A stretch of 64,000 bases of DNA from Polyangiales bacterium (GTDB lineage: Bacteria; Myxococcota_A; Polyangia; Polyangiales; Polyangiaceae). Position 1 is the first letter of the stretch. Each line of letters opens with the position of its first letter. The stretch lies in assembly GCA_038231275.1 (NCBI GenBank), contig JBBRLQ010000001.1, forward strand, positions 512,001 to 576,000. The letters run 5' to 3'. The notes under the pieces were generated by a model. It made no database searches and had not been told where the DNA came from. It saw only the letters and a program-made list of their open reading frames with translations. The position numbers and the translations under genes are program-made. Below, piece after piece: positions 1 through 64,000 of the stretch.

Positions 1-130
1 GATGAAGAGGTCCTTCGGGGTGCAATGGAGCGCCGAGTGGCCCCTCCTTTGCGCGGCGCGCTGCAGCGCGTACGTCGTGTCCTTGTCCGGCAGAACCCGA
101 TCCATCGGATCCATCACGTAGACAAATCGC

Positions 131-1861
131 ATGCGACCTTCCTCACTCCTCCGGTACGGAGCACGCAGCCTAACACCTCTCGCGCCGGTCGCGATCGGCG
201 CGCTCCTCCTCGCGACGCTGCCCGCGCGCGCGGCTCATGCGCCGAGCGCCGAGGGCACGCGCCTCGCGGTCGCGACCGACAGTGGAGACGCGACGCGCGC
301 GGCGTTCGGGGTCCTGGCAGCCGGGGGAAACGCGGCGGACGCGGCGATCACCGCGGCGCTCGTACTCGGGGTCGTGAGCCAGTCGTCCTCCGGCATCGGC
401 GGCGGCGGCTTCGCGATGGTGTACACGGCGAAGGACCAGAAGATCACGGTCCTCGACTTCCGCGAGACGTCGCCCGCCAAGGTCGACGTCGAGGCGCTCG
501 GCGCGCGCGACTGGCGCAACGAGGACGCGAGCAAGCGCGGCGTGTCGGTCGGCGTCCTCGGCGAGCCGGCGGGGCTCGAGATGCTCGGCCAGAAATTCGG
601 CAAGCGCTCCCTCGCGGAGAACGCCGCTCCTGCGGTCGCCCTCGCGGAGCGAGGATTTTTCATGGGCCGCAACATGGCGAACGTCACTGCGTTCATGAAG
701 GATCGCCTCGGCGGCTCGCCGGAGATCATGGCGACGTTCATGCCGGGAGGTAGCCCCATCGCGTTCGGCGCGCTCGTTCGCCGCCCCGAGCTCGCGCGCA
801 CGTTGAAGCGCTTCGGCGCCGAGGGCAGCAAGCCCTTCTACACCGGAGACATCGCCGAAAAGATCGTGACCTCCGCGCGCGGCTTCGGCTCGCAGATGGA
901 GGCGAGCGATCTGGCCGGCTACAAGGTCATCGAGCGCGCGCCGCTCGTGCGGACCGTCGACGGGCGCACCATCGCGACGATGCCCGCGCCGTCGGCGGGT
1001 GGCCTCATGCTCCTCGAGACGGCGATGATGTACGGCGCCAACGGCACGTCACCGCTGAAGGCGATGGGCTTCGGCTCGAGTGCGTACCTCCACACGATCG
1101 CCGAGGCGATGCGCGGCGCGATCGGCGATCGCGTGCGCGTCGCGAGCGATCCCGAGCTCGAGTCCGGCACCGCCGCCGCCTTCGACGCCGCGCTCGAGCC
1201 GCGCCAGCTCGCCGCGCGCAAGAAGCGCATCGATCCGAAGCGAACGCATAAATCCGCAGATTTTCGCACGCGCGAGCAGGGCACCAGCCACCTCATCACC
1301 GTCGACGCCGAGGGCAACGTGGTCCTCGTCACCACCACCGTGAACGCTCCGTACGGCGCGCGCATCGTCGCCGGCGACACCGGCGTCGTCTTGAACGACG
1401 AGCTCGACGACTTCTCGCGCCCCAAGGACACGGCCGGCTTTGGCGTCATCGGCCTCGGCCCCAATCGCGCCCGCGGCAGCGCGCGCCCGGTGTCGAGCAT
1501 GGCGCCGACGCTCGTGCTCGAGAGCGGTCAGCCCATCCTGGCCATCGGCGGCAGCGGCGGCGAGCGCATCGCGACCGGCGTGACGCAGATGACGATGTGC
1601 CGCCTCGTCTTCGGCCTCGATCCGAACGCGTGCCTCTCGTCGTCGCGCGTCCACGTGAGCTCCACCACCGAGCTCACCGTCGAGCCGGATCTGACCGAGG
1701 ACGTGCGGGCGGGCCTGAAGGCGCGCGGCGAGACGGTCAAAGAGAGCGCGATTCCGATCCAGCCCGCGGTGCAGATGATCGCCTGGGATCGCGCAGCTGG
1801 GAGCACGCGCATCCTCGCGGCGTCCGATCCCCGCAAGGGTGGCTTCGCCGCGGCGCAGTAG
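131..1861 (+). CDS. ggt: Gamma-glutamyltransferase (secreted)
   Basis: Signal peptide; GGNAADAA, SSGIGGGGF and DFRE motifs; catalytic Thr in QGTSHL; LNDELDDFS, SSMAP and GSGG motifs; ends in ASDPRKGG. Confidence 0.93.
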   Translation: MRPSSLLRYGARSLTPLAPVAIGALLLATLPARAAHAPSAEGTRLAVATDSGDATRAAFGVLAAGGNAADAAITAALVLGVVSQSSSGIGGGGFAMVYTAKDQKITVLDFRETSPAKVDVEALGARDWRNEDASKRGVSVGVLGEPAGLEMLGQKFGKRSLAENAAPAVALAERGFFMGRNMANVTAFMKDRLGGSPEIMATFMPGGSPIAFGALVRRPELARTLKRFGAEGSKPFYTGDIAEKIVTSARGFGSQMEASDLAGYKVIERAPLVRTVDGRTIATMPAPSAGGLMLLETAMMYGANGTSPLKAMGFGSSAYLHTIAEAMRGAIGDRVRVASDPELESGTAAAFDAALEPRQLAARKKRIDPKRTHKSADFRTREQGTSHLITVDAEGNVVLVTTTVNAPYGARIVAGDTGVVLNDELDDFSRPKDTAGFGVIGLGPNRARGSARPVSSMAPTLVLESGQPILAIGGSGGERIATGVTQMTMCRLVFGLDPNACLSSSRVHVSSTTELTVEPDLTEDVRAGLKARGETVKESAIPIQPAVQMIAWDRAAGSTRILAASDPRKGGFAAAQ

Positions 1862-1878
1862 TCGCTCGTCGAGATGGA

Positions 1879-2844
1879 TCAGTCCTGATCGGCGAGGGCC
1901 GCGAGCTCCGCGCTCGGTCCCTCGTCGAGATCGCTCGCGAGCGCATAGCCGATGCCGCGGTTCTGCGTGACGGCGATCGAGTACCCGTTCGCCCGCCCGA
2001 CGCGCACCTGCGCGGTGCCGACGGCGCGCGGCTGCAGCATGTCGCTGTCGCCGACCTGAATCTTGCGCGGATCGTAGATGAAGACGCTCACCCGCTGCGC
2101 GCCGGCGCCGTCGCCGATGCGGTACTCGAGGAGGGCGGCGCGCTGATCGTGCACCGGCATGAGCCGACCGCCGATGAGGTGGGCGCTCGTCTTGTTGAAC
2201 TTCTGAAAGCTGGGCGGCCGCACCGGCACGCCGACGTACTGTTCGAGGCCACGCACGCCCATCGCGTCGGTGCGCTCCATCGGCCAGATGCGCGAGTGCA
2301 TCTCGACGAAGCCGGCGAGCGGATCGTTGGCGAGGCCCGCGGCGCGAACGTTGCGGCTCACGTCGTGCGACGGCGTGGCGGCGATCGAGCCCCACACGAT
2401 CGCAAGCGCGGCGGCGCTCGTCAGCGGCACCATCGTGCGCCAGCCAAAGAGCTTCGACCCTCCGCCGAATCCGCCAGCGATACCGGCAGCCATTCCTGAC
2501 GCCGGAAGGGTCGCGATGACGCTCTCGCGTCGCTCCTCTTCGTTCTTCTTCGCATCCGCGCGCGCGCGCTCGCCGCTCATGGAGGCGAGCATCCGCGCGC
2601 GCATCGCGCTCTTCTGATCGGAGTCTTGCGACGCCTCGAGGCGCACGACCTTCTTCAGCGTGCCTCGCATCGCGCGATCCAAGGCGATCCGCTCGCGACA
2701 GGTCTCACACTCCGTGATGTGCCCCTCGATCTCGAGCAGCTTCGGAGCGTCGAGCTCACCGTCGACGTACGCGCCCAGGACGTGCGCGTACCTCTGGCAC
2801 TCGCGCGAGATCGGGGTATCGGGAAATTGCGGGGACTTGTTCAT
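1879..2844 (-). CDS. Zinc-binding (ZAS/zf-HC2) transmembrane anti-sigma factor
   Basis: AYVDGELD...HITECETC (HxxxCxxC), one TM segment and a periplasmic domain; directly downstream of an ECF sigma gene. Confidence 0.85.
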   Translation of the reverse strand: MNKSPQFPDTPISRECQRYAHVLGAYVDGELDAPKLLEIEGHITECETCRERIALDRAMRGTLKKVVRLEASQDSDQKSAMRARMLASMSGERARADAKKNEEERRESVIATLPASGMAAGIAGGFGGGSKLFGWRTMVPLTSAAALAIVWGSIAATPSHDVSRNVRAAGLANDPLAGFVEMHSRIWPMERTDAMGVRGLEQYVGVPVRPPSFQKFNKTSAHLIGGRLMPVHDQRAALLEYRIGDGAGAQRVSVFIYDPRKIQVGDSDMLQPRAVGTAQVRVGRANGYSIAVTQNRGIGYALASDLDEGPSAELAALADQD

Positions 2845-2853
2845 CCGGGTTGG

Positions 2854-3516
2854 TTATGCGGCCCCCCTCTTCCGCGCGCGGTAGGCGTTGAGATCGGCAG
2901 GCTCGGCCTTCTTGGACAGGTTCGTCTCGGTCAGGCTCTCTCCCTTCACGATACCCATGGCGAGGGCGTGAGAGTAGAGGGCCTTTTGCAGGAGCTTTCG
3001 GCCGCGATGTAGGCGGCTCATCACGGTGCCGATCGGGCAGGCCATGATCTCGGCGATCTCCTCGTAGGAGAACTCCTCGACGTCGCACAAGATGACCGCG
3101 AGCTTGAACTCTGCGGGCAGCTGGTCGAGCGCCTTTCGGATCTCGCCCTCGACGATGGGCTGGAGCGCGATCGTCTCCGGATCGCGGAGCTGGCGCATCG
3201 TGGACGCGCTCACCCACCCGTCCACGAGCGGATCGGCGTCGGGGCCTTCCATGATCTGACGCTCGAGCCCGCCGCGGCGGTACTTGTTGATGAACGTGTT
3301 CGTCAGGATACGGAAGAGCCACGCCTTCAGGTTCGTCCCGGCGCAAAACTGGTGCTTCGCCCGCATGGCCTTGACGAGCGCATCCTGGACGAGATCTTCC
3401 GCCTCGGTGGGGTTCCGCGTAAGGCGGCACGCCACGGCGTACATCGCGTCGAGGTGCTGGATGCAATCCTCGGAGAAGCTATCGGTATCTTTCAGAATTT
3501 CGCCGGAAGACGGCAT
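2854..3516 (-). CDS. ECF RNA polymerase sigma-70 factor
   Basis: [12 protein letters not shown] and [16 protein letters not shown] (region 2); [25 protein letters not shown] (region 4). Confidence 0.93.
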
Positions 3517-3656
3517 CGGAGAACCGCGCCTTTCTACCCTATGCCAACCGTGCGTAGGGTGTACCTATTCCCACTGCGAGCGCCGTGCCCAACCGCAGAG
3601 GCGGGCAGGTTTGGCGAAGGTAGGTACGCGCAGGGGCGGCGCAAGTGCTGGAGCGA

Positions 3657-4229
3657 TCAATCTTTTTTGGAAGCGTTCTTGAGCTTGGTCTCGAGCTCGT
3701 CGATCCGCTCGGAGAGGCGTTTCACCTCGAGCTGCAAGTGCTGCCACGGCAACAGACTGGGCAGAACCGCTTTGATTCGCTCGTCAATCTGGTGCTGCCA
3801 GTCCTCGAGTTTTCCTTTTGCCTGATCGACAAGGCTCGACTTCTGCGCATCGGACTTCGCGTCCACCGCGTCTTTTTCCCCGTGTCCGTCGCGGCTTGCG
3901 CCCGGAATGAGGCGACCGATGGGCCCTTCGCGGAGCTGCGTCAGGACGTTCTCGGTGCGCTGATGAATGAGCTCCTTCAGCGTTTGGAGCGGAACGTTCT
4001 TCGAGTTCTTTTGCTCTTCGTAGACGATCTGCGCGAGCGTGACCTCGGTGAGATCGTCCTTCGTGTTGTTGTCGATGATCTGCACATCCTCGCTGTTTCG
4101 CACCATCTCGGCGATCTGGAGGAGCGTGACGTACCGACTGTCTTTCGTGTCGTAGAGCTTCCGGTTGGAGTAGCGCTTGATCACGCGCCGGGGGCGGTCG
4201 GCGGCGAGCTCTTCGGGTTTTGTCTCCAC
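3657..4229 (-). CDS. PhaR-like (PHB accumulation regulator N-terminal DNA-binding domain) protein
   Basis: IKRYSNRKLYDTKDSRYVTL...DLTEVTLAQI is the PhaR N-terminal signature; C-terminal coiled coil. Confidence 0.85.
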   Translation of the reverse strand: METKPEELAADRPRRVIKRYSNRKLYDTKDSRYVTLLQIAEMVRNSEDVQIIDNNTKDDLTEVTLAQIVYEEQKNSKNVPLQTLKELIHQRTENVLTQLREGPIGRLIPGASRDGHGEKDAVDAKSDAQKSSLVDQAKGKLEDWQHQIDERIKAVLPSLLPWQHLQLEVKRLSERIDELETKLKNASKKD

Positions 4230-4267
4230 ACGTCCAAGCTACCATAACGCACGGAGTCAAGCGGAGC

Positions 4268-5104
4268 GTGACGCGACAAGGTGACGAAACAGGCCGGTTG
4301 GCGCTCTCTCTCGCTGACGTTTCGGCAACGTACTCGGGGGGATCGAATCCCGGGAAGGACGAGCCCCTCGTGGGGGTTTCCCTGTCGATCGCTGCGGGCG
4401 AGCTCGCGACGGTGCTCGGGCCGAACGGCGCCGGCAAGTCGACGCTGCTGCGCGTGATGAGCGGGACGCTCGCCGCGTCGCGGGGCAAGGTCACGCTGCT
4501 GGGGGAGCCGATCGACGCGTGGGATCGCGCGCGCATCGCGCGACACGTCGCGGTGGTGCCGCAGACGAGCGAGGTCGCGTTCGGCTACGCGGTGAAGGAC
4601 GTCGTCATGATGGGACGCGCGCCGCACCAGGACGCGTGGATGCGGCCGTCACCGGACGACACGCGCGCCGTGGAGGAGGCGCTCGCGAAATGCGATCTGT
4701 CGGATCTGGCGTCCCGTCGCGTCGACGAGCTCTCGGGCGGCGAGCAGAAGCGCGTCGCGATCGCGCGGGCGTTCGCGCAGAAGCCGGCGGTGCTGCTGCT
4801 CGACGAGCCCGGCGCGTTCCTCGACGTGCGCCACCAGGTGATGCTCTACGATTTGCTCGACGACGCGAGAAAAAGCGGCACGGCGTGCGTCGTCGTGATG
4901 CACGACTTGAACGTCGCTGCGCAGTACGCCACGCAGGTGCTCCTCATGAAGCGCGGGCGCCTCGTCGCGTCGGGCACCATCGAGCAGGTGATGACGTACG
5001 CGCGCCTCAAGGAGACGTTCGACGCGGATCTCTACTGCGGCGTCAACGACGTGAACGGCACGCGCTTCTTCTTGCCGATGCGCGGCAAGACCGCCAGCGC
5101 CTGA
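4268..5104 (+). CDS. ABC transporter ATP-binding protein (FepC/HmuV/BtuD-like)
   Basis: GPNGAGKS, LSGGEQKR, LLLDEP, VMHDLN; start codon uncertain. Confidence 0.88.
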   Translation: MTRQGDETGRLALSLADVSATYSGGSNPGKDEPLVGVSLSIAAGELATVLGPNGAGKSTLLRVMSGTLAASRGKVTLLGEPIDAWDRARIARHVAVVPQTSEVAFGYAVKDVVMMGRAPHQDAWMRPSPDDTRAVEEALAKCDLSDLASRRVDELSGGEQKRVAIARAFAQKPAVLLLDEPGAFLDVRHQVMLYDLLDDARKSGTACVVVMHDLNVAAQYATQVLLMKRGRLVASGTIEQVMTYARLKETFDADLYCGVNDVNGTRFFLPMRGKTASA

Positions 5105-5650
5105 TCAGAGCGCGGCGGTGACGAGGCGCTCGAGCTCGGCGTCGCTCGTGACCCCCGTGCGAACGGCGAGGACCTTCCCCTCTTTGGACAGGAGAACGAG
5201 GGTCGGCAGGTTCTCGACGCCGTACTTCAGGGCGACGACGTTCGCGTCGTAGGCGATCGGAAACGAAATATTGTGCGCCTTCGCCCACGGGGCTGCGCGT
5301 CCCGGCTCATCGCTGGTGTTCACCCCGACGACGACGAGCCCCTTGTCCTTGAAGCGCTGCGCGACCTTGTCGAGGATCGGCGCCTCCGCTTGGCAGGGCC
5401 CACACCACGTCGCCCAAAAATCGAGGAGGACCGGCTTACCCTTCAGCTGGGCCAGCGTAACTTTGGGCGTTTCCGCGTTCGCGACCATGTCGAGCGTGAA
5501 GTCCGGCGCGTCCTTCCCGACGAACGCCGACTGCGCGTTCGGAAACAGGCGCGGGAGGACGGCGAAGCCGAACAGCATCGCGAGCAAGATTCCCACCACG
5601 CTGAGCGGGTAAAAGACCTTTCCCTCGTCGGCGGTGGCAGCGTTCGCCAT
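5105..5650 (-). CDS. TlpA/ResA-family thiol-disulfide reductase
   Basis: N-terminal TM; LLDFWATWCGPC motif. Confidence 0.9.
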   Translation of the reverse strand: MANAATADEGKVFYPLSVVGILLAMLFGFAVLPRLFPNAQSAFVGKDAPDFTLDMVANAETPKVTLAQLKGKPVLLDFWATWCGPCQAEAPILDKVAQRFKDKGLVVVGVNTSDEPGRAAPWAKAHNISFPIAYDANVVALKYGVENLPTLVLLSKEGKVLAVRTGVTSDAELERLVTAAL

Positions 5651-5687
5651 TCGCCATTCTCTAGCACGTGCTGCTAGAAAGGTCGCG

Positions 5688-7595
5688 ATGACGGCCGCCG
5701 TTCACGGTGCGAAGAAGGTCCAGACGCGATCGGATCTGGCCAAGCTGTCGCTCGGCGCGCTCGGCGTTGTGTACGGAGACATCGGCACGTCGCCCCTCTA
5801 CGCGCTCAAAGAGTGCCTCAGCGGCGAGCACGGCGTAGCGCCGACGCACGCGAACGTGATGGGCCTGCTCTCGCTCGTCTTCTGGTCGCTCACGCTCGTC
5901 ATCGTCATGAAGTACCTGTCGTTCATCATGCGCGCCGACAACCACGGCGAAGGCGGCATCCTCGCGCTCCTCGCGCTCCTCCGCGGTAAGGGTGGCGAGA
6001 CGCGCAGGAAGTCGGCGGCGGTGCTGCTGCTCATGGGTCTCTTCGGCGCGGCGCTGCTCTACGGCGACGGGATCATCACGCCGGCGATCAGCGTCTTGTC
6101 GGCGGTCGAAGGCCTCGAGGTCGCGACGAACACGTTCCAGCCGTTCGTGCTCCCGGTCACCGTCGCGATCCTGATTGGCCTCTTCGTCGCGCAGAAGCGC
6201 GGCACCGCGGGCATCGGCGCGATCTTCGGCCCGGCGATGCTGGTCTGGTTCGGCAGCATCGCGATCACCGGCGTCATCTGGATCGCGAAGGTGCCGAGCG
6301 TGCTCATGGCGGTGAACCCCGCGTACGCGATCGCCTTCTTCGTCGACCATCGCCTTCACGGCTTCCTCGTCCTCGCGGCGGTGGTCCTCTGCATCACCGG
6401 CGGCGAGGCGCTCTACGCCGACATGGGGCACTTCGGGGTACGGCCCATTCGCATCGCCTGGTACTCGATCGTCTTCCCGTGCCTGCTCCTCAACTACTTC
6501 GGGCAGGGGGCGGTGGTGCTGACGAAGGGCGCGGCGGCGGTGGCGAATCCGTTCTTCGCGATGGTCGACGGATGGATGGTCTACCCGTTCGTCGTCGTCG
6601 CCACCGTCGCGACGGTCATCGCGTCGCAGGCGCTCATTAGCGGCGCGTACTCGCTCACGCAGCAAGCGGTGCAGCTCGGGTACTGGCCGCGCGTATCGAT
6701 CGTTCACACGTCGGGCGACGCGGAGGGGCAGATCTACATCCCCGAAGTCAACAACGCGCTCATGGTCGCCTGCTGCATCCTCGTCCTCGCGTTCCGCAAG
6801 AGCACGAACCTCGCGTCGGCGTACGGCATCGCGGTGACCGGCACGATGAGCATCACCTCCATCCTCTTCTACGCCGTCGCGCGCGAGCGGTGGAAGTGGG
6901 GGCGCCTCCACGCCGGCGCGATCACCGCGCTGTTCCTTTCGTTCGATCTCGCGTTTTTCTTCGCGAACGCGACCAAAGTGGCCGACGGCGGGTGGGTGCC
7001 GCTCGCGATGGCGCTCGTCGTCTTCACGACCATGACGACCTGGAAGCGCGGACGCGACACGCTCTACGCGTTCCTCCGCGGCATCACGCTGCCGCTCGAC
7101 ATGTTCATGGAGGACATGAGCCGGCAGGAGCCTCACCGCGTGAAGGGCACCGCCGTGTTCATGACGTCGAACCCCGAGGGCGCGCCGCCGGTGCTCCTCC
7201 ACCATTTCAAGCACAACAAGGTGCTCCACCAGAAGGTAGTGCTCCTCGCGATCACGACGCACCACGAGCCGGAGGTGCCGGCGTCCGAGCGAATCCAGGT
7301 GATCCGCGATCTGGGGCACGGCTTCCACCAAGTGACGGCGGCGTACGGATTCATGCAGACGCCGAACGTCCTCGACGTGCTCCAGCGCTGCGCGGACGCG
7401 GGGCTCGTGACCGACAAGAACGACACGAGCTTCTTCCTGGGGCGCGAGACGCTGATCATCACGGATCGTCCCGGCATGGCGAAGTGGCGCAAGATCCTCT
7501 TTGCGTTCCTCTCGCGCAACGCACGGCCGGCGAATGCGTTTTTTCGAATTCCGCCGAATCGCGTCGTCGAGTTGGGGACGCAGATCGAGCTCTGA
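5688..7595 (+). CDS. kup: KUP/HAK/KT potassium transporter
   Basis: GVVYGDIGTSPLYA, GEGGILAL, GGEALYADMGHFG; ends in ELGTQIEL. Confidence 0.96.
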   Translation: MTAAVHGAKKVQTRSDLAKLSLGALGVVYGDIGTSPLYALKECLSGEHGVAPTHANVMGLLSLVFWSLTLVIVMKYLSFIMRADNHGEGGILALLALLRGKGGETRRKSAAVLLLMGLFGAALLYGDGIITPAISVLSAVEGLEVATNTFQPFVLPVTVAILIGLFVAQKRGTAGIGAIFGPAMLVWFGSIAITGVIWIAKVPSVLMAVNPAYAIAFFVDHRLHGFLVLAAVVLCITGGEALYADMGHFGVRPIRIAWYSIVFPCLLLNYFGQGAVVLTKGAAAVANPFFAMVDGWMVYPFVVVATVATVIASQALISGAYSLTQQAVQLGYWPRVSIVHTSGDAEGQIYIPEVNNALMVACCILVLAFRKSTNLASAYGIAVTGTMSITSILFYAVARERWKWGRLHAGAITALFLSFDLAFFFANATKVADGGWVPLAMALVVFTTMTTWKRGRDTLYAFLRGITLPLDMFMEDMSRQEPHRVKGTAVFMTSNPEGAPPVLLHHFKHNKVLHQKVVLLAITTHHEPEVPASERIQVIRDLGHGFHQVTAAYGFMQTPNVLDVLQRCADAGLVTDKNDTSFFLGRETLIITDRPGMAKWRKILFAFLSRNARPANAFFRIPPNRVVELGTQIEL

Positions 7596-7615
7596 ATTTG
7601 GTCGCGATGCGGGGC

Positions 7616-7754
7616 GCGGCTAGGCGGGCTCGCCCCTCCTTTGCCCTGGCGGGGGTGCGCCCTCGCGCCGGCGACGCGGTAGATGCCTAGTGAAACGGGG
7701 CCGCCGGCGCGTGGAGTCCTTACGGGCAAAGGAGGGGCGAGCCCGCCCAGCCGC
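7616..7754. repeat. Long intergenic inverted repeat (MITE/REP-like hairpin) between convergent genes
   Basis: 31-bp arms at 7616-7646 and 7724-7754 with one mismatch, plus an inner CGCGCCGGCG/CGCCGGCGCG pairing. Confidence 0.8.
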
Positions 7755-7778
7755 TACTCGGGTGCGTGAAAAGAAAAC

Positions 7779-9479
7779 TCAGCGGGTCGAGGGGGGGGAG
7801 GGGTCGACGCGGATGAGCTCGGCGCGGGAGGCGCGATCGCGGCCGGCGTGGGGGGCGAGGGCGTCGGGGCTGGGGAGGTGGACGACGAAGGCGGCGCCGC
7901 CGAGAGAGGTGCTCTCGCCGGCGTCGATGGAGCCGTTGTGCTCGACCACGATCTTTTTCACGATCGCGAGGCCGAGCCCGGTGCCGTCGTCCTTTGTCGT
8001 GAAGTAGGGATCGAAGACGCGCGTGCGTGATTCTTCGGGGATGCCGGGGCCGTCGTCTTCGACCGTGATGGCGGTGCCGGTGCCCTCGGCGCGTGCGCTG
8101 ACGACGACGTTGCCAATGGCGCCGTCCTTGTCCTTGTTGGCGTCGCGGATCGCCTGGACCGAGTTTCGTACGAGGTTGACGACGACGCGGCGGAGCATCT
8201 GGCGATCGATGGCGGCGCGGAGCGGCTCGTCGGGGAGGCGCCAGGAGATGGACACGTTGTGGAGGGCGATAGGCTCGGCGTCGGGCGAGTCGGTGCCGAG
8301 CGATACGTCCTCGAGGTGGGCAAGCTGTTCGGAGCAGTCGCGCAAGAAATCGCGGAGGCTGTGCTCTTTCAGCTCGGCCTGCGGGAGGCGCGCGAAGTTC
8401 GAGAAGTTGCCGACGAGGCGACGGAGCGTGCCGACCTCCTCCTCGACCACCTCGAGCGTCGTGTCGAGGAGCGCGCGGTACTTCGTGTCCTCGCCGGCGT
8501 ACTTGCGGTGGCACTCTTGGACCGCGAGCTGGATGGGCGTCAGCGGGTTCTTGATCTCGTGCGCGAGGCGCTTTGCCATCTCTTGCCATGCGCCGATTCG
8601 CTGCAAATATTCGATGCGCGCGCGTGACTGGGCCATCTCGCCGAGCATGCGGTTGAAGGTGCTCGCGAGGTCCGTGAGCTCGTCGGACCCGGTGACCGGG
8701 ACGCGGACCGAGAAGTCTCCTTCGGCGACGAGGTTGATGGCGGCGGCGAGGCGGTTGATTCGTCGCGTGACGCCGCGCGCGAGGAGCGTGCCGAGCACCA
8801 CCGTGAGGAGCATCGTGATGACGAGGAGGCCCGCGAAGATGAAGAGCGCGACCCGGTAGATCTCGGGCTGCGACTTTTCCATGTTGTGGTACTCGGTCAC
8901 CGCGTTGGCGGTCGAGTTGATCTCGTCGAGGTGCTCGTCGAGTCGCGCGCGATCGATCGCGAACATCGCCGCGATCTTGATCGCGTCCTTCTTGGAGGGA
9001 TCTTCCCAGACCGCACGCTCCACGTTGAGCGTGCGCTCCGTCGCGTCGTCGACCGCGCGGCCTCGGTGGCGCTCGGCGAGGGTCTTTTTCTCCATCTCGT
9101 CGCCGGCGTCGTCGAGCTTCACGTCGGCGATCGTGAGCGACACGAGCTCGGGGAAACGAGGGAAGAGCGCGTCGAGCTGCACCTCGATGAGGGCGTGGTT
9201 CCGGGTCTTGCAGGCTTCGCGCAGAAGCTCGTCGGTCGCGATCGCGTCGGTCTGATGACGCATGTCGGTCTTGATGGCCGCGACGTAATCCTTGTAGAGC
9301 GCCGCGCCGCGATCGAGCTGGCGGCCGACCTCCGGCTTGAACCACAGGGCCGACGCGTAGCCGAACATCCAGTTCGCGAGGAGCAGCGCGGCGGCGAGGG
9401 GAAGGACCGCCGTGAAGAGGATCACGAGCGCGAGCCTCGACTCGATTTTCCCCGGAAAACGCAGCGCCACGCGGGTCAC
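7779..9479 (-). CDS. HAMP-domain sensor histidine kinase (NtrY-like)
   Basis: Two TM segments, HAMP, WQEMAKRLAHEIKNPLTPIQL H-box, DDGPG and GTGLGL; GTG start at 9479 chosen from the -10 box position. Confidence 0.92.
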   Translation of the reverse strand: MTRVALRFPGKIESRLALVILFTAVLPLAAALLLANWMFGYASALWFKPEVGRQLDRGAALYKDYVAAIKTDMRHQTDAIATDELLREACKTRNHALIEVQLDALFPRFPELVSLTIADVKLDDAGDEMEKKTLAERHRGRAVDDATERTLNVERAVWEDPSKKDAIKIAAMFAIDRARLDEHLDEINSTANAVTEYHNMEKSQPEIYRVALFIFAGLLVITMLLTVVLGTLLARGVTRRINRLAAAINLVAEGDFSVRVPVTGSDELTDLASTFNRMLGEMAQSRARIEYLQRIGAWQEMAKRLAHEIKNPLTPIQLAVQECHRKYAGEDTKYRALLDTTLEVVEEEVGTLRRLVGNFSNFARLPQAELKEHSLRDFLRDCSEQLAHLEDVSLGTDSPDAEPIALHNVSISWRLPDEPLRAAIDRQMLRRVVVNLVRNSVQAIRDANKDKDGAIGNVVVSARAEGTGTAITVEDDGPGIPEESRTRVFDPYFTTKDDGTGLGLAIVKKIVVEHNGSIDAGESTSLGGAAFVVHLPSPDALAPHAGRDRASRAELIRVDPSPPSTR

Positions 9480-9484
9480 GAGGG

Positions 9485-9496
9485 GAGTGTACACTC
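9485..9496. promoter_or_regulatory. Palindromic bidirectional -10 element GAGTGTACACTC
   Basis: Perfect 12-bp palindrome giving TACACT on both strands, 6 nt before GTG 9479 (minus) and 10 nt before ATG 9506 (plus). Confidence 0.55.
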
Positions 9497-9505
9497 GAGG
9501 GCAAG

Positions 9506-10522
9506 ATGCAGCTGTCTCAGGTGCGCCTGGTCGGCGTGGGGCCCTTCGAGGACCTCACCGTCCGCCTCGGTGACGACGAGGGGGCGCTGCGTCGGCTCAC
9601 GGTGGTCCTCGGAGCGGGTGGCGTCGGCAAGACGTCCCTCCTCGCGTCGATCGCGTCGACGCGCCCTGGCTCGTCGGTGCCGGTTCGTCCGCGCCTGGGA
9701 CAAACCGGAGCGGCGTTCGTGGTCGCCGACTGGATCCTGGGCGACGACGATCCGGCGCGGCCTCACCCGCTGCGCGTGACGAGCCCCAACGCCGTGCTCG
9801 AGGAGCGCGAGGACGAGGCGGTGCTCCGTCGGCGCGAGCAAGCGCTGTTCGATCGCCGCGCCACCGAGGGAGGCTTCGTCCTGGTCGGCTTCTCCGCGAT
9901 GCGTTCGCTGCCGCGCGCGCCTCTGTCGCTCGCGCCGGGCGAGCGCGCGTCGGTAGGGAGGTACGACGCGCGCGCGAACGTGACGTTCGACGACGCCTCA
10001 CGCGCCGACGTCGCGCGCGAGACGAAGCAAGCGCTCGCGGTCGGATCGGTGCGCGCGTCTCTCGGCGGCCCGCGGGCGCTCGACGACGCCCTGCGCGAGG
10101 TCACGACGGCGCTCCAGCCTTTGACTGGCTGCGCGTTCGAGGGGGCCGATCCCTCCACGTTCGAGCCGATGTTCGACACCGGCGGCGTCACGAGGGCGTC
10201 GTTCGACGAGCTCCCGGCGAGCGCGCGCGGGGTCCTCGCGTTCGGGGTCCTCACGGCGCGCGCCCTCCACGCGGCGTATCCGGCGAAGCCGCCGCGCGCG
10301 TCGGAGGGCGTCGTCCTCATCGACGAGGTCGAGCTCCATCAAGAGCCGGAGATCGCGCGCGCGATCGTGCCGGCCCTCACGCGTCTGTTCCCTCGCGTGC
10401 AGTGGGTCGTGAGCACGCAGCAGCCGGCGGTCGCGCGCGCGTGCGAGTCCGAGGCCGTGCTCGCTCTCCGGCGAATGCCGAGCTCGTCGCGCGTGGAGCT
10501 CTTCGCGGGGACGATTCACTGA
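9506..10522 (+). CDS. ABC/AAA_21-type ATPase-like protein, degenerate
   Basis: N-terminal 'LVGVGPFEDL', Walker A GAGGVGKTS, Walker B VLIDEVELH; H-loop position reads STQQP. Confidence 0.7.
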   Translation: MQLSQVRLVGVGPFEDLTVRLGDDEGALRRLTVVLGAGGVGKTSLLASIASTRPGSSVPVRPRLGQTGAAFVVADWILGDDDPARPHPLRVTSPNAVLEEREDEAVLRRREQALFDRRATEGGFVLVGFSAMRSLPRAPLSLAPGERASVGRYDARANVTFDDASRADVARETKQALAVGSVRASLGGPRALDDALREVTTALQPLTGCAFEGADPSTFEPMFDTGGVTRASFDELPASARGVLAFGVLTARALHAAYPAKPPRASEGVVLIDEVELHQEPEIARAIVPALTRLFPRVQWVVSTQQPAVARACESEAVLALRRMPSSSRVELFAGTIH

Positions 10523-10553
10523 GTGGAGCGAAGCGCAGCGGAGCGAAACGCTC
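10520..10553 (+). repeat. REP-like repeat copy 1
   Basis: TGAGTGGAGCGAAGCGCAGCGGAGCGAAACGCTC; near-identical copies at 12576 and 58499-58529 (minus). Confidence 0.85.
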
Positions 10554-10590
10554 GTGGGGGCAGCCAGGTCGCGCACCCGATAAGGATCGT

Positions 10591-11550
10591 TCAGGGCCCC
10601 CACCAAAGAAGCTCGTGCGTCTCGACGCGCTTGTCGACGCTGACGATGACCTCGAGCTTCGCGCCGTCCTCGCTCGCCCGCACGATCGGCTCGGGGAACG
10701 CGTCCGAGGGCCAGTACGCCGCCTTCTCGAAGCCCGCCGCGGTGAGCCAATAGAGGTAGAGCCCCTTCTCGCCGGGCCCGTACACGAGGAGCATCCGACC
10801 GCCGCCGAGCCAGAGGAAATCGAGCCACTTGAAGCCTAGCTCGGCGAACCGCTCGGGGCTCGGGAAGTGCTCGCCGACGTCGCGAAGCTCGGGCAAATGG
10901 GCCTTCAAGTGCTTGTAGAATACATCGTACCGGGCCGACTTCGCGATGCGCGGGAGACGGCGGTCGGGCGGGGCGATGACGGGCAGCGCCTCGGGCGTCG
11001 CGCAGGGGATCTCGACGAGGGCGCGGTAGCGATCGGCGAGGGTCGCCTGCGCGTCGGGCGCGTCGTCGGCGAGCGAGCGCAGCCACCAGTGGAAGACCGC
11101 GAGGTCGGCCTCACCGGCGCGTGACGACAGATGAACGAGGCTCTCCCATAGCGGTCGCCGCACGCGCCACGATCCGCCGTGCGCCGCGACGATGCACGCG
11201 CCCACGTACGCCGCGCCGTGTACGACCGCATTGAAGAGGGCGCTTGCAGGATCACCGGCCGCGCCCAGCGCCCGCCATCGATCGCGCGTCGCCGGCGTGA
11301 GGGCCGCGCTCAGGCGGTGGACGCTGGCGTCCGTGCGATCGAGGAGCGGCGCGTCGTCGCCGAAGAGCGCAGGCGCGTTGGCCACGAACGCGTCGGCCGC
11401 CTCTTCGAGGTGCCGCACGAACGACGGGTTGTTCGCGGGGTTCGCGTCGGTCCTCCGCGCACGCGCGAGGTCCTCGCGCGCGTCGGGCGGGGTGAGCGGG
11501 AGAAAGTAGTCGCGAAGGAGCGACTCCGCGGTGACCTTCGGGGACGACAC
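10591..11550 (-). CDS. Hypothetical protein
   Basis: 319-aa ORF with GC-typical codon usage and aromatic-rich globular composition. Confidence 0.75.
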   Translation of the reverse strand: MSSPKVTAESLLRDYFLPLTPPDAREDLARARRTDANPANNPSFVRHLEEAADAFVANAPALFGDDAPLLDRTDASVHRLSAALTPATRDRWRALGAAGDPASALFNAVVHGAAYVGACIVAAHGGSWRVRRPLWESLVHLSSRAGEADLAVFHWWLRSLADDAPDAQATLADRYRALVEIPCATPEALPVIAPPDRRLPRIAKSARYDVFYKHLKAHLPELRDVGEHFPSPERFAELGFKWLDFLWLGGGRMLLVYGPGEKGLYLYWLTAAGFEKAAYWPSDAFPEPIVRASEDGAKLEVIVSVDKRVETHELLWWGP

Positions 11551-11582
11551 CGGCGTGTGCCTACCACACCGCGCGGCTCCTA

Positions 11583-12578
11583 GTGTACCTTCCCCCCGTG
11601 TTCACGACCGACGTGCGCTTCGAAGGGTGGACGACGGAGGCGTGGCAGCGCTTCCTCCACCTCTGGAAGCCCCGCGCGTCGCCCGATCGCGAGCCGACGC
11701 GTCCCCGCGGAGGAGTCTTCGCGATCCACGAGGCGGGGCGACTCCGGAAGCTCCTCCACACGCGCACCGGTCGCCTCGATTTGCAGGCCACGGCGTGGCC
11801 GGTGCCGCTCTCCGAGCTCTGCGCGCAGCACCACGCGAGCTGGGCGCTCGCCGGTCACGCCGGCGCGCTCGAGGAGATCATGGAGCGCTTCGGCGCGCGG
11901 GCGAAGCGCGCCGACGATCTCGTGGCGCAGTCGCTCACGCTCGTGCAGATCGCGCGCGAGATGATGATCGAGGGGGCCATCGAGGTGTGGCCCGTGCGCC
12001 TCCACGGCATCCCGCCGCCCAGCGAGCCGATGGTGCGCCGCGCGATGGATGCACTCTGCACGGATGGAAAATGCATCGCCCTCGGCATGTTCAAGGACGG
12101 CGACCTGTGGACCGCCTTCGTCGCGCGCCGCCGTGGCGCGGGCTTCGACGTCGTCGCCGGGCCGGACGAGCTACGTCATCACATGGGCCTCCTCTCCGGC
12201 GACTGGCGGCGCGACTACCGGCACCTCGTTCGCGCGGTCGAAGACGCGTATGCGCCGCTCTCGTTCGGGTGCTTCGCGGAGGTCGACACGTTCCGCGCGC
12301 TTCAAGTCGACGCGCGACCCGGCGCGTGGGGGCGCGCGGTGGCGGTGCGCGACATCGTGCTGTCGCCGATCCCGACCGCGGTCGGCCTTGCGCTCGGCGT
12401 CGACGGCGCGCGCTACGCGTTCGAAAATCTGAAGCGCGTCACCGGCCGCATCGGCCTCCTCGATCCGGTGCTCGCGTCGATGCGCGCACACCTCGGGAGC
12501 GCGGCCGGCGAGAAGGACGTGTCGAACGTGCTGGGCTTCGACCCCATGCACGCGCTCCGGCAGCTCTTGCGGCGCTGA
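11583..12578 (+). CDS. Hypothetical protein
   Basis: 331-aa ORF with protein-like composition; exact start uncertain. Confidence 0.78.
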   Translation: MYLPPVFTTDVRFEGWTTEAWQRFLHLWKPRASPDREPTRPRGGVFAIHEAGRLRKLLHTRTGRLDLQATAWPVPLSELCAQHHASWALAGHAGALEEIMERFGARAKRADDLVAQSLTLVQIAREMMIEGAIEVWPVRLHGIPPPSEPMVRRAMDALCTDGKCIALGMFKDGDLWTAFVARRRGAGFDVVAGPDELRHHMGLLSGDWRRDYRHLVRAVEDAYAPLSFGCFAEVDTFRALQVDARPGAWGRAVAVRDIVLSPIPTAVGLALGVDGARYAFENLKRVTGRIGLLDPVLASMRAHLGSAAGEKDVSNVLGFDPMHALRQLLRR

Positions 12579-12609
12579 GTGGAGCGAAGCGCAGCGGAGC
12601 GAGACGCTC
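12576..12609 (+). repeat. REP-like repeat copy 2
   Basis: TGAGTGGAGCGAAGCGCAGCGGAGCGAGACGCTC starting at the stop codon of the upstream gene. Confidence 0.85.
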
Positions 12610-12626
12610 CTGGGCTCCTGGAGCCG

Positions 12627-13109
12627 TCAGCCGGCGTCGGTGTCGGCGTCGGTGATTGCGGAGTCGCTCGCGTCGTCGTTCGCGTCGACGCCGGCGTCCG
12701 CCGGGCCCGCATCGGGCGGCGGCGTCACGTCCGCGCCGGTGTCGGCGGGTCCGCCCTCGGAGACCCCGCCGTCGGCGAGGCACGACGGACCCGCGGTGAA
12801 CGCGTCCATCGCGCGTACGCAGTCCGGATCGCTGCCGGACACGTCGAAGAACGGCGGGTACGGCTCACACTCGGTGCCGACGAAGATCGCACGATCGCCG
12901 CCGTCCCCGGTCGTCGCGACGAGGCAAACGAGCGCGCAGAGCCCGCCCGGCTCCGTCCCGTCGACGACGTCGAGCGAGGAGATCGGGTCGACGCACCCGC
13001 GCGCGCGATCGAAGCGGCGCGCCGGGTAGATGTGCGACGTCGAGCCGCACGCCACCGCGATCAGGATCGCGAGCCCCAGCGCGACGCAGCCGACGCCGAG
13101 CCGCCTCAT
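12627..13109 (-). CDS. Cys-containing lipoprotein with an acidic low-complexity tail
   Basis: Lipobox IAVAC; overlaps the aspS stop (ATGA). Confidence 0.7.
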   Translation of the reverse strand: MRRLGVGCVALGLAILIAVACGSTSHIYPARRFDRARGCVDPISSLDVVDGTEPGGLCALVCLVATTGDGGDRAIFVGTECEPYPPFFDVSGSDPDCVRAMDAFTAGPSCLADGGVSEGGPADTGADVTPPPDAGPADAGVDANDDASDSAITDADTDAG

Positions 13110-14998
13110 TGCGGAGGCTCGATCACCTTGATTTTGAGCTCGACGAGCTGCTCGGGCGACGCCTTGCTCGGCGCGTCGGTCATCAGATCCGTGCCCTTCT
13201 GCGTCTTGGGGAACGGGATGACGTCACGCAGGCTGTCGGCGCCCGACAGGAGCATCGCCAGGCGATCCATGCCGATCGCGATCCCGCCGTGCGGCGGCGC
13301 GCCGAAGCGCAGCGCGTCGAGGAGGAAGCCGAATTTGGCGCGCGCGTCATCGTCGGAGATGCCGAGCGCGCGGAAGACCTTGGACTGCACCGCCGGATCG
13401 TGGAGGCGGATCGATCCACCGCCGATCTCGAAGCCGTTCAAGACGAGGTCGTAGCGGTAGCAGAGGACCTTGCCGGGATCCTTGTCGAGGAGATCGACGC
13501 ACTCGTCGTGCGGGCGCGTGAAGGCGTGGTGGGCGGCGGCCCAGGTCTTCTTGTCGTCGTCGTACTCGAAGAGCGGCGGGTTCACGACCCACAGGAAGTT
13601 CCATTTGCCGCCGTGGCCGACCTCGGGGATGAGGCCGAGCCGCTTGGCGAGGTGGACGCGCAGGTTCGCCATCACCGTCTGGACGGTGCTCTCCTTGCCG
13701 AACTGGAAGAGGAGCAAGTCGCCGCTCTCGGCCTTCGTCGCGGCATTGATCGCGTCGCGCAGCTCCGGCGTGATCGTCTTGGCGAGCGGTGACTGCGTCC
13801 ACTGCAGGGTGCCGTCCTTGCCGTCGATCTTCGCGCGCGCGAGCCCCTTGGCCCCCATGCCCTTGACGTACTCTTCGAGCTTGTCGATCTCCGTGCGCGA
13901 GAGCTTCGACGCGTGCTCGGCGGGGATGCGCAGCGCCTTGACGATCTCGGCGGGAAGATCCGCGCGGTACTGGCCGCTCTTGAATTTCTCGGCGATGGGC
14001 TGAAAGAAGGGGATGCCGCCGCCGCCCTGCGCGACGACGATCGCCGTGAGATCGGTGTGCGGCATGCCGAAGCGCAAGTCCGGCTTGTCGTTGCCGTAAT
14101 TTCCCATCGACTCTTCGAACGGCATCTGCGGGAAGCGGCCGCTCGGATAGAGCTCGTGGAGATCCACCCCGAGGACCTCCTTCCACACCTTGAAGATGAG
14201 GCCTTCCATGACGCGGAAGACGTCGTCCTGGTTCACGAACGACATCTCGACGTCGATCTGCGTGAACTCGGGCTGGCGATCGACGCGGAGATCCTCGTCG
14301 CGGAAGCATTTGACGATCTGGAAGTACCGATCGAAGCCGGCCACCATGTAGAGCTGCTTGAAGAGCTGCGGGCTCTCCGCGAGGGCGAAGAATTTGCCCG
14401 GGTTCATCCGGCTGGGGACGAGGAAGTTGCGGGCGCCGCCTGGCGTGTACTTCACCATCACGGGCGTCTCGAGCTCGAGGAAGCCGGCGTCGTCGAAGTA
14501 GCGCCGCGTCGTCTGGTGGATGCGGTGGCGAACGCGGAGGGTCTTCTGGAGCGGGGCGCGGCGAAGGTCGAGGTAGCGGTACTGGAGGCGCTTCTCTTCG
14601 CCGGTGTCGAGATCGTCGGTGATCTCGAAGGGCGGGGTGTCGGCGCGGTTGAAGACGTTGAGCTCGACCACGCGGATTTCGATCTCACCGGTCGGGAGGC
14701 GAGGGTTCTTGTTCCCGCCGCGCCCGACGACGATGCCGCGGACGCCGATGACCCACTCGCTGCGGAGCGCCTGCGCGGCGTCGTGCGCGGCCTTCGGCGC
14801 GTCGCCGTGGCCCTTCATGTCGGGATCGAAGACGAGCTGGGTGATGCCCTCGCGGTCCCGGAGATCGACGAAGACGCAGCCGCCGTGATCTCGGTAGCTC
14901 GCCACCCAGCCGAAGAGGACGACCTCTTTGCCCTCGTCGCTCGCGCGCAGGGCGGCGCAGTGGTGGGTGCGTTTCAGCTCGTCGATGAACCTGGCCAC
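13106..14998 (-). CDS. aspS: Aspartate--tRNA ligase
   Basis: RTHHC, RDHGG..FVDLRD, LQYRYLDLRR, CFRDEDLR.DRQPEFTQID, GGGSIR, PPHGGIA.G.DR; GTG start after GGAGG. The ORF-track extension to 15235 is spurious. Confidence 0.97.
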   Translation of the reverse strand: MARFIDELKRTHHCAALRASDEGKEVVLFGWVASYRDHGGCVFVDLRDREGITQLVFDPDMKGHGDAPKAAHDAAQALRSEWVIGVRGIVVGRGGNKNPRLPTGEIEIRVVELNVFNRADTPPFEITDDLDTGEEKRLQYRYLDLRRAPLQKTLRVRHRIHQTTRRYFDDAGFLELETPVMVKYTPGGARNFLVPSRMNPGKFFALAESPQLFKQLYMVAGFDRYFQIVKCFRDEDLRVDRQPEFTQIDVEMSFVNQDDVFRVMEGLIFKVWKEVLGVDLHELYPSGRFPQMPFEESMGNYGNDKPDLRFGMPHTDLTAIVVAQGGGGIPFFQPIAEKFKSGQYRADLPAEIVKALRIPAEHASKLSRTEIDKLEEYVKGMGAKGLARAKIDGKDGTLQWTQSPLAKTITPELRDAINAATKAESGDLLLFQFGKESTVQTVMANLRVHLAKRLGLIPEVGHGGKWNFLWVVNPPLFEYDDDKKTWAAAHHAFTRPHDECVDLLDKDPGKVLCYRYDLVLNGFEIGGGSIRLHDPAVQSKVFRALGISDDDARAKFGFLLDALRFGAPPHGGIAIGMDRLAMLLSGADSLRDVIPFPKTQKGTDLMTDAPSKASPEQLVELKIKVIEPPQ

Positions 14999-15091
14999 GA
15001 GACCTCCGCAAGGAACGTTGGGGGCACGGATGCTACCACCGCGCGGCTCCGAATTCTGTACCCCTCCGCCGCGGCGTCGTAAGACGGCCTT

Positions 15092-16918
15092 GTGGCATCT
15101 GCGCGCGCCGGAACGCCTCGCTCGTCCGAAGGCGGGCCGTCCGAGCGGGTCATCGGCGCGGCGCGCGCGGCGAGCGTGCTCCTTCCAGCGATCCTCGCGG
15201 CGGCGCACGTCGATCACGTCCCCGACGCGGCGCACGATCTCGGCGTCGCGCGGGTCGTCGGCCTCGGGTGGACCGGCGCGCTGCGCGGTCTCGACGTGCT
15301 CGCGGGGACGGCGTTCGCGTGGCTGCCGATTGGGACCCGCGCGTTTCGGGTGGGGCTCGCGTCGGCCGTGCTGTGCGGCGTCGGGGCCGGGCTCGTCTTC
15401 GAGCTCGGGTGGGCGCTCGTCTCGAGCGTGGCGCCGCGCGCGACGCGGTTGGGCCCCGCCGCGGCGGCGGTCGCTGCGCTCACCTGTGGCCTCTCGGTGG
15501 CGTGGCAGCTCGAGGCGGCGAGCGCGGGCACGCCGATCCTCGGCGCGATCCTCGTCCTCGGACCGCTCGTCGCGCTCGCGCGTGCGAAGAGCGTGCAGGA
15601 TGCACCGATCGCGACGATCGGGCTATTTTTAGGGCTCGCCGCGACCTACGAACCCCTGGTCGGGCTGGCGGCGTTTCTCTCCACGGCGGCCTTCGCGACG
15701 CTCGGCGGACGCGCGGAAGGGCTCGTCGCGAAGGAGCACGTTCGCAAGCTCGCGCCGCTCGCCTTCGCGGCAGCCGGCATCGCGCCCCTGGCGTTCGCGT
15801 TCTTGCGCGCACGCCATGACCCGCTCCTGGTCTTGCCGCGTCCGCCGCTCGCTTCCTTGCTCGGGGAGGCGGGCGCGTCGCCGCGGGGTTCGCCGATCGG
15901 GCTCGTGCACGCGGAGCTCGGGTTGGCGCTCGTGGTGCTGGCGGTCTTTGGACTGGTGCTCGCCGCGCGGTCGCCGAAGGGTCGACCGCTCGCGGCGGGG
16001 CTCTTCGCGATCGCGGCGGTGGGCTTCGCGGGTGCGGCCGTAGGTGCGCCCGCCGGGCCGACGCGCTGGGCGGGGCCGGTCCTCGCCGCGCTCGGCGCGC
16101 TCATGGCGCTGGCGGCCCTCGCGATGCAGGCGGTCGTTCGTGTCGTCGCGGATGCGCGCATCCCCTTCGCGCAGGCCAGCGCGGCGATGATCGTGGTCTT
16201 GCTCCTCGCGTTTCCGGCGCGCGTCGCCGACGACGCGTGGGGGCGCGCGGCCGATCGCGGGCGTGGCGGCGCGGTCGCGTGGGAGGAGGCGGCGTGGGGC
16301 GCTCTTCCGTTCGGAGCGGTCGTGCTTCTGGACGATCGGCGCGCGCTCGAGCGCATCGTCGCCGCGCGCGCCACCGGAGCGATGCGCGTCGATCTCGCGA
16401 TCGTGCCGTTCCGCGAGCTCTTGGGTCCGATGGCGTCGCTCGAGATCGCGCGCGAGCCGAAGCTCCAGGCGTTCCTCCGCGACATGGCGCTGGAGGGAGC
16501 GCCCGAGGAGCTGAGCCTCTCGTCGCTCGCCGCGGCGCGCCCGCTGGCGATGACGTTCGATCCGCGGTGGGACAAGCCGCTCTCGCGCCACCTCGTGCCG
16601 GCCGGGATGGTCGCGCGATTCGAGACGGAGCCGCGCGGCTCCAGCGATCGCAAGCGCGCGCTCGATCTCGGCGATGCCGCGCGCGCGCGCTTCGAGCGTC
16701 TCGTCACCCGCCCGCGGGATCTCGAGCTCTGCGCCGCGGCGGCCTCGCTCCTCCGTTCGCGCACCGTCGCGTTCGCGGCCGCAGGCGATCGCGAGGTCGT
16801 CGCGCGGGGCCTCGACGAGCTGAGGCCGTTTGCGCCGGACGACGCTGTGGCGAGCGAGCTGTCGCGTCGCGTCGTCAGCAGCAAGGGCGGCATCGAGGTG
16901 AAGGATCTTCACCCCTAG
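15092..16918 (+). CDS. Polytopic membrane protein (DUF2723/TMEM260-like, tentative)
   Basis: Many TM segments; LPIGTRAFRVGLASA resembles the DUF2723 motif; soluble C-terminal domain. Confidence 0.6.
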   Translation: MASARAGTPRSSEGGPSERVIGAARAASVLLPAILAAAHVDHVPDAAHDLGVARVVGLGWTGALRGLDVLAGTAFAWLPIGTRAFRVGLASAVLCGVGAGLVFELGWALVSSVAPRATRLGPAAAAVAALTCGLSVAWQLEAASAGTPILGAILVLGPLVALARAKSVQDAPIATIGLFLGLAATYEPLVGLAAFLSTAAFATLGGRAEGLVAKEHVRKLAPLAFAAAGIAPLAFAFLRARHDPLLVLPRPPLASLLGEAGASPRGSPIGLVHAELGLALVVLAVFGLVLAARSPKGRPLAAGLFAIAAVGFAGAAVGAPAGPTRWAGPVLAALGALMALAALAMQAVVRVVADARIPFAQASAAMIVVLLLAFPARVADDAWGRAADRGRGGAVAWEEAAWGALPFGAVVLLDDRRALERIVAARATGAMRVDLAIVPFRELLGPMASLEIAREPKLQAFLRDMALEGAPEELSLSSLAAARPLAMTFDPRWDKPLSRHLVPAGMVARFETEPRGSSDRKRALDLGDAARARFERLVTRPRDLELCAAAASLLRSRTVAFAAAGDREVVARGLDELRPFAPDDAVASELSRRVVSSKGGIEVKDLHP

Positions 16919-16953
16919 TTGCATGGCCGGCGTAAAAGAGTAATACATACTTT

Positions 16954-17772
16954 ATGTCACTTCAGGAGATCGCCGCCGAGACCGTCCGAATCGTCGACGC
17001 CGGCATGTATCGCGCGCCTTCGGGCCGTGACGTCCGGATCGACGCGCTCGTCGCCGCCGCCGAACGAGGCACCGCGCTGGTGCGACCGGGCGAGACGGAC
17101 GAGGTCGCGTTCGAGGCCCGCGCAGGAAAATGCGAGATCGAAGTGGTGCCGGAGACGACCGCGAAGGCCGCGCGCCGGCTCGTCCTGGCCGGGCATCCGC
17201 GCGTCGCGGCGCTGAACTTCGCGTCCGCCACGAACCCGGGCGGCGGCTTCCTCGGTGGCGCGATCGCCCAAGAGGAAGACCTGGCGCGTGCTTCGGCCCT
17301 CTACAAGTGCCTCCTCGCGCAGCCCGCGTACTACGCCGTGCACCGCAAGAGCCCGTCGCCGATCTACACCGACCACCTCGTCTACTCGCCCGACGTCCCG
17401 TTCTTCCGGGACCACGAGCTGACGTTGATCGAGGAGCCGTTCACCGTCTCGATCCTGACCGCCGCCGCGCCGAACGCAGGCGAGGCGCTCGCGGTCGACG
17501 TCAACGCCGCGCCCGCGATCGCAGCGGCGCTCGAGAAACGTGCGCGCGTGGTGCTCGACGTCGCGGCTGCGCGTGGGCACAGGGTCCTTGTCCTCGGCGC
17601 GTGGGGCTGCGGCGTGTTCCGGAACGATCCGGCGCAGGTCGCCAACATCTTCGCGCATTGGCTCGAGCACGCGCGGTTTCGCGGCGCCTTCGAGCGCGTC
17701 GTTTTCGCGATCTACGACCGCGCGCTCCGCCAGCCGAGCCTCACCGCGTTCCGCGATCGCTTTTCCGACTAG
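16954..17772 (+). CDS. TIGR02452-family bacterial PARG (macrodomain ADP-ribose glycohydrolase)
   Basis: LNFASATNPGGGFLGGAIAQEEDL (GGG-x-QEE), YSPDVPFFRD, LGAWGCGVFRNDP. Confidence 0.92.
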   Translation: MSLQEIAAETVRIVDAGMYRAPSGRDVRIDALVAAAERGTALVRPGETDEVAFEARAGKCEIEVVPETTAKAARRLVLAGHPRVAALNFASATNPGGGFLGGAIAQEEDLARASALYKCLLAQPAYYAVHRKSPSPIYTDHLVYSPDVPFFRDHELTLIEEPFTVSILTAAAPNAGEALAVDVNAAPAIAAALEKRARVVLDVAAARGHRVLVLGAWGCGVFRNDPAQVANIFAHWLEHARFRGAFERVVFAIYDRALRQPSLTAFRDRFSD

Positions 17773-17805
17773 CCGCACCGGGTGCACGGTGGGAACATCG
17801 CGCGC

Positions 17806-19188
17806 ATGATTGGTGCCATCGACGTGAAGCAGCTCCGCGCGCTCTTCCAGCAGCGCGGCATCAAGAAGGTCAAGGTGGGCGGCTTCGACATCGACGGTGT
17901 CCTCCGCGGAAAATACGCGAGCCTCGACAAGTTCTGGAGCATGGTGGAGAGCGGCTTCGGCTTCTGCGACGTCATCTTCGGGTGGGACATCGCCGACGTC
18001 CTCTACGACAACGCGAAGGTCACGGGCTGGGCCACCGGCTATCCCGACACGCACGCGCGCGTCGACCTCTCGACGTTCCGCGTCATCCCGCACGAGCCCG
18101 ACACAGCCGCGTTCCTCGTCGACTTCGTGACCGAGGACGGCGCGCCGCATCCGGCGTGCCCGCGCGGCCTCCTCAAGTCCATCCTCGCGAAGGCGAAGGG
18201 CATGGGCTACTCGGCGACGTTCGCGACCGAGTTCGAGTTCTTCGTCTTCAAGGAGACGCCCGAGTCGCTGCGCCAGAAGGGCTTCCGCAACATGACGCCG
18301 CTCTCGCCCGGCATGTTCGGCTACTCGTGGCTGCGCGAAGGGCAAAATAGCGATTTTTGCCGAGCGATCTGGGACGAATCGGAGGCGTTCGACATCCCGA
18401 TCGAGGCGCTCCACACCGAGACCGGGCCCGGCGTGTACGAGGTCGCGCTGCGGTACGACGAGGCGCTGCGCATGGCGGACAAGGCCGCGCTCTTCAAGAC
18501 GCACCTGAAGCAGCTGTGCACCCGGCGCGGCCTGCAAGCCACGTTCATGGCGAAGTGGAACGAGAGCCTGCCCGGCTCGAGCGGCCACCTCCATCAGTCG
18601 CTCTGGAGCGGGGACGGCGCGAAGAAGAAGAAGACGAACGTTTTTTACGACGCGAAGAGCCCGAAGGACTTGTCGGCCCTCGCGAAGAATTACCTCGGCG
18701 GCCAGCTCGCGCTCATGCCCGAGCTCACCGCGCTCTACGCGCCGACGATCAACAGCTACAAGCGCTACGTGCCCGGCGTGTGGGCGCCGCTCACCGCCTC
18801 GTGGGGGCTCGAGAACCGCACATGCGCGATCCGCGCGATCTTGGGCGGCGCGGCCGGCACACGTCTCGAGTACCGGCAGACGGCGGCGGACATCAACCCG
18901 TACATCGCGATCGCGACGTGCCTCGCCGCGGGACTCTGGGGCGTCGAGAAGAAGATCACGCCGTCGAAGGCCTCGAAGGGGGACGCGTCACGCGCGGACG
19001 ACGCCGCCGCCGCGCTGCCGCGCACGCTAAAAGAGGCGACCGAGCGCCTCGCCGCGAGCAAGGGCGCGCGAGCGATCCTGGGCGCTCCGTTCGTCGACCA
19101 CTTCGTCCGGACGCGCGAATGGGAAGTGCGGCAATACGAGCGCGTCGTCACCGAGTGGGAGCTCGCGCGATATTTCGAGTCGATCTGA
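17806..19188 (+). CDS. Glutamine synthetase-like gamma-glutamyl ligase (PuuA/GlnA4-like)
   Basis: DIDGVLRGK, EFEFF, HTETGPGVYE, TFMAK, GSSGHLHQSLW, NSYKR, WGLENRT. Confidence 0.9.
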   Translation: MIGAIDVKQLRALFQQRGIKKVKVGGFDIDGVLRGKYASLDKFWSMVESGFGFCDVIFGWDIADVLYDNAKVTGWATGYPDTHARVDLSTFRVIPHEPDTAAFLVDFVTEDGAPHPACPRGLLKSILAKAKGMGYSATFATEFEFFVFKETPESLRQKGFRNMTPLSPGMFGYSWLREGQNSDFCRAIWDESEAFDIPIEALHTETGPGVYEVALRYDEALRMADKAALFKTHLKQLCTRRGLQATFMAKWNESLPGSSGHLHQSLWSGDGAKKKKTNVFYDAKSPKDLSALAKNYLGGQLALMPELTALYAPTINSYKRYVPGVWAPLTASWGLENRTCAIRAILGGAAGTRLEYRQTAADINPYIAIATCLAAGLWGVEKKITPSKASKGDASRADDAAAALPRTLKEATERLAASKGARAILGAPFVDHFVRTREWEVRQYERVVTEWELARYFESI

Positions 19189-19256
19189 TCGTCGTTCTAT
19201 ACCCCGCCGGAATTGTTCGGCGTGCGCGGGCGTCCGGGGTTACCCTCGTGCCGCGC

Positions 19257-19751
19257 ATGAAGGAACCGTCCGCTCTGCACGAGGTCGGCGTCAGCGTCGA
19301 CTTCGGCGTCTTCAAGATGAACGCGAAGTGGGCGCCCGATCCGCGCCAGCGCGACGCCGCGTGGGCGATGTACGTCGAGCTCTCGACACGCATCGCGACG
19401 CAGGATCTGGATCTCGAGGTGGGCCTCCTCCGCGAGGCGCTCGACTCGCTCCACGCGCTCTTCGGTGTCACGCGCGAGATCCTCCGCAAGGAGGGCGCGC
19501 ACGTCGGCAAGGAGCCGAACACGGTCGGCGGAATGTCGATCCAAGTGCTCAATGCGGGGATCCGCCCGTTCCTGACGAAGTGGCACCCGCGCCTGGCGGA
19601 CTGGGAGACGCACAAAGATCCGCACACGAGCACGCTGTCGCACGAGCGCGCGTGGCAAGACGAAGCGAAATGCCGCGGCGAGCTGGCGAAGCTCCAGCGA
19701 GGCCTTTTGACCTATGCCGAAGCGCTCGGGAAAATCGCCGGCGCGGCCTGA
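19257..19751 (+). CDS. Alpha-helical hypothetical protein
   Basis: Real gene is the 3' part of ORF 18357..19751: AAWAMYVELSTRI, LREALDSLHALF, VLNAGIRPFLTKWHP. Confidence 0.75.
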   Translation: MKEPSALHEVGVSVDFGVFKMNAKWAPDPRQRDAAWAMYVELSTRIATQDLDLEVGLLREALDSLHALFGVTREILRKEGAHVGKEPNTVGGMSIQVLNAGIRPFLTKWHPRLADWETHKDPHTSTLSHERAWQDEAKCRGELAKLQRGLLTYAEALGKIAGAA

Positions 19752-19758
19752 GGCGGGG

Positions 19759-20418
19759 GTGACCTCGGTCTCGGTCTCGCGAAGCGCACGCGCGCGCGAC
19801 GACGGGCGGGGCGAAGGCGCGCCCGCCTACGACTACGAGGTCTTCGTCAGCTACCGGCGGCGCGATCCGGTGCTGTCGTGGATGAACAACCATTTTTTCC
19901 CAAAGCTCGTTCACTGGCTGCCGCAGTTCTGGCCGAGCGAGCTGCCCACGCCGCGCGTCGCGAAGGACGATCAGATGGAGACGGGCGTACGGTGGCCCGA
20001 TCGCCTCGCGCAGATGCACGCGGGCTCGCGGTGCATGGTCGCGATCCTGTCGCCCGAGTATTTTCGCTCGGAGTGGTGCACGAGCGAGTGGCGGGCGATG
20101 CAGGCGCGGGAGAAGGTCGTCGGGATGGCGACGAAGAGCCGGACGCGCGGCCTCATTTTCCCGGTCCTCTTCTGCGGAGACACGTCGGTGCTCCCCAAAG
20201 AGGCGGCGGCGCGGCAGTGGGCGGACTTCACGCGCCTCAATTTCCCGGACGAAGTGTTCCGCTTTCATCCCACGTACCTCGAGCTCGATCAGGCCGTGCA
20301 AGGCGTCGCGCGCGATCTCGTCTCGATGATCAAGAGCGCGCCGCCGCGCCGCGCGTGGCCTCGGCTCGAAGCCCCCAAGACGCTCGCGCGGCCGCCCATC
20401 GCGCTCCCGAGGCTTTGA
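19759..20418 (+). CDS. Stand-alone TIR-domain protein
   Basis: YEVFVSYRR, G.RWPD.L, ILSPEYFRSEWCTSEW (putative catalytic Glu), IFPVLF; start uncertain. Confidence 0.88.
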   Translation: MTSVSVSRSARARDDGRGEGAPAYDYEVFVSYRRRDPVLSWMNNHFFPKLVHWLPQFWPSELPTPRVAKDDQMETGVRWPDRLAQMHAGSRCMVAILSPEYFRSEWCTSEWRAMQAREKVVGMATKSRTRGLIFPVLFCGDTSVLPKEAAARQWADFTRLNFPDEVFRFHPTYLELDQAVQGVARDLVSMIKSAPPRRAWPRLEAPKTLARPPIALPRL

Positions 20419-20421
20419 GAG

Positions 20422-22143
20422 ATGGGCACGATCGTCACCTTCTACTCGTACAAAGGCGGCACCGGTCGCACGCTGGCTCTCGCCAACGTCGCCACGCTGC
20501 TCGCGCAGTGGGGGCACAAGGTCCTCTGCGTCGATTGGGATCTCGAGGCACCGGGGCTTCACCTCTACTTCGAGCGCCAAGCAGCGCCGGCGAAGGGCGG
20601 CCTCGTCGAGGTCATCGGGGCGCTCGCGAGCGGCCAGAAAAAATCGTCGTGGCAGCGCTACGTCGTTCGTACGGAGATCGGCGCGCGGGGCAAGCACGCG
20701 CGGGCGCGAAAGGGCAAAGGGCGGCTCGATCTCCTCGCGGCGGGAAAGCCCGGGCGCGGGTACGTCGCGCGGCTCCAAGCGCTCGACTGGAGCGCGCTCT
20801 ACGCCAAGGGGCTCGGCGAGGAGATCGAGCGCCTGCGTGAAGAGTGGTCGGCGGCGTACGACTTCGTGCTCCTCGACAGCCGCACCGGCATCACCGACAT
20901 CGGCGGCATCTGCACGGCGCAGCTTCCCGACATCCTCGTCCTGATGGCGACGGCGAACGATCAGAGCCTCGAAGGGATCGTCGACGTCGCCGATCGCGCG
21001 CGCGCCGCACGATCGCGGATGCCGCTCGACAAGCCCGTTTTGCACTGCGTCCCAGTGCCCTCGCGTTTCGACGTGCACATGGAGAGCGCGATCAGCGCCA
21101 AGTGGCTCCAAAAATTCGCGACGCGCCTCGAGCCGTATTATCGGACGTGGCTCCACACCGCGATCGCGCCGTCCGAGATCCTCGCGCACGTGAAAATTCC
21201 GTACACGCCGGTGTGGAGCTTCGGTGAGCGCTTGCCCGTCATCGACGAGGGCACCGCGGATCCGGAGTCGATCGGGTTCGCGCTCGAGACGCTCGCGGCG
21301 CTCGTCGCGCACAAATTGGCGTACTCCGACGTCCTCGTACGCAACCGGGACAGCTTCCTCGCGGCGGCGCGTGGCGCGCGCGCAGAAGAGGACGCGTCGC
21401 GCGGAGAGTTCGGCACGGACGTCTTCGTGAGCCACGGCGCCGCCGACGGCGAGCTCGCGTCGCGCCTCTCGCGCGCGCTGAAAAAGCGCGGTCTCGCTGT
21501 GACTCGGCACGAGCGCGGCGGCGAGACTGCGCTGGCGCGCGAGCAATCGCTGCGCGGCGCGAAGAACCTGCTCACGATCGTGGGTCCCGAGTTCGGCGGG
21601 TGGCAGCTCGAGGAGACGATGAGCTTCCTCAAGATGGCCAACGCGCCGAGCCAGCGCGTCGTCGTGCTCCTCACGCGCGACGCCCGTCCGGCCGACGTGC
21701 CGCCGCTCCTTCGCGACGCGCCCGTGCTGGACGATCGACGACCCGAAGGCGCGCTCGTCGATCGCCTGGCGTCGGTGATGGGGTCGCTCGCGCGCGCCGA
21801 CGATCCGCAACACGGATTGTGGGGGCGCCGCGCCGAGCGCGCAGGCCGCGAGCTGACCGCCAAGGTGCGCCCCGTGAAGGGCGAGCGCGATCTCTACCGG
21901 ATCGATCTCACCGTCACGCGCGCGAAGGGGGCGTCGCCGATTCGCGGTCCGGTGCGCTTCCACCTGCATCCGTCGTTCAAGCGCCACGTTCGCGAGGTCG
22001 AGCCGGCCGGCGGCGTCGCGTCCCTGTCGGTCCTCGGCGCGAGCGCGTTCACCGTCGGCGCCGAGCTCGACGACGGCGCGACCATCCTCGAGCTCGATCT
22101 CGCGCGCGTGCCCGGCGTTCCCAAGGGGTTCGTCGACGTCTGA
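20422..22143 (+). CDS. Variant ParA/MinD ATPase fused to TIR and a C-terminal pYEATS-like domain
   Basis: TFYSYKGGTGRT, VDWDLEAPGL, LDSRTG; second TIR (DVFVSH...WQLEE); C-terminus DDPQHGLWG...VRFHLHPSF...AFTVGAELDDG..LELDL. Confidence 0.85.
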   Translation: MGTIVTFYSYKGGTGRTLALANVATLLAQWGHKVLCVDWDLEAPGLHLYFERQAAPAKGGLVEVIGALASGQKKSSWQRYVVRTEIGARGKHARARKGKGRLDLLAAGKPGRGYVARLQALDWSALYAKGLGEEIERLREEWSAAYDFVLLDSRTGITDIGGICTAQLPDILVLMATANDQSLEGIVDVADRARAARSRMPLDKPVLHCVPVPSRFDVHMESAISAKWLQKFATRLEPYYRTWLHTAIAPSEILAHVKIPYTPVWSFGERLPVIDEGTADPESIGFALETLAALVAHKLAYSDVLVRNRDSFLAAARGARAEEDASRGEFGTDVFVSHGAADGELASRLSRALKKRGLAVTRHERGGETALAREQSLRGAKNLLTIVGPEFGGWQLEETMSFLKMANAPSQRVVVLLTRDARPADVPPLLRDAPVLDDRRPEGALVDRLASVMGSLARADDPQHGLWGRRAERAGRELTAKVRPVKGERDLYRIDLTVTRAKGASPIRGPVRFHLHPSFKRHVREVEPAGGVASLSVLGASAFTVGAELDDGATILELDLARVPGVPKGFVDV

Positions 22144-22179
22144 ACCGCCCGCCCGCGAGCGTGCTACCGTCGAGCAGTC

Positions 22180-23025
22180 ATGAGGCTCGCCGCCATCGCC
22201 CTCGCGCTGTCGCTTCCGCTCTTAGCCGCATCGTCTGCGCGCGCCGCCGGTCCGCCGCCACCTGAGGGCGCCGTGCACATGAAGGACGGCGGCCTCATCC
22301 GCGGCGGCCTCCTCGAGGTGAAGCCCGACGATCACGTCACGGTGCTCCTCGCGACCGGGCAGACCGCGACGATCCCTTGGCATCTCGTCGATCGCATCGA
22401 AGGAATCGCCAGCACCGCGCCGCCGTCGGCCCTGGTCGTCGTCCCTCCGCCGCCGCGACGCACCGCCCTCGTGCACATCGAGTCCGATCGACCGGTCCGC
22501 CTCGAGGCCGCGACCGGCAAGAAGAGCTTCGACTTCGTCTGCCAATCGCCGTGCGACAAGGAGGTCGATCTCGACCGGCGCTACCGAATCGGCGGCGACG
22601 GCGTGCGCAACACGAGCCCGTTCTCGATCGAGGCGCAGCCGCACCAGCGCGTCGTCATCGACGTCGACACGTCGTCGAAGGGCTCGTTCGTCGGCGGCAT
22701 CGTGCTCGTGAGCATCTCGCCGGTCGTGGCGCTCATCGGCCTCGTCGTCTACGCGGTCAGCTCGATCACGCTCGACGGCTCGGGCGGGAGCGACAGTGGT
22801 CGGACCGTCGGCGTCGTCATGGGGGTCGGCGGCCTCGTCGGCATCGTCCTCGGCACGGTCATGATCATCTCCAGCTCGAGCTCGAAGCAGTCGCAATCGA
22901 TCGCCGGTCCTCCTCCTCCCGGCACGCCGCCCGCGCGCGACGCCGCACGCGAGCCGATCTGGCACACCGGCGTCGTCGCCCCGCCCGCCGCGACGACGTT
23001 CGAGGTCCCGGTCCTCCGCTTCTGA
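22180..23025 (+). CDS. Exported/membrane hypothetical protein
   Basis: Signal peptide, CQSPC motif, two C-terminal TM helices. Confidence 0.75.
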   Translation: MRLAAIALALSLPLLAASSARAAGPPPPEGAVHMKDGGLIRGGLLEVKPDDHVTVLLATGQTATIPWHLVDRIEGIASTAPPSALVVVPPPPRRTALVHIESDRPVRLEAATGKKSFDFVCQSPCDKEVDLDRRYRIGGDGVRNTSPFSIEAQPHQRVVIDVDTSSKGSFVGGIVLVSISPVVALIGLVVYAVSSITLDGSGGSDSGRTVGVVMGVGGLVGIVLGTVMIISSSSSKQSQSIAGPPPPGTPPARDAAREPIWHTGVVAPPAATTFEVPVLRF

Positions 23026-23045
23026 TTCGGATTTCGGAAGGCGCC

Positions 23046-24074
23046 CTAGCGCGTCGCCGGACGCCGGTCGCGGTTCTGCCAACCAAGCATCCAGCCCGGA
23101 TACTCCGGCGGGAGCGCGCTTGCCTCGTCCAGCTTGGCGATGTGCTCGGGCGCGAGCTCCGTGTCCGCCGCGGTGAGGTTGTCCTTCAGCTGCTCCATCG
23201 TCTTGGCGCCGATGATGACGCTCGTCACGAAGGGCTTCGTGAGCTGCCACGCGAGCGCGACGCGCGCAACCGAGAGGCCCGTCGCCTCGCCGACCGCACG
23301 CAGCGCCTTCAGCACCGTCGGCAAGCGACCGCGGTCGACCGGCGGAAAATCAAACGACGTGCGCCGCGCCCCCTCGGGGTTCGGCTTGTCGGGATCGAAC
23401 TTTCCGGAGAGCAGCCCACCCGCGAGCGGGCTCCACGGCAGGATCGCCAGCCCCTGATCCTGCGCAAACGGCACGATTTCTCGCTCGATGTCGCGTCCCG
23501 CGATCGAGTAGTAGACCTGCGCGCTCACGAACTTCGTGAGGCCGTTGGCGTGTGCGAACGCGTTCGCCTTCATCGCCTGCCACGCCGACAGGTTGCAGAA
23601 GCCGATGTACCGCACCTTCCCGCTCCGGACGACGTCGTCGAGCGCGCGCATCGTCTCTTCGAAGGGTGTGTCGATGTCGAAGCCGTGAATTTGGTAGAGG
23701 TCCACGTAGTCGAGCTCGAGGCGCGAGAGGCTCGCGTCGATCGAGGAGAGAATGTGTCCGCGCGATAGGCCGACCTGGTTTGGGCCAGGACCGGTGCGTC
23801 CGCGGCACTTCGTCGCGAGGAAGATCTGATCGCGCGGCCGGCCCAGCTTGGCGAGTGCCGCGCCGACGAGCTTCTCCGACTCTCCCTCGGAGTACACGTC
23901 GGCGGTGTCGATGAAGTTCACCCCCGCGTCGAGCGACGCGCCGACGAGCGCCTCCGCGTCCGCCGCACCGAGCTTGCCGACGACCTCCCAAAAGCCCTTC
24001 CCGCCGAACGTCATGCTGCCGAAGCAGAGCTCCGACACGTACACCCCCGTTTTTCCGAGCAGTCGGTAGCGCAT
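23046..24074 (-). CDS. Aldo/keto reductase
   Basis: MRYRLLGKTG.YVSELCFG, NFIDTADVYS.G.SE, DYVDLYQIH, WSPLAGGLLSGK. Confidence 0.93.
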   Translation of the reverse strand: MRYRLLGKTGVYVSELCFGSMTFGGKGFWEVVGKLGAADAEALVGASLDAGVNFIDTADVYSEGESEKLVGAALAKLGRPRDQIFLATKCRGRTGPGPNQVGLSRGHILSSIDASLSRLELDYVDLYQIHGFDIDTPFEETMRALDDVVRSGKVRYIGFCNLSAWQAMKANAFAHANGLTKFVSAQVYYSIAGRDIEREIVPFAQDQGLAILPWSPLAGGLLSGKFDPDKPNPEGARRTSFDFPPVDRGRLPTVLKALRAVGEATGLSVARVALAWQLTKPFVTSVIIGAKTMEQLKDNLTAADTELAPEHIAKLDEASALPPEYPGWMLGWQNRDRRPATR

Positions 24075-24258
24075 GGTGAACCTCCGGTGGGGTAGTGATG
24101 CCGGGCGCTCGCTCTTGGTTGCGCGCGGTTTCGCGAAGGGCCCTCGCGCCTCGATTCTGCGGTGCCCACACATCCAGAGGCGATAGGATCGTGAGGATGT
24201 GGCACGATCGTCCACACTCGGGCGGACAATGGCCGCCGGACTCCCATCGCGCGCAGCC

Positions 24259-25422
24259 ATGAGTCGCTCACATCGCCTGTTCACGCCGCGAGCCGCGACG
24301 CTGGCCGCCCTCCTCGGTGCGGCGAGCGCGGGGTGCAGCGCGCTCCTGGCGATCGCCGACGTGGGATACGGGGCGCCCGACGCGGGCGGCGATGCGGGGC
24401 TGGACGAAGAGCTCGCCGCCCGCGAGGGGGGAGAGGACGCGGCGTTCTGCAAGGACGCGGACGTCGTGGCAGACCCCCTCAACTGCGGCGCCTGCCGACA
24501 CGATTGCCTCGGTGGTGCCTGCACCGGGGGCCTTTGCCAGCCGTACCTGATCGCCGTCGCAAACCACCCGCGCGGCATCGGCGTGGACGGCGCGGAGATT
24601 TACTTCGCCACGGACCGAGAGGTGCTGCACCACTCGACGCGCGCAGGCTCCGAGGTGCCCAAGAGCCTCGCGGCGAACCAGAGCGAGCCGGAGGGCCTCG
24701 CGATCACGTTGCGCGGTATCTATTGGACGACCAACGAGTACTTCATTGCGACGGGCGGAAGTCTTTCGTTCGCGACGCGGCAGGGGCAGAGCTCGGTGCT
24801 CGTTTCTCCGGCTCCGGCGAGCTTTTTTGTCGAGGCGAGAGGCGGCGCGGTTTTCTGGAACCTCCGCGCGCAAGGTGACGGGGGCGACAGCATCATGTGG
24901 ATCCATGAGGACGGCGGTACGGAGGCAGGTGCCCTCCGCGGATTGGGCAGCACGTTCGGTCTCGCCATGGACGACGAGCGCACCTACTGGACGGAGCCTT
25001 CCAAAGGCATCATCCACTATTGCGACCGACCAGCGTGCGCGATGGCGCGTACCCTCCTAAGCAGCGAGCCCGGGGCGCGGGCGATCACGGTTCGCGGCTC
25101 CCGCTTGTATTGGGTCCGGGGCTTCACATTGAAGAGCTGCACGCTGCCCGCCTGCGCCGACGAGACCACCCTCGCCTCCCAAGGCTTTGGGACGACCACG
25201 CCCGAGCCCGGAAAGATCGCCGTCGACGACGACTACGTTTACGGAAGCGGCACGGACGGAGCGACCTTGGTCCGATGTTCCGTCGCGGGGTGCGGCGGCA
25301 ATCCGGAGGTCGTCGCGACCGCGAACCAGCCATTCGACATCGCTTTGGACGATGCAGGTGTCTACTGGTCGAGCTTCGCGGCGCCCGATGCGGGTGGCGG
25401 CATCTTCGGTAAGGCGAAATAG
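24259..25422 (+). CDS. Lipoprotein with a Cys-rich module and beta-propeller-like repeats
   Basis: Lipobox ASAGC; DPLNCGACRHDCLGGACTGGLCQP; repeated IAVD..YW strands. Confidence 0.75.
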   Translation: MSRSHRLFTPRAATLAALLGAASAGCSALLAIADVGYGAPDAGGDAGLDEELAAREGGEDAAFCKDADVVADPLNCGACRHDCLGGACTGGLCQPYLIAVANHPRGIGVDGAEIYFATDREVLHHSTRAGSEVPKSLAANQSEPEGLAITLRGIYWTTNEYFIATGGSLSFATRQGQSSVLVSPAPASFFVEARGGAVFWNLRAQGDGGDSIMWIHEDGGTEAGALRGLGSTFGLAMDDERTYWTEPSKGIIHYCDRPACAMARTLLSSEPGARAITVRGSRLYWVRGFTLKSCTLPACADETTLASQGFGTTTPEPGKIAVDDDYVYGSGTDGATLVRCSVAGCGGNPEVVATANQPFDIALDDAGVYWSSFAAPDAGGGIFGKAK

Positions 25423-25515
25423 GCGGCGCTGCCGATGAAGCCGCGGCGCCGTCACCTGACCCCGGGGCAGCAGGCCCGCTAGAGCGGCGCCTGGCTTCGT
25501 GGTAGCTCCTCCTTC

Positions 25516-26649
25516 ATGTCAATGTCGACCTGGAGCTTCCCCACCAAGATCGTCTTCGGCAACGGCGCGCTCAAGACCCTCGCGGATCACGTGAAGGCAA
25601 TCGGCGCGACGCGCGCGCTCGTCGTGTGCGATCCGGGGGTCGTGAAGGTCGGCATCGCCGAGAAGGTGAAGGCCGTCCTCGAGGGCGGCGGCGTCCCCGC
25701 GGCGATCTTCGACGGCGTCGATCCGAACCCGGTCGAGAAGAACGTTGTCGACGGCGTCGCGGCCTACAAGGCGCATGGCGCGAACGTCATCGTCTCGGTG
25801 GGCGGCGGCTCGCCGCTCGACGCCGGCAAGCTCATCGCGCTCAAGACGACGCACGAGCGGCCGCTCGTCGACTACGACGACGCGACCGGCGGCGACCAGT
25901 ACATCGGCGCCAACGTCCCGCCGATGATCACGATCCCGACGACCGCCGGCACCGGCAGCGAGGTCGGTCGCTCCGGCGTCGTGACGCTCGCGGCGAACGG
26001 GCGAAAGACCGTGATCTTCTCGCCGCACCTCCTAGCGAAGGTTGCGCTCCTCGACCCCGAGCTCACGGTCTCCATGCCCGCGCGCATCACCGCCGCCACC
26101 GGCTTCGACGCGCTCACCCACTGCCTCGAAGCGTTCTGCTCGGTCGGCGATCACCCGATGGCCGACGGCATCGCGCTCTTCGGCCTCGAGCTCTGCGCCA
26201 AGCACCTCGCGACCGCGGTCGCGAACGGCAAGGACCTCGAGGCGCGCGGCGCGATGATGAAGGCCGCGATGATGGGCGCCGTCGCGTTCCAAAAGGGCCT
26301 CGGCGCGTGCCACTCGCTCGCGCACCCGCTCTCGAGCGAGAAGGGCATGCACCACGGCCTGGCCAACGCGCTCTGCCTGCCGGCAGTTGTAGAATACAAC
26401 GAAGCGGTCATCCACGAGAAGCTCGAGCGCGTCCGCGCGATCATCGATCCCGGCGCCAAGACCGCCGCCGACGCCGTCCGAGGACTCCGCAAGAAGCTCG
26501 GTCTCCCCGAGGGTCTCCGAGCGGAGGGCGTCACCGAGGCCGACATCCCCAAGCTCGCCGACAAGGCCATCCAGGACGCGTGTCACACCAGCAATCCCAA
26601 GAAGACGACGCGCGACGATCTCGCGAAGCTCTACGCCACGTCGATGTGA
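25516..26649 (+). CDS. Iron-containing alcohol dehydrogenase
   Basis: GGGSPLD, PTTAGTGSEV, DALTHCLE, HSLAH, HHGLAN. Confidence 0.93.
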   Translation: MSMSTWSFPTKIVFGNGALKTLADHVKAIGATRALVVCDPGVVKVGIAEKVKAVLEGGGVPAAIFDGVDPNPVEKNVVDGVAAYKAHGANVIVSVGGGSPLDAGKLIALKTTHERPLVDYDDATGGDQYIGANVPPMITIPTTAGTGSEVGRSGVVTLAANGRKTVIFSPHLLAKVALLDPELTVSMPARITAATGFDALTHCLEAFCSVGDHPMADGIALFGLELCAKHLATAVANGKDLEARGAMMKAAMMGAVAFQKGLGACHSLAHPLSSEKGMHHGLANALCLPAVVEYNEAVIHEKLERVRAIIDPGAKTAADAVRGLRKKLGLPEGLRAEGVTEADIPKLADKAIQDACHTSNPKKTTRDDLAKLYATSM

Positions 26650-26665
26650 GGGTACGCTCGGCGGC

Positions 26666-27589
26666 GTGAGCGCGCCGGGGCCGGTCTACGTCAAGCGAAC
26701 GTCCTGCCGCGCCTGCGGTGGCCCGAAGGTGACGCGCCCAAAGACCGGGTACGTCTACTGCGACTACTGCGCGACGCTCATCGACTGGGACTTCCAGGTC
26801 GCGATCTCGACGAAGGGATCAGCGCTTCCCGGACCGCAGTACGAGATCCTCGCCGCGCAGCTGAAGCCGGAGCTGGACGCCGCGCTCGCCGCCCTCGATC
26901 GACCGCGATATTACCGTGCACAATACACACTCTACGCGCTGTACGTTCAGCTGTGCCCCGCGTCGCTCTCGCCGCGCGTGGGCGATCCCGCATACCGCGC
27001 GGCGTTCGTCGACTACACCGCGAAGACGACGACCGAGCAGGATTTCGATCCGGCCACCGCGGCGACGACGGCCGCGATGGACGACGCCGTGAAGAAGCTC
27101 CAGTGGATCAACGCGGGCGGCGCGATGCAGTGCGCCCCGGCGACGTTCTGGCCGATGTGGGACGCCGTCGTGGCGAAGATCCAGGCGAGCATCGACATCA
27201 ACGGGCGAACCGGCCTCCTCGCGCAGCACCCTGACGGCGCGCCGGCGGACCTTCTCCTTCGCATGGGTCTGTCGGCGATGGTGCAGGGTTGGCTGCCTTA
27301 CCTCGGCGCCGCCGACAGCGAGCGGCTCCTCGCGGTGAGCGGCATGAAGGGCGAGTACGTCGCGGTGCAGCCGCCGCCCACGACCGAGTCGCCGTGCTCG
27401 GGATGCGGCGGCGCGCTCCACATCGTGCAAGGAGCGAAGCGCGTCGTGTGCGAGTCGTGTGGGCGCGTGAACGATCTGGGCGCCGGCTCGATCGCGTGCC
27501 CGACCTGTGGCGGCCACGTGCCGATCGGCGAGGGCAACCTCGCGTCGTGCCCGTTCTGCCGCGCAGATCTCAGGGCGATGCGGCCGTGA
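26666..27589 (+). CDS. Multi-zinc-ribbon hypothetical protein
   Basis: Six CxxC motifs (two N-terminal, four C-terminal) flanking a helical core. Confidence 0.75.
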   Translation: MSAPGPVYVKRTSCRACGGPKVTRPKTGYVYCDYCATLIDWDFQVAISTKGSALPGPQYEILAAQLKPELDAALAALDRPRYYRAQYTLYALYVQLCPASLSPRVGDPAYRAAFVDYTAKTTTEQDFDPATAATTAAMDDAVKKLQWINAGGAMQCAPATFWPMWDAVVAKIQASIDINGRTGLLAQHPDGAPADLLLRMGLSAMVQGWLPYLGAADSERLLAVSGMKGEYVAVQPPPTTESPCSGCGGALHIVQGAKRVVCESCGRVNDLGAGSIACPTCGGHVPIGEGNLASCPFCRADLRAMRP

Positions 27590-27600
27590 TACGCTGAGGC

Positions 27601-27834
27601 ATGGCGAAGCGAGAGACGTCCCGCGCATCGCTCGCCGTCGCCGCGCGCCTGCGTCTCGCAACCGCCATGCAGCGCGAGGGGACCCTCCTGATCCGCGAGA
27701 ACCTTCGCCGGCGCCACCCCGAGGCGAGCGAGCAGGAGCTGGATCGCCTGCTCGAAACCTGGCTCCTCGATCGCCCGCTCGATGCGCCGGGACCCCGGGT
27801 GTCATGGCCAAGAAGAAGACCGCACGCGGTGTAG
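27601..27834 (+). CDS. Small putative antitoxin
   Basis: 77 aa, LRRRHPEASEQELDRLLETWL, typical of small partners of nucleotidyltransferase toxins. Confidence 0.6.
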   Translation: MAKRETSRASLAVAARLRLATAMQREGTLLIRENLRRRHPEASEQELDRLLETWLLDRPLDAPGPRVSWPRRRPHAV

Positions 27835-28042
27835 TCGACGCCGCGGCCCGCACGGCGACGAGCCTCGACGCGACGCGCGCCTTCAAGACCGTATCGATCT
27901 GAAGAACCTGGGCGCCGTGGCGACGGCTGCGGATTGGTCGCTCGCCGAGACCGCCGTGCGGTTGATCCGCGCGCGTGGCTACCATCGGGGTCGCGCGTTG
28001 CGGAAGCGCCTCCGCGCCTGGCGAGAGACGTCGAAAGGCTGA
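27804..28042 (+). pseudogene. Internally deleted nucleotidyltransferase (AbiEii-like) toxin remnant
   Basis: N-terminus MAKKK...ATSLDA joined out of frame to a C-terminus RLQDRIDL...LIRARGYHRGR; catalytic core absent. Confidence 0.55.
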
Positions 28043-28064
28043 GCAAGTGCTACGCTCGTCCTCG

Positions 28065-29276
28065 ATGAGCCTCCGCGTCGTCGTCGTCGCCGCGTCGGTG
28101 ATCGTGGGGTGCGGGTCATCGACGCCGAATCCCGCGGCGCCTGGGCCCTTGGACGATGGCGGCGGCTCACTCGACGGCGGGCCCGATGGCGGCGGAAACG
28201 ACGCCACGGTGAACGGCGACGGCGCGACTCCTCCTCCGCCTCCAGGCGACGCGGGCAAGGACGGAGCGACCGGCGGCGACGCGGCTCTCGGCTCCGAGTG
28301 GCTCGTCGTGAAAGGGAACAAGATCCTCCACGCCGACGGGACGCCGTTCCGAGGGCGCGGCGTGAATTTGCACGACGAGCGCTCGTGCGAGGCGTGCTCC
28401 TTCGCGCCGGCGAACCCCGCGGGACTGAACCGCTGGGCCGATCAGCTCATCGACGTGTGGCACGCCACGTTCATTCGCTTCCTCCTCTCGTCGAAGGCCG
28501 CGCCCTTCAACGCCGGCGAGCAGCAGTGGAAGAGCCTGGTCGACGATCCCGCGTACTACGCCGACGTTCAAAACAACGTGGGCCACATGACCGGCAAGGG
28601 CGCGTACGTGCTCGTCACGCTCTTCGCCGATCCGACGATGAAGACGGAAGCCGCGGGCGGCGACGACAGCGAGTGGCCCGGCTCGGCGGGCGATGGCAAC
28701 ACGAACGCGCGCTACACGCTCCTCGCCCAGGCGTTCACTACGAACCCGCGCGTGCTCTTCGGCCTCACGAACGAGCCGCACGGTCCCGCCAATCGCGACG
28801 CCGACCTCGCCGTCCGGTACCAGTCGGCGATCGACGCGATCCGAAAGGTAGAAGACGCCGCCGGCACGCCGCACCACCTCATCGCCGTGCAAGCGCCCGA
28901 GGGGTACGCGCGCGATCTGACGTATTTCGTCGGCAAGCCGCTGCCGGGCGACAACATCGTCTACGAGATTCACCCGTACAATCCGCAGACCGAGTTCGAC
29001 AAGCTCGTCACCCAGCCGGCCAAAACGCTCCCGATCATCATCGGCGAGTACGGGCCTGCCGGCACGATGGCGGACGCCGACGTCAAGGCGCTGTGGCCCG
29101 TCGCGCAGGCCGCCGGCGTGCCGCACATCGGGTGGAATTTTCACATGCGGTGCCCGCCCAACATGCTCACCGACACGGCGTCCGACGGCTGCGGTCTCGC
29201 CGCGAGCACGGGCTACGCGTTCCCGCGGACGGCGTGGGGCGACGAGATGTTCACCTACCTGACGACCCCCTGGTGA
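28065..29276 (+). CDS. Glycoside hydrolase family 5 (cellulase-like) lipoprotein
   Basis: Lipobox IVGC, G/D-rich linker, LTNEPH and IGEYG catalytic Glu motifs, H.Y. Confidence 0.85.
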   Translation: MSLRVVVVAASVIVGCGSSTPNPAAPGPLDDGGGSLDGGPDGGGNDATVNGDGATPPPPPGDAGKDGATGGDAALGSEWLVVKGNKILHADGTPFRGRGVNLHDERSCEACSFAPANPAGLNRWADQLIDVWHATFIRFLLSSKAAPFNAGEQQWKSLVDDPAYYADVQNNVGHMTGKGAYVLVTLFADPTMKTEAAGGDDSEWPGSAGDGNTNARYTLLAQAFTTNPRVLFGLTNEPHGPANRDADLAVRYQSAIDAIRKVEDAAGTPHHLIAVQAPEGYARDLTYFVGKPLPGDNIVYEIHPYNPQTEFDKLVTQPAKTLPIIIGEYGPAGTMADADVKALWPVAQAAGVPHIGWNFHMRCPPNMLTDTASDGCGLAASTGYAFPRTAWGDEMFTYLTTPW

Positions 29277-29291
29277 TAAGCTCCCTCGGTC

Positions 29292-30716
29292 ATGCTCCCC
29301 GAGAAAAAGCAGGTCCTCATCGTCGACGACGAGCCGAACCTGCGAAAGATCCTGGCCGCGCAGCTGTCCCGTGACGGCTACGACGTGATGACGGCCGAGG
29401 ACGGCGAGCAGGGGCTCCAGATGCTGCGCGAGCATCACATCGATCTCGTGGTGACCGATTTGAAGATGCCGAAGGTCGACGGGATGACGCTCCTGCGCGA
29501 GGCGCTGCGTCTGGACCCGGAGCTGCCGGTCGTCATGATCACGGCGCACGGCACCGTCGACACCGCGGTCGAGGCGCTGAAGACCGGCGCGTTCGATTAC
29601 CTCACCAAGCCGTTCGACAAGGACGAGGTCCGGCAGATCGTCGCCAAGGCGCTGAAGACGCGGCAGCTCGCCGGCGAAGAGGCGACCGTGACCGCGCCGG
29701 CCCCGAGCGCGCGCTTCGGGATCATCGGCATGTCGCCGGAGCTGACCGAGGTGTACGGCGTCCTCGAGCGCGTCGCCGACACACCGACGACGGTGCTCAT
29801 CACCGGCGAGAGCGGTACCGGCAAAGAGCTCGTCGCGCGCGCGCTTCACGAGAACTCGTCGCGCAAGGGCAAGCCGTTCATCAAGGTCAACTGCGCGGCG
29901 ATCCCCAAGGAGCTCATCGAGAGCGAGCTCTTCGGCTACGAGCGCGGCGCGTTCACGGGCGCGGTCGGCAGCAAGCCTGGTCGCTTCGAGCTCGCGGGCG
30001 GCGGCACGCTCTTCCTCGACGAAATCGGCGAGGTCCCCGTCGAGATGCAGGTGAAGCTCCTGCGCGCGTTGCAAGAGAGCGAGTTCGAGCGCGTCGGCGG
30101 CATCAAGACGATCCGCGTCGACGTGCGTCTCGTCGCCGCCACCAACCGCGATCTGAAGAAGCTCATCGCGGCCGGGAATTTCCGGGAAGATCTCTTCTAC
30201 CGCCTCAACGTCGTCCCCATCCGACTGCCCGCGCTGCGTGAACGAACGGGGGACATTCCGCTCCTCGTCGAGCACTTCCTCGGCAAATTCAACGAGCGGC
30301 TGAAGAAGCACGTGAGCGGCGTTGAAGACGACGCGCTCGAGATCCTGAAGGCGCATCCGTGGCCGGGGAACATCCGCGAGCTCGAGAACGTGATCGAGCG
30401 CGCGGTGCTCTTCTGCGACGGGCCAAAGCTGCGCGCGCAGGATCTCCCGCACGAGGTTCGAGGCGCGCCGCCGCCGTCGATGCCGCCGGTGTCCGACGCC
30501 GAGCTCCAGGCCGCGCTCGCCAACGAAGGCGGGCTGAAGGAGCACGTGAAGGTGGCGATGAGCCGGCTCGAGCGCGAGCTCGTCAGCCGCGCGCTCACGC
30601 AGACCGGTGGAAATGTCACGCACGCGGCTCGCCTGCTCAAGATCTCGCGCAAGGGGCTCCAGCTCAAGATGAAGGAGCTCGGCTTGCGCGAGGGGGTGAG
30701 CGAAAAGGGCGACTGA
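29292..30716 (+). CDS. Sigma-54-dependent response regulator (NtrC/AtoC family)
   Basis: Receiver domain (IVDDE, DLKMP), [24 protein letters not shown], Fis-type HTH. Confidence 0.96.
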
Positions 30717-30717
30717 C

Positions 30718-31887
30718 GTGGCGCGCGCGTTCGTGTGGCGGGTGGCCGCCGTGGCTGCCGTCGGGCTCGCCGGCGCCGTATTCTCGTGCAGCCGCAGCTT
30801 GCCCTCGGCGCCGCCCGTCGATCCCACGCCTCCCGCGACCGACGCGGCCGCGCTCGTCTCGGTCCCGAGCGCAACGGCGGCCGGCGCGCCGCGCACCGGA
30901 ATGACGTGGGTGCCCGCCGGCGTGCTCAAGGCCGGCACCCCGCTCGATCGCTCGCCGCGCATCAGCGACGAAGAGCTGCCGGGCACCGAAATCCCAATGG
31001 CTGGATTCTACATCGATCTCTTGCCGTTCCCGAACGAGGCCGGCGCGATCCCCTCGACCAACGTCTCCCGCGAGGAAGCGCAGCGCGCGTGCGAGGGGAA
31101 GAACAAGCGCCTCTGCACCGAGCTCGAATGGGAGCGCGCATGCAAGGGTCCCGAGGGCACGACGTACGAGTACGGCAACGACTACCGCGCGGCGACCTGC
31201 GGCACCGGCGTCGCCGTCGAGCTCTCCGCGCGAAGGCCCACCGGTGATCGCGTGGCGTGCAAGAGCGGCTTCGGCGCCCTCGAGATGCACGGCGGCGCGT
31301 GGGAGTGGACGAGCAGCGACTGGGGGCGCGGTCACAAGGAGGACCTCGGCGTGCTGCGCGGAGGCAACGCAACGGCGGGTGAGCTCGCGGGCCGCTGCGC
31401 CAACGGGATCGCGCGCCCTGCGAGCACGAAGGGTCCGCAGATGGGATTTCGCTGCTGCGCGGGGCCGAAGAACGAAGCGAAGGTCGATCTCGTGATCACC
31501 TCCGGCGCTCCCCTCGAGCGCAGCGTCAAGCCCGTGACCCTCGCGGCGCCGCTCGCGGCCGTCGCGGGGACGGCGTGGAAGGCGACCGCGTCGGTCGATT
31601 TCGATCACGCGTGGACGTGGCGCCCCGCGCCGAACGAAGAGCTCGTCGTCGGCGCCGCGTGCATTCACGAGCCGAAGCAGACGCGGTGTGGCCTCGTCGT
31701 CGGGCGACCCAACGGCGAGTCCGCGGTCCTCGTCGCGCAGTTCGAGACCGGCTTCGTGGCGCCCGAGGTCGCGCAGAACGGCGAAGCGCGTCGAATCCGC
31801 GCGCGCGGCCTCGACGCCCAGGGCGCGTTCGTGCGCGATCTCGTCTACTCGTACGGACGCGTCGAGGTCAGCGATCCGAAGCGCTGA
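30718..31887 (+). CDS. FGE-sulfatase (SUMF1) domain lipoprotein
   Basis: KRLCTELEWERAC, MHGGAWEWT, LRGG, GFRCC. Confidence 0.85.
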   Translation: MARAFVWRVAAVAAVGLAGAVFSCSRSLPSAPPVDPTPPATDAAALVSVPSATAAGAPRTGMTWVPAGVLKAGTPLDRSPRISDEELPGTEIPMAGFYIDLLPFPNEAGAIPSTNVSREEAQRACEGKNKRLCTELEWERACKGPEGTTYEYGNDYRAATCGTGVAVELSARRPTGDRVACKSGFGALEMHGGAWEWTSSDWGRGHKEDLGVLRGGNATAGELAGRCANGIARPASTKGPQMGFRCCAGPKNEAKVDLVITSGAPLERSVKPVTLAAPLAAVAGTAWKATASVDFDHAWTWRPAPNEELVVGAACIHEPKQTRCGLVVGRPNGESAVLVAQFETGFVAPEVAQNGEARRIRARGLDAQGAFVRDLVYSYGRVEVSDPKR

Positions 31888-34605
31888 TCACTTGCAGCCG
31901 AGCGCCTTGCTCCGCGCGCGCGCCTCGTCGGCGGTGACCGAGCGCGGCGTCGCGTGCCCCCACCGCGCCAGCACCACGGCATACGCCGCGCACGCGCCCG
32001 CCGTGTCGTGCTTCGCCTCACGCGCCTTGCCGAGCCAAAAATTCGCGCGCGTGTACGCGACCGGAAGCTCGAGGCCCATGCAGCTTCCCGCCGCGCGCTC
32101 GAGCATCGTGACCGCCTCGTCCGTCCTTCCCGCGAGCAAATAGGTGCGACCGACCGCCGCCGTCGCCAGCGTCTTGGGCGTGTAGGCAGGGATCGTCCCG
32201 CTGCCGAACGCGGCGATCGCGTCGGTCGCGTCGGCCGGCGTCTCGACGAGGGCGGCGCGTCCGTGCATCCATACGTAGCCATGTGCTTCGGGCACGAGGC
32301 GCTTCTTCCACCCTTCGATCCACGTGTCCCGCTGCGCGCGGAGCTCTTCTGCCGTGATCTTTCCGGTCGCGCGCAGCGTGCGAAGCAGAAGAGGTTGGAG
32401 ATCGTTGGCGAGCGCGAAGTCTTCGGCGAACGGCTCGGGCAGCCACGCCTCACGGCGCTTGCCGTACTGCGCGGCGTACGCGGAGGCCTCGGTCATCTGG
32501 CCCGACTCGGTCAGGGCGTCGAGGATCGCGCGCGCGTGGAACTGGTGATCGGTCTCCGCCTGCGCGCTCGCTACGAGCTTCTCCATCGCCCGCGCGTTCC
32601 GCAGCGCGTCGGTGAAGTCCCCTCGCACGAACGCGAGCAGCACCTTGTCGTAGAGCGTGCTCTTCGCGCGCTCGGACTCTGGTTCGACCGACTCCTTTTG
32701 TCGGAGCGCCTCGTCCACCGACTCGACGGAGCGACCGCGCGCGTGAAGCGCCGCAGCGACGGCGAAGCGCCCGAGCGGATCTCTCCCGTCGACCGCGGTC
32801 CATTGCTTGGCGTCCACCTCGACCGCCTCGCACCGGCCCTCGCCCTCGTTGAGGCAGATGCGGTTCCACAAGCAGCTCGTCGCCGCGTGCGACACCTCGA
32901 GGCACTTGTCGAGCGCCGCGCGCGCCTTCGGAAGATCGCCGCGGTACGCGTTACCCTGCCCGAGCTGCCACCACGCGCGCGCGAAGCCGGGATCGATCTC
33001 GACGGCCTTTTGGAGCGACGGCAAGTCCTCCGCGATGAACTTCTCCGCGGTGGCGAGGCCCAGGTGGTAGTAGAGCTCCGCGTCGTTCGGGTACTTGTCC
33101 ACGACCTGCTGCAAACGCCGCGTCCGTTCGCCCATGTCGGCGTCTCGTTCGGCGATGAACGGCTCGAGCGCCCACAAAAACGCCTGATCGCGCGCCGTCA
33201 GCGATGAGCGCAGGCCCACCGCGCGGTTGTACGCGGCGCGCCCTTCGGTCGGCGACGCCTGGAACATGATGTGCGCGAGGCGCAGGTGCGCGGCCGCGAG
33301 GCTCGGATCGAGATCGACCGCCCGCTGGAACCGCGCGTCCACGCCGCCGACGCCGTCGCGGTACGCCTGCATCGCCGAACGATAGGCCGCCAGCGCGTCT
33401 CGGTTGGAGGTCGGCGGGTCCGGAAGATCGGTCATGGCGGTCGGCGCCGCGACCGCCACAGGGAGGTTCTGCACCGGCGGCGGCGGCTTTGGCGGGCGTG
33501 ACCACGCGGCGACACCTGCCGCGATCGCCGCGACCATCGCCACACCCGCGATCCCGACTCCTACGCGGCTCTTCGTCGCCGCCGTTGTCGGTGCGCCTGC
33601 GTCGAGCTTCGGCGAGCTCACCTCCGGCGCCGGCGTCGGGCTCGACGTGACCATCTCGGTCTCTTGCGCGGGCGGGAGCGGCAACGTCGGCTGCTGGCTC
33701 GTGACGGTTACGTCGCTCGAGGAGCCCGAGGCCAGCGGCTCGAGCATGCGCACGATCTCGTCCATCGACGAAAATCGCGCCTCCGCCGTCTTGGCGAGAG
33801 CGCGCCGCACGGTCCGCTCGACGGTCTCCGGCAAGCCCGACGTATCCATCGCCTCCGGCTCGCGTGTCAGCAGATCCGCGAGCGCCGCGAGCGAGTCGTC
33901 GCTGCGGCGCCACGGAGATTTTCCGCACAAAATCTCGTACGCGAGGACGCCCCACGCGAACTGATCCGAGCGCCCGTCCAGCGGATCGCCGCGCATCTGC
34001 TCGGGCGACATGTACCGCGGCGTCCCGATGACCACGCCCTTGCCGGTCAACGCCTCGAGACCCATCTGCTGTGTGGCGCCCTCCGGATCGACCGGCGCGT
34101 CCGGTCGCCGCGCGATGCCGAAGTCGAGCACCTTCACGACGCCGTCGTCGCGCACCATCACGTTCTCGGGCTTGATGTCGCGGTGCACGAGGCCGCGCTT
34201 ATGTGCCGCCGCCAGCGCTCGCGCGACGTCGACGAGCCAGCGCAGGCGCTTCTCCCACGGCACCGGCGGCATCGCGGAGAGCGCGCGCAGCGACTGCCCT
34301 TCGATGAGCTCCATCGCGATGTAGGGCACACCCTCGACCTCGCCCACGTCGAAAATGGACACGGCGTTCGGGTGGTCGAGCGCCGCCGCCGCGCGCGCCT
34401 CTCGGAGCATCCGCGCCGCGCCCTCCGACGAATTCCCCGCGCTCGCCCCGCTCCGCGGTGCCTCCCCGTCGCGCTGGCTCAGCACCTTCCGCGCGACGCG
34501 CCGGTGCAGCCTCGGATCGTACGCGCGGTACACCTTCCCCATGCCGCCCTCGCCGAGGAGCGCTTCGATCGAGTACCGGTCGAAGTTGTCACCGGGCGAG
34601 AGCAC
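31888..34605 (-). CDS. Membrane Ser/Thr protein kinase with TPR repeats
   Basis: GEGGMG, HRDIKPEN, DFG, GTPRYMSPEQ; one TM segment; TPR-like C-terminus. Confidence 0.93.
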   Translation of the reverse strand: MLSPGDNFDRYSIEALLGEGGMGKVYRAYDPRLHRRVARKVLSQRDGEAPRSGASAGNSSEGAARMLREARAAAALDHPNAVSIFDVGEVEGVPYIAMELIEGQSLRALSAMPPVPWEKRLRWLVDVARALAAAHKRGLVHRDIKPENVMVRDDGVVKVLDFGIARRPDAPVDPEGATQQMGLEALTGKGVVIGTPRYMSPEQMRGDPLDGRSDQFAWGVLAYEILCGKSPWRRSDDSLAALADLLTREPEAMDTSGLPETVERTVRRALAKTAEARFSSMDEIVRMLEPLASGSSSDVTVTSQQPTLPLPPAQETEMVTSSPTPAPEVSSPKLDAGAPTTAATKSRVGVGIAGVAMVAAIAAGVAAWSRPPKPPPPVQNLPVAVAAPTAMTDLPDPPTSNRDALAAYRSAMQAYRDGVGGVDARFQRAVDLDPSLAAAHLRLAHIMFQASPTEGRAAYNRAVGLRSSLTARDQAFLWALEPFIAERDADMGERTRRLQQVVDKYPNDAELYYHLGLATAEKFIAEDLPSLQKAVEIDPGFARAWWQLGQGNAYRGDLPKARAALDKCLEVSHAATSCLWNRICLNEGEGRCEAVEVDAKQWTAVDGRDPLGRFAVAAALHARGRSVESVDEALRQKESVEPESERAKSTLYDKVLLAFVRGDFTDALRNARAMEKLVASAQAETDHQFHARAILDALTESGQMTEASAYAAQYGKRREAWLPEPFAEDFALANDLQPLLLRTLRATGKITAEELRAQRDTWIEGWKKRLVPEAHGYVWMHGRAALVETPADATDAIAAFGSGTIPAYTPKTLATAAVGRTYLLAGRTDEAVTMLERAAGSCMGLELPVAYTRANFWLGKAREAKHDTAGACAAYAVVLARWGHATPRSVTADEARARSKALGCK

Positions 34606-34641
34606 AGCCTCAAGGGTATCCGCGCGGGCCCCTCGCGGCAG

Positions 34642-35676
34642 CTATTTCACGGCGGTCGGCACGCACACCTGATCCGATGCGATCACGGAGTAGGTGGCCT
34701 CCGGCGGGTACGCGTAGCCGAAGACCTCGCACATCTCGTTGTCGCCGATGCCGTAGGTGATGGTCTTGTCGAACGTGTTGTTCCACGTGCACGCGAACGT
34801 CACGCCGGTGCCCTGCCCGCCTTGCGAGAGATCGAGCGCGGGCGCGAACTGCACGACCACGCCTTTCTCGGGATCGTAGCCCTTGGACGAGATGAAATCG
34901 GCGCCGTCGCTCGGCCCACCGACCACGGTGGCCTCGAGCTTCGTCCCGAGCTTGTGCATGTGCGGCAGCGCCGAGACGAGGTTCATCGCCTTCGGGAAAT
35001 TGCACGGCGCGCTCTTGGCGGTGAACGTGGACTTCGGCGGGATGGAGAACTCTTTGTAGACCCAGACGAACGGCGCGATCTCGTGGCTGATCTTCGCCTC
35101 GTCGATCGTGAACCACTCGTACGTCGGCGCGACGGTCACCGGATGATCGGTCGCGTTCAGGTAGTGCATGCGCGCGACGATCTCGAAGCCGTCTTTGATG
35201 CGGAAGCCCATCCCCGGCGGGAAGCTCTGCCACTCCTCGCCCGACAGCTGCGTCGACGACGCGAAGAGGACCGCGCCGCCGTTCACGATGTCGATGCCCT
35301 CACCGCCGAAGGTCGCGGTCGTGTCGGCCGGGCACTCGCGCGTGCCGCTGCCGGTCTTCGGGCGCGTCGTGATGTTGCCGTGGTGCATGCCCGGGCCGAC
35401 CTTGATGTGCCCGCCGCCGACGATCTTCGACGGGCCGCTCGCCGCGAGATCGAAGAGCCAGCACGGGGTCTTCTCCTCGCCCGGCTGCAGCGTCACTTCG
35501 GGCAGCTGCGCCGAGAACGAGCCGACCTGGTTCTGCGGAGGTTGCTTCGTCGGAGGCAGGCCTTGCCCATACGTCCCGGGCGCCGCGTCGGCCGCGGTGC
35601 TGCCGGACTTGGCCCCGCCGCACGCGGCCACTGCCGCAATCGTCACGAAAAGAAGCGTCCACGCTGCTGCACGCAT
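34642..35676 (-). CDS. Copper type II (PHM/DBH-like) monooxygenase lipoprotein
   Basis: Lipobox VAAC; CuH ligands MHH...HYLN; CuM ligands PHMH...EMC. Confidence 0.75.
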   Translation of the reverse strand: MRAAAWTLLFVTIAAVAACGGAKSGSTAADAAPGTYGQGLPPTKQPPQNQVGSFSAQLPEVTLQPGEEKTPCWLFDLAASGPSKIVGGGHIKVGPGMHHGNITTRPKTGSGTRECPADTTATFGGEGIDIVNGGAVLFASSTQLSGEEWQSFPPGMGFRIKDGFEIVARMHYLNATDHPVTVAPTYEWFTIDEAKISHEIAPFVWVYKEFSIPPKSTFTAKSAPCNFPKAMNLVSALPHMHKLGTKLEATVVGGPSDGADFISSKGYDPEKGVVVQFAPALDLSQGGQGTGVTFACTWNNTFDKTITYGIGDNEMCEVFGYAYPPEATYSVIASDQVCVPTAVK

Positions 35677-35768
35677 TTCGTTTCCTCCGCAAACACAGAA
35701 TTATTTTGCGTGCGAACCTTATGCGCGCGAAATCATTGCCGGTCAAGACGCGCCAGGAGACGCGAGGG

Positions 35769-37625
35769 CTACTTCAGGCCCAGCTTCAGGCGATCGATGA
35801 TCGTCTTCATCGCCGGGCGATAGCCGTACAGCGGATCATCGGGCGCGGTCGGCGTGGTGTGGATCGGGCAGAGCGAGGCGACGACCGCCTGATCGCCGAG
35901 GGCGTGCGCCACCTCGAGCTCGCGCACCGGCGGGTAGGCTTTGCCGCGCAGCTGGATCGTCGCCCGCTTCGCGTCGCACACCGGCGAGGGCTTCGTCGCG
36001 CAGTCGCACCCGCGCTGGCCCGACGTGCAGTCGCGCGGCGTCGCGAGGGGGAAGGTGCATGCATACTGCAAGTCACCGTTCGACGTGTCCCACTCGCGCC
36101 CGTGGATCGGATCGGCGTCGTTGGGCGAGCCGACTTTTGGGAGCCCCGCGCGCGGCGTGATCGACTCGAGCATGTGCGGATCGATGTCGCGGAAGTCGTA
36201 CGCTGCCGGATCGCGCCCGAGGAGGCGCAGCCAGTCCGACGGCGCCAGCCGGCTCGCCTCCGGGCTCGTCGGATCGAAATGGAGGAGCGGGTTCGGCACG
36301 CCGCCGATGACCGCGAAGTACACGAGATCGAGCGCGCGCGGTCCGCGCCCCAGGTTGCAGAGCTCCCCCTTCGCGTCGCTCGGCAGGCTCTTGGCGAAGA
36401 GCGGATTGGTGCAGTTCTTGGTGCCGACGTACGCGCTCGCGTTCTTGGGGTGCTCGCCCTCGCGGTTCGGCACCGTGGGGCTCGTCAGCGCGTCGACGTA
36501 GCGCTGAACGGGGAACTGCGGGTCGACGCCGAAGCGCTGCTTCATGTGGAAAAAGCGCACGTTCGACGACTCTTCGCCGGACACGTAGTAGCCGCCGTTC
36601 ACGAGGCACTTTGGATCGGTATGCGCGCCGGTGAGGAGGCACGACGTGCACGCGGGATCGTTCGGGCTGGCGGTGCACGGCGTCGTCGGGTGCGGCGGAT
36701 GGCCGTCGGGTGAGTCGGGAAACTGAACGGCCTCGTACATCCACGCCCGCTGCTCGATCGCCATCGGGTCGACCGTCGAGTCGTTCTCGTCGGTGAGGAG
36801 CACGATCGCGACGAGCGAGTCGGGACGGAGAAAATCGTGGCGCTGCTGCAAGATGATCGAGTCCACGCCGACGAGCGCCGCCTTCTGCCCGGAGACGACG
36901 ATGTCGTCGTAGGGATCGGGCTGGATCAAGAAGCGGTACCAGCTCTCGAGCTGCGCCTCGAAGCCGCACCCGAACTCGTGCACGCCGGCGACCAGATCCT
37001 GAAAGTCCGCCTCGAAGCGCGCGGGATCGGTGATCGGCGTGACCGCGGGCGGCGCGCCGTTCTTGCCGCTCGGCGGGAACCACGCGAGAAAATTCGAAGG
37101 CGCCATGTCGCCGATCGGGTGCTCGTCGGCGCCGCCGCGCATGATGAGGTGGCCCTTGTCGTCGTTGTGGGCGTCGAGGTTGGGGTTGGTCGGGTTCGCG
37201 TCGATCCCGCAGTTGTCGCTGCCGCGTCCGCCGAGCGACGACGTGACGATGCCGACATGGAGATCGTGCACCGCCGGGAACTCGAGGACGCCTTTCGCGC
37301 ACACGCCGCCCACCGACTTGCCGAGCACCGTGTTTGCATCGGCGGCGTCGACGCAGCGCGGGTTCACGAGGCGATCCACGAGGTCGGGGACCGCCTCTTT
37401 GAGGAGCACCTGCTTGTCGGCCATCGACGCCGAGTTGTCGATCATGAAGAGGAGGTCGATCTTGTCGGCCGGCGACAGGTGGCGCGAAATGACACCAGCG
37501 TCCCCACCATCCGTGACGTCGGCGCCCTGGTCCACGAGAAGTCCCGTCCTCGCCCCGCACGCGCCGCCCGCCAGCGGAACGCAAAAAATCGCGGCAAAGG
37601 CGGCAAAGAGGGACATCCTGCGCAT
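35769..37625 (-). CDS. Cys-rich vWA/MIDAS-like lipoprotein
   Basis: Signal peptide/lipobox AGGAC; IDLLFMIDNSASM (DxSxS); LLTDEND; real gene is the 3' half of ORF 35769..39527. Confidence 0.75.
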   Translation of the reverse strand: MRRMSLFAAFAAIFCVPLAGGACGARTGLLVDQGADVTDGGDAGVISRHLSPADKIDLLFMIDNSASMADKQVLLKEAVPDLVDRLVNPRCVDAADANTVLGKSVGGVCAKGVLEFPAVHDLHVGIVTSSLGGRGSDNCGIDANPTNPNLDAHNDDKGHLIMRGGADEHPIGDMAPSNFLAWFPPSGKNGAPPAVTPITDPARFEADFQDLVAGVHEFGCGFEAQLESWYRFLIQPDPYDDIVVSGQKAALVGVDSIILQQRHDFLRPDSLVAIVLLTDENDSTVDPMAIEQRAWMYEAVQFPDSPDGHPPHPTTPCTASPNDPACTSCLLTGAHTDPKCLVNGGYYVSGEESSNVRFFHMKQRFGVDPQFPVQRYVDALTSPTVPNREGEHPKNASAYVGTKNCTNPLFAKSLPSDAKGELCNLGRGPRALDLVYFAVIGGVPNPLLHFDPTSPEASRLAPSDWLRLLGRDPAAYDFRDIDPHMLESITPRAGLPKVGSPNDADPIHGREWDTSNGDLQYACTFPLATPRDCTSGQRGCDCATKPSPVCDAKRATIQLRGKAYPPVRELEVAHALGDQAVVASLCPIHTTPTAPDDPLYGYRPAMKTIIDRLKLGLK

Positions 37626-37725
37626 CGTTTTCACGGCTCCGCGTGCGGGCAGCGTTGGATCGTAGCGTTGCGCCAAAGCAAATGGCCAGCCACTACCAGG
37701 AGGCGGACGTAAAGAAAGCAGAGCG

Positions 37726-37741
37726 TGGCAAAGGTTGTGCA
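37726..37741 (+). promoter_or_regulatory. Putative sigma-54 promoter
   Basis: TGGCAAAGGTTGTGCA = GG-N10-GC, upstream of a GGAGGA RBS and ATG 37779. Confidence 0.5.
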
Positions 37742-37778
37742 TTACACTCTCGCGGACGACGGGGGTTGGAGGACAACA

Positions 37779-38099
37779 ATGCGAGGGTATTGGGGCCGTT
37801 ACGAACTGTGCGAGCACGAGGCCGACGATCAGGACTGCGACGGCGCGTCTCTTCACTTCTCGCTCCTCGAAGTCGAGTACGAGCACATCCCGCAGGAGCC
37901 TGGGCAGGTTCGCGTCGTGGACCCGGAGATCGGCCCGGTAGACGCGATCGACGTCCGCGCCAGCGCCGACGACGCCCGCCGTCGCCTCGCGGACAACCTC
38001 CGCTACCTCGCGGTCGACCTCGAGAAACAGATGCGCGAGGTCGAGTACGCCTCGCGCCGCGTCCTCGAAGGTCCGCTCGAGCCGCTTCGTCTGCGCTAA
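37779..38099 (+). CDS. Small acidic hypothetical protein
   Basis: GGAGGA RBS; 106-aa ORF with typical codon usage. Confidence 0.7.
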   Translation: MRGYWGRYELCEHEADDQDCDGASLHFSLLEVEYEHIPQEPGQVRVVDPEIGPVDAIDVRASADDARRRLADNLRYLAVDLEKQMREVEYASRRVLEGPLEPLRLR

Positions 38100-38126
38100 G
38101 CGAGAAGACCAGAGGAGAGGCCGACC

Positions 38127-39479
38127 ATGAGGCGTGCGGTCGTTGCGGTCGGGCTTGGGATGTGGGGCGCGGCGTGCACCTCTAGTCTCCCTGCGCAGCT
38201 CGTCACTGACGCGGGCACGCCGTCGACGGTCGACGCCGGCGCCGACGCGGACGCCGCAGCATGCGCGCCGCAGGCGTTCACCGACACGCTGCGCCCCAAG
38301 CGTGACGCGTGCACCTTCGCGGCGGGCGCCACGGCGGCGGACACGCTCGGCCTGACCGAAGACGCGCGAAAGGCGATCCCGATCAAGCACGTCATCGTGC
38401 TGATGAAGGAGAACCGCTCCTTCGATCACATCCTCGGCCAGCTCTCCAAGTCCGGCCAGGCCGACGCCGAGCCCGTGCCGGCGACCTGGGCCAGCGTCGA
38501 CAAGAACGGCGTGTCGGTCCCTCCTTCGCACGCCGCCACCACGTGCGCGAAGGCCGATCCGCCGCACCAGTGGACGAACATGCACGCCATGGTGAACGGC
38601 GGAAAGATGGACGGCTTCGTCACCAACGGGACCCTGTCCGATCCGCCGACGGACGGGCGCTTCACGATGGAGTTCTTGGACGCGACCGACATTCCTTTCT
38701 ACTACTGGCTCGCGAATACGTTCGCGGTCGCCGACCACCATTTTCCGTCCGTGCTCTCTGGAACGTGGGCGAACCGCGATTACCTCGTCGCGGCGACGTC
38801 GCACGGTACGAAGAACACGACGAGCGATCCGATGCTCAACGGCGTGCCGATCCTCTTCGACGCGCTCGAGCAGGCCGGCGTCACGTGGGAGGTGTACACC
38901 GACGATCTCGCGCCGCTCGAGTTCTCGGTGGCGTGGGGGAAGCGCAAGGTCTGGAAGCCGGTGCAGAAGCTCCTCGACGATCTCGCCGCCGGCACGCTGC
39001 CGTCCGTCGCGTTCGTCGACTCGACGAGCGATTTCACGCCGCCGGTGAGGGACGAGCATCCGCCGGCCGACGTGCAGGTCGGTGAGGCGTGGACGCGATC
39101 CATCTACGACGCGACCGTGAAGAGCCCGCTGTGGCCGACGACCGCGCTCTTCTACACGTACGACGAAGCGGGCGGCTTCGGCGATCACGTGCCGCCGCCC
39201 AAGAGCTGCGCGCCGAGCGCGGACCAGGCGGAGTTCACGGAGCTCGGCGTTCGCGTGCCGCTCGTCGTGGTGTCGCCGTTTGCGCGCCGTCACTTCGTCT
39301 CGCACGTCGTGCACGAGCACACGTCGATCCTCCGGTTCATCGAGGCGCTCTACGGACTGCCGGCGCTCACGGCGCGCGACGCGAACAGCGACGCGATGCT
39401 CGACATGTTCGATTTCGGCTGCGCGAGCACGGCGCCGCTCACCGATCCGCCGGTCGCCGGCACCGGGCGCTGCCCGTAG
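38127..39479 (+). CDS. Phosphoesterase / phospholipase C family lipoprotein
   Basis: IKHVIVLMKENRSFDH, TWANR, DEHPP, YDEAGGFGDHVPPP, LGVRVP. Confidence 0.9.
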   Translation: MRRAVVAVGLGMWGAACTSSLPAQLVTDAGTPSTVDAGADADAAACAPQAFTDTLRPKRDACTFAAGATAADTLGLTEDARKAIPIKHVIVLMKENRSFDHILGQLSKSGQADAEPVPATWASVDKNGVSVPPSHAATTCAKADPPHQWTNMHAMVNGGKMDGFVTNGTLSDPPTDGRFTMEFLDATDIPFYYWLANTFAVADHHFPSVLSGTWANRDYLVAATSHGTKNTTSDPMLNGVPILFDALEQAGVTWEVYTDDLAPLEFSVAWGKRKVWKPVQKLLDDLAAGTLPSVAFVDSTSDFTPPVRDEHPPADVQVGEAWTRSIYDATVKSPLWPTTALFYTYDEAGGFGDHVPPPKSCAPSADQAEFTELGVRVPLVVVSPFARRHFVSHVVHEHTSILRFIEALYGLPALTARDANSDAMLDMFDFGCASTAPLTDPPVAGTGRCP

Positions 39480-39635
39480 CGCCGTAGCCCCACGAGCCTC
39501 CGCCTGCATGTGCGAGGGAAACCGCATATCTCAAACCCCCTTGTTTTCGAGCTGATCGCCGAGATCGGCAACATTCGGCGGAACTATTCCCCGGCGTCCC
39601 TGTCCTATCCGCTCGAGAGGACGGGACAGGGAAAA

Positions 39636-41648
39636 ATGAACAAGCCGGCGCTCACGTTTTGCATCTATCAGGGGTCTACTTTGGTTCGTCGTGAGACGGT
39701 CCGTCAGGACATCGTCAAGATCGGCAAGGACCCCAAGAGCCACCTGCGCGTCGACTGCGACGTCGCGGCGCGGATGCACGCGGTCCTCGAGGTGAACGGC
39801 ACCGGCGACCTCACGCTGATCGATCTCGGCAACGAGCCGGGCACGCAGGTGAACGGTCAGCGCATCAACAAGTGCCACCTCCGCGTCGGCGACAAGGTGC
39901 AGATCGGCAGCTCGACGTTCGTCCTCGAGTCGGTCACCGACGCGCCGGCCACGAGCGACGTGCAGGTCCCCGCCTCGGCCGCGCCGCAAGCGGCTGCGAG
40001 CCCCGCGCCCCTTTTCAACGCGCCGCTCTTCGCGCCGCTGGCCCCCCAAAACCCGTTCCTCGCGCCGATGGTCCACGTCGCCGCGTCTCCGGTCCTCGCC
40101 GTCGAGCAGCTCGAGGGGGACGAAGGCTACGCGATGATCAAGAGCGGCCCGTCGCCGCACGCCGAGGAGGTCGAGCTCACGCACGTGTCGGCCATCGAGG
40201 TCATGATCAAGTGGGACACCAACGTCCTCCATGTCGCGCACCTCTCGCCGATCCGCTCCTTCTTCGTGGGCGAGCGCGACGTGAAGGGCCAGGCCTGTGA
40301 CTTCCTCCTCCCCGCCGACGTCCTCGGCGCGGCGCGTACTCCGGTCGTCGTCGAGCGCGCGGGTGGCGCGTGGCTCGTCGTGCCCCGCGGCGCGACCGGC
40401 ACCATCGCAATGCCGAATGAGGCGAGCGTCCCGGTGGCCGACATGATCGCCACTGGCCGCGCGCGTCCGTCGCTCGAGGTGAGCGGCGCGCACGAGGTCG
40501 AGCTCCTCCCCGGCACGCGCGCCAAGATCACGCTGCCGAACAGCGAGATCTCGTTCGACGTGAACGCAGTCAACGCCGGCAAGAAGGTCGCCGCCGGCTT
40601 CCTCGCGTCGATGGAAGCGAGCGCGTACCGCCACGTCGGGCTCTCGCTCTTCGCGCACCTCGGCATCGTCGCGTCGCTCGCCTTCTTCATGCCGCGCATG
40701 AGCGCCGACGACGCGGAGGGCATCGACCGCGAGTACATGTCGCACATGCTCCACGCCGCCGACGCGAACGCGCTCGTCGAGCAGGAGAAGCTCGACGAGC
40801 AGAAGACCGCCGACGATCTGGCGAGCGGCGGCGAGGGCAAGCGCGCGGAAAAGGAAGAGGGCCAGATGGGCAAGGACACCGCCCAGCCCGCGAACAAGCA
40901 CTGGTCGCTCGCCGGCCCCGCCGACACGAAGGACCCGAAGCTCGCGCGCGAGAAGGCGCTCCGTGAGGCGGCCGACTGGGGAATGATTGGTCTCCTCGCG
41001 ATGGATCGCGGCGCCGTCAACGCGCCGACCGCGGCGTGGGGCGACGACACGGCCATCGGCAAGGACGCGGCGAACCACCTCGGCCAGATGTGGGGCGCGG
41101 AAGCGGGTGACGCGTGGGGCCTCGGCGGCCTCGGCCTCTCCGGAGCCGGCGAGGGCGGCGGCGGCATCTACAAGGGCATCGGCCTCGACAAGATCGGCAC
41201 GCTCGGCCACGGCGGCGGCTGCATCGAGATGCCCGGCAAGCCCTGCGGCATCGGCTTCGGCCCCGGCGGCGAGGGCATCGGCCACGGCAGCAAGCTCCCG
41301 CGCGATCACACGCCCAAGGCGCTCCCGATTCGCGAGAGCAAGGTCGAGGTCAACGGCCGCCTCCCGCCCGAGGTCATCCAGCGCATCGTGCGCCAGAACT
41401 TCGGCCGCTTCCGCAACTGCTACGAGTCGAGCCTTCGTACGAACCCGAGCCTCACCGGCCGCGTCGCCGTGAAATTCGTGATCGGCCGTGACGGCAGCGT
41501 GATGATGGCGAGCGACGGCGGCTCGGACCTCCCGGATCAGGGCGTCGTGCAGTGCGTGACGCGCGGCTTCCAGAACCTGTCGTTCCCGTCCCCCGAGGGC
41601 GGCGTCGTCACCGTCGTCTACCCGCTCGTCTTCAGCCCCGCGGGCTGA
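39636..41648 (+). CDS. FHA + TM + AgmX/PglI (TonB-like) C-terminal domain protein (GltG-like)
   Basis: FHA (IKIG...RMHA..E...DLG...GTQVNG), TM, Gly-rich region, GRLPPEVIQRIVRQNFGRFRNCYE...YPLVFSP. Confidence 0.85.
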   Translation: MNKPALTFCIYQGSTLVRRETVRQDIVKIGKDPKSHLRVDCDVAARMHAVLEVNGTGDLTLIDLGNEPGTQVNGQRINKCHLRVGDKVQIGSSTFVLESVTDAPATSDVQVPASAAPQAAASPAPLFNAPLFAPLAPQNPFLAPMVHVAASPVLAVEQLEGDEGYAMIKSGPSPHAEEVELTHVSAIEVMIKWDTNVLHVAHLSPIRSFFVGERDVKGQACDFLLPADVLGAARTPVVVERAGGAWLVVPRGATGTIAMPNEASVPVADMIATGRARPSLEVSGAHEVELLPGTRAKITLPNSEISFDVNAVNAGKKVAAGFLASMEASAYRHVGLSLFAHLGIVASLAFFMPRMSADDAEGIDREYMSHMLHAADANALVEQEKLDEQKTADDLASGGEGKRAEKEEGQMGKDTAQPANKHWSLAGPADTKDPKLAREKALREAADWGMIGLLAMDRGAVNAPTAAWGDDTAIGKDAANHLGQMWGAEAGDAWGLGGLGLSGAGEGGGGIYKGIGLDKIGTLGHGGGCIEMPGKPCGIGFGPGGEGIGHGSKLPRDHTPKALPIRESKVEVNGRLPPEVIQRIVRQNFGRFRNCYESSLRTNPSLTGRVAVKFVIGRDGSVMMASDGGSDLPDQGVVQCVTRGFQNLSFPSPEGGVVTVVYPLVFSPAG

Positions 41649-41737
41649 GGTCGGCTCCCGCGAGACCTGCCGCGACCTGCGGCGTGGACAATCGGCCCTC
41701 CCGGCGTCATCCTTGGCGTCCGCGGAGGGCCGTCGCC

Positions 41738-42169
41738 ATGTCTCAGCAAGGAAGCCGCTTCAAGTCGTTCGAGGAGTTCTGGCCGTACTACGTCAAGGAG
41801 CACAGCAAGAAGTCGACGCGCGTGCTGCACTTCATCGGCACGACCGCGGCGATGGCCTGCGTCGCCGGCGGCCTCCTCACGAAGCGACGCTGGCTCCTCG
41901 CCGTCGCGCCGTTCGCGGGCTACGGCCCCGCGTGGGTCAGCCACTTCTTCATCGAAAAGAACCGCCCCGCCACGTTCACGTACCCGCTCTGGAGCCTCAA
42001 GGCGGATCTCGTCATGTGGAGCAAGATGGCGATGGGGAAGATGGACGCCGAGGTCCAGCGCGTCCTCGCCGCGGACGAGGCCGTGAAGGACGCGTCCGAG
42101 AAGGGCGAGCGTGAGGCGCGTGAGGATGGCCCGGTTCGCGTCGACGCCCCGTCCGGCACGGTGAACTGA
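41738..42169 (+). CDS. DUF962/Mpo1-like membrane protein
   Basis: FEEFWPYY..EH, LHFIGT, GYGPAWVSHFFIEKNRPATFTYP. Confidence 0.88.
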   Translation: MSQQGSRFKSFEEFWPYYVKEHSKKSTRVLHFIGTTAAMACVAGGLLTKRRWLLAVAPFAGYGPAWVSHFFIEKNRPATFTYPLWSLKADLVMWSKMAMGKMDAEVQRVLAADEAVKDASEKGEREAREDGPVRVDAPSGTVN

Positions 42170-42239
42170 AGGACGGCGACGGGGTCGGGCGCGCCGTCGG
42201 CGAGGCGCAGTAACCGGCTGGAAGTTCGACACGATCGGC

Positions 42240-43022
42240 TCAGGGGCAGCTCGCCTTGCACACGCCGTCGACGCACATCGTGCCGGCGCAGCACGCGGAG
42301 TAATCGGTCGTGCAGGTGCCGCACGCGGAGACCGAGATGCCGCGCGACGCGAAGTCGATGCACGTACCGGTCGTCTCACCGCTGCACGCGCACGGTTCGC
42401 CGCCGTCGCCTGCCTGACAGCGCCGCGCCGACGCGCACACGCGCCCGTTTCCGCAATCCGCGGATGCGCTGCAGGTCACGGGCGGCGCGGAGGGAACGGT
42501 GCACGCGTCGCCCTTCACGCAGACGTTTCCGCAGACGTCGCCCGAGCAGCACGCGCCGCTGGGGCACGCGTGGCAGATCCCTTCGCGCGTGCACACGCCG
42601 CAGAGGACCACGCCGGTCGCGCATCCGACGGCGGTGTTGGTGGTCGCAGAGGGGCACGCGTCGCCGGTGCAGCACGGCGTGTCGATCGGAACGCACGCCG
42701 CGCCGCAGTGATGTTGGCCCGCAGGGCAGTCGAGGCTCCCCGTCGTGCCGGCGCCGCCGCAACAGAACGCGCTCGCCGCGCCGCCTGCGACGCACGCGCG
42801 CGCCGCGCGGAGGAAGCACCCGAAGGTGCCCTCGCAGTACGAGCTCGTCACGCCGGTCCCGTCGTCGCAGCAAACGGTCCCTGCGGGGCGACATCCGTTG
42901 CCGCACGGAGCCTGGCCGACGTCGCATCCGACGGCTTGGCGCGTGTTCGCGGGAGCCGTCCCCTTCGAGGCGCATGCGACCACGACGAGGGCGACGGCCG
43001 CGATGACTGAGGCGCCGCGCAT
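42240..43022 (-). CDS. Cysteine-rich lipoprotein
   Basis: MRGASVIAAVALVVVAC lipobox; many C and CC motifs. Confidence 0.75.
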   Translation of the reverse strand: MRGASVIAAVALVVVACASKGTAPANTRQAVGCDVGQAPCGNGCRPAGTVCCDDGTGVTSSYCEGTFGCFLRAARACVAGGAASAFCCGGAGTTGSLDCPAGQHHCGAACVPIDTPCCTGDACPSATTNTAVGCATGVVLCGVCTREGICHACPSGACCSGDVCGNVCVKGDACTVPSAPPVTCSASADCGNGRVCASARRCQAGDGGEPCACSGETTGTCIDFASRGISVSACGTCTTDYSACCAGTMCVDGVCKASCP

Positions 43023-43220
43023 CCTCTTGAATTTAGCCAGATCCTGCGCGAACCGCCACGCCGTCGCGCACGAAATGGCACGCTCTTCACGACACCGATG
43101 TCGCGTTTCCCCGGCGCATGGATCGGCGCTACCCTGGATTCGCCAGAGAATTCGGGCGCGGCACACCTCCTGCGTAGGGGCATGCACAACGTGACTCGAT
43201 TCGAGGAGAAGGTTTTCATC

Positions 43221-44318
43221 ATGAACGGGCTCGGCAAAGCTCTCGCACTGGTCCTCCCGCTCGCGGCCGTCTGGACCGGCTGCATCACCCACCACGCCGA
43301 TCCGCCGATCACCGATCCCGCCGCGCTCACTCCGCCCGCCGCGGGCAGCGGCTTTCAGATCAAGACCGACAGCTTCGAGATCGCGGCCGGCGTCGAGGAG
43401 CAGGATTGTTACTTCTTCAAGGTCGGCGACGTCGCCGCCGCCGCGGGGATGCCCGCCGGTCAGCCGGTGAATTTGCACCGCGTGCAGATCGTTCAGAAGG
43501 AGGGCAGCCACCACATGAACATCTTCCGCGTGCGGAGCATCAAGGGCCTCGACCCGACGAAGGGCACCGTGCGCGGGCATGACACGACGAGCGAGTGCTT
43601 CAAGAGCCCGAACTGGAGCGACTGGCCGCTCGTCGCGAACACGCAGCAGAAGGGCGACATCGACTGGACGTATCCGGACGGCGTCGCCAACGTGCTCCAG
43701 GCCGACGAGTGGCTGATGCTCCAGACCCACTACGTGAACGCGACCACGCAGAAGGTGCCCGACAACAAGGGCGCCGTCTCCGTGAACTTCTACGCGCTCC
43801 CGCAGAACGAGGTGAAGTACGAGCTCGGCACGGTCTTCGCGAGCAAGCAGTCCATCCGCATCTGCTCGAAGAACCCGACGCCGACGTTCGAAGGCAGCTG
43901 CCAGATCAAGAGCGCGTCGCCGGTCACCGTCATCGGCGCGAACGGCCACTTCCACGGCCGCGGCAAGGAGTTCGCGATCTACTCGTGGGACGGGAAATCG
44001 ACGACGACGCCCGCCGAGTCGCAGCGCTTCTACACGTCGCAGCAGTGGGACGATCCGCCGATGCTTCGCTCGCCGTCGCTGACCGCGGACCTGCCGGCGA
44101 ACGGCGGCATCTGGTACTCGTGCTCGTACCAGTGGGCGCCGCCGGAGCCGTCCGCGGGCGGCTGCGACGCGCTGAACGCGTACGACGCGACCAAATACCA
44201 GACGCCCGCCGATCAGCAGGACTGCTGCTACACGTTCGGCCCGATCGTCGAGAAGAACGAGCACTGCAACGCGTTCGTCTACTACTACCCGAAGCAGGAC
44301 AACATCGCCTGCAACTAG
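43221..44318 (+). CDS. Copper type II monooxygenase-like lipoprotein (CuM Met replaced by His)
   Basis: Lipobox WTGC; SHH...THYVN; GHFH...NEHC. Confidence 0.72.
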   Translation: MNGLGKALALVLPLAAVWTGCITHHADPPITDPAALTPPAAGSGFQIKTDSFEIAAGVEEQDCYFFKVGDVAAAAGMPAGQPVNLHRVQIVQKEGSHHMNIFRVRSIKGLDPTKGTVRGHDTTSECFKSPNWSDWPLVANTQQKGDIDWTYPDGVANVLQADEWLMLQTHYVNATTQKVPDNKGAVSVNFYALPQNEVKYELGTVFASKQSIRICSKNPTPTFEGSCQIKSASPVTVIGANGHFHGRGKEFAIYSWDGKSTTTPAESQRFYTSQQWDDPPMLRSPSLTADLPANGGIWYSCSYQWAPPEPSAGGCDALNAYDATKYQTPADQQDCCYTFGPIVEKNEHCNAFVYYYPKQDNIACN

Positions 44319-44326
44319 GTCCGCCC

Positions 44327-45010
44327 GTGCTTCGCGCTTTCTTACCCGCCATCCCGCTCGTCCTCGTGTTCTCCGTGTCGGCGTGCAGCCCGAGCAGCGC
44401 GGGGCCGGGGAAGAGCGACGCCGCGCCCGAAGGCGGCAGCTGCGGCGTCGCGTTCCTCGGCGATCCGACGAAGGACATCGAGTTCGAGTTTCGCGCGCTT
44501 CACGCCGACGGGACCGACGCGCCGCTGGCCGATCAGGGAGATCTCGCGCTCATCTTTCCGCCGCAGGGCGGGCGCGTGGCGTTCGTCGGAGTGCGCGCGA
44601 CGAACCTCGATCCGTGCGGCGTGCAGCTCACCGGCGCGCTGCGTGACGAGCCGACGCAGCAGGTGCGCGTCGACGCGCGCACGGTGAACCTCCTGTCCTC
44701 CGGCGACGGGTGGGGCACGAGCGCGCCACCGTCGCAGACCATCTCCGCCGCGCGCGACACGTACTCGAACGTACCGCTCTGCCCGAATCAGTGGGCGTCG
44801 ACCGACGTGTTCGACCATGAATTTCAACTCGAGGTCACCTTGAAGGATCGCGGAAAGCGCACGATGACGAAATCGATCAAGGTCACGCCGCGCTGCGCGG
44901 AGCCGGGGCGCACGGTCGAGTGCCGTTGCATCTGCAAAGTCGGCTACGTGCTGGGCGAGGCGTGCGGCGTCGAGGACGGGGGCGTCGACGACGCGGCGGG
45001 GGGCGGATGA
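44327..45010 (+). CDS. Lipoprotein, hypothetical
   Basis: GTG start, lipobox VSAC, PPQGG motif, Cys-rich C-terminus; stop overlaps the next ATG. Confidence 0.7.
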   Translation: MLRAFLPAIPLVLVFSVSACSPSSAGPGKSDAAPEGGSCGVAFLGDPTKDIEFEFRALHADGTDAPLADQGDLALIFPPQGGRVAFVGVRATNLDPCGVQLTGALRDEPTQQVRVDARTVNLLSSGDGWGTSAPPSQTISAARDTYSNVPLCPNQWASTDVFDHEFQLEVTLKDRGKRTMTKSIKVTPRCAEPGRTVECRCICKVGYVLGEACGVEDGGVDDAAGGG

Positions 45011-46086
45011 ACCGCACGATCACGTTCGTTGCCGGCGCGGCCTTCGCGCTCGCTTTGTCGGCGTGCCCGGGCGGGACCAACCCCGTCACGATCAACGACG
45101 CCGGGCCCGACGCGCAAGTCGACGCCGGCCCGCGCGAGTGGAAGGTAGTGCTGCAGAAGCTCGACGGCGCGCTCCTCAGCATTTGGGGATCGAGCGCCAC
45201 GGACGTGTACGCCGTTGGTGGCCCGCACGGCAACGCCGGCTTCAATGCGCTCGTGATGCACTTCGACGGCGCGACGTGGAAGCGCCTCGACGCCGCAAAC
45301 ACCGACACGTACTGGTGGGTCTACGGCATCGGGCCGAAGGATGTGTGGATGACCGGCGAAAATGGCCGGATCTCCCACTGGGACGGCGCAGCGTTCAAGC
45401 ATTACGCCTCGGGAACGACGGCGACGATCTTCGGCGTGTGGGCGGCGTCGGCGACCGAAGCGTGGGCGGTCGGCGGCACACCCGGCGCGACCGGCAGCGA
45501 TCCGAACGATCTGCTCCTTCACTTCGATGGCACGACCTGGTCGCCGTCGCCGCTCCCGAAGAAGCTCGGTCGCACGTATTTCAAAGTATGGGGCACCGGG
45601 CCCGACGACGTGTTCGTCGTGGGCGAGGCGGGGACGATCTGGCACCGCACCGGCGGCGCGTGGACGCTCATGAGCGAGCCTCCCGTCGCGCACGGCACGC
45701 TCCTCACCGTGCACGGCTGCGCGCCGAACGACGTGTACGCGGTCGGCTCGCGCGACGTCCTCCACTACGACGGCGCCGCGTGGAAGCCCGAGCCCGTCAC
45801 GCTCTTGAACGACGTGAACGGCGTGTCGTGCGGCGCGCGCAACGGCGCCGGCGAGGTGCTCATCGTCGGCAGCGGCGGCTTGCGCCAGCGTCGCGAAGAA
45901 GCCGCGTGGCAAGACGACTTCGGCGCGCCGCCGTACAAGGATTTGCACGGGGCATGGGTCGATCCGAAAGGTGGCCTCTGGGCGGTCGGTGGCGATTTCG
46001 TCGCGCAGCCGCAGCCCAACGTCACGCGCGACGGCGTGATCGCGCACTACGGCGACACGGACGTGCCCACGACGATCACGCCATAA
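45007..46086 (+). CDS. Beta-propeller repeat lipoprotein
   Basis: Lipobox LSAC; repeated WG...DV(W/Y)AVG...HFDG..W units. Confidence 0.8.
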   Translation: MNRTITFVAGAAFALALSACPGGTNPVTINDAGPDAQVDAGPREWKVVLQKLDGALLSIWGSSATDVYAVGGPHGNAGFNALVMHFDGATWKRLDAANTDTYWWVYGIGPKDVWMTGENGRISHWDGAAFKHYASGTTATIFGVWAASATEAWAVGGTPGATGSDPNDLLLHFDGTTWSPSPLPKKLGRTYFKVWGTGPDDVFVVGEAGTIWHRTGGAWTLMSEPPVAHGTLLTVHGCAPNDVYAVGSRDVLHYDGAAWKPEPVTLLNDVNGVSCGARNGAGEVLIVGSGGLRQRREEAAWQDDFGAPPYKDLHGAWVDPKGGLWAVGGDFVAQPQPNVTRDGVIAHYGDTDVPTTITP

Positions 46087-46136
46087 ACCGCCCGCGCGGC
46101 GCGAAATTGACGGCGAAAAGGCGCTATTCTGAGCTC

Positions 46137-46874
46137 GTGGCGCGCGTCCTTCAGCACATCGTCGAAGATCCGCGCCCATGCTCTTACCTGTCCGAGGTGA
46201 AGGCGAGCCTCGAGGTTCGCGTGCTCGTGGACGTCGTGCCCCAGGAGCTCGAAGCGCTGCTCGAGCGCGGGTGGCGTCGCTTCGGCGCCGTCTACTTTCG
46301 CCCCGCCTGCTCGCCGTGCGGCGAGTGCGTCACGCTGCGCATCGTCGTCGCCGACTTCGCACCGAGCAAGAGTCAGCGCCGCGCGGCGAAGGCGACCGCG
46401 CATCTCCGCCGTGTCGTCGGCAAACCGGTCGTCGACCCCAAGCGCCTCGCGCTCTACGAGAAGTGGCACTCGAATCGCGAATCGTCGCGCGGCTGGGAGC
46501 CGAGCGAGATCGACGCCGAGCGCTACAAGAACGACTTCGCATTCCCGCACCCCTGCGCGCGCGAGGTCACGTTTTACGACGACGACGCGAAGAAGCTCGT
46601 CGGCGTCGGCCTCGTCGACGAGACGCCGCGCGCCTTCTCGGCGGCGTATTTTTATTACGATCCGGAGTACGCGAAGATATCGCTCGGCACCGCGAACGTG
46701 CTCGGCCTCGTCGACGACGCGAAGCGCAAGGGCAAGCCGCACGTCTACCTCGGCTACCGCGTCCGCGGGTGCGCGTCGCTGGCGTACAAGGAGTCGTTCG
46801 GCCCCCACGAGCTGCTCGTTGGCCGGCCGGAGCTGAGCGAGCGCCCCGAGTGGCGACCTGCGGAGGGGACCTAG
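46137..46874 (+). CDS. Arginyl-tRNA-protein transferase-like (Bpt/ATE1) aminoacyl transferase
   Basis: PCSYL, GWRRFG..FRP.C..C..C..LR, YYDP, SLGT, YLGY....C..L.YK. Confidence 0.88.
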   Translation: MARVLQHIVEDPRPCSYLSEVKASLEVRVLVDVVPQELEALLERGWRRFGAVYFRPACSPCGECVTLRIVVADFAPSKSQRRAAKATAHLRRVVGKPVVDPKRLALYEKWHSNRESSRGWEPSEIDAERYKNDFAFPHPCAREVTFYDDDAKKLVGVGLVDETPRAFSAAYFYYDPEYAKISLGTANVLGLVDDAKRKGKPHVYLGYRVRGCASLAYKESFGPHELLVGRPELSERPEWRPAEGT

Positions 46875-47044
46875 TCGTGGTGAAGAAAGCCGTGCGCGCG
46901 CTGTCGGCGACGGTGTGGCGGTCGTGCTGAAAGCGCATCCACGCCCCACGCGGCAACGCGCCGCTGCGCCGATCGAGGCGCACTTTCGGCTGCGGAGGGG
47001 GAAGGCCTAGAAGGTGCACCCCGCAACGCTGGACCTATCAATCC

Positions 47045-47905
47045 TTGCGAGACCCACGACGAAGCTGCGCGCTCCTCCTGGGCCTCCTTTGTCCGGCGTG
47101 TTCCTTTCCCGACGTTCGCTACGCGATCGAGGACGGAGGGTCTCTTGACTCCTCCGTCGATGCGCCGCCCGAGGCCGCGGATGTCGACGCCGCCGCCGAC
47201 GCTGACGCGGCCCCGGCCATCGACGCATCAGAGGGCGACGCGGCGGACACCGGACCCGATGCGCTGGACGCGGAGGCCGGAGTGCCCGGTCCTTCGCTGG
47301 GGCAGGCGGCGAAATTCGCGGTTCTCGCCGGCACGACGGTGACGAACACCGGGCCGAGCTCCATCGTCGGAGACCTCGGCGTCGCCCCGGGCACCGCGGT
47401 CACAGGCATCACGCCGGCGATGGTCGTGGGGGCCATTCACGCGGGTGACGCCGCCGCCCTCGCGGCCCAGCAGGATTTGACGGGCGCGAACAACGCCCTG
47501 CGACGCGACGCGTGCACGACCGATCTGACCGGCAGCGATCTCGGCGGTCGCACGCTGACCTCGGGCGTGTACTGTTTTCCGACGTCGGACGCGAAGCTCA
47601 CGGGGACGCTCGTCCTCGACGCCAAGGGCGACGCGCGCGCGGTTTTCATTTTTCAGATGGCGCTGGCGTTCTCGACGACGGCGACCTCGCGCGTGCAGCT
47701 CGTCGGCGGTGCGGTTGCGTGCAACGTCTTCTGGCAGGTCGGCAGCTCCGCGACGATCGGCGGCGCGAGCACGTTCGCCGGAAACATCCTGGCGACCACG
47801 AGCATCACCCTCGGCGCAGGCGTCCTCGTGGACGGGCGAGCCCTCGCGCTGAACGGCGCGGTGACGATGGACACCAGCACCGTCTCCCTAATGGCCTGTC
47901 CCTAG
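47045..47905 (+). CDS. DUF3494 ice-binding-family lipoprotein
   Basis: FAVLAGTTVTNTG.S.I.GDLGVAPGTA, LTSGVY, VFIFQ, NVFWQVGSSAT; acidic linker. Confidence 0.88.
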   Translation: MRDPRRSCALLLGLLCPACSFPDVRYAIEDGGSLDSSVDAPPEAADVDAAADADAAPAIDASEGDAADTGPDALDAEAGVPGPSLGQAAKFAVLAGTTVTNTGPSSIVGDLGVAPGTAVTGITPAMVVGAIHAGDAAALAAQQDLTGANNALRRDACTTDLTGSDLGGRTLTSGVYCFPTSDAKLTGTLVLDAKGDARAVFIFQMALAFSTTATSRVQLVGGAVACNVFWQVGSSATIGGASTFAGNILATTSITLGAGVLVDGRALALNGAVTMDTSTVSLMACP

Positions 47906-47974
47906 CTGCCCCAGCAGCGCGGCGGCGTGCGGAGGAGGCGTAGTCGGGTAGACTGGCGGGAGCGAAGCTCACCA

Positions 47975-48055
47975 GCACGGGTGGCGAAATGGCAGACGCA
48001 GCGGATTTAGGTTCCGCCGCCGAAAGGCGTGGGGGTTCAAGTCCCCCCCCGTGCA
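47975..48055 (+). tRNA. tRNA-Leu (anticodon TAG)
   Basis: Acceptor stem GCACGGG/CCCGTGC, anticodon arm GCGGA-TTTAGGT-TCCGC, long variable arm, GGTTCAAGTCC T-loop; CCA not encoded. Confidence 0.95.
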
Positions 48056-48181
48056 CTTTTGAGGGGTTGGCGCTGAAACCTGCGCCGTCGCCTCACCGTT
48101 TGCCGCCGCGGTTGCCGCCGCGAACACGGCGGCAGCGTTGACGGCGGCCAGCTCCGGGACGATCCCGGCGAAGTCGGAGAA

Positions 48182-48299
48182 TGAAGAACGGTTGCAGGAC
48201 TCGCGAGGTCATGGACCGTCGGCCGTATTGACGATGTCGCCGCGGGAGACGATGTCGCCGCGGAGGGATGCTGACGCCGTCACGATCGCGTCCACGATT
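48182..48299 (+). repeat. Imperfect direct repeat, copy A
   Basis: TGAAGAACGGTTGCAGGACTCGCGAGGTCAT...ATGTCGCCGCGGAGGG...TCACGATCGCGTCCACGATT; contains an internal 16-bp duplication. Confidence 0.75.
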
Positions 48300-48301
48300 A
48301 C

Positions 48302-49375
48302 TCAACCTGCAGCGTAACCATTCTGAACGTACGGCGTCCCATCCGGCTCGCGCGGCGTCCAGCGAAGGCGCAGCTCGCCGGTGCCAGCGCGAAGGGGAGT
48401 CAGGCCCAGCTGCAGCGCGATCTTCGGCTCCACGCCCTCCATCGTGAGGAAGGGCCCGTAGTCCTTCCACACCGGAGCGCTCGCGGCGGGCACTCCCCCG
48501 AGCGTGGCCACGAACCAGCGTGCGCTACCCTCCGTTCGCGTCGTGAGCTCCGCGGTGACCCCCTGTGCCGACACGCTTCTTGCCAGCGTCACGAGCTTGG
48601 TGTCGAGCGCGCCGCCGCGGATCGCCACCTCCAGCGCGCCCGAGGCGCCTCCGATGCTCTCGACCATCGCGTCGTACTCTCCCGGACCGGCCGCGAGGTG
48701 CAGGCGGATCGTCTGCTGGTCGTGTGCGATTTCGTTTCCGAGTCGCGAACCCAGCGCGCGGAGGACGGGACGCCCGGCGATCGGCTGCCGCGACACGGGA
48801 GGCGGCTGCATGAAGCGGAGGCGCTGCACCCCCGGCGCATTCGGGTCGATGTTATCCGGATACAGGCTCCGTTCGTGCAGTCCGACGAGCGCGCCGAGCT
48901 CGACGAGCGCGGCCTCCGGGTCCAGCCCCTCGCCGCGCGCCCGCGTGAAGAGGCGCTTCACGTCGCGCCATCCGAAGTTGCCGACGCACAACGAGTCCCA
49001 GCGACGAGGCTGACCGGCGACTTCCCGCGCCGCGCGATCGATGGCGGCGCCATCACGGTCGCTGCAGAAAATATCGACCTCGGCGCCGTCGTTGTAGAGG
49101 CGCGCGTCCAGTACGTCACTGTCGAAAATGGAAGTGACGAGGACCCGCGTCCTCAACGCAGACGACAGGCTGATCGCGGCATCCCAGATGGGGATGGGAC
49201 TGTAGATGGAGGCCCAGCCCTTCGAGCCCTTGTCCGCCGCAACGATGACGTCGTGGTCCGCCGGTGCGCCTGCTTCGGCCTCGCGGTACCCGCGGGCGAG
49301 CGCGAGCTCTCGAAGCGCGCGGGTAACCTTGGCGACGGTGCTTCGCGCGTGGACGTGCCGGAATTTCGACCCCAT
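48302..49375 (-). CDS. Hypothetical protein (immunity-protein-like N-terminus, tentative)
   Basis: ATG 49375 MGSKFRHVH; SIFDSDVLDARLYNDG.EVD motif; codon usage looks atypical. Confidence 0.6.
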   Translation of the reverse strand: MGSKFRHVHARSTVAKVTRALRELALARGYREAEAGAPADHDVIVAADKGSKGWASIYSPIPIWDAAISLSSALRTRVLVTSIFDSDVLDARLYNDGAEVDIFCSDRDGAAIDRAAREVAGQPRRWDSLCVGNFGWRDVKRLFTRARGEGLDPEAALVELGALVGLHERSLYPDNIDPNAPGVQRLRFMQPPPVSRQPIAGRPVLRALGSRLGNEIAHDQQTIRLHLAAGPGEYDAMVESIGGASGALEVAIRGGALDTKLVTLARSVSAQGVTAELTTRTEGSARWFVATLGGVPAASAPVWKDYGPFLTMEGVEPKIALQLGLTPLRAGTGELRLRWTPREPDGTPYVQNGYAAG

Positions 49376-49477
49376 GGTGCGCGAGCGTAGCGCGAAGCGA
49401 CGCGCCTCCGTACGTGAGCCGACCCTGCTGACCGACGCCGGCGTGACGTAACGGCACAGATCCTCCGCACCGCCTTT

Positions 49478-49554
49478 TGAAGAATGGTTGCAGGCTCGCG
49501 AGGTCATCATGTCGCCGCGGAGGGCCGCGGACGCAATCACGATCGTCCACGATT
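49478..49554 (+). repeat. Imperfect direct repeat, copy B
   Basis: TGAAGAATGGTTGCAGGCTCGCGAGGTCATCATGTCGCCGCGGAGGG...TCACGATCGTCCACGATT. Confidence 0.75.
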
Positions 49555-49747
49555 GACGGAAGGCTGCTCCGGCACGCGACGCTGATCTTCTCGGTCGCCA
49601 CCGTTCGTACTCCGAGTGGGAATCATGGGGAGCCCATGCCACGGCGCCGCGTCGCGCGGTTCGGCACGCGCGGAAAATTACCCTCCCGGCCGACGTCGAC
49701 CGTGACGCGAGCGCGCCGCGTAGGGCACGGAGATTGCGTAAAGGGTT

Positions 49748-49762
49748 TGGCACGGGCGCCGC
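49748..49762 (+). promoter_or_regulatory. Possible sigma-54 promoter
   Basis: TGGCACGGGCGCCGC (GG-N10-GC) with a weak -12 element. Confidence 0.3.
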
Positions 49763-49831
49763 GGCCGATCTCTCGGAGCGCGCGTCGTCGTCCAACCCGG
49801 ACACCCCGTCCGAGAAAGAATAAGGCTCCTC

Positions 49832-50533
49832 ATGGTCAGCGCCCGACTCCTCTTCGTTGCAGCATCCGCGTTCGCGATCCAACTGGCGGCGTGCGGCGGC
49901 AACAGCGATGGCACCAGCCTCACGAGGGGGAGCTCCTCTTCGTCGGGCGGGTCTTCGTCGGGCGGGTCTTCGTCGGGCGGGACCTCCTCGGGATCGGTGC
50001 CGCCGAGCACGCAAAGCGACGGCGGCGGCGTCGCGCCGAGCAGCGACGCGGGATCGACCGCCGACACGGCGCCGACGACCGACCTCTGCACGCCGTACAT
50101 CGGCAAGTGGCTGGCGACGATCGATCCGGGCGCCGTTGCGACGGGGACGGATACCGACCCTCTGGGCGGAAGCATTCCGTTCAGCGGCACCATCGACTTC
50201 ACGTTCGTGCACGACGACGCGGATCTCCCGAACATCCTCGATTTCTCGGGTACCTCGACGATCAAGGCCGCCGGTCAGACGATTACGCAGCCCATCGTGC
50301 CGGCAAAGTCGCCCACGGGCGATCCCAAGGACAGCACGTGCGAAGCGGGCGTTCTGCACTTCCTCGGAGAGGCGAACGTCTCGGGCATCGGCGTCGTCCT
50401 CTTCACGGTGGAAGGGCACCTCGACACGTCAGTGACACCGACCGTCGGGCTGGGGACCTTCACGATGAACACGAAGGACGACAACGGCGCCGCGCTCTCG
50501 GGCAAGGGCACCCTCCACATGGTGCGCCAGTAA
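49832..50533 (+). CDS. Lipoprotein with Ser/Gly linker and beta-rich domain
   Basis: Lipobox LAAC; SSSGG repeats. Confidence 0.8.
   Translation: MVSARLLFVAASAFAIQLAACGGNSDGTSLTRGSSSSSGGSSSGGSSSGGTSSGSVPPSTQSDGGGVAPSSDAGSTADTAPTTDLCTPYIGKWLATIDPGAVATGTDTDPLGGSIPFSGTIDFTFVHDDADLPNILDFSGTSTIKAAGQTITQPIVPAKSPTGDPKDSTCEAGVLHFLGEANVSGIGVVLFTVEGHLDTSVTPTVGLGTFTMNTKDDNGAALSGKGTLHMVRQ
49937..49981 (+). repeat. Coding tandem repeat (15 bp x3)
   Basis: TCTTCGTCGGGCGGG three times, encoding SSSGG. Confidence 0.9.
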
Positions 50534-50593
50534 CGCACGCCGCGGCGGGGGCCCATGGCCCTCGTAAGAAAAATTCGCTGTGACTCGCCGACG

Positions 50594-50639
50594 CGCGCCG
50601 ACGCTCTCCGCGCAGGTGGGGCGTCGGCGCGTTCGTTTT
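50594..50639 (+). terminator. Possible intrinsic terminator
   Basis: 11-bp stem CGCGCCGACGC/GCGTCGGCGCG followed by TTCGTTTT. Confidence 0.4.
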
Positions 50640-50812
50640 GTGATGCGGCGGTCGCGATCGCGTGCGGGGGGATCCACCACTGTGATCCGTCCGACCAGGG
50701 TCGACGATTGCGATGGGTGACGCGGCGTCGGCGCGTGCGATTGGAAAATTCGTCGTGCGCCGCTCGCACGTGTTGACGCCCGTAGCTCCGTGGGCTCCAT
50801 TGCGCCGCGAAG

Positions 50813-51139
50813 ATGCAGACACCGATCGCCTCCGTCGTCCTCTCCAGCGCGCCGTCCGACAAGGGCCTCGACCTGAGCGAAGAGGACGTGGCGTCCTGGA
50901 TCGCCTTCGCGCGCGAGTGCATCGGCGAGCTTTTTCCGGAGGTCATCGTCACGACGAAGCCGACCGCGGGCACCGAGATCGTCTGCGCGGACCCCTCCTG
51001 GCGCGACGAGCTGCGCGAGCGCGTCAGCGACGCGTGGCACGCGTGGTGTCTCGGCGAGCGGGTCGCCGCAAAGGGGAACGCAGACGCAGACGGGGTGGCG
51101 CGGGACGAGACCGACGCGGTCGTCCGCGCCGCGGGCTGA
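50813..51139 (+). CDS. Small hypothetical protein
   Basis: 108-aa ORF with typical codon usage. Confidence 0.6.
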   Translation: MQTPIASVVLSSAPSDKGLDLSEEDVASWIAFARECIGELFPEVIVTTKPTAGTEIVCADPSWRDELRERVSDAWHAWCLGERVAAKGNADADGVARDETDAVVRAAG

Positions 51140-51147
51140 CGACGCAG

Positions 51148-51579
51148 TCACGACGACGACGAGCCTGGCCCTCGAGGACTCCGCCGAAGCACCGACGCGA
51201 CGAATGAACCGTACGTGACGGCGGCGACTAGGAGTCCGATCGCACCGCCCGCCACCGTCGCGAGCACGCTCCCTGCTCCCAACGATCCAAGCTCCACTCC
51301 GATCCCAACCGCGAGCGCGGTGCCGAGCGCCACACTGATCCATCGCGCCACGCGATGAAAGAGCGCGACGCCGAGGAGCACGAACGTGACCACCGCCGCC
51401 GCGATCGCTGCCCACGGCGGCGCGCCCGCCAGCCACGCCATCACCAGCCCTGCGATGGCCACCCCGAGGTTGAGAATCATCGCGAGCTCCATTCCGGACT
51501 CGGACAGCGGCGCGTCCGGCGCGGACTCGGCTGCGAGATGAAGGCGGAACGCGAGGCGCTGGAGGGGAGAACGAAACAC
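51148..51579 (-). CDS. Small membrane protein
   Basis: Four hydrophobic segments; TAGACT 6 nt upstream of the GTG. Confidence 0.65.
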   Translation of the reverse strand: MFRSPLQRLAFRLHLAAESAPDAPLSESGMELAMILNLGVAIAGLVMAWLAGAPPWAAIAAAVVTFVLLGVALFHRVARWISVALGTALAVGIGVELGSLGAGSVLATVAGGAIGLLVAAVTYGSFVASVLRRSPRGPGSSSS

Positions 51580-51593
51580 CGCCCCAGTCTATG

Positions 51594-52274
51594 TCACGTG
51601 TCCCCGAGCACGAACCACAGCATCGCGTGCGCGGTCACCGGCGCGACGAGGGAGCGATCGGGGCCGCGGCCGCGCGCGATGCCGAACGCGAGGCCGAGGG
51701 CCGCCTTCATCGTGAAGCCAACGAAGCTGAAGTCGCGGTGCGACGCCGCGAAGACGATCGACGTGATGGCGAGCGCGCCGCAGAAACCGAGCTTCGCCTC
51801 GAGCGCGGGCTGCATGTAGCCGCGGTAAATCGACTCCTCCGTCGACGCCGCGCAGATGCCGACGAGGACGAAGTCGAGGCGTGTACGGAGGCCGCCTTGG
51901 AATGGCGCAAGCAGCGCCTCACCGAGGTGCATGCCCATCCCGACGAGGACCACGAGGATGATCGCCCAAAGTGCGAAGAATGCCACCAGACCGCGGCCGA
52001 CGTCGCGAGCACCGTCGAACCGCCAGCCGATCGCGCGCGGAGTGGTGCGGCCGACGGCGAAGAGGCCGAGCCCCAACACGACGCTCCACATCGCGACGAT
52101 CATCAAGACGCCGATCATGAGCTGCGCGTTCGAGCCGCTGAACCCGCGATCGCCCGGCGTAACGATGTGACGTCCGATCACCGAGAGGACGACGTACGTA
52201 CAAAGCAGGTGCCACGGCACGAGGAGGAGCGCGTGGACGATGCGCGACGTGCTGCCGAGCGGGAAGCGGGCCAT
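51594..52274 (-). CDS. CPBP/Abi (CAAX) intramembrane metalloprotease
   Basis: EESIYRG, FAASH and AHAML motifs; multiple TM segments. Confidence 0.88.
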   Translation of the reverse strand: MARFPLGSTSRIVHALLLVPWHLLCTYVVLSVIGRHIVTPGDRGFSGSNAQLMIGVLMIVAMWSVVLGLGLFAVGRTTPRAIGWRFDGARDVGRGLVAFFALWAIILVVLVGMGMHLGEALLAPFQGGLRTRLDFVLVGICAASTEESIYRGYMQPALEAKLGFCGALAITSIVFAASHRDFSFVGFTMKAALGLAFGIARGRGPDRSLVAPVTAHAMLWFVLGDT

Positions 52275-52347
52275 CACCGAGGTGTACGACGCTCCGCGCG
52301 GCCCGTCCTTGGGAAGCGAAGTTCGCGGTCAGCGCGGCGTGACGCGA

Positions 52348-52566
52348 TCAGCCGAGGAGCGCGAGGATCTCGTCCTCGCTCGTCGGGAAGCGGTTCGATT
52401 GCAGCTTCGAGAAGACGAGCCGCTCGTCACGGAAGACCTCGAACGATCCCCGATCGCCGGGCACGAGCTCGGCGGCGACGCCCTTGTCGGACTTGATCTT
52501 GGCCGCCAACCTGGCAGCCCGGGGCAAGTACCCTCAGGCGGAGCAGTATTCGATGCGAATCTTCAT
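52348..52566 (-). CDS. SelT/SelW/SelH (Rdx) family selenoprotein, 72 aa, Sec at codon 11
   Basis: MKIRIEYCSA-TGA-GYLPRAARLAAKI...GSFEVFRDERLVFSKLQSNRFP; in-frame TGA at 52534-52536 in the CxxU position. Confidence 0.88.
52501..52519 (-). promoter_or_regulatory. Putative bacterial SECIS hairpin
   Basis: GGCUGCCA-GGU-UGGCGGCC stem-loop with G in the apical loop, about 23 nt 3' of the UGA. Confidence 0.7.
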
Positions 52567-52666
52567 CTCCCTAACGCTTAGTGCTCGGCGCGCCGGTTCG
52601 CAAGCGCCGGCCGGTTAGGAGCCTCCTAGTCAGCGCGCCCCACACGCGCTACACACTGGCCGCGCC

Positions 52667-53629
52667 ATGGTGGACGACGCGCTCCTGACCGCGAATCTCG
52701 GCAACACGCTCGACGCCACGGATTTGCCGGCGCTCGGCGCAAAATACGAGGGCAAGGTCCGGGACAACTACACGACCAAGGACGGCCGGCGCTTCATCGT
52801 CGTGACCGATCGCATCAGCGCGTTCGATCGCGTCCTCGGCACGATCCCGTTCAAGGGGCAGGTCTTGAACCGCCTCGCCGCGTGGTGGTTTGAGGAGACG
52901 AAGGTCGTGGCGCCGAACCACCTCCTTCGCACGCCCGATCCCAACGTGCTCGAGTGCGTCGAGTGCACGCCGATCCTGGCCGAGATGGTGGTGCGCGCGT
53001 ACGTGACGGGCTCCACGTCGACGAGCATCTGGACGCACTACGAGGGCGGCGCCCGCGTCTTTTGCGGGCACCGCTTGCCGGACGGCCTGAAGAAGAACCA
53101 AAAGCTCCCCGCGCCGATCCTCACGCCGGCGACCAAGGCGCCGAAGGGCGAGCACGACATCTCCGGCTCGCGCGAAGAGATCCTCGCGACCGGCAACGTC
53201 ACCGCCGCCGACTTCGACGCGGCCGCGGCCATCGCGATGCGCCTGTTCGACGCCGGCCAGAAGATTTGCAGCGCGCGCGGGCTCATCCTCGTCGACACCA
53301 AGTACGAGATGGGCAAGACCAAGGACGGAAGGGTCGTCGTCATCGACGAGATCCACACGCCCGACTCGTCGCGCTTCTGGATGGCGGACTCCTACACGGC
53401 CCGCTTCGAGCGGGCCGAAGATCCCGAGCCGCTCGACAAGGACTACGTGCGGCGTCATTTCACCAAGCTCGGCTACCGCGGAGACGGGGCGCCGCCGCCC
53501 TTGCCCGATGACGTGCGCGTGGGCGCGGCGAAGCGGTACATCGAAGCGTTCGAGAAGATCACCGGCACCACGTTCACGCCCGACACCGCGCCGCCGATCG
53601 CGCGGATCGCCCGGAATTTAGGCCTCTAG
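52667..53629 (+). CDS. purC: Phosphoribosylaminoimidazole-succinocarboxamide synthase
   Basis: [47 protein letters not shown]. Confidence 0.96.
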
Positions 53630-53638
53630 GAGCACCCC

Positions 53639-53884
53639 ATGAAAGCCACCGTCCTCGTTCGCCTCAAGCCCGAAGTCCTCGACCCGCAGGGAGACGCGGT
53701 GCGCCGCGCGCTCGGCAAGCTCGGGTTCGAAGGCGTGAAGGGCGTGCGCGTCGGCAAGCTGATCGAGATCGAGCTGCCGGACTCGGCGGGCGCCGTGAAG
53801 GGGGAGCTCGAGAAGCGCCTCGCGAAGATGGCGGATGAGATGCTCGCGAATCCGGTCGTCGAGGACTTCGAGATTCGCCTCTAG
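53639..53884 (+). CDS. purS: FGAM synthase subunit PurS
   Basis: LKPEVLDPQG, VRVGK.IE, LANPVVEDF. Confidence 0.95.
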   Translation: MKATVLVRLKPEVLDPQGDAVRRALGKLGFEGVKGVRVGKLIEIELPDSAGAVKGELEKRLAKMADEMLANPVVEDFEIRL

Positions 53885-53906
53885 CCACCTCCCGTAAGCG
53901 TGCAGT

Positions 53907-55121
53907 CTACATGCTCATCGGCGTGGGCATGAAGAGCAGGCCGAAGATGAGGAGCGTGACGATCGCGATCGCCGCGCGCCCGACGCCGAGCGGAGCCGCA
54001 CCGGTCGGCGGGTGATCCAGGAGCGGGCTCGGGCGGAGCGCTCCGCTGCGGCGCTCCATCACGAGGAGCATCCCGAGGCCCACGAACCAGGCAATCCAGA
54101 GGAGCGCGCTGAAGTGCTCGCGGCCGTAGCTGGCGAGAAGGATGAGGCCCAGCGTCGCGATGGCGCGGGTGCGGGTGCCGAGCTCGTTGTCGTCGGTGCG
54201 ATCCGAGCGCTGCTTTCCCAGCGCGCCGAGGATGGCGAGCATCTCGAACCAGACGAGCCAGAAGACCGAGTTGCCGATGTGGGTCCCGAGGCGGTAGATG
54301 CCGAGGCCTGCGCGGAGATCGCGCAGCATGTAGCCGCCGAGGCTGACGAAGAAGAACGCGAGCATCGCGCGATGCACGACGCGCGCGAAGCGATCCTGCC
54401 GCGTGCCGAAGAGCGCGTACGCGACGTGACCGCCGTCGAGCTGGCCGACGGGGACCAGGTTGATCATCGTGACGAACATGCCGGCCCACGCGGCGAAGGC
54501 GACCGGGTGGAGCATGAGCGTCATCCCCTCCGGCGGCGAGGTCACAGCGAGGTGATCGAGGACGCGGAGGGCGATCGACTCGCCGAGCTCGACCGAGCCC
54601 TTCTCGCCGAGGGTCGAGACCGAAACGAGCGTCGAGTGCGCGGCGCCCCAGAAATACATTGGGATCGCGAAGCAGAGGCCCGCGAGCGGTCCCGACGCGC
54701 CGATGTCGAGGAGCGCCGCGCGCGTGGGGATGCTGCCGCGCATGCGGATGACGGCGCCCATCGTCCCGAACGGCGAGAGCATCGGGATGGGGATGAAATA
54801 GGGGAGCGACGCGTCGACCTTGTGGATGCGCGCGGTGATGAAGTGCCCGAGCTCGTGCGCGACCAGGATGGTGAGGAGCGCGCCGGCGAACTGGAGGCCG
54901 TGCACTACCGCCTCGGGGACCAAGAACGCGCGCAAGATGCCGAGCCGGCCCGGCGCGCTGATCGCGGATTGTGCGGCGTTGTCGCTGAGCACCGCGGTGG
55001 AGAAGACGCTCGCGACCGTGACGAGGAAGAGGACGAGGTTGGTGCGCCACTCGACCGGCGGCAGCTCGCCCGAGGGCGGCGGCGCGCTGGAGTGGCGCTC
55101 AGGAGGGGGAACGGAGGGCAT
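53907..55121 (-). CDS. Site-2 protease (peptidase M50)
   Basis: HELGH, PYFIP, GTMGAVI, GPLAG, NLVPVGQLDGGH. Confidence 0.92.
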   Translation of the reverse strand: MPSVPPPERHSSAPPPSGELPPVEWRTNLVLFLVTVASVFSTAVLSDNAAQSAISAPGRLGILRAFLVPEAVVHGLQFAGALLTILVAHELGHFITARIHKVDASLPYFIPIPMLSPFGTMGAVIRMRGSIPTRAALLDIGASGPLAGLCFAIPMYFWGAAHSTLVSVSTLGEKGSVELGESIALRVLDHLAVTSPPEGMTLMLHPVAFAAWAGMFVTMINLVPVGQLDGGHVAYALFGTRQDRFARVVHRAMLAFFFVSLGGYMLRDLRAGLGIYRLGTHIGNSVFWLVWFEMLAILGALGKQRSDRTDDNELGTRTRAIATLGLILLASYGREHFSALLWIAWFVGLGMLLVMERRSGALRPSPLLDHPPTGAAPLGVGRAAIAIVTLLIFGLLFMPTPMSM

Positions 55122-55734
55122 CGCGCAGGGTCTCGGCGAGGCGCGCGAGCTGCGGGGTAAGCCGCGCGTCGAGCGTGCCGAGATCGGTGTGGAGGACAAG
55201 GGAGCCGCGCGAGAGATCGTCGCGAGGAACGATCTCGACGGCGCCCGCGGGCACGCCGAGCGTCGCGATCAAGGTCTCGAGCGTCGCGGCGTCGGACGGG
55301 TGGGCTTCGATGCGTGCTCGCCGTGCGCCGCGCGCTTCGGCGAGGGCTTGCCGCGCGAGCATCGCGACCACCGCCGGATCGCGCTCGAGCGCGGCGCCCA
55401 CCATGCGCTCGGCGAGGAGTGCCGCGAGCTCGACGGCGCGACCGAGATCGCGCTCCGTGCGCGCCTCCTCCGCAGCGTGAAGGGTCAGGTAGAGCGCGGC
55501 CACCTTCGCGTGCTCGGCGGCGCGCGCGTCAGCGGTCGCGCGCTCGACCGCATCGACGAGCACCGATTTCGCGCGGGCCTCCGCGTCCGCGAGGATCGCG
55601 CGTGCCCGTGCACGCGCGTCGAGATCTTCCCGCGCGATGCGCCTCCCGGCGTAGCCAGGATCGACGCGCGGGGTCGCGGGCACGCCGGTCGTTCCGCTGC
55701 CTCGGACCACACGCCCGCGAAGGGTCACGCTCAC
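55099..55734 (-). CDS. FliH/SctL-family protein
   Basis: Ala-rich coiled coil, LAERMVG, AHPSD, DDLSRGSLVLHTDLGTLDA; GTG overlaps the upstream stop. Confidence 0.8.
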   Translation of the reverse strand: MSVTLRGRVVRGSGTTGVPATPRVDPGYAGRRIAREDLDARARARAILADAEARAKSVLVDAVERATADARAAEHAKVAALYLTLHAAEEARTERDLGRAVELAALLAERMVGAALERDPAVVAMLARQALAEARGARRARIEAHPSDAATLETLIATLGVPAGAVEIVPRDDLSRGSLVLHTDLGTLDARLTPQLARLAETLRDALRSPS

Positions 55735-55949
55735 GCGTCGCCCTCCAGATCGACCGCGGCGATCTCGCGCGCGATCGGGCCGAGACCGAGCGCCATCGCC
55801 TGTGCGCGCTGCGTCTTGCTCGCGCTCTTCATGAGGCCGGCCAGTCTCGTCGCCTCCGGATCGCGCACCGAAGACACGCACGCGAGCGCGTCCTCGGGAT
55901 CAACGCCGAGCGCGGCGCTCATCGCGACGAACGAGGTCTCCCAACTCAC
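55731..55949 (-). CDS. Small hypothetical protein
   Basis: 72-aa ORF with GTGA overlaps at both ends. Confidence 0.65.
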   Translation of the reverse strand: MSWETSFVAMSAALGVDPEDALACVSSVRDPEATRLAGLMKSASKTQRAQAMALGLGPIAREIAAVDLEGDA

Positions 55950-56854
55950 GACGTCGAGACTACCACGTAGCGGTCGTCGTCCTTCCGCGCCTCGCCGTCT
56001 CGGATGAGCTTCACGAGGTGCGCCTCGAGCGAGAGCGCCGCGAACGGCCACATCATGACCGGCGTGTCGGCGTACGCGACGGGAACGAGGTCTCCGAGCG
56101 TCGCTCCGGTCTTTGGAGCCGCACGCAGCGCCGCGCGCACCTTCTCTTCACGCATCAGGCGATGCTGCACGTATTTGTCGAAGAGCGCGCTCGGGTCCGT
56201 AATCGGATCGCCGTGCGCCGGAAGCGCGACCGTCCCCTTCAGCGCGGACAGACGGCGGAGCTGCGCGAGGTACTCGAGCATGTCGCCTTCGCCGGGAGCG
56301 ATCAGGATCGTCCCGACGCTCGCCACCATGTCACCAACCACGAGCGCGCCGCTCTCCTCGTCGTGCAGGCACAAGTGCCCCGGCGCGTGCCCTGGCGTGA
56401 AGAGGACGCGCCATTTCTCCACGCGCGGCCCCTCGAGGACGATCTCGTCGCCGTCGTCGAGCAGGCGCGCGAACGGCACCTCGGGCACACGCTCCGCCGT
56501 CTTCGCGTGCCCCCACACCGGCAGCGCGAGCTCGCGCGAGAGGACGCCGATCCCTCCCACGTGATCGGGGTGATGGTGCGTCGCAAAGATCGCGAGCGGC
56601 TTTCGTCCCGCGCCTTCGAGCGCGCGCGCCCAGGCCAACCATTCGCGCTGCTCGTCGGCGTACGGCGTCGCCGGCTCGACGAGGAGCACCTCGCGCCCGC
56701 CCAGCGCGTAGCTGTTCGTGTGCGTCGCGGGAGGAAGGGTCGGGGTTCGCGCGTCGAAGATCGACACCGTGGCGGATGGTCCTCCCTGCCCCGCGTGTGC
56801 GTGACCGAGCTTCAGCTCGCGCGGTCTAAGCGGTGCGGCGGTGCTCGCGGTCAC
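55946..56854 (-). CDS. MBL-fold metallo-hydrolase (LACTB2-like)
   Basis: THHHPDHVGG, TPGHAPGH, GD, PAHG; C-terminal winged helix (SLEAHL.KL). Confidence 0.9.
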   Translation of the reverse strand: MTASTAAPLRPRELKLGHAHAGQGGPSATVSIFDARTPTLPPATHTNSYALGGREVLLVEPATPYADEQREWLAWARALEGAGRKPLAIFATHHHPDHVGGIGVLSRELALPVWGHAKTAERVPEVPFARLLDDGDEIVLEGPRVEKWRVLFTPGHAPGHLCLHDEESGALVVGDMVASVGTILIAPGEGDMLEYLAQLRRLSALKGTVALPAHGDPITDPSALFDKYVQHRLMREEKVRAALRAAPKTGATLGDLVPVAYADTPVMMWPFAALSLEAHLVKLIRDGEARKDDDRYVVVSTS

Positions 56855-56943
56855 GGTGGAAATAGAACTAGCACCTGCGAATGCGCCTTGCGCGCCCCGG
56901 TGCCCGCGTTGCAGGATGCAGCGATTTTTCTCTTGGAGGAACG

Positions 56944-58416
56944 ATGAACAAGCTTCTTTGCGGTGCGCTCGCAGTCTCTTCGCTCGTCGGCGTGGTCGTC
57001 GCGTGCAACGGCAACGACGGCGCGGTGGGCGCGGCGGGTCCGGCGGGCAACAACGCGACCGGTACCGGCGGCAACGGTGCGAACGGCACCGACGGCGTCA
57101 ACGGCGTCAACGGCGAGGGCGGCGCCGCGGTGGTCGTCTCCGCGCTCGCGAAGCATGGCCTCGACATCTCCCCCGTCGCGCCCAACCTCGTCGGCCTCAC
57201 GGGCGACCAGATCGAGCAGATCGGTCAGGGCAGCTACCTCGTCAACGCCGTCGCCGACTGCGCGGGATGCCACAACGATCCCGCCGGGACCGCGCCCGGC
57301 AATTTCCTCGCCGGCGGCAACGTGTTCCCCGTTGGCGCAGGCACCTTCGTCACGTCGCGCAACCTCACGTCGGACAAGACGACGGGCATGAAGCTCACCG
57401 AGGCGCAGTTCATCGAGGTCTTCCGCACCGGCAAAGACTTCGCGATCCCCGCCGACGCCGGCGCTGCAGAGGCGCTCCTCGTCATGCCGTGGGAGTCGTT
57501 CCGTTGGATGTCGACCGGCGACATCAAGGCGATTTACGCCTACCTCAAGGCGATCCCGGCCGCGGTGCCGACGCTGCCGATCAAAGACAACAAGGGGGTC
57601 TCTCCGCAGCCCGTCCCCTACACCGGTCAGTACGCCGACGGACAGATCGCGCGCACGCTTCCGCCGGAGGACGACGGGCAAGGCGGCGCCGTCCCGGATC
57701 CCGGGAGCGTTCTCCGCGGGCTCGCCGTCGACGCGATCGACAACACCAAGGCAATCCAGGCGCCGCCGCCCGGCGAGGTCGGTCAGTACGGCCGCGGCGC
57801 GTACCTCGTCAACGCCGTCGCCGATTGCAGCGGCTGCCACACCAACCCCGAGCGCGTGAGCGGCAAGGTCAACGTCGCGCAGTACATGACGGGCGGCCGC
57901 GTCTTCCCGACGCCCGGGCCTTTGCAGCCGCTGCTCAAGACCGCGCGCGTCATGTCGGCGAACCTCCTCGGCCCGAACGGCTTCTTCGTCACCGCCGATC
58001 TGCCCATTTTTCTCGCGTCGATCACGCAAGGCGTCCACGCCGACGATCCCCCTCCGCAGGCTCCGCTCGGCTTCCCGATGCCCGCGCGCGTCTTCCGGAA
58101 CATGACGATCGGCGATCTCGAGGCCGTCTACACGTACATGCGCCAGGTCGCCACCGCGGTCCCGGGCGGACGAACGGACAAGCAAATCCGCCCAACCGCG
58201 CTCTACTGCGCGTCCGACGCGGATTGCGGCGGCGTGGCCGGCGCATGCGATCTGCCGAACAAGGAGTGCACGCAGAAGACGTGCGGCAGCAACGCCGACT
58301 GCCCCGTGTGCCAGACCTGCACGGGCTCCGGCGGCACGAAGTGTGAGGCACAGCACGACGCCGCCGGCGACGCGGGGCCGCCGGCGCTCTCGATCTGCAT
58401 CGCCGCCGGACTCTGA
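56944..58416 (+). CDS. Diheme c-type cytochrome lipoprotein with collagen-like linker and Cys-rich tail
   Basis: GGAGGA RBS, lipobox VVAC, CAGCH and CSGCH, distal MP motifs. Confidence 0.85.
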   Translation: MNKLLCGALAVSSLVGVVVACNGNDGAVGAAGPAGNNATGTGGNGANGTDGVNGVNGEGGAAVVVSALAKHGLDISPVAPNLVGLTGDQIEQIGQGSYLVNAVADCAGCHNDPAGTAPGNFLAGGNVFPVGAGTFVTSRNLTSDKTTGMKLTEAQFIEVFRTGKDFAIPADAGAAEALLVMPWESFRWMSTGDIKAIYAYLKAIPAAVPTLPIKDNKGVSPQPVPYTGQYADGQIARTLPPEDDGQGGAVPDPGSVLRGLAVDAIDNTKAIQAPPPGEVGQYGRGAYLVNAVADCSGCHTNPERVSGKVNVAQYMTGGRVFPTPGPLQPLLKTARVMSANLLGPNGFFVTADLPIFLASITQGVHADDPPPQAPLGFPMPARVFRNMTIGDLEAVYTYMRQVATAVPGGRTDKQIRPTALYCASDADCGGVAGACDLPNKECTQKTCGSNADCPVCQTCTGSGGTKCEAQHDAAGDAGPPALSICIAAGL

Positions 58417-58455
58417 TTCGGACTCGGACCGCTTCGTTCGGCGCGGTGGAGGTTC

Positions 58456-58486
58456 AAGGGCTGACCGGAAAAGCCGCTCAGCCCTT
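58456..58486. terminator. Hairpin between convergent genes
   Basis: AAGGGCTGA...TCAGCCCTT 9-bp stem. Confidence 0.5.
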
Positions 58487-58498
58487 TCCTTCAGGAGT

Positions 58499-58529
58499 CG
58501 TTTCGCTCCGCTGCGCTTCGCTCCACTCA
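58499..58529 (-). repeat. REP-like repeat copy 3
   Basis: Minus strand TGAGTGGAGCGAAGCGCAGCGGAGCGAAACG starting at the thiolase stop codon. Confidence 0.85.
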
Positions 58530-59711
58530 GCGCTCGACGACGAGGGCCAGTGCTTCACCGCCGCCGATGCACAAGGTCGCGAGGCCGCGCTTCTTGTTCT
58601 GATCCTTCATCGCGTAGAGGAGGGTCGTCAGGATGCGCGCGCCGCTCGCGCCGATCGGATGACCGAGCGCCACCGCGCCGCCGCGCACGTTCACGCGGCC
58701 GAGATCGATGCCCGCGAGCTGCGCGCACACCATGCTGACGACCGCGAAGGCCTCGTTGATTTCATAGAGGTCCACGTCGCCCGGCTTGATGCCGAGGCGC
58801 GCGCACACCGCGTCGATCGCCTTGGCCGGCGCCGTCGTGAACCACTCGGGGGCCTGCGCGGCGCCCGCGTAGCCGGTGATGCGGCCGAGGACATCGAGCT
58901 TGTGCTCCTTCACGGCCTTCTCGCTCGCGAGGACGAGCGCGCTCGCGCCGTCGTTGATCGACGCGGCGTTCGCGGCGGTGATCGTCCCGTCCTTGCCGAA
59001 CGCGGGGCGGAGGCCGGCCATCTTCGTGGGGTCGCCCTTGCTGGGGCCCTCGTCGAGCTTCACCTGGATCGGGTCGCCCTTCTTTTGCGCGACGGCGACG
59101 GGCGTGATCTCCGCGTCGAACATCCCTTCCTTCTGCGCGGCGAGGGCGCGACGGAAGCTCTCCTTCGCGTACTCGTCCTGCGCCTCGCGCGAGACCTTGT
59201 ACTCGGCGGCGCACTTGTCGCCGCACGTGCCCATGTGGACGTTGCCGTACGGATCCCAGAGGCCGTCGTGGATCATCCCGTCGATGACCGTCGCGTTGCC
59301 CATGCGGTAACCCTGGCGCGCGCGGTCGAGGTAGTAGGGCGCGTTCGACATCGACTCCATGCCGCCCGCGACGACGATCTCCGCGTCGCCGAGCGCGATC
59401 GTCTTCGCGCCGAAGATGACGGCCTGGAGGCCCGAGCCGCAGACCTTGCTCACGGTCGTCGCCGGCGTCTTGTCGGGAATTCCGGCGCCCTTCATGGCCT
59501 GGCGGGCGGGGGCCTGGCCGAGGCCGGCCGAAAGCACGTTGCCCATGAAGACCTCGCCGATGAGGTCGGGGGACACCTTCGCGCGCTCGACGGCGGACCG
59601 GATCGCGGTCGCGCCGAGCTGAGGCGCGGTGAGGCTCGACAGGACGCCCTGGAAGGCGCCGACCGGCGTACGGGTCGCGGAAACGATGTAGACGGGCGGA
59701 AAGCTGGCCAT
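58527..59711 (-). CDS. Acetyl-CoA C-acetyltransferase (thiolase)
   Basis: KVCGSG, GGMESMS, NEAF, GHPIGASG, LCIGGG. Confidence 0.95.
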   Translation of the reverse strand: MASFPPVYIVSATRTPVGAFQGVLSSLTAPQLGATAIRSAVERAKVSPDLIGEVFMGNVLSAGLGQAPARQAMKGAGIPDKTPATTVSKVCGSGLQAVIFGAKTIALGDAEIVVAGGMESMSNAPYYLDRARQGYRMGNATVIDGMIHDGLWDPYGNVHMGTCGDKCAAEYKVSREAQDEYAKESFRRALAAQKEGMFDAEITPVAVAQKKGDPIQVKLDEGPSKGDPTKMAGLRPAFGKDGTITAANAASINDGASALVLASEKAVKEHKLDVLGRITGYAGAAQAPEWFTTAPAKAIDAVCARLGIKPGDVDLYEINEAFAVVSMVCAQLAGIDLGRVNVRGGAVALGHPIGASGARILTTLLYAMKDQNKKRGLATLCIGGGEALALVVER

Positions 59712-59900
59712 TTCTGAGCTCCGGGTGGGATTCGAGGGAGGGCCTGGCGACATGACCAGCGCGGCCTCCGGGAGGCGACCTTATACCGCCGAAACATGGG
59801 TCGCGCGACCGCGCTTGCCTAGTCCATGCCTCTTCGCTAGGTTGCCCGCCCCGCATCCCACGCGACACCCACGACTCCAGAAAGAGCGCGAGAAGAGAAC

Positions 59901-60329
59901 ATGGCCGCCAAGAAGTCCGCCGCCGCCGCCGCCCCCAAGACGGGCGCCGCCGACGCGAAGAAGAAGCCCGCGAAGAAATCCGCCGCCACTTTTACCGGCG
60001 AGAGCAAGCTCGCGAAGTTCCTCACCACCCAGAAGCTCGACCCGCGCCGCGTGCTCGCGGCCTCGCACTCGCTCGAGTCGCTCCGTCACGAGGACCGCAC
60101 CATCAAGCTCGCCCGCCGCCGCGCGCGGGTTGGCGAAGACGCAGAGAAGAAGGCGGAGGCGCTCAAGTCGAAGCCCCGCTCCGGTCGCGCGGTGACGCAT
60201 CGCGCCATGACTGCGGCGATGACCGGCGGCAAGCTCCCCGGCCCGACCAAGACGCGCATTCTTCGCGCGGTGAACCACCTCCTCGAGACGAAGAAGCAGG
60301 ACAAGGTCGAGCTGAAGGCGCTCTTCTAG
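59901..60329 (+). CDS. Lys/Ala/Arg-rich basic protein (possibly nucleoid-associated)
   Basis: AAKK/PAKK N-terminus; very basic composition. Confidence 0.75.
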   Translation: MAAKKSAAAAAPKTGAADAKKKPAKKSAATFTGESKLAKFLTTQKLDPRRVLAASHSLESLRHEDRTIKLARRRARVGEDAEKKAEALKSKPRSGRAVTHRAMTAAMTGGKLPGPTKTRILRAVNHLLETKKQDKVELKALF

Positions 60330-60533
60330 AGGCCGCCGTCGTCGAGCTTACGCATGAAATGACCGGTTTTTTCGGTCTCGCGCCGGGGGGGCGTGAATGC
60401 TCGGTCGTTCCGTCGCATCCTATATTCCGTGGCCACTGCTGCGCTCTTTCCTCATCCGTTCCCGACCGCGTTCCCGGGAGGTTCGGGGTCCGTGGCGTCG
60501 TCGTACTCGGGCCACGGTCGCGCGGGGGCTTCC

Positions 60534-61160
60534 ATGACTGAGGAGGACTCCCTCGTCGCGACGGCCGCCGCCGGCGACAAGGCTGCTTTCCGTGCACTCT
60601 ACACGCGTCACCGCGCCGACGTCGCGCGCCTCGTCTACCGAATGCTCGGCGCGCGGAGCGATCTCGACGACGTCATCCAGGAGGTCTTCTTCCAGGTCTA
60701 CAAGAGCCTGAAGGACTTCCGCGGCAAATCGAAGTTCTCGACCTGGCTCCACCGCGTGACCGTCAACGTCGTCCTCATGCACCGCCGCGCCGCGAAGAGC
60801 CGGCCGGTGTACGCGGAGGAGACGGCGCAGGACCTGACGCCGGACGACGACGCGGTCTTGCCGGACGAGGACGCCGATCGCCGCGCCCGCGTCCGTGCCT
60901 TCGCGCGTGTGCTCGCGCGTCTCGCCGACAAGAAGCGCGTCGTCTTCGTCCTGCACGAGCTCGAGGGCATGGCCCCGAGCGAGATCGCGGACGTCGTCGG
61001 CGCGCCGGTCCTCACCGTTCGCACGCGCCTCTTCTACGCGCGCCGCGAGATCGAGGAGATGCTTCGCGACGAGCCTTCGCTCGCGCCGCTTCGTGCTCGC
61101 TTCGCAAAACCCGGTGAGGCCGTGGCGCGCCGAGAGACCCCCGAGGAGGGCGAGGCATGA
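60534..61160 (+). CDS. ECF RNA polymerase sigma factor
   Basis: GDKAAFRALY, DVIQEVF, FSTWLHRVTVN, EIADVVG....TVRTRLFYAR. Confidence 0.92.
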   Translation: MTEEDSLVATAAAGDKAAFRALYTRHRADVARLVYRMLGARSDLDDVIQEVFFQVYKSLKDFRGKSKFSTWLHRVTVNVVLMHRRAAKSRPVYAEETAQDLTPDDDAVLPDEDADRRARVRAFARVLARLADKKRVVFVLHELEGMAPSEIADVVGAPVLTVRTRLFYARREIEEMLRDEPSLAPLRARFAKPGEAVARRETPEEGEA

Positions 61161-62401
61161 GCGACGACAAGCTGGATCGCGCGATCAAGGCGGCCCGGAA
61201 GGATCTCGCGCCCAAGCGGGAGCCGGACTGGGACGCGATCGACGAGAAGCTCTTCGCGCGGATCGACGCCGATGCCTCCTCCGAGGAGAGCGCACGCGCC
61301 GCGCGCCTCGGCGCCGGATCGCACGGGCGCGGGTGGAGCATCGTCGCGGGTGGGCTGGCCCTCGCGGCGGCCGTCGCCGTATACGCAGGTCACAAGCCGG
61401 GCGGCGCGCCGCTCGATCGCGCGTCGGCTGCCGCTGCGCCGGTCACGGCGAGCGCCCTCGTGCGCGCTGGCGGCGCCGCAGGATCGGACGTTCTCATCGC
61501 GGGGGCGCCTGCCGCTGCGGGCGCGACCCTTCACGCCGGTGAGGTCCTCGAGACGCACGGCGCGAGCGCGCTCCTCGAGCGTGAGGGGCCAGCTCCGGAC
61601 GGCGCGCTGCTCGTCGCGTGGAGCGTCGAAGAAAACTCGCGCGTCGCCGTCGTGAAGGCGGTCGGGGCGCTCGTCGTGTCGCTCGAGCGCGGCGCCGTCG
61701 AGGCGCAGGTCACGCCGGTCGCGAGCGGCGAAGCGTTCGCGGTCGACGTTCCTGGCGCGGCCGGATCGATCACGCGCGTGGCCGTCCACGGGACGCACCT
61801 CCGCGTCTCGCGCGTCGAGGCCGCCGGTCACGTGAAGCTCGTGGTGGATTTGTCGGAGGGCGTCGTCTCGATCGGCGCGCCGCCGCGCTCGGGGTCGACG
61901 TACGGCGCGCTCGTGACGGCGCCTGCGCACGTCGAGCTCGACACGGCCGATCCGACCTCCCTCGTCGTCAGCCACCTCCCCGAGGACGTGCGCCTCCCGG
62001 TCGATCTCGCGTCGGCGGGCACTGGCGGCGCGGTTGCCGCCGGCTCTCCCGCGAGCCCCACCGCAGCCACGGCGACGCCTCCGCGCAATGCTCCCGCCGT
62101 CGCGCAGGTCGCGCCGCGTCCGGTCCCCGCTGCCCCGCGCCCGCCGGCCGCCGATCCGAACGCCGAGGCCACGGTCGCTGCCGCGGTGAAGGCCTGCATG
62201 ACCGGCCGCACGAAGGCCGACGGCGAGGTCACCGTCACCGTCAGCTCCAGCCTCGAGGTCCGCCTGAGCGAGGACGGCGTCGTTGATCTCGCGCGCTTCA
62301 GCCCGCCGCTCCCGCCCGACGTCCAGCTCTGCGCCGCGAACGCGATCTACAAGACGCGCTTCCCGCGGTCGGGCACCGTGACGATCGACCTGAAATTCTA
62401 G
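61157..62401 (+). CDS. FecR-like anti-sigma factor with a TonB-like C-terminal domain
   Basis: ATGA overlap with the sigma gene; TM; LERGAV...FAV...VAVHGT FecR motif; Pro-rich linker. Confidence 0.75.
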   Translation: MSDDKLDRAIKAARKDLAPKREPDWDAIDEKLFARIDADASSEESARAARLGAGSHGRGWSIVAGGLALAAAVAVYAGHKPGGAPLDRASAAAAPVTASALVRAGGAAGSDVLIAGAPAAAGATLHAGEVLETHGASALLEREGPAPDGALLVAWSVEENSRVAVVKAVGALVVSLERGAVEAQVTPVASGEAFAVDVPGAAGSITRVAVHGTHLRVSRVEAAGHVKLVVDLSEGVVSIGAPPRSGSTYGALVTAPAHVELDTADPTSLVVSHLPEDVRLPVDLASAGTGGAVAAGSPASPTAATATPPRNAPAVAQVAPRPVPAAPRPPAADPNAEATVAAAVKACMTGRTKADGEVTVTVSSSLEVRLSEDGVVDLARFSPPLPPDVQLCAANAIYKTRFPRSGTVTIDLKF

Positions 62402-62460
62402 GTCCCCACGTCGGCGATCTCGTTTGACCCGCAGCAGACCGGCGTCCACACTCGCCGTCG

Positions 62461-62853
62461 ATGGACCTGCAACAAGCGAAGGCCTCTGGGAAGAAGTGGC
62501 TCATCCGCGTCGTGATCGGCGGTGTGCTGCTGACCGTGCTCGGCTTCACGCTCTACACCCTGTCGGCGCTCAACTACTCCTACTCGAAGGGAGAGCGCGT
62601 CGGCTTCGTTCAGAAGCTCTCGAAGCGCGGCTGGGTCTGCAACACGAACGAGGGAGAGCTCGCGATGGTAAACCTCGCCGGCCAACCCGCGGAGATTTTC
62701 CTCTTCTCGGTCCCCGACGACAAGATCGCCAAGCAGATCGAGTCCTTCGCCGGCCACCGGCTCGAGCTCCAGTACGAAGAGCACCGCGGCGTGCCGTCGA
62801 GCTGCTTCGGAGACACGAAGTACTTCATCGTCGGCGTGAAGAAGGTCGATTAG
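62461..62853 (+). CDS. Conserved membrane-anchored hypothetical protein
   Basis: N-terminal TM; YSKGERVGFVQKLSKRGWVC.T.EGEL...GDTKYF. Confidence 0.8.
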   Translation: MDLQQAKASGKKWLIRVVIGGVLLTVLGFTLYTLSALNYSYSKGERVGFVQKLSKRGWVCNTNEGELAMVNLAGQPAEIFLFSVPDDKIAKQIESFAGHRLELQYEEHRGVPSSCFGDTKYFIVGVKKVD

Positions 62854-62867
62854 CTCAGCCGCCTAGC

Positions 62868-63185
62868 CTAGGCGGCCGGCTCGGCGTTCTTCACGATCTC
62901 CGTGATCGCGTGCGTTTCGCGGGCGCCGAGGAGGCCGAATTGGACGCCCATGCCGTCGGGGCGCTTCCAGCGGACGACGCCGGGGAGGCGTAGCTCTTTG
63001 CCGCCGCTCGCAAGCGTGACGTAGACGACGACCTCCGCGCCGAACGGCACGGGCACCTCGGTCTGGACGAACATGCCGCCGACAGAGATGTCCTTCGCGA
63101 GGCCTTTGCCGCGACCCTCCACGTTCTTCTGCACGAACTCGAGGGGTTGCTCCAAAGGAGCGCGCGTGAATCGACGGAATTCCAC
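62868..63185 (-). CDS. PilZ domain protein
   Basis: RRFTR (RxxxR), DISVGGMF (DxSxxG), GMGVQF. Confidence 0.9.
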   Translation of the reverse strand: MEFRRFTRAPLEQPLEFVQKNVEGRGKGLAKDISVGGMFVQTEVPVPFGAEVVVYVTLASGGKELRLPGVVRWKRPDGMGVQFGLLGARETHAITEIVKNAEPAA

Positions 63186-63226
63186 GGGGGTGACCTCTTG
63201 GGAAAGGACGATGCTACCATCGCCGC

Positions 63227-64000
63227 GTGCCGGAGGAACGCCCACAGAGCACCGAGCAGATCCGAATCGGAGGGGGCGGCGGCGGGCGGGCGTTGGCCCT
63301 CATCCCGGTCCTCGTGGCGGTCCTGGCGTTCGCGCTGATGATCCCGCGGGCGGCGGGGCCCGAGGCGATCCCGCTCCCTCTGGTCGATGGTCGCGTGATC
63401 GCGCGTGCGGCCGACGGCGATCGCACCCTCGCGGCGAAGGCGCAGAGCGAGCCGCTGTCGGGCGTCGTGCGCGCGCTCGGCTCGGCGATCCGCGACTTCA
63501 ACACGAAGCAGGCAGAGGACGCCGACGAGCTCGCCCTCACCGCGCAGCGCGCCGCCCTCGACGCCGCGCTTCCCGCCGCCATCGCCGACGGGGTCGACAA
63601 GATCGTCGCCCTCCGCGCGGTGCAGGTCGAAGGCTTCCTCGCCGAGGTGCGCCGCTTCGAGCAGACCGGCAAGGAGAGCGAAGAGCTTCGAGCGCTCGGC
63701 GGGGGCTTCATTCGTCGCTTGCGCTTCTCGGGGTGGTGCGACGCCAAGAACCGCGTGCTCCTCGACGAGACGGAGCGTCGCGTGGCGTTCAAGGCCGCGT
63801 GGAACGGCGTCGTGCGCCTCGACGGCCACCCGTCCCTCGCCCTATCGCTCGACGAAATACGTGTACTTTACACGCTCTACCTCCGCCTGCCGCACGCCGC
63901 CGAATCGGTGCGCGATCAGATCGCGTCGTCGCGGCGCGCCAACCCCGACGAGAAGACGTGCGCGGAGCTCGCGATGCGAGAGCGCTTCGCGACCGAGACG
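63227..64000 (+). CDS. Membrane-anchored hypothetical protein (runs off the window end)
   Basis: GTG 63227, TM LALIPVLVAVLAFALMIP, open to the end of the window; absent from the ORF track. Confidence 0.7.
   Translation, partial: MPEERPQSTEQIRIGGGGGGRALALIPVLVAVLAFALMIPRAAGPEAIPLPLVDGRVIARAADGDRTLAAKAQSEPLSGVVRALGSAIRDFNTKQAEDADELALTAQRAALDAALPAAIADGVDKIVALRAVQVEGFLAEVRRFEQTGKESEELRALGGGFIRRLRFSGWCDAKNRVLLDETERRVAFKAAWNGVVRLDGHPSLALSLDEIRVLYTLYLRLPHAAESVRDQIASSRRANPDEKTCAELAMRERFATET

Follow-up and report, generated by a model that had tools for sequence, protein, structure and literature searches.

A three-gene TIR-ParA locus with a C-terminal pYEATS domain and an unnamed TIR-associated first gene in a Polyangiales bacterium

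Three tightly packed genes on the forward strand of a Polyangiales contig, at 19257-22143 of the window (the whole stretch of 64,000 nucleotides that was analysed), raise the question of what kind of system they encode and what the first of them contributes to it. The list of open reading frames and their translations confirmed the co-directional arrangement described in the earlier note. The first gene, g1 (19257..19751), encodes a protein of 164 aa with an N-terminal β-hairpin plus a helical bundle and belongs to an unnamed TIR-associated family; gene 2 (19714..20418) encodes a stand-alone TIR protein of the TIR-FC type, a predicted NAD+-cleaving effector; and gene 3 (20422-22143) encodes a fusion of 573 aa composed of a ParA-type ATPase, a second TIR and a pYEATS domain. 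The gap of 3 nt reported between genes 2 and 3 is exact, but the gap of 7 nt reported for genes 1 and 2 requires gene 2 to begin at the alternative start, GTG 19759; its longest reading frame begins at ATG 19714 and shares 38 nt with g1. A GAGG lies just 5' of both candidate starts, and relatives have a comparable N-terminus and a comparable overlap. The three-gene layout is not a chance run of reading frames; other records from Myxococcota contain it as well, with proteins that are 46-88% identical. A scan of 18900-22500 for promoters and terminators gave nothing usable. In the eight flanking reading frames searched with Pfam (13106-27589), the neighbours are housekeeping genes (Asp-tRNA synthetase, a glutamine-synthetase-like gene and alcohol dehydrogenase), and the locus is therefore not a defence island.

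Alignment shows that the TIR of gene 2 keeps an active-site motif of the NADase type. Residues 43-175 match Pfam TIR_2 with 54.3 bits (cut-off 28, E 2.4e-14), the S.WC..E motif quoted in the earlier note is present, and S113, Y116, F117, S119, C122 and E125 are invariant in an alignment of 17 sequences (17/17). Glu125 (codon 20086..20088) stands at the catalytic-Glu position of TIR NADases: the stretch around it aligns with the TIR of RUN1 (phmmer), in which the aligned Glu is the catalytic one, and the Glu-to-Ala entry of RUN1, 7s2z, aligns at the same place. In a TIR-domain tree, a quick tree only, with SH-aLRT support and a midpoint root, gene 2 is placed within a clade of ParA-adjacent TIRs. 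Its C-terminal tail (20326..20415) runs from a Trp-Pro motif through a Pro-rich spacer to a Pro-Arg-hydrophobic end; P210, W215 and P232 are invariant in the 17-sequence alignment, and P216 and R233 are nearly so. A Pro-Arg/Lys pair followed by at most two residues also forms the C-terminus of 36 of 78 TIR proteins encoded ahead of a KGGVGR-type ParA. From these sequence patterns we infer that the tail is a candidate docking peptide for ParA, and its conservation suggests how the effector may be tethered to the switch.

The N-terminal part of gene 3 (20422..21381) is a ParA/MinD-type ATPase of the ConB2, or KGGVGR, kind, matching the NCBIfam model for KGGVGR-motif variant AAA ATPases (AAA_KGGVGR; residues 4-192, 164.7 bits against 90, E 2.9e-48). 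Its Walker A motif (20452-20472) is the KGGTGRT reported before, at residues 11-17, in which Arg16 replaces the P-loop Lys. The residues K11, G12, G13, G15, R16, D38-W39-D40, P44-G45 and D147...D152 are invariant in 18 sequences; judged from this alignment, the ParA nucleotide-binding motifs are intact and carry the Lys-to-Arg change typical of the clade. In PADLOC, the ATPase matches the candidate defence component PDC-M28B (3.6e-26), and none of the three operon proteins matches a PDC-M28A model, these models being used here without a curated cut-off. The second TIR, of the TIR-FT type (21421..21732), is likewise a TIR_2 match (residues 334-437, 39.7 bits against 28, E 8.1e-10) and contains the quoted WQLEE motif with Trp394 and Glu398. 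In an hhalign comparison of the TIR-FC and gene 3 alignments (probability 36%, E 3.9e-4), E125 of gene 2 pairs with E398 of gene 3 and Trp394 with the Trp of the upstream TIR; the Ser/Tyr/Ser residues ahead of Trp394/Glu398 are lost in the second TIR. Seven of the 18 aligned relatives keep Trp-x3-Glu, and 10 have Asp in the Glu column and lack the Trp.

The C-terminal pYEATS domain (21895..22101) is the predicted sensor. The YEATS-like character claimed for this region is borne out by Pfam PF20305 (39.4 bits against 26.9) and by two independent structure searches in which YEATS domains ranked first, in keeping with a YEATS-type β-sandwich; the YEATS rows listed in the structure search are 13-20% identical to the gene 3 domain. 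At the sequence level, only a single short strand-loop stretch around His-Leu-His-x-Ser resembles eukaryotic YEATS; it aligns weakly with Sas5 (E 1.3). Eukaryotic YEATS domains (AF9, ENL, Taf14, GAS41) are readers of acyl-lysine, which is held in an aromatic cage. The Ig-like fold is common to them and to the C-terminus of gene 3, whereas the pYEATS domain sits in a bacterial ATPase-TIR fusion; pYEATS reportedly goes back to Burroughs and Aravind (2020, J Bacteriol). Thus, all the domain calls of the earlier note (TIR_2 twice, pYEATS and the KGGVGR ATPase) stand above their Pfam or NCBIfam cut-offs.

The earlier note had not recognised this combination as a named system, a statement now overtaken by a bioRxiv preprint of Li, Burroughs and Aravind (22 Oct 2026; 10.64898/2026.10.19.760177), which is computational only and defines "TIR-ParA apoptosis systems". 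According to its sections on these systems, the class has an active upstream TIR with an NAD+-degrading site and, in a subset, an inactive C-terminal TIR fused to ParA (TIR-FT); ConB2 ATPases are marked by Arg for the Walker A Lys and by a PG motif after sensor-1, and pYEATS is listed among the sensors of the "ligand-binding subtype" (10.64898/2026.10.19.760177). In the locus described here, a TIR gene with the invariant, putatively catalytic Glu125 directly precedes the ParA gene, R16 and D38-W-D40...P44-G45 of the ATPase are invariant, and the fusion carries a second TIR and ends in pYEATS. The logic is also the same as far as the preprint sets it out, and the working model of the earlier note, in which a sensor acts through an ATPase switch on a TIR NADase, is essentially the one published for the class (10.64898/2026.10.19.760177). 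The further proposal that two TIRs are assembled for NAD+ depletion fits the class only in part: the preprint gives it one active upstream TIR and calls the fused TIR inactive, whereas the fused TIR here keeps Trp-x3-Glu (10.64898/2026.10.19.760177). The locus differs in two other respects, since the main text of the preprint describes a gene dyad whereas a conserved third gene, g1, lies upstream here, and the conserved tail of the upstream TIR is absent from the preprint's text sections on these systems. A literature search found no experimental study of any TIR-ParA system, including any NADase or anti-phage phenotype; defence, NADase activity and the sensor role are therefore all predictions, as are the other functional statements made on the operon below.

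Two better-known systems share parts of this architecture. The link drawn earlier to the FxSxx-COOH system (FxsC/FxsT; NF040588, NF047398) holds: the TIR of gene 2 finds its best match in NCBIfam FxsC_Nterm (E 6.1e-15), the ATPase is a KGGVGR-motif variant AAA ATPase scoring above its cut-off, and the TIR clade of the window adjoins TIRs of Pseudonocardiaceae in the quick tree. On the other hand, the FxsC_Nterm score of 55.6 bits falls far below the cut-off of 130, and that system is actinobacterial, whereas the host here belongs to Myxococcota. Among the eight flanking reading frames searched with Pfam (13106-27589), there was no FxsC-C domain, no STAND/TPR module and no gene for an FxsA peptide, an FxsB radical-SAM protein or peptide maturation. 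Thoeris (a ThsB TIR plus ThsA) resembles the locus in having a bacterial TIR with a Glu at the catalytic position in a small operon of the defence type; it differs in that no ThsA-like SIR2, Macro or SLOG effector is present in the operon, and control here would pass through a ParA switch. Neither gene 2 nor gene 3 has a ThsB_TIR match in Pfam, and the NCBIfam model for type III Thoeris scores 14.5 bits against 220.

In 76 of 80 loci with a KGGVGR-type ParA, drawn from Actinomycetota, Acidobacteriota, Chloroflexota, Planctomycetota, Bacteroidota and others, a TIR gene ends within 1 kb upstream on the same strand, so that the order TIR-then-ParA is kept across many phyla. The three-gene form was found in the window, in three further loci (L001, L002 and L165) and in a genome of the same genus (G416); the co-occurrence in other genomes that the earlier proposal called for is thus present, and the order persists at 46-49% ParA protein identity. 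All close relatives are labelled Myxococcales or Polyangiales. The operon is single-copy in its own genome. Of 401 genomes sampled across the phylum, 6 yielded g1, as did 0 of 29 from the host's taxonomic family. The position 3' of the glutamine-synthetase-like gene is shared within the genus only, and in 8 other genomes of the family the system was not seen within about 1.5 kb on either side of that gene. A metagenome scan with P0011 returned at least 24 loci; among the matches listed, all were of other ParA types and there was no pYEATS-type locus.

By contrast with the TIR-ParA pair, g1, to which the earlier note assigned no role, belongs to a separate, widespread and unnamed TIR-associated family that is new here. 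The protein has no family in Pfam, NCBIfam or PADLOC. Its AlphaFold2 model (pLDDT 90, pTM 0.83) shows the β-hairpin and helical bundle, and Foldseek found no match at E<=1e-3 in the PDB, nor was there one at that threshold in a viral structure library. A search gave 63 homologues, and at E<=1e-3 the family extends to 2016 cluster representatives, the clusters being defined at 50% identity; its members stand beside TIR genes in hundreds of genomes. In 40 of 79 g1 loci a TIR gene starts within 150 nt downstream and in 16 more at 151-1000 nt, which brings 56 of 79 within 1 kb; of the 47 loci for which the downstream reading frame was scanned, Pfam confirmed TIR_2 in 43. This TIR is fused to GUN4 in 30 of the 43, and to FGE-sulfatase, SLOG and other domains elsewhere. 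The family is concentrated in filamentous cyanobacteria, where it mostly lies upstream of TIR-GUN4. These cyanobacterial pairs resemble the present locus in that a member of the same g1 family stands directly upstream of a TIR and the TIR is linked to a putative sensor; unlike here, the sensor is fused to the TIR itself, ParA is absent and the TIR is of another clade. In 20 of the 79 g1 loci there is no same-strand TIR downstream, and the neighbours are housekeeping genes or transposases, with a WD40-Ras-TIR protein just upstream in one of them. Among 25 long family members scanned, there were three g1-TIR and TIR-g1 fusions, four HTH fusions, and one fusion each with SLOG, metallophosphoesterase and BTAD.

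Two identities were considered for g1 but led no further. HEPN domains have four helices and an Rx4-6H motif where the last helix begins; R103 and H110 of g1 have the Arg-x6-His spacing but occupy a mid-helix position in helix 3 of the model, and the fold matches listed include no HEPN chain. A protein-atlas lead to DUF6650 (score 0.84) was not confirmed, with 0 of 23 family members matching it in Pfam at E<=1.

Is g1, then, a part of the system at all? It occurs in only 1 of the 80 KGGVGR-type ParA loci and is lacking in the close system relative L164; because of its absence there and from the 79 other TIR-ParA loci, it is dispensable for the core mechanism. It is not a general part of TIR-ParA systems and joined this one secondarily. 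The same absences would suit a mere neighbour with no functional tie to the TIR-ParA pair, but the strong cross-phylum association of the family with TIR genes, the direct fusions, and the retention of the three-gene order at the ParA divergence given above make this reading very improbable. A more serious alternative is that g1 is an antitoxin-like inhibitor of the free TIR in a ternary toxin/antitoxin/ParA-sensor system, in which ParA removes the inhibitor upon sensing. The protein is small and its gene immediately precedes the TIR gene, with a probable overlap of 35-38 nt, a typical type II layout, and HTH(XRE)-g1 fusions exist (P0185; 4 of the 25 long forms). Furthermore, section 24 of the preprint describes TA-ParA ternary systems that follow this logic (10.64898/2026.10.19.760177). 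In these, a lethal effector and a small partner encoded upstream accompany a sensor-fused ParA, a three-gene composition like the one predicted here. The TIR effector is, however, not among the six toxin types listed in that section, and g1 has neither a known antitoxin fold nor a DNA-binding domain of its own. Antitoxins co-evolve with their toxins; many polar residues of g1 (an Arg, Glu, Trp set) are instead invariant across forms that are 33-51% identical and have differing fusion partners, which is unusual for antitoxins. In the quick tree g1 accompanies at least two separate TIR clades, and single-chain TIR-g1 fusions are more readily reconciled with a regulatory domain than with a labile antitoxin. 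We regard the antitoxin reading as possible but doubtful.

It is less probable still that the free TIR is a Thoeris-like producer of a signal rather than a bulk depleter of NAD+, with g1 or pYEATS as the receptor of a nucleotide derived from NAD. In Thoeris, the TIR does produce a nucleotide signal; fusion partners in the g1 family (SLOG, phosphoesterase, HTH and TIR) are typical of nucleotide-signal circuits, and the invariant Arg/Glu/Trp residues of g1 could line a pocket for a nucleotide. The operon, however, contains no recognisable downstream killing effector and no ThsA-like gene, g1 has no enzyme or membrane domain and is missing from most TIR-ParA systems, and the Thoeris models score far below their cut-offs. 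The purpose of the operon might also lie in the multicellular life of a myxobacterium, in cell death during development or in the discrimination of kin, and not in phage or plasmid defence. The labels of its close relatives, the filamentous cyanobacteria in which the g1 family is concentrated, and the enrichment of TIR-ParA systems in multicellular bacteria stated in the preprint (10.64898/2026.10.19.760177) are in keeping with this. Against it stand the PADLOC match of the ATPase to a candidate defence component and the patchiness within the family (0 of 29 genomes with g1, and no copy beside the glutamine-synthetase-like gene in 8 others), a pattern of accessory defence and not of a core developmental gene, so that this purpose appears quite unlikely.

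Based on the results presented above, the locus is probably a single-copy accessory operon of Myxococcota that belongs to the predicted abortive-infection ('apoptosis') class of TIR-ParA systems, in the ligand-binding subtype with a pYEATS sensor; a TIR NADase would be switched by ParA, with g1 as an add-on regulator. In the proposed sequence of events, pYEATS would bind a ligand that appears or changes on infection, and ligand binding would drive the ParA domain into a nucleotide-bound dimer or oligomer. The TIR fused to ParA would then be joined in a TIR-TIR assembly by the free TIR, which would dock by means of its conserved C-terminal tail, and this assembly would turn on NAD+ cleavage and lead to cell death or dormancy. 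We take g1 to regulate the TIR, most likely as a brake that binds either a small molecule or the TIR itself and would set the threshold for firing. A bolder and only tentative extension is that the whole family of about 2,000 clusters consists of undescribed TIR-partner domains, in which the Arg/Glu/Trp set would bind NAD+ or a nucleotide produced by the TIR and would gate TIR activity; this layer would be common to the cyanobacterial TIR-GUN4 pairs and the myxobacterial TIR-ParA operon and reused with HTH, SLOG and phosphoesterase modules.

The operon offers a convenient test case for a class that has so far been purely computational, as it is compact, comprises three genes and is present in a single copy in a large myxobacterial genome. 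An effector residue (Glu125), a switch motif (Lys11/Arg16) and a removable sensor provide the handles. If g1 controls TIR NADases, it would represent a new regulator for a domain with a central role in the immunity of bacteria, plants and animals.

The ORF list and translations place three co-directional genes on the + strand: g1 (19257-19751, 164 aa), encoding a helical protein; gene 2 (19714 to 20418, 234 aa from the ATG at 19714), encoding a stand-alone TIR protein; and gene 3 (20422-22143, 573 aa), encoding a ParA-TIR-pYEATS fusion. The 3-nt spacing between genes 2 and 3 given in the earlier note is exact, and its 7-nt gap between g1 and gene 2 holds if the GTG at 19759 starts gene 2; with the longest ORF, from ATG 19714, gene 2 instead overlaps g1 by 38 nt. 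GAGG precedes both candidates, and in relatives the N-terminus is similarly basic and the overlap is 35 nt, so that either codon may be the start; the TIR domain is the same either way. By Pfam, gene 2 matches TIR_2 (2.4e-14, 54.3 bits against a cut-off of 28), and gene 3 combines a ParA/MinD-type N-terminus, TIR_2 at residues 334-437 (8.1e-10) and pYEATS (PF20305) at residues 492-560 (5.5e-10, 39.4 bits against a cut-off of 26.9). NCBIfam assigns the N-terminus of gene 3 to the KGGVGR-motif variant AAA ATPases (2.9e-48, 164.7 bits against a cut-off of 90), and the top NCBIfam match of gene 2 is FxsC_Nterm, at 55.6 bits far under the cut-off of 130. The gene 3 ATPase also resembles the PADLOC candidate defence component PDC-M28B (3.6e-26); PADLOC gave no convincing match for g1 or gene 2, and g1 has no family in Pfam, NCBIfam or PADLOC.

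A whole-word literature search for pYEATS returned one paper, a preprint dated 22 Oct 2026 (Li, Burroughs and Aravind, bioRxiv 10.64898/2026.10.19.760177). In the available passages of this computational work, the defining feature of TIR-ParA apoptosis systems is that a conventional TIR whose active site degrades NAD+ is encoded upstream of, and coupled to, the ParA gene; a subset has a further C-terminal TIR on ParA whose active site has seemingly been lost, and a "ligand-binding subtype" carries a C-terminal pYEATS, FGS or CATASP domain. The ParA of the class belongs to the ConB2 assemblage, recognised by an Arg where Walker A otherwise has its Lys and by a PG motif that follows sensor-1. 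The proposed mechanism runs from sensor to ParA to the active TIR, which destroys NAD+, with the inactive TIRs aiding multimerisation. Since these passages define both the class and its pYEATS subtype, the combination that the earlier note took to be unnamed is a described one. Both ConB2 marks are common to the class and the window: K11, G12, G13, G15 and R16, D38-W-D40 and P44-G45 of gene 3 are invariant in 18 relatives. However, the fused TIR, described for a subset of the class as apparently lacking its active site, keeps Trp-x3-Glu in the window. Further literature searches found no experimental study of TIR-ParA systems, and the class is already known as a prediction only.

When residues 455-573 of gene 3 were folded together with five relatives (alignment A4), the model was a beta-sandwich with a pLDDT of 90.7. 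Nearly all top rows of a Foldseek search against the PDB are YEATS domains, with Taf14 (3qrl) first (E 1.8e-3, TM 0.48), followed by Yaf9, Sas5, YEATS2, AF9 and ENL; no match reached E 1e-3. A profile search of PDB sequences gave a weak local match to Sas5 at a His-Leu-His-x-Ser stretch (E 1.3). The Foldseek ranking and the Sas5 match imply that the C-terminus, as modelled, has the YEATS-like fold that the earlier note had assigned to it. A pYEATS domain with 40% identity to that of the window also occurs in a membrane-anchored setting without ParA or TIR, at the C-terminus of a 350-aa protein with N-terminal membrane helices and a coiled-coil region (locus L003, 2250-3302, + strand, Flavobacterium MAG).

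In phmmer searches, gene 2 aligns with plant TIR NADases, its Ser..Trp-Cys..Glu stretch being matched to that of RUN1, and a RUN1 entry with Ala at the Glu column aligns at the identical place. We take the RUN1 Glu in the column of gene 2 E125 to be the catalytic Glu. Residues S113, Y116, F117, S119, C122 and E125 are invariant among 17 relatives of gene 2. In a profile-profile alignment, gene 2 residues 38-125 fall opposite gene 3 residues 329-398 at a probability of 36% (E 3.9e-4), and this same 36% pairing equates E125 with E398 and W121 with W394. The Trp and Glu of the fused TIR are kept in 7 of 18 gene 3 rows, namely the window and relatives at 70-88% identity; 10 rows have Asp in this column and lack the Trp, and one is wholly different at the motif. 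Precomputed domain lists give TIR_2 for the seven Trp/Glu-keeping rows and two others, and for none of the 18 rows P0011-P0028. Given that Trp, Glu and TIR_2 are kept in the window's lineage, the fused TIR appears better preserved there than in its cousins, and it may be active.

The gene 3 alignment was also used to scan species-representative genomes (595 relatives, 80 loci kept), with TIR and ParA called by HMMs built in this analysis. In 76 of these 80 loci a TIR domain ends at most 1 kb upstream of a ParA that lies on the same strand; two others lack a ParA match to the built model, one lacks a TIR, and one lies at a contig start. Across phyla, TIR proteins preceding KGGVGR-type ParA (loci L005-L084) share a C-terminal tail in which a Trp-Pro motif is followed by a Pro-rich spacer and then by a Pro-Arg-hydrophobic end. 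In 36 of 78 upstream TIR proteins, no more than two residues follow a terminal Pro-Arg/Lys, and the window's clade conserves the tail. ParA/MinD ATPases have short partner peptides, and by analogy the tail is a candidate docking peptide for ParA; the preprint passages searched (bioRxiv 10.64898/2026.10.19.760177) do not mention it.

The remaining component, g1, belongs to a large family. A word-indexed search found 63 homologues, and querying 1.84 billion cluster representatives with a profile yielded 2016 matches at E<=1e-3, of which 1225 pass 1e-10 and 298 pass 1e-30. Its AlphaFold2 model (pLDDT 90, pTM 0.83) has a beta-hairpin followed by helices 29-44, 58-79, 90-117, 126-131 and 136-161, for which fold searches returned generic bundles only. 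Stand-alone and fused forms (33-51% identity) share invariant W36, E41, R45, R59, E60, S64, R73, R103, W109, E117, E130, W133 and R140. Pfam scans of 25 long members of the family gave three TIR fusions (in either order), four proteins with an XRE-type HTH, and one each with SLOG, a metallophosphoesterase or BTAD/TPR; two have sub-threshold matches only, and 13 have no family. Some members (e.g. P0204, P0205 and P0208) instead consist of two to four g1 domains in tandem, 380-660 aa long, with no other Pfam domain.

Genome scanning with the g1 alignment gave 551 relatives, and the 79 loci kept come chiefly from filamentous cyanobacteria. On the same strand, a TIR starts at most 150 nt downstream of g1 in 40 of the 79 loci, 151-1000 nt downstream in 16 and farther away in two; 20 have no TIR on that strand, and one meets a contig end. 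The TIR model used here was built from those same loci, and Pfam served as an independent check: the downstream ORF was submitted for 47 loci, and 43 of them have TIR_2. Thirty of these 43 are TIR-GUN4 proteins, and the others combine TIR with FGE-sulfatase, SLOG, methyltransferase or EAD8; in the four TIR-less loci the gene found is VWA in one, Uma2 in two and that of an orange-carotenoid protein in one. The TIR module is sometimes duplicated, as two tandem TIR-GUN4 genes (L098, 5508-7822), a TIR-TIR-GUN4 protein (L124, 5490-6860) or a pair of small TIR genes in succession (L202). A cyanobacterial plasmid carries one g1-TIR pair (L142, Calothrix sp. NIES-4101 plasmid4), a DDE transposase follows the TIR gene in L113, and orphan g1 genes in L102 and L154 adjoin IS605-type TnpB and IS200 transposase genes; the plasmid copy and these neighbours hint that such pairs can move and decay.

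Only one of the 80 ParA loci contains a g1 homologue (L073, Chlorobiaceae). The three genes that the earlier note treated as a unit do co-occur beyond the window, in relatives' loci L001, L002 and L165 and in the same-genus genome G416. The ParA proteins of L001 and L002 are 86% and 79% identical to the window's; that of L165 shares 85% identity with P0017, which in turn is 46% identical to the window's. In L164, closely related to L165, the TIR and ParA-TIR-pYEATS genes occur without g1. Cluster tables lend indirect support to the association: longest-contig values 407570, 17245 and 8833 are common to the g1, TIR and ParA clusters, and pairs share several more. A quick tree built from 155 TIR domains (IQ-TREE, SH-aLRT support, midpoint root) groups 49 cyanobacterial TIRs adjacent to g1 in one clade (support 99), and the window TIR forms another with L001, L002, L164 and L165 (support 100), which under this rooting is nested among ParA-adjacent TIRs, adjoining Pseudonocardiaceae sequences. 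The TIRs of L164 and L165 match FxsC_Nterm in NCBIfam, and the sole NCBIfam match of five cyanobacterial g1-adjacent TIRs is a weak one to a retron TIR model. As tree and NCBIfam agree, these sequence comparisons indicate that g1 has partners in at least two TIR clades and probably joined a TIR-ParA pair secondarily in the window's lineage.

The genome of the window, 9.28 Mb in 164 contigs, contains a single g1 copy and a single ATPase above the KGGVGR cut-off. Six of 401 sampled genomes of the phylum, its own included, carry g1, and none of the 29 same-family genomes in that sample does. Of 30 family genomes, 19 have an orthologue of the glutamine-synthetase-like gene that lies upstream; among nine relatives' loci (~1.5 kb either side), the system follows this gene only in the same-genus genome. 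This patchy presence, together with housekeeping flanks that differ in L164 and L165, gives the locus the pattern of a small mobile accessory unit rather than a defence island. Two genes upstream of the operon lies a microbial-type poly(ADP-ribose) glycohydrolase gene (16954-17772, + strand; PARG_cat_microb, 1.5e-48), a curious neighbour for a predicted NAD+-cleaving TIR; it is absent from the corresponding position of the operon-bearing same-genus genome, so conservation does not link the two. In the two distant relatives L164 (3754-4329, - strand) and L165 (3545-4291, - strand), a gene for a repetitive protein rich in Cys lies directly upstream of the system, on the opposite strand, and none was noticed at the matching place in the window. 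The flanking ORFs 15092-16918, 22180-23025, 24199-25422 and 26666-27589 (all + strand) have no Pfam family at E<=1e-3; that at 22180-23025 begins like a signal peptide, is hydrophobic in its C-terminal region and is not conserved beside the system in L164 or L165.

Domains, motifs, and gene order with its conservation are direct observations on this operon. The locus is probably a conflict system of the TIR-ParA type, with TIR-mediated cleavage of NAD+ as its output. In such a system, pYEATS would sense a ligand, ParA would switch in a nucleotide-dependent manner, and the TIRs would assemble, whereupon NAD+ would be lost and the cell would die. The position of g1, its fusions and its conserved polar set favour a predicted role as a TIR regulator, either a ligand-binding brake or a direct inhibitor. 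That g1 is antitoxin-like seems rather unlikely, and a role as signal receptor is more doubtful still.

The ternary form with g1, the g1 family, the upstream-TIR tail and the Trp-x3-Glu of the fused TIR were not found in the literature searched or in the passages of the preprint covered here, and its figures and supplements may already show some of them.
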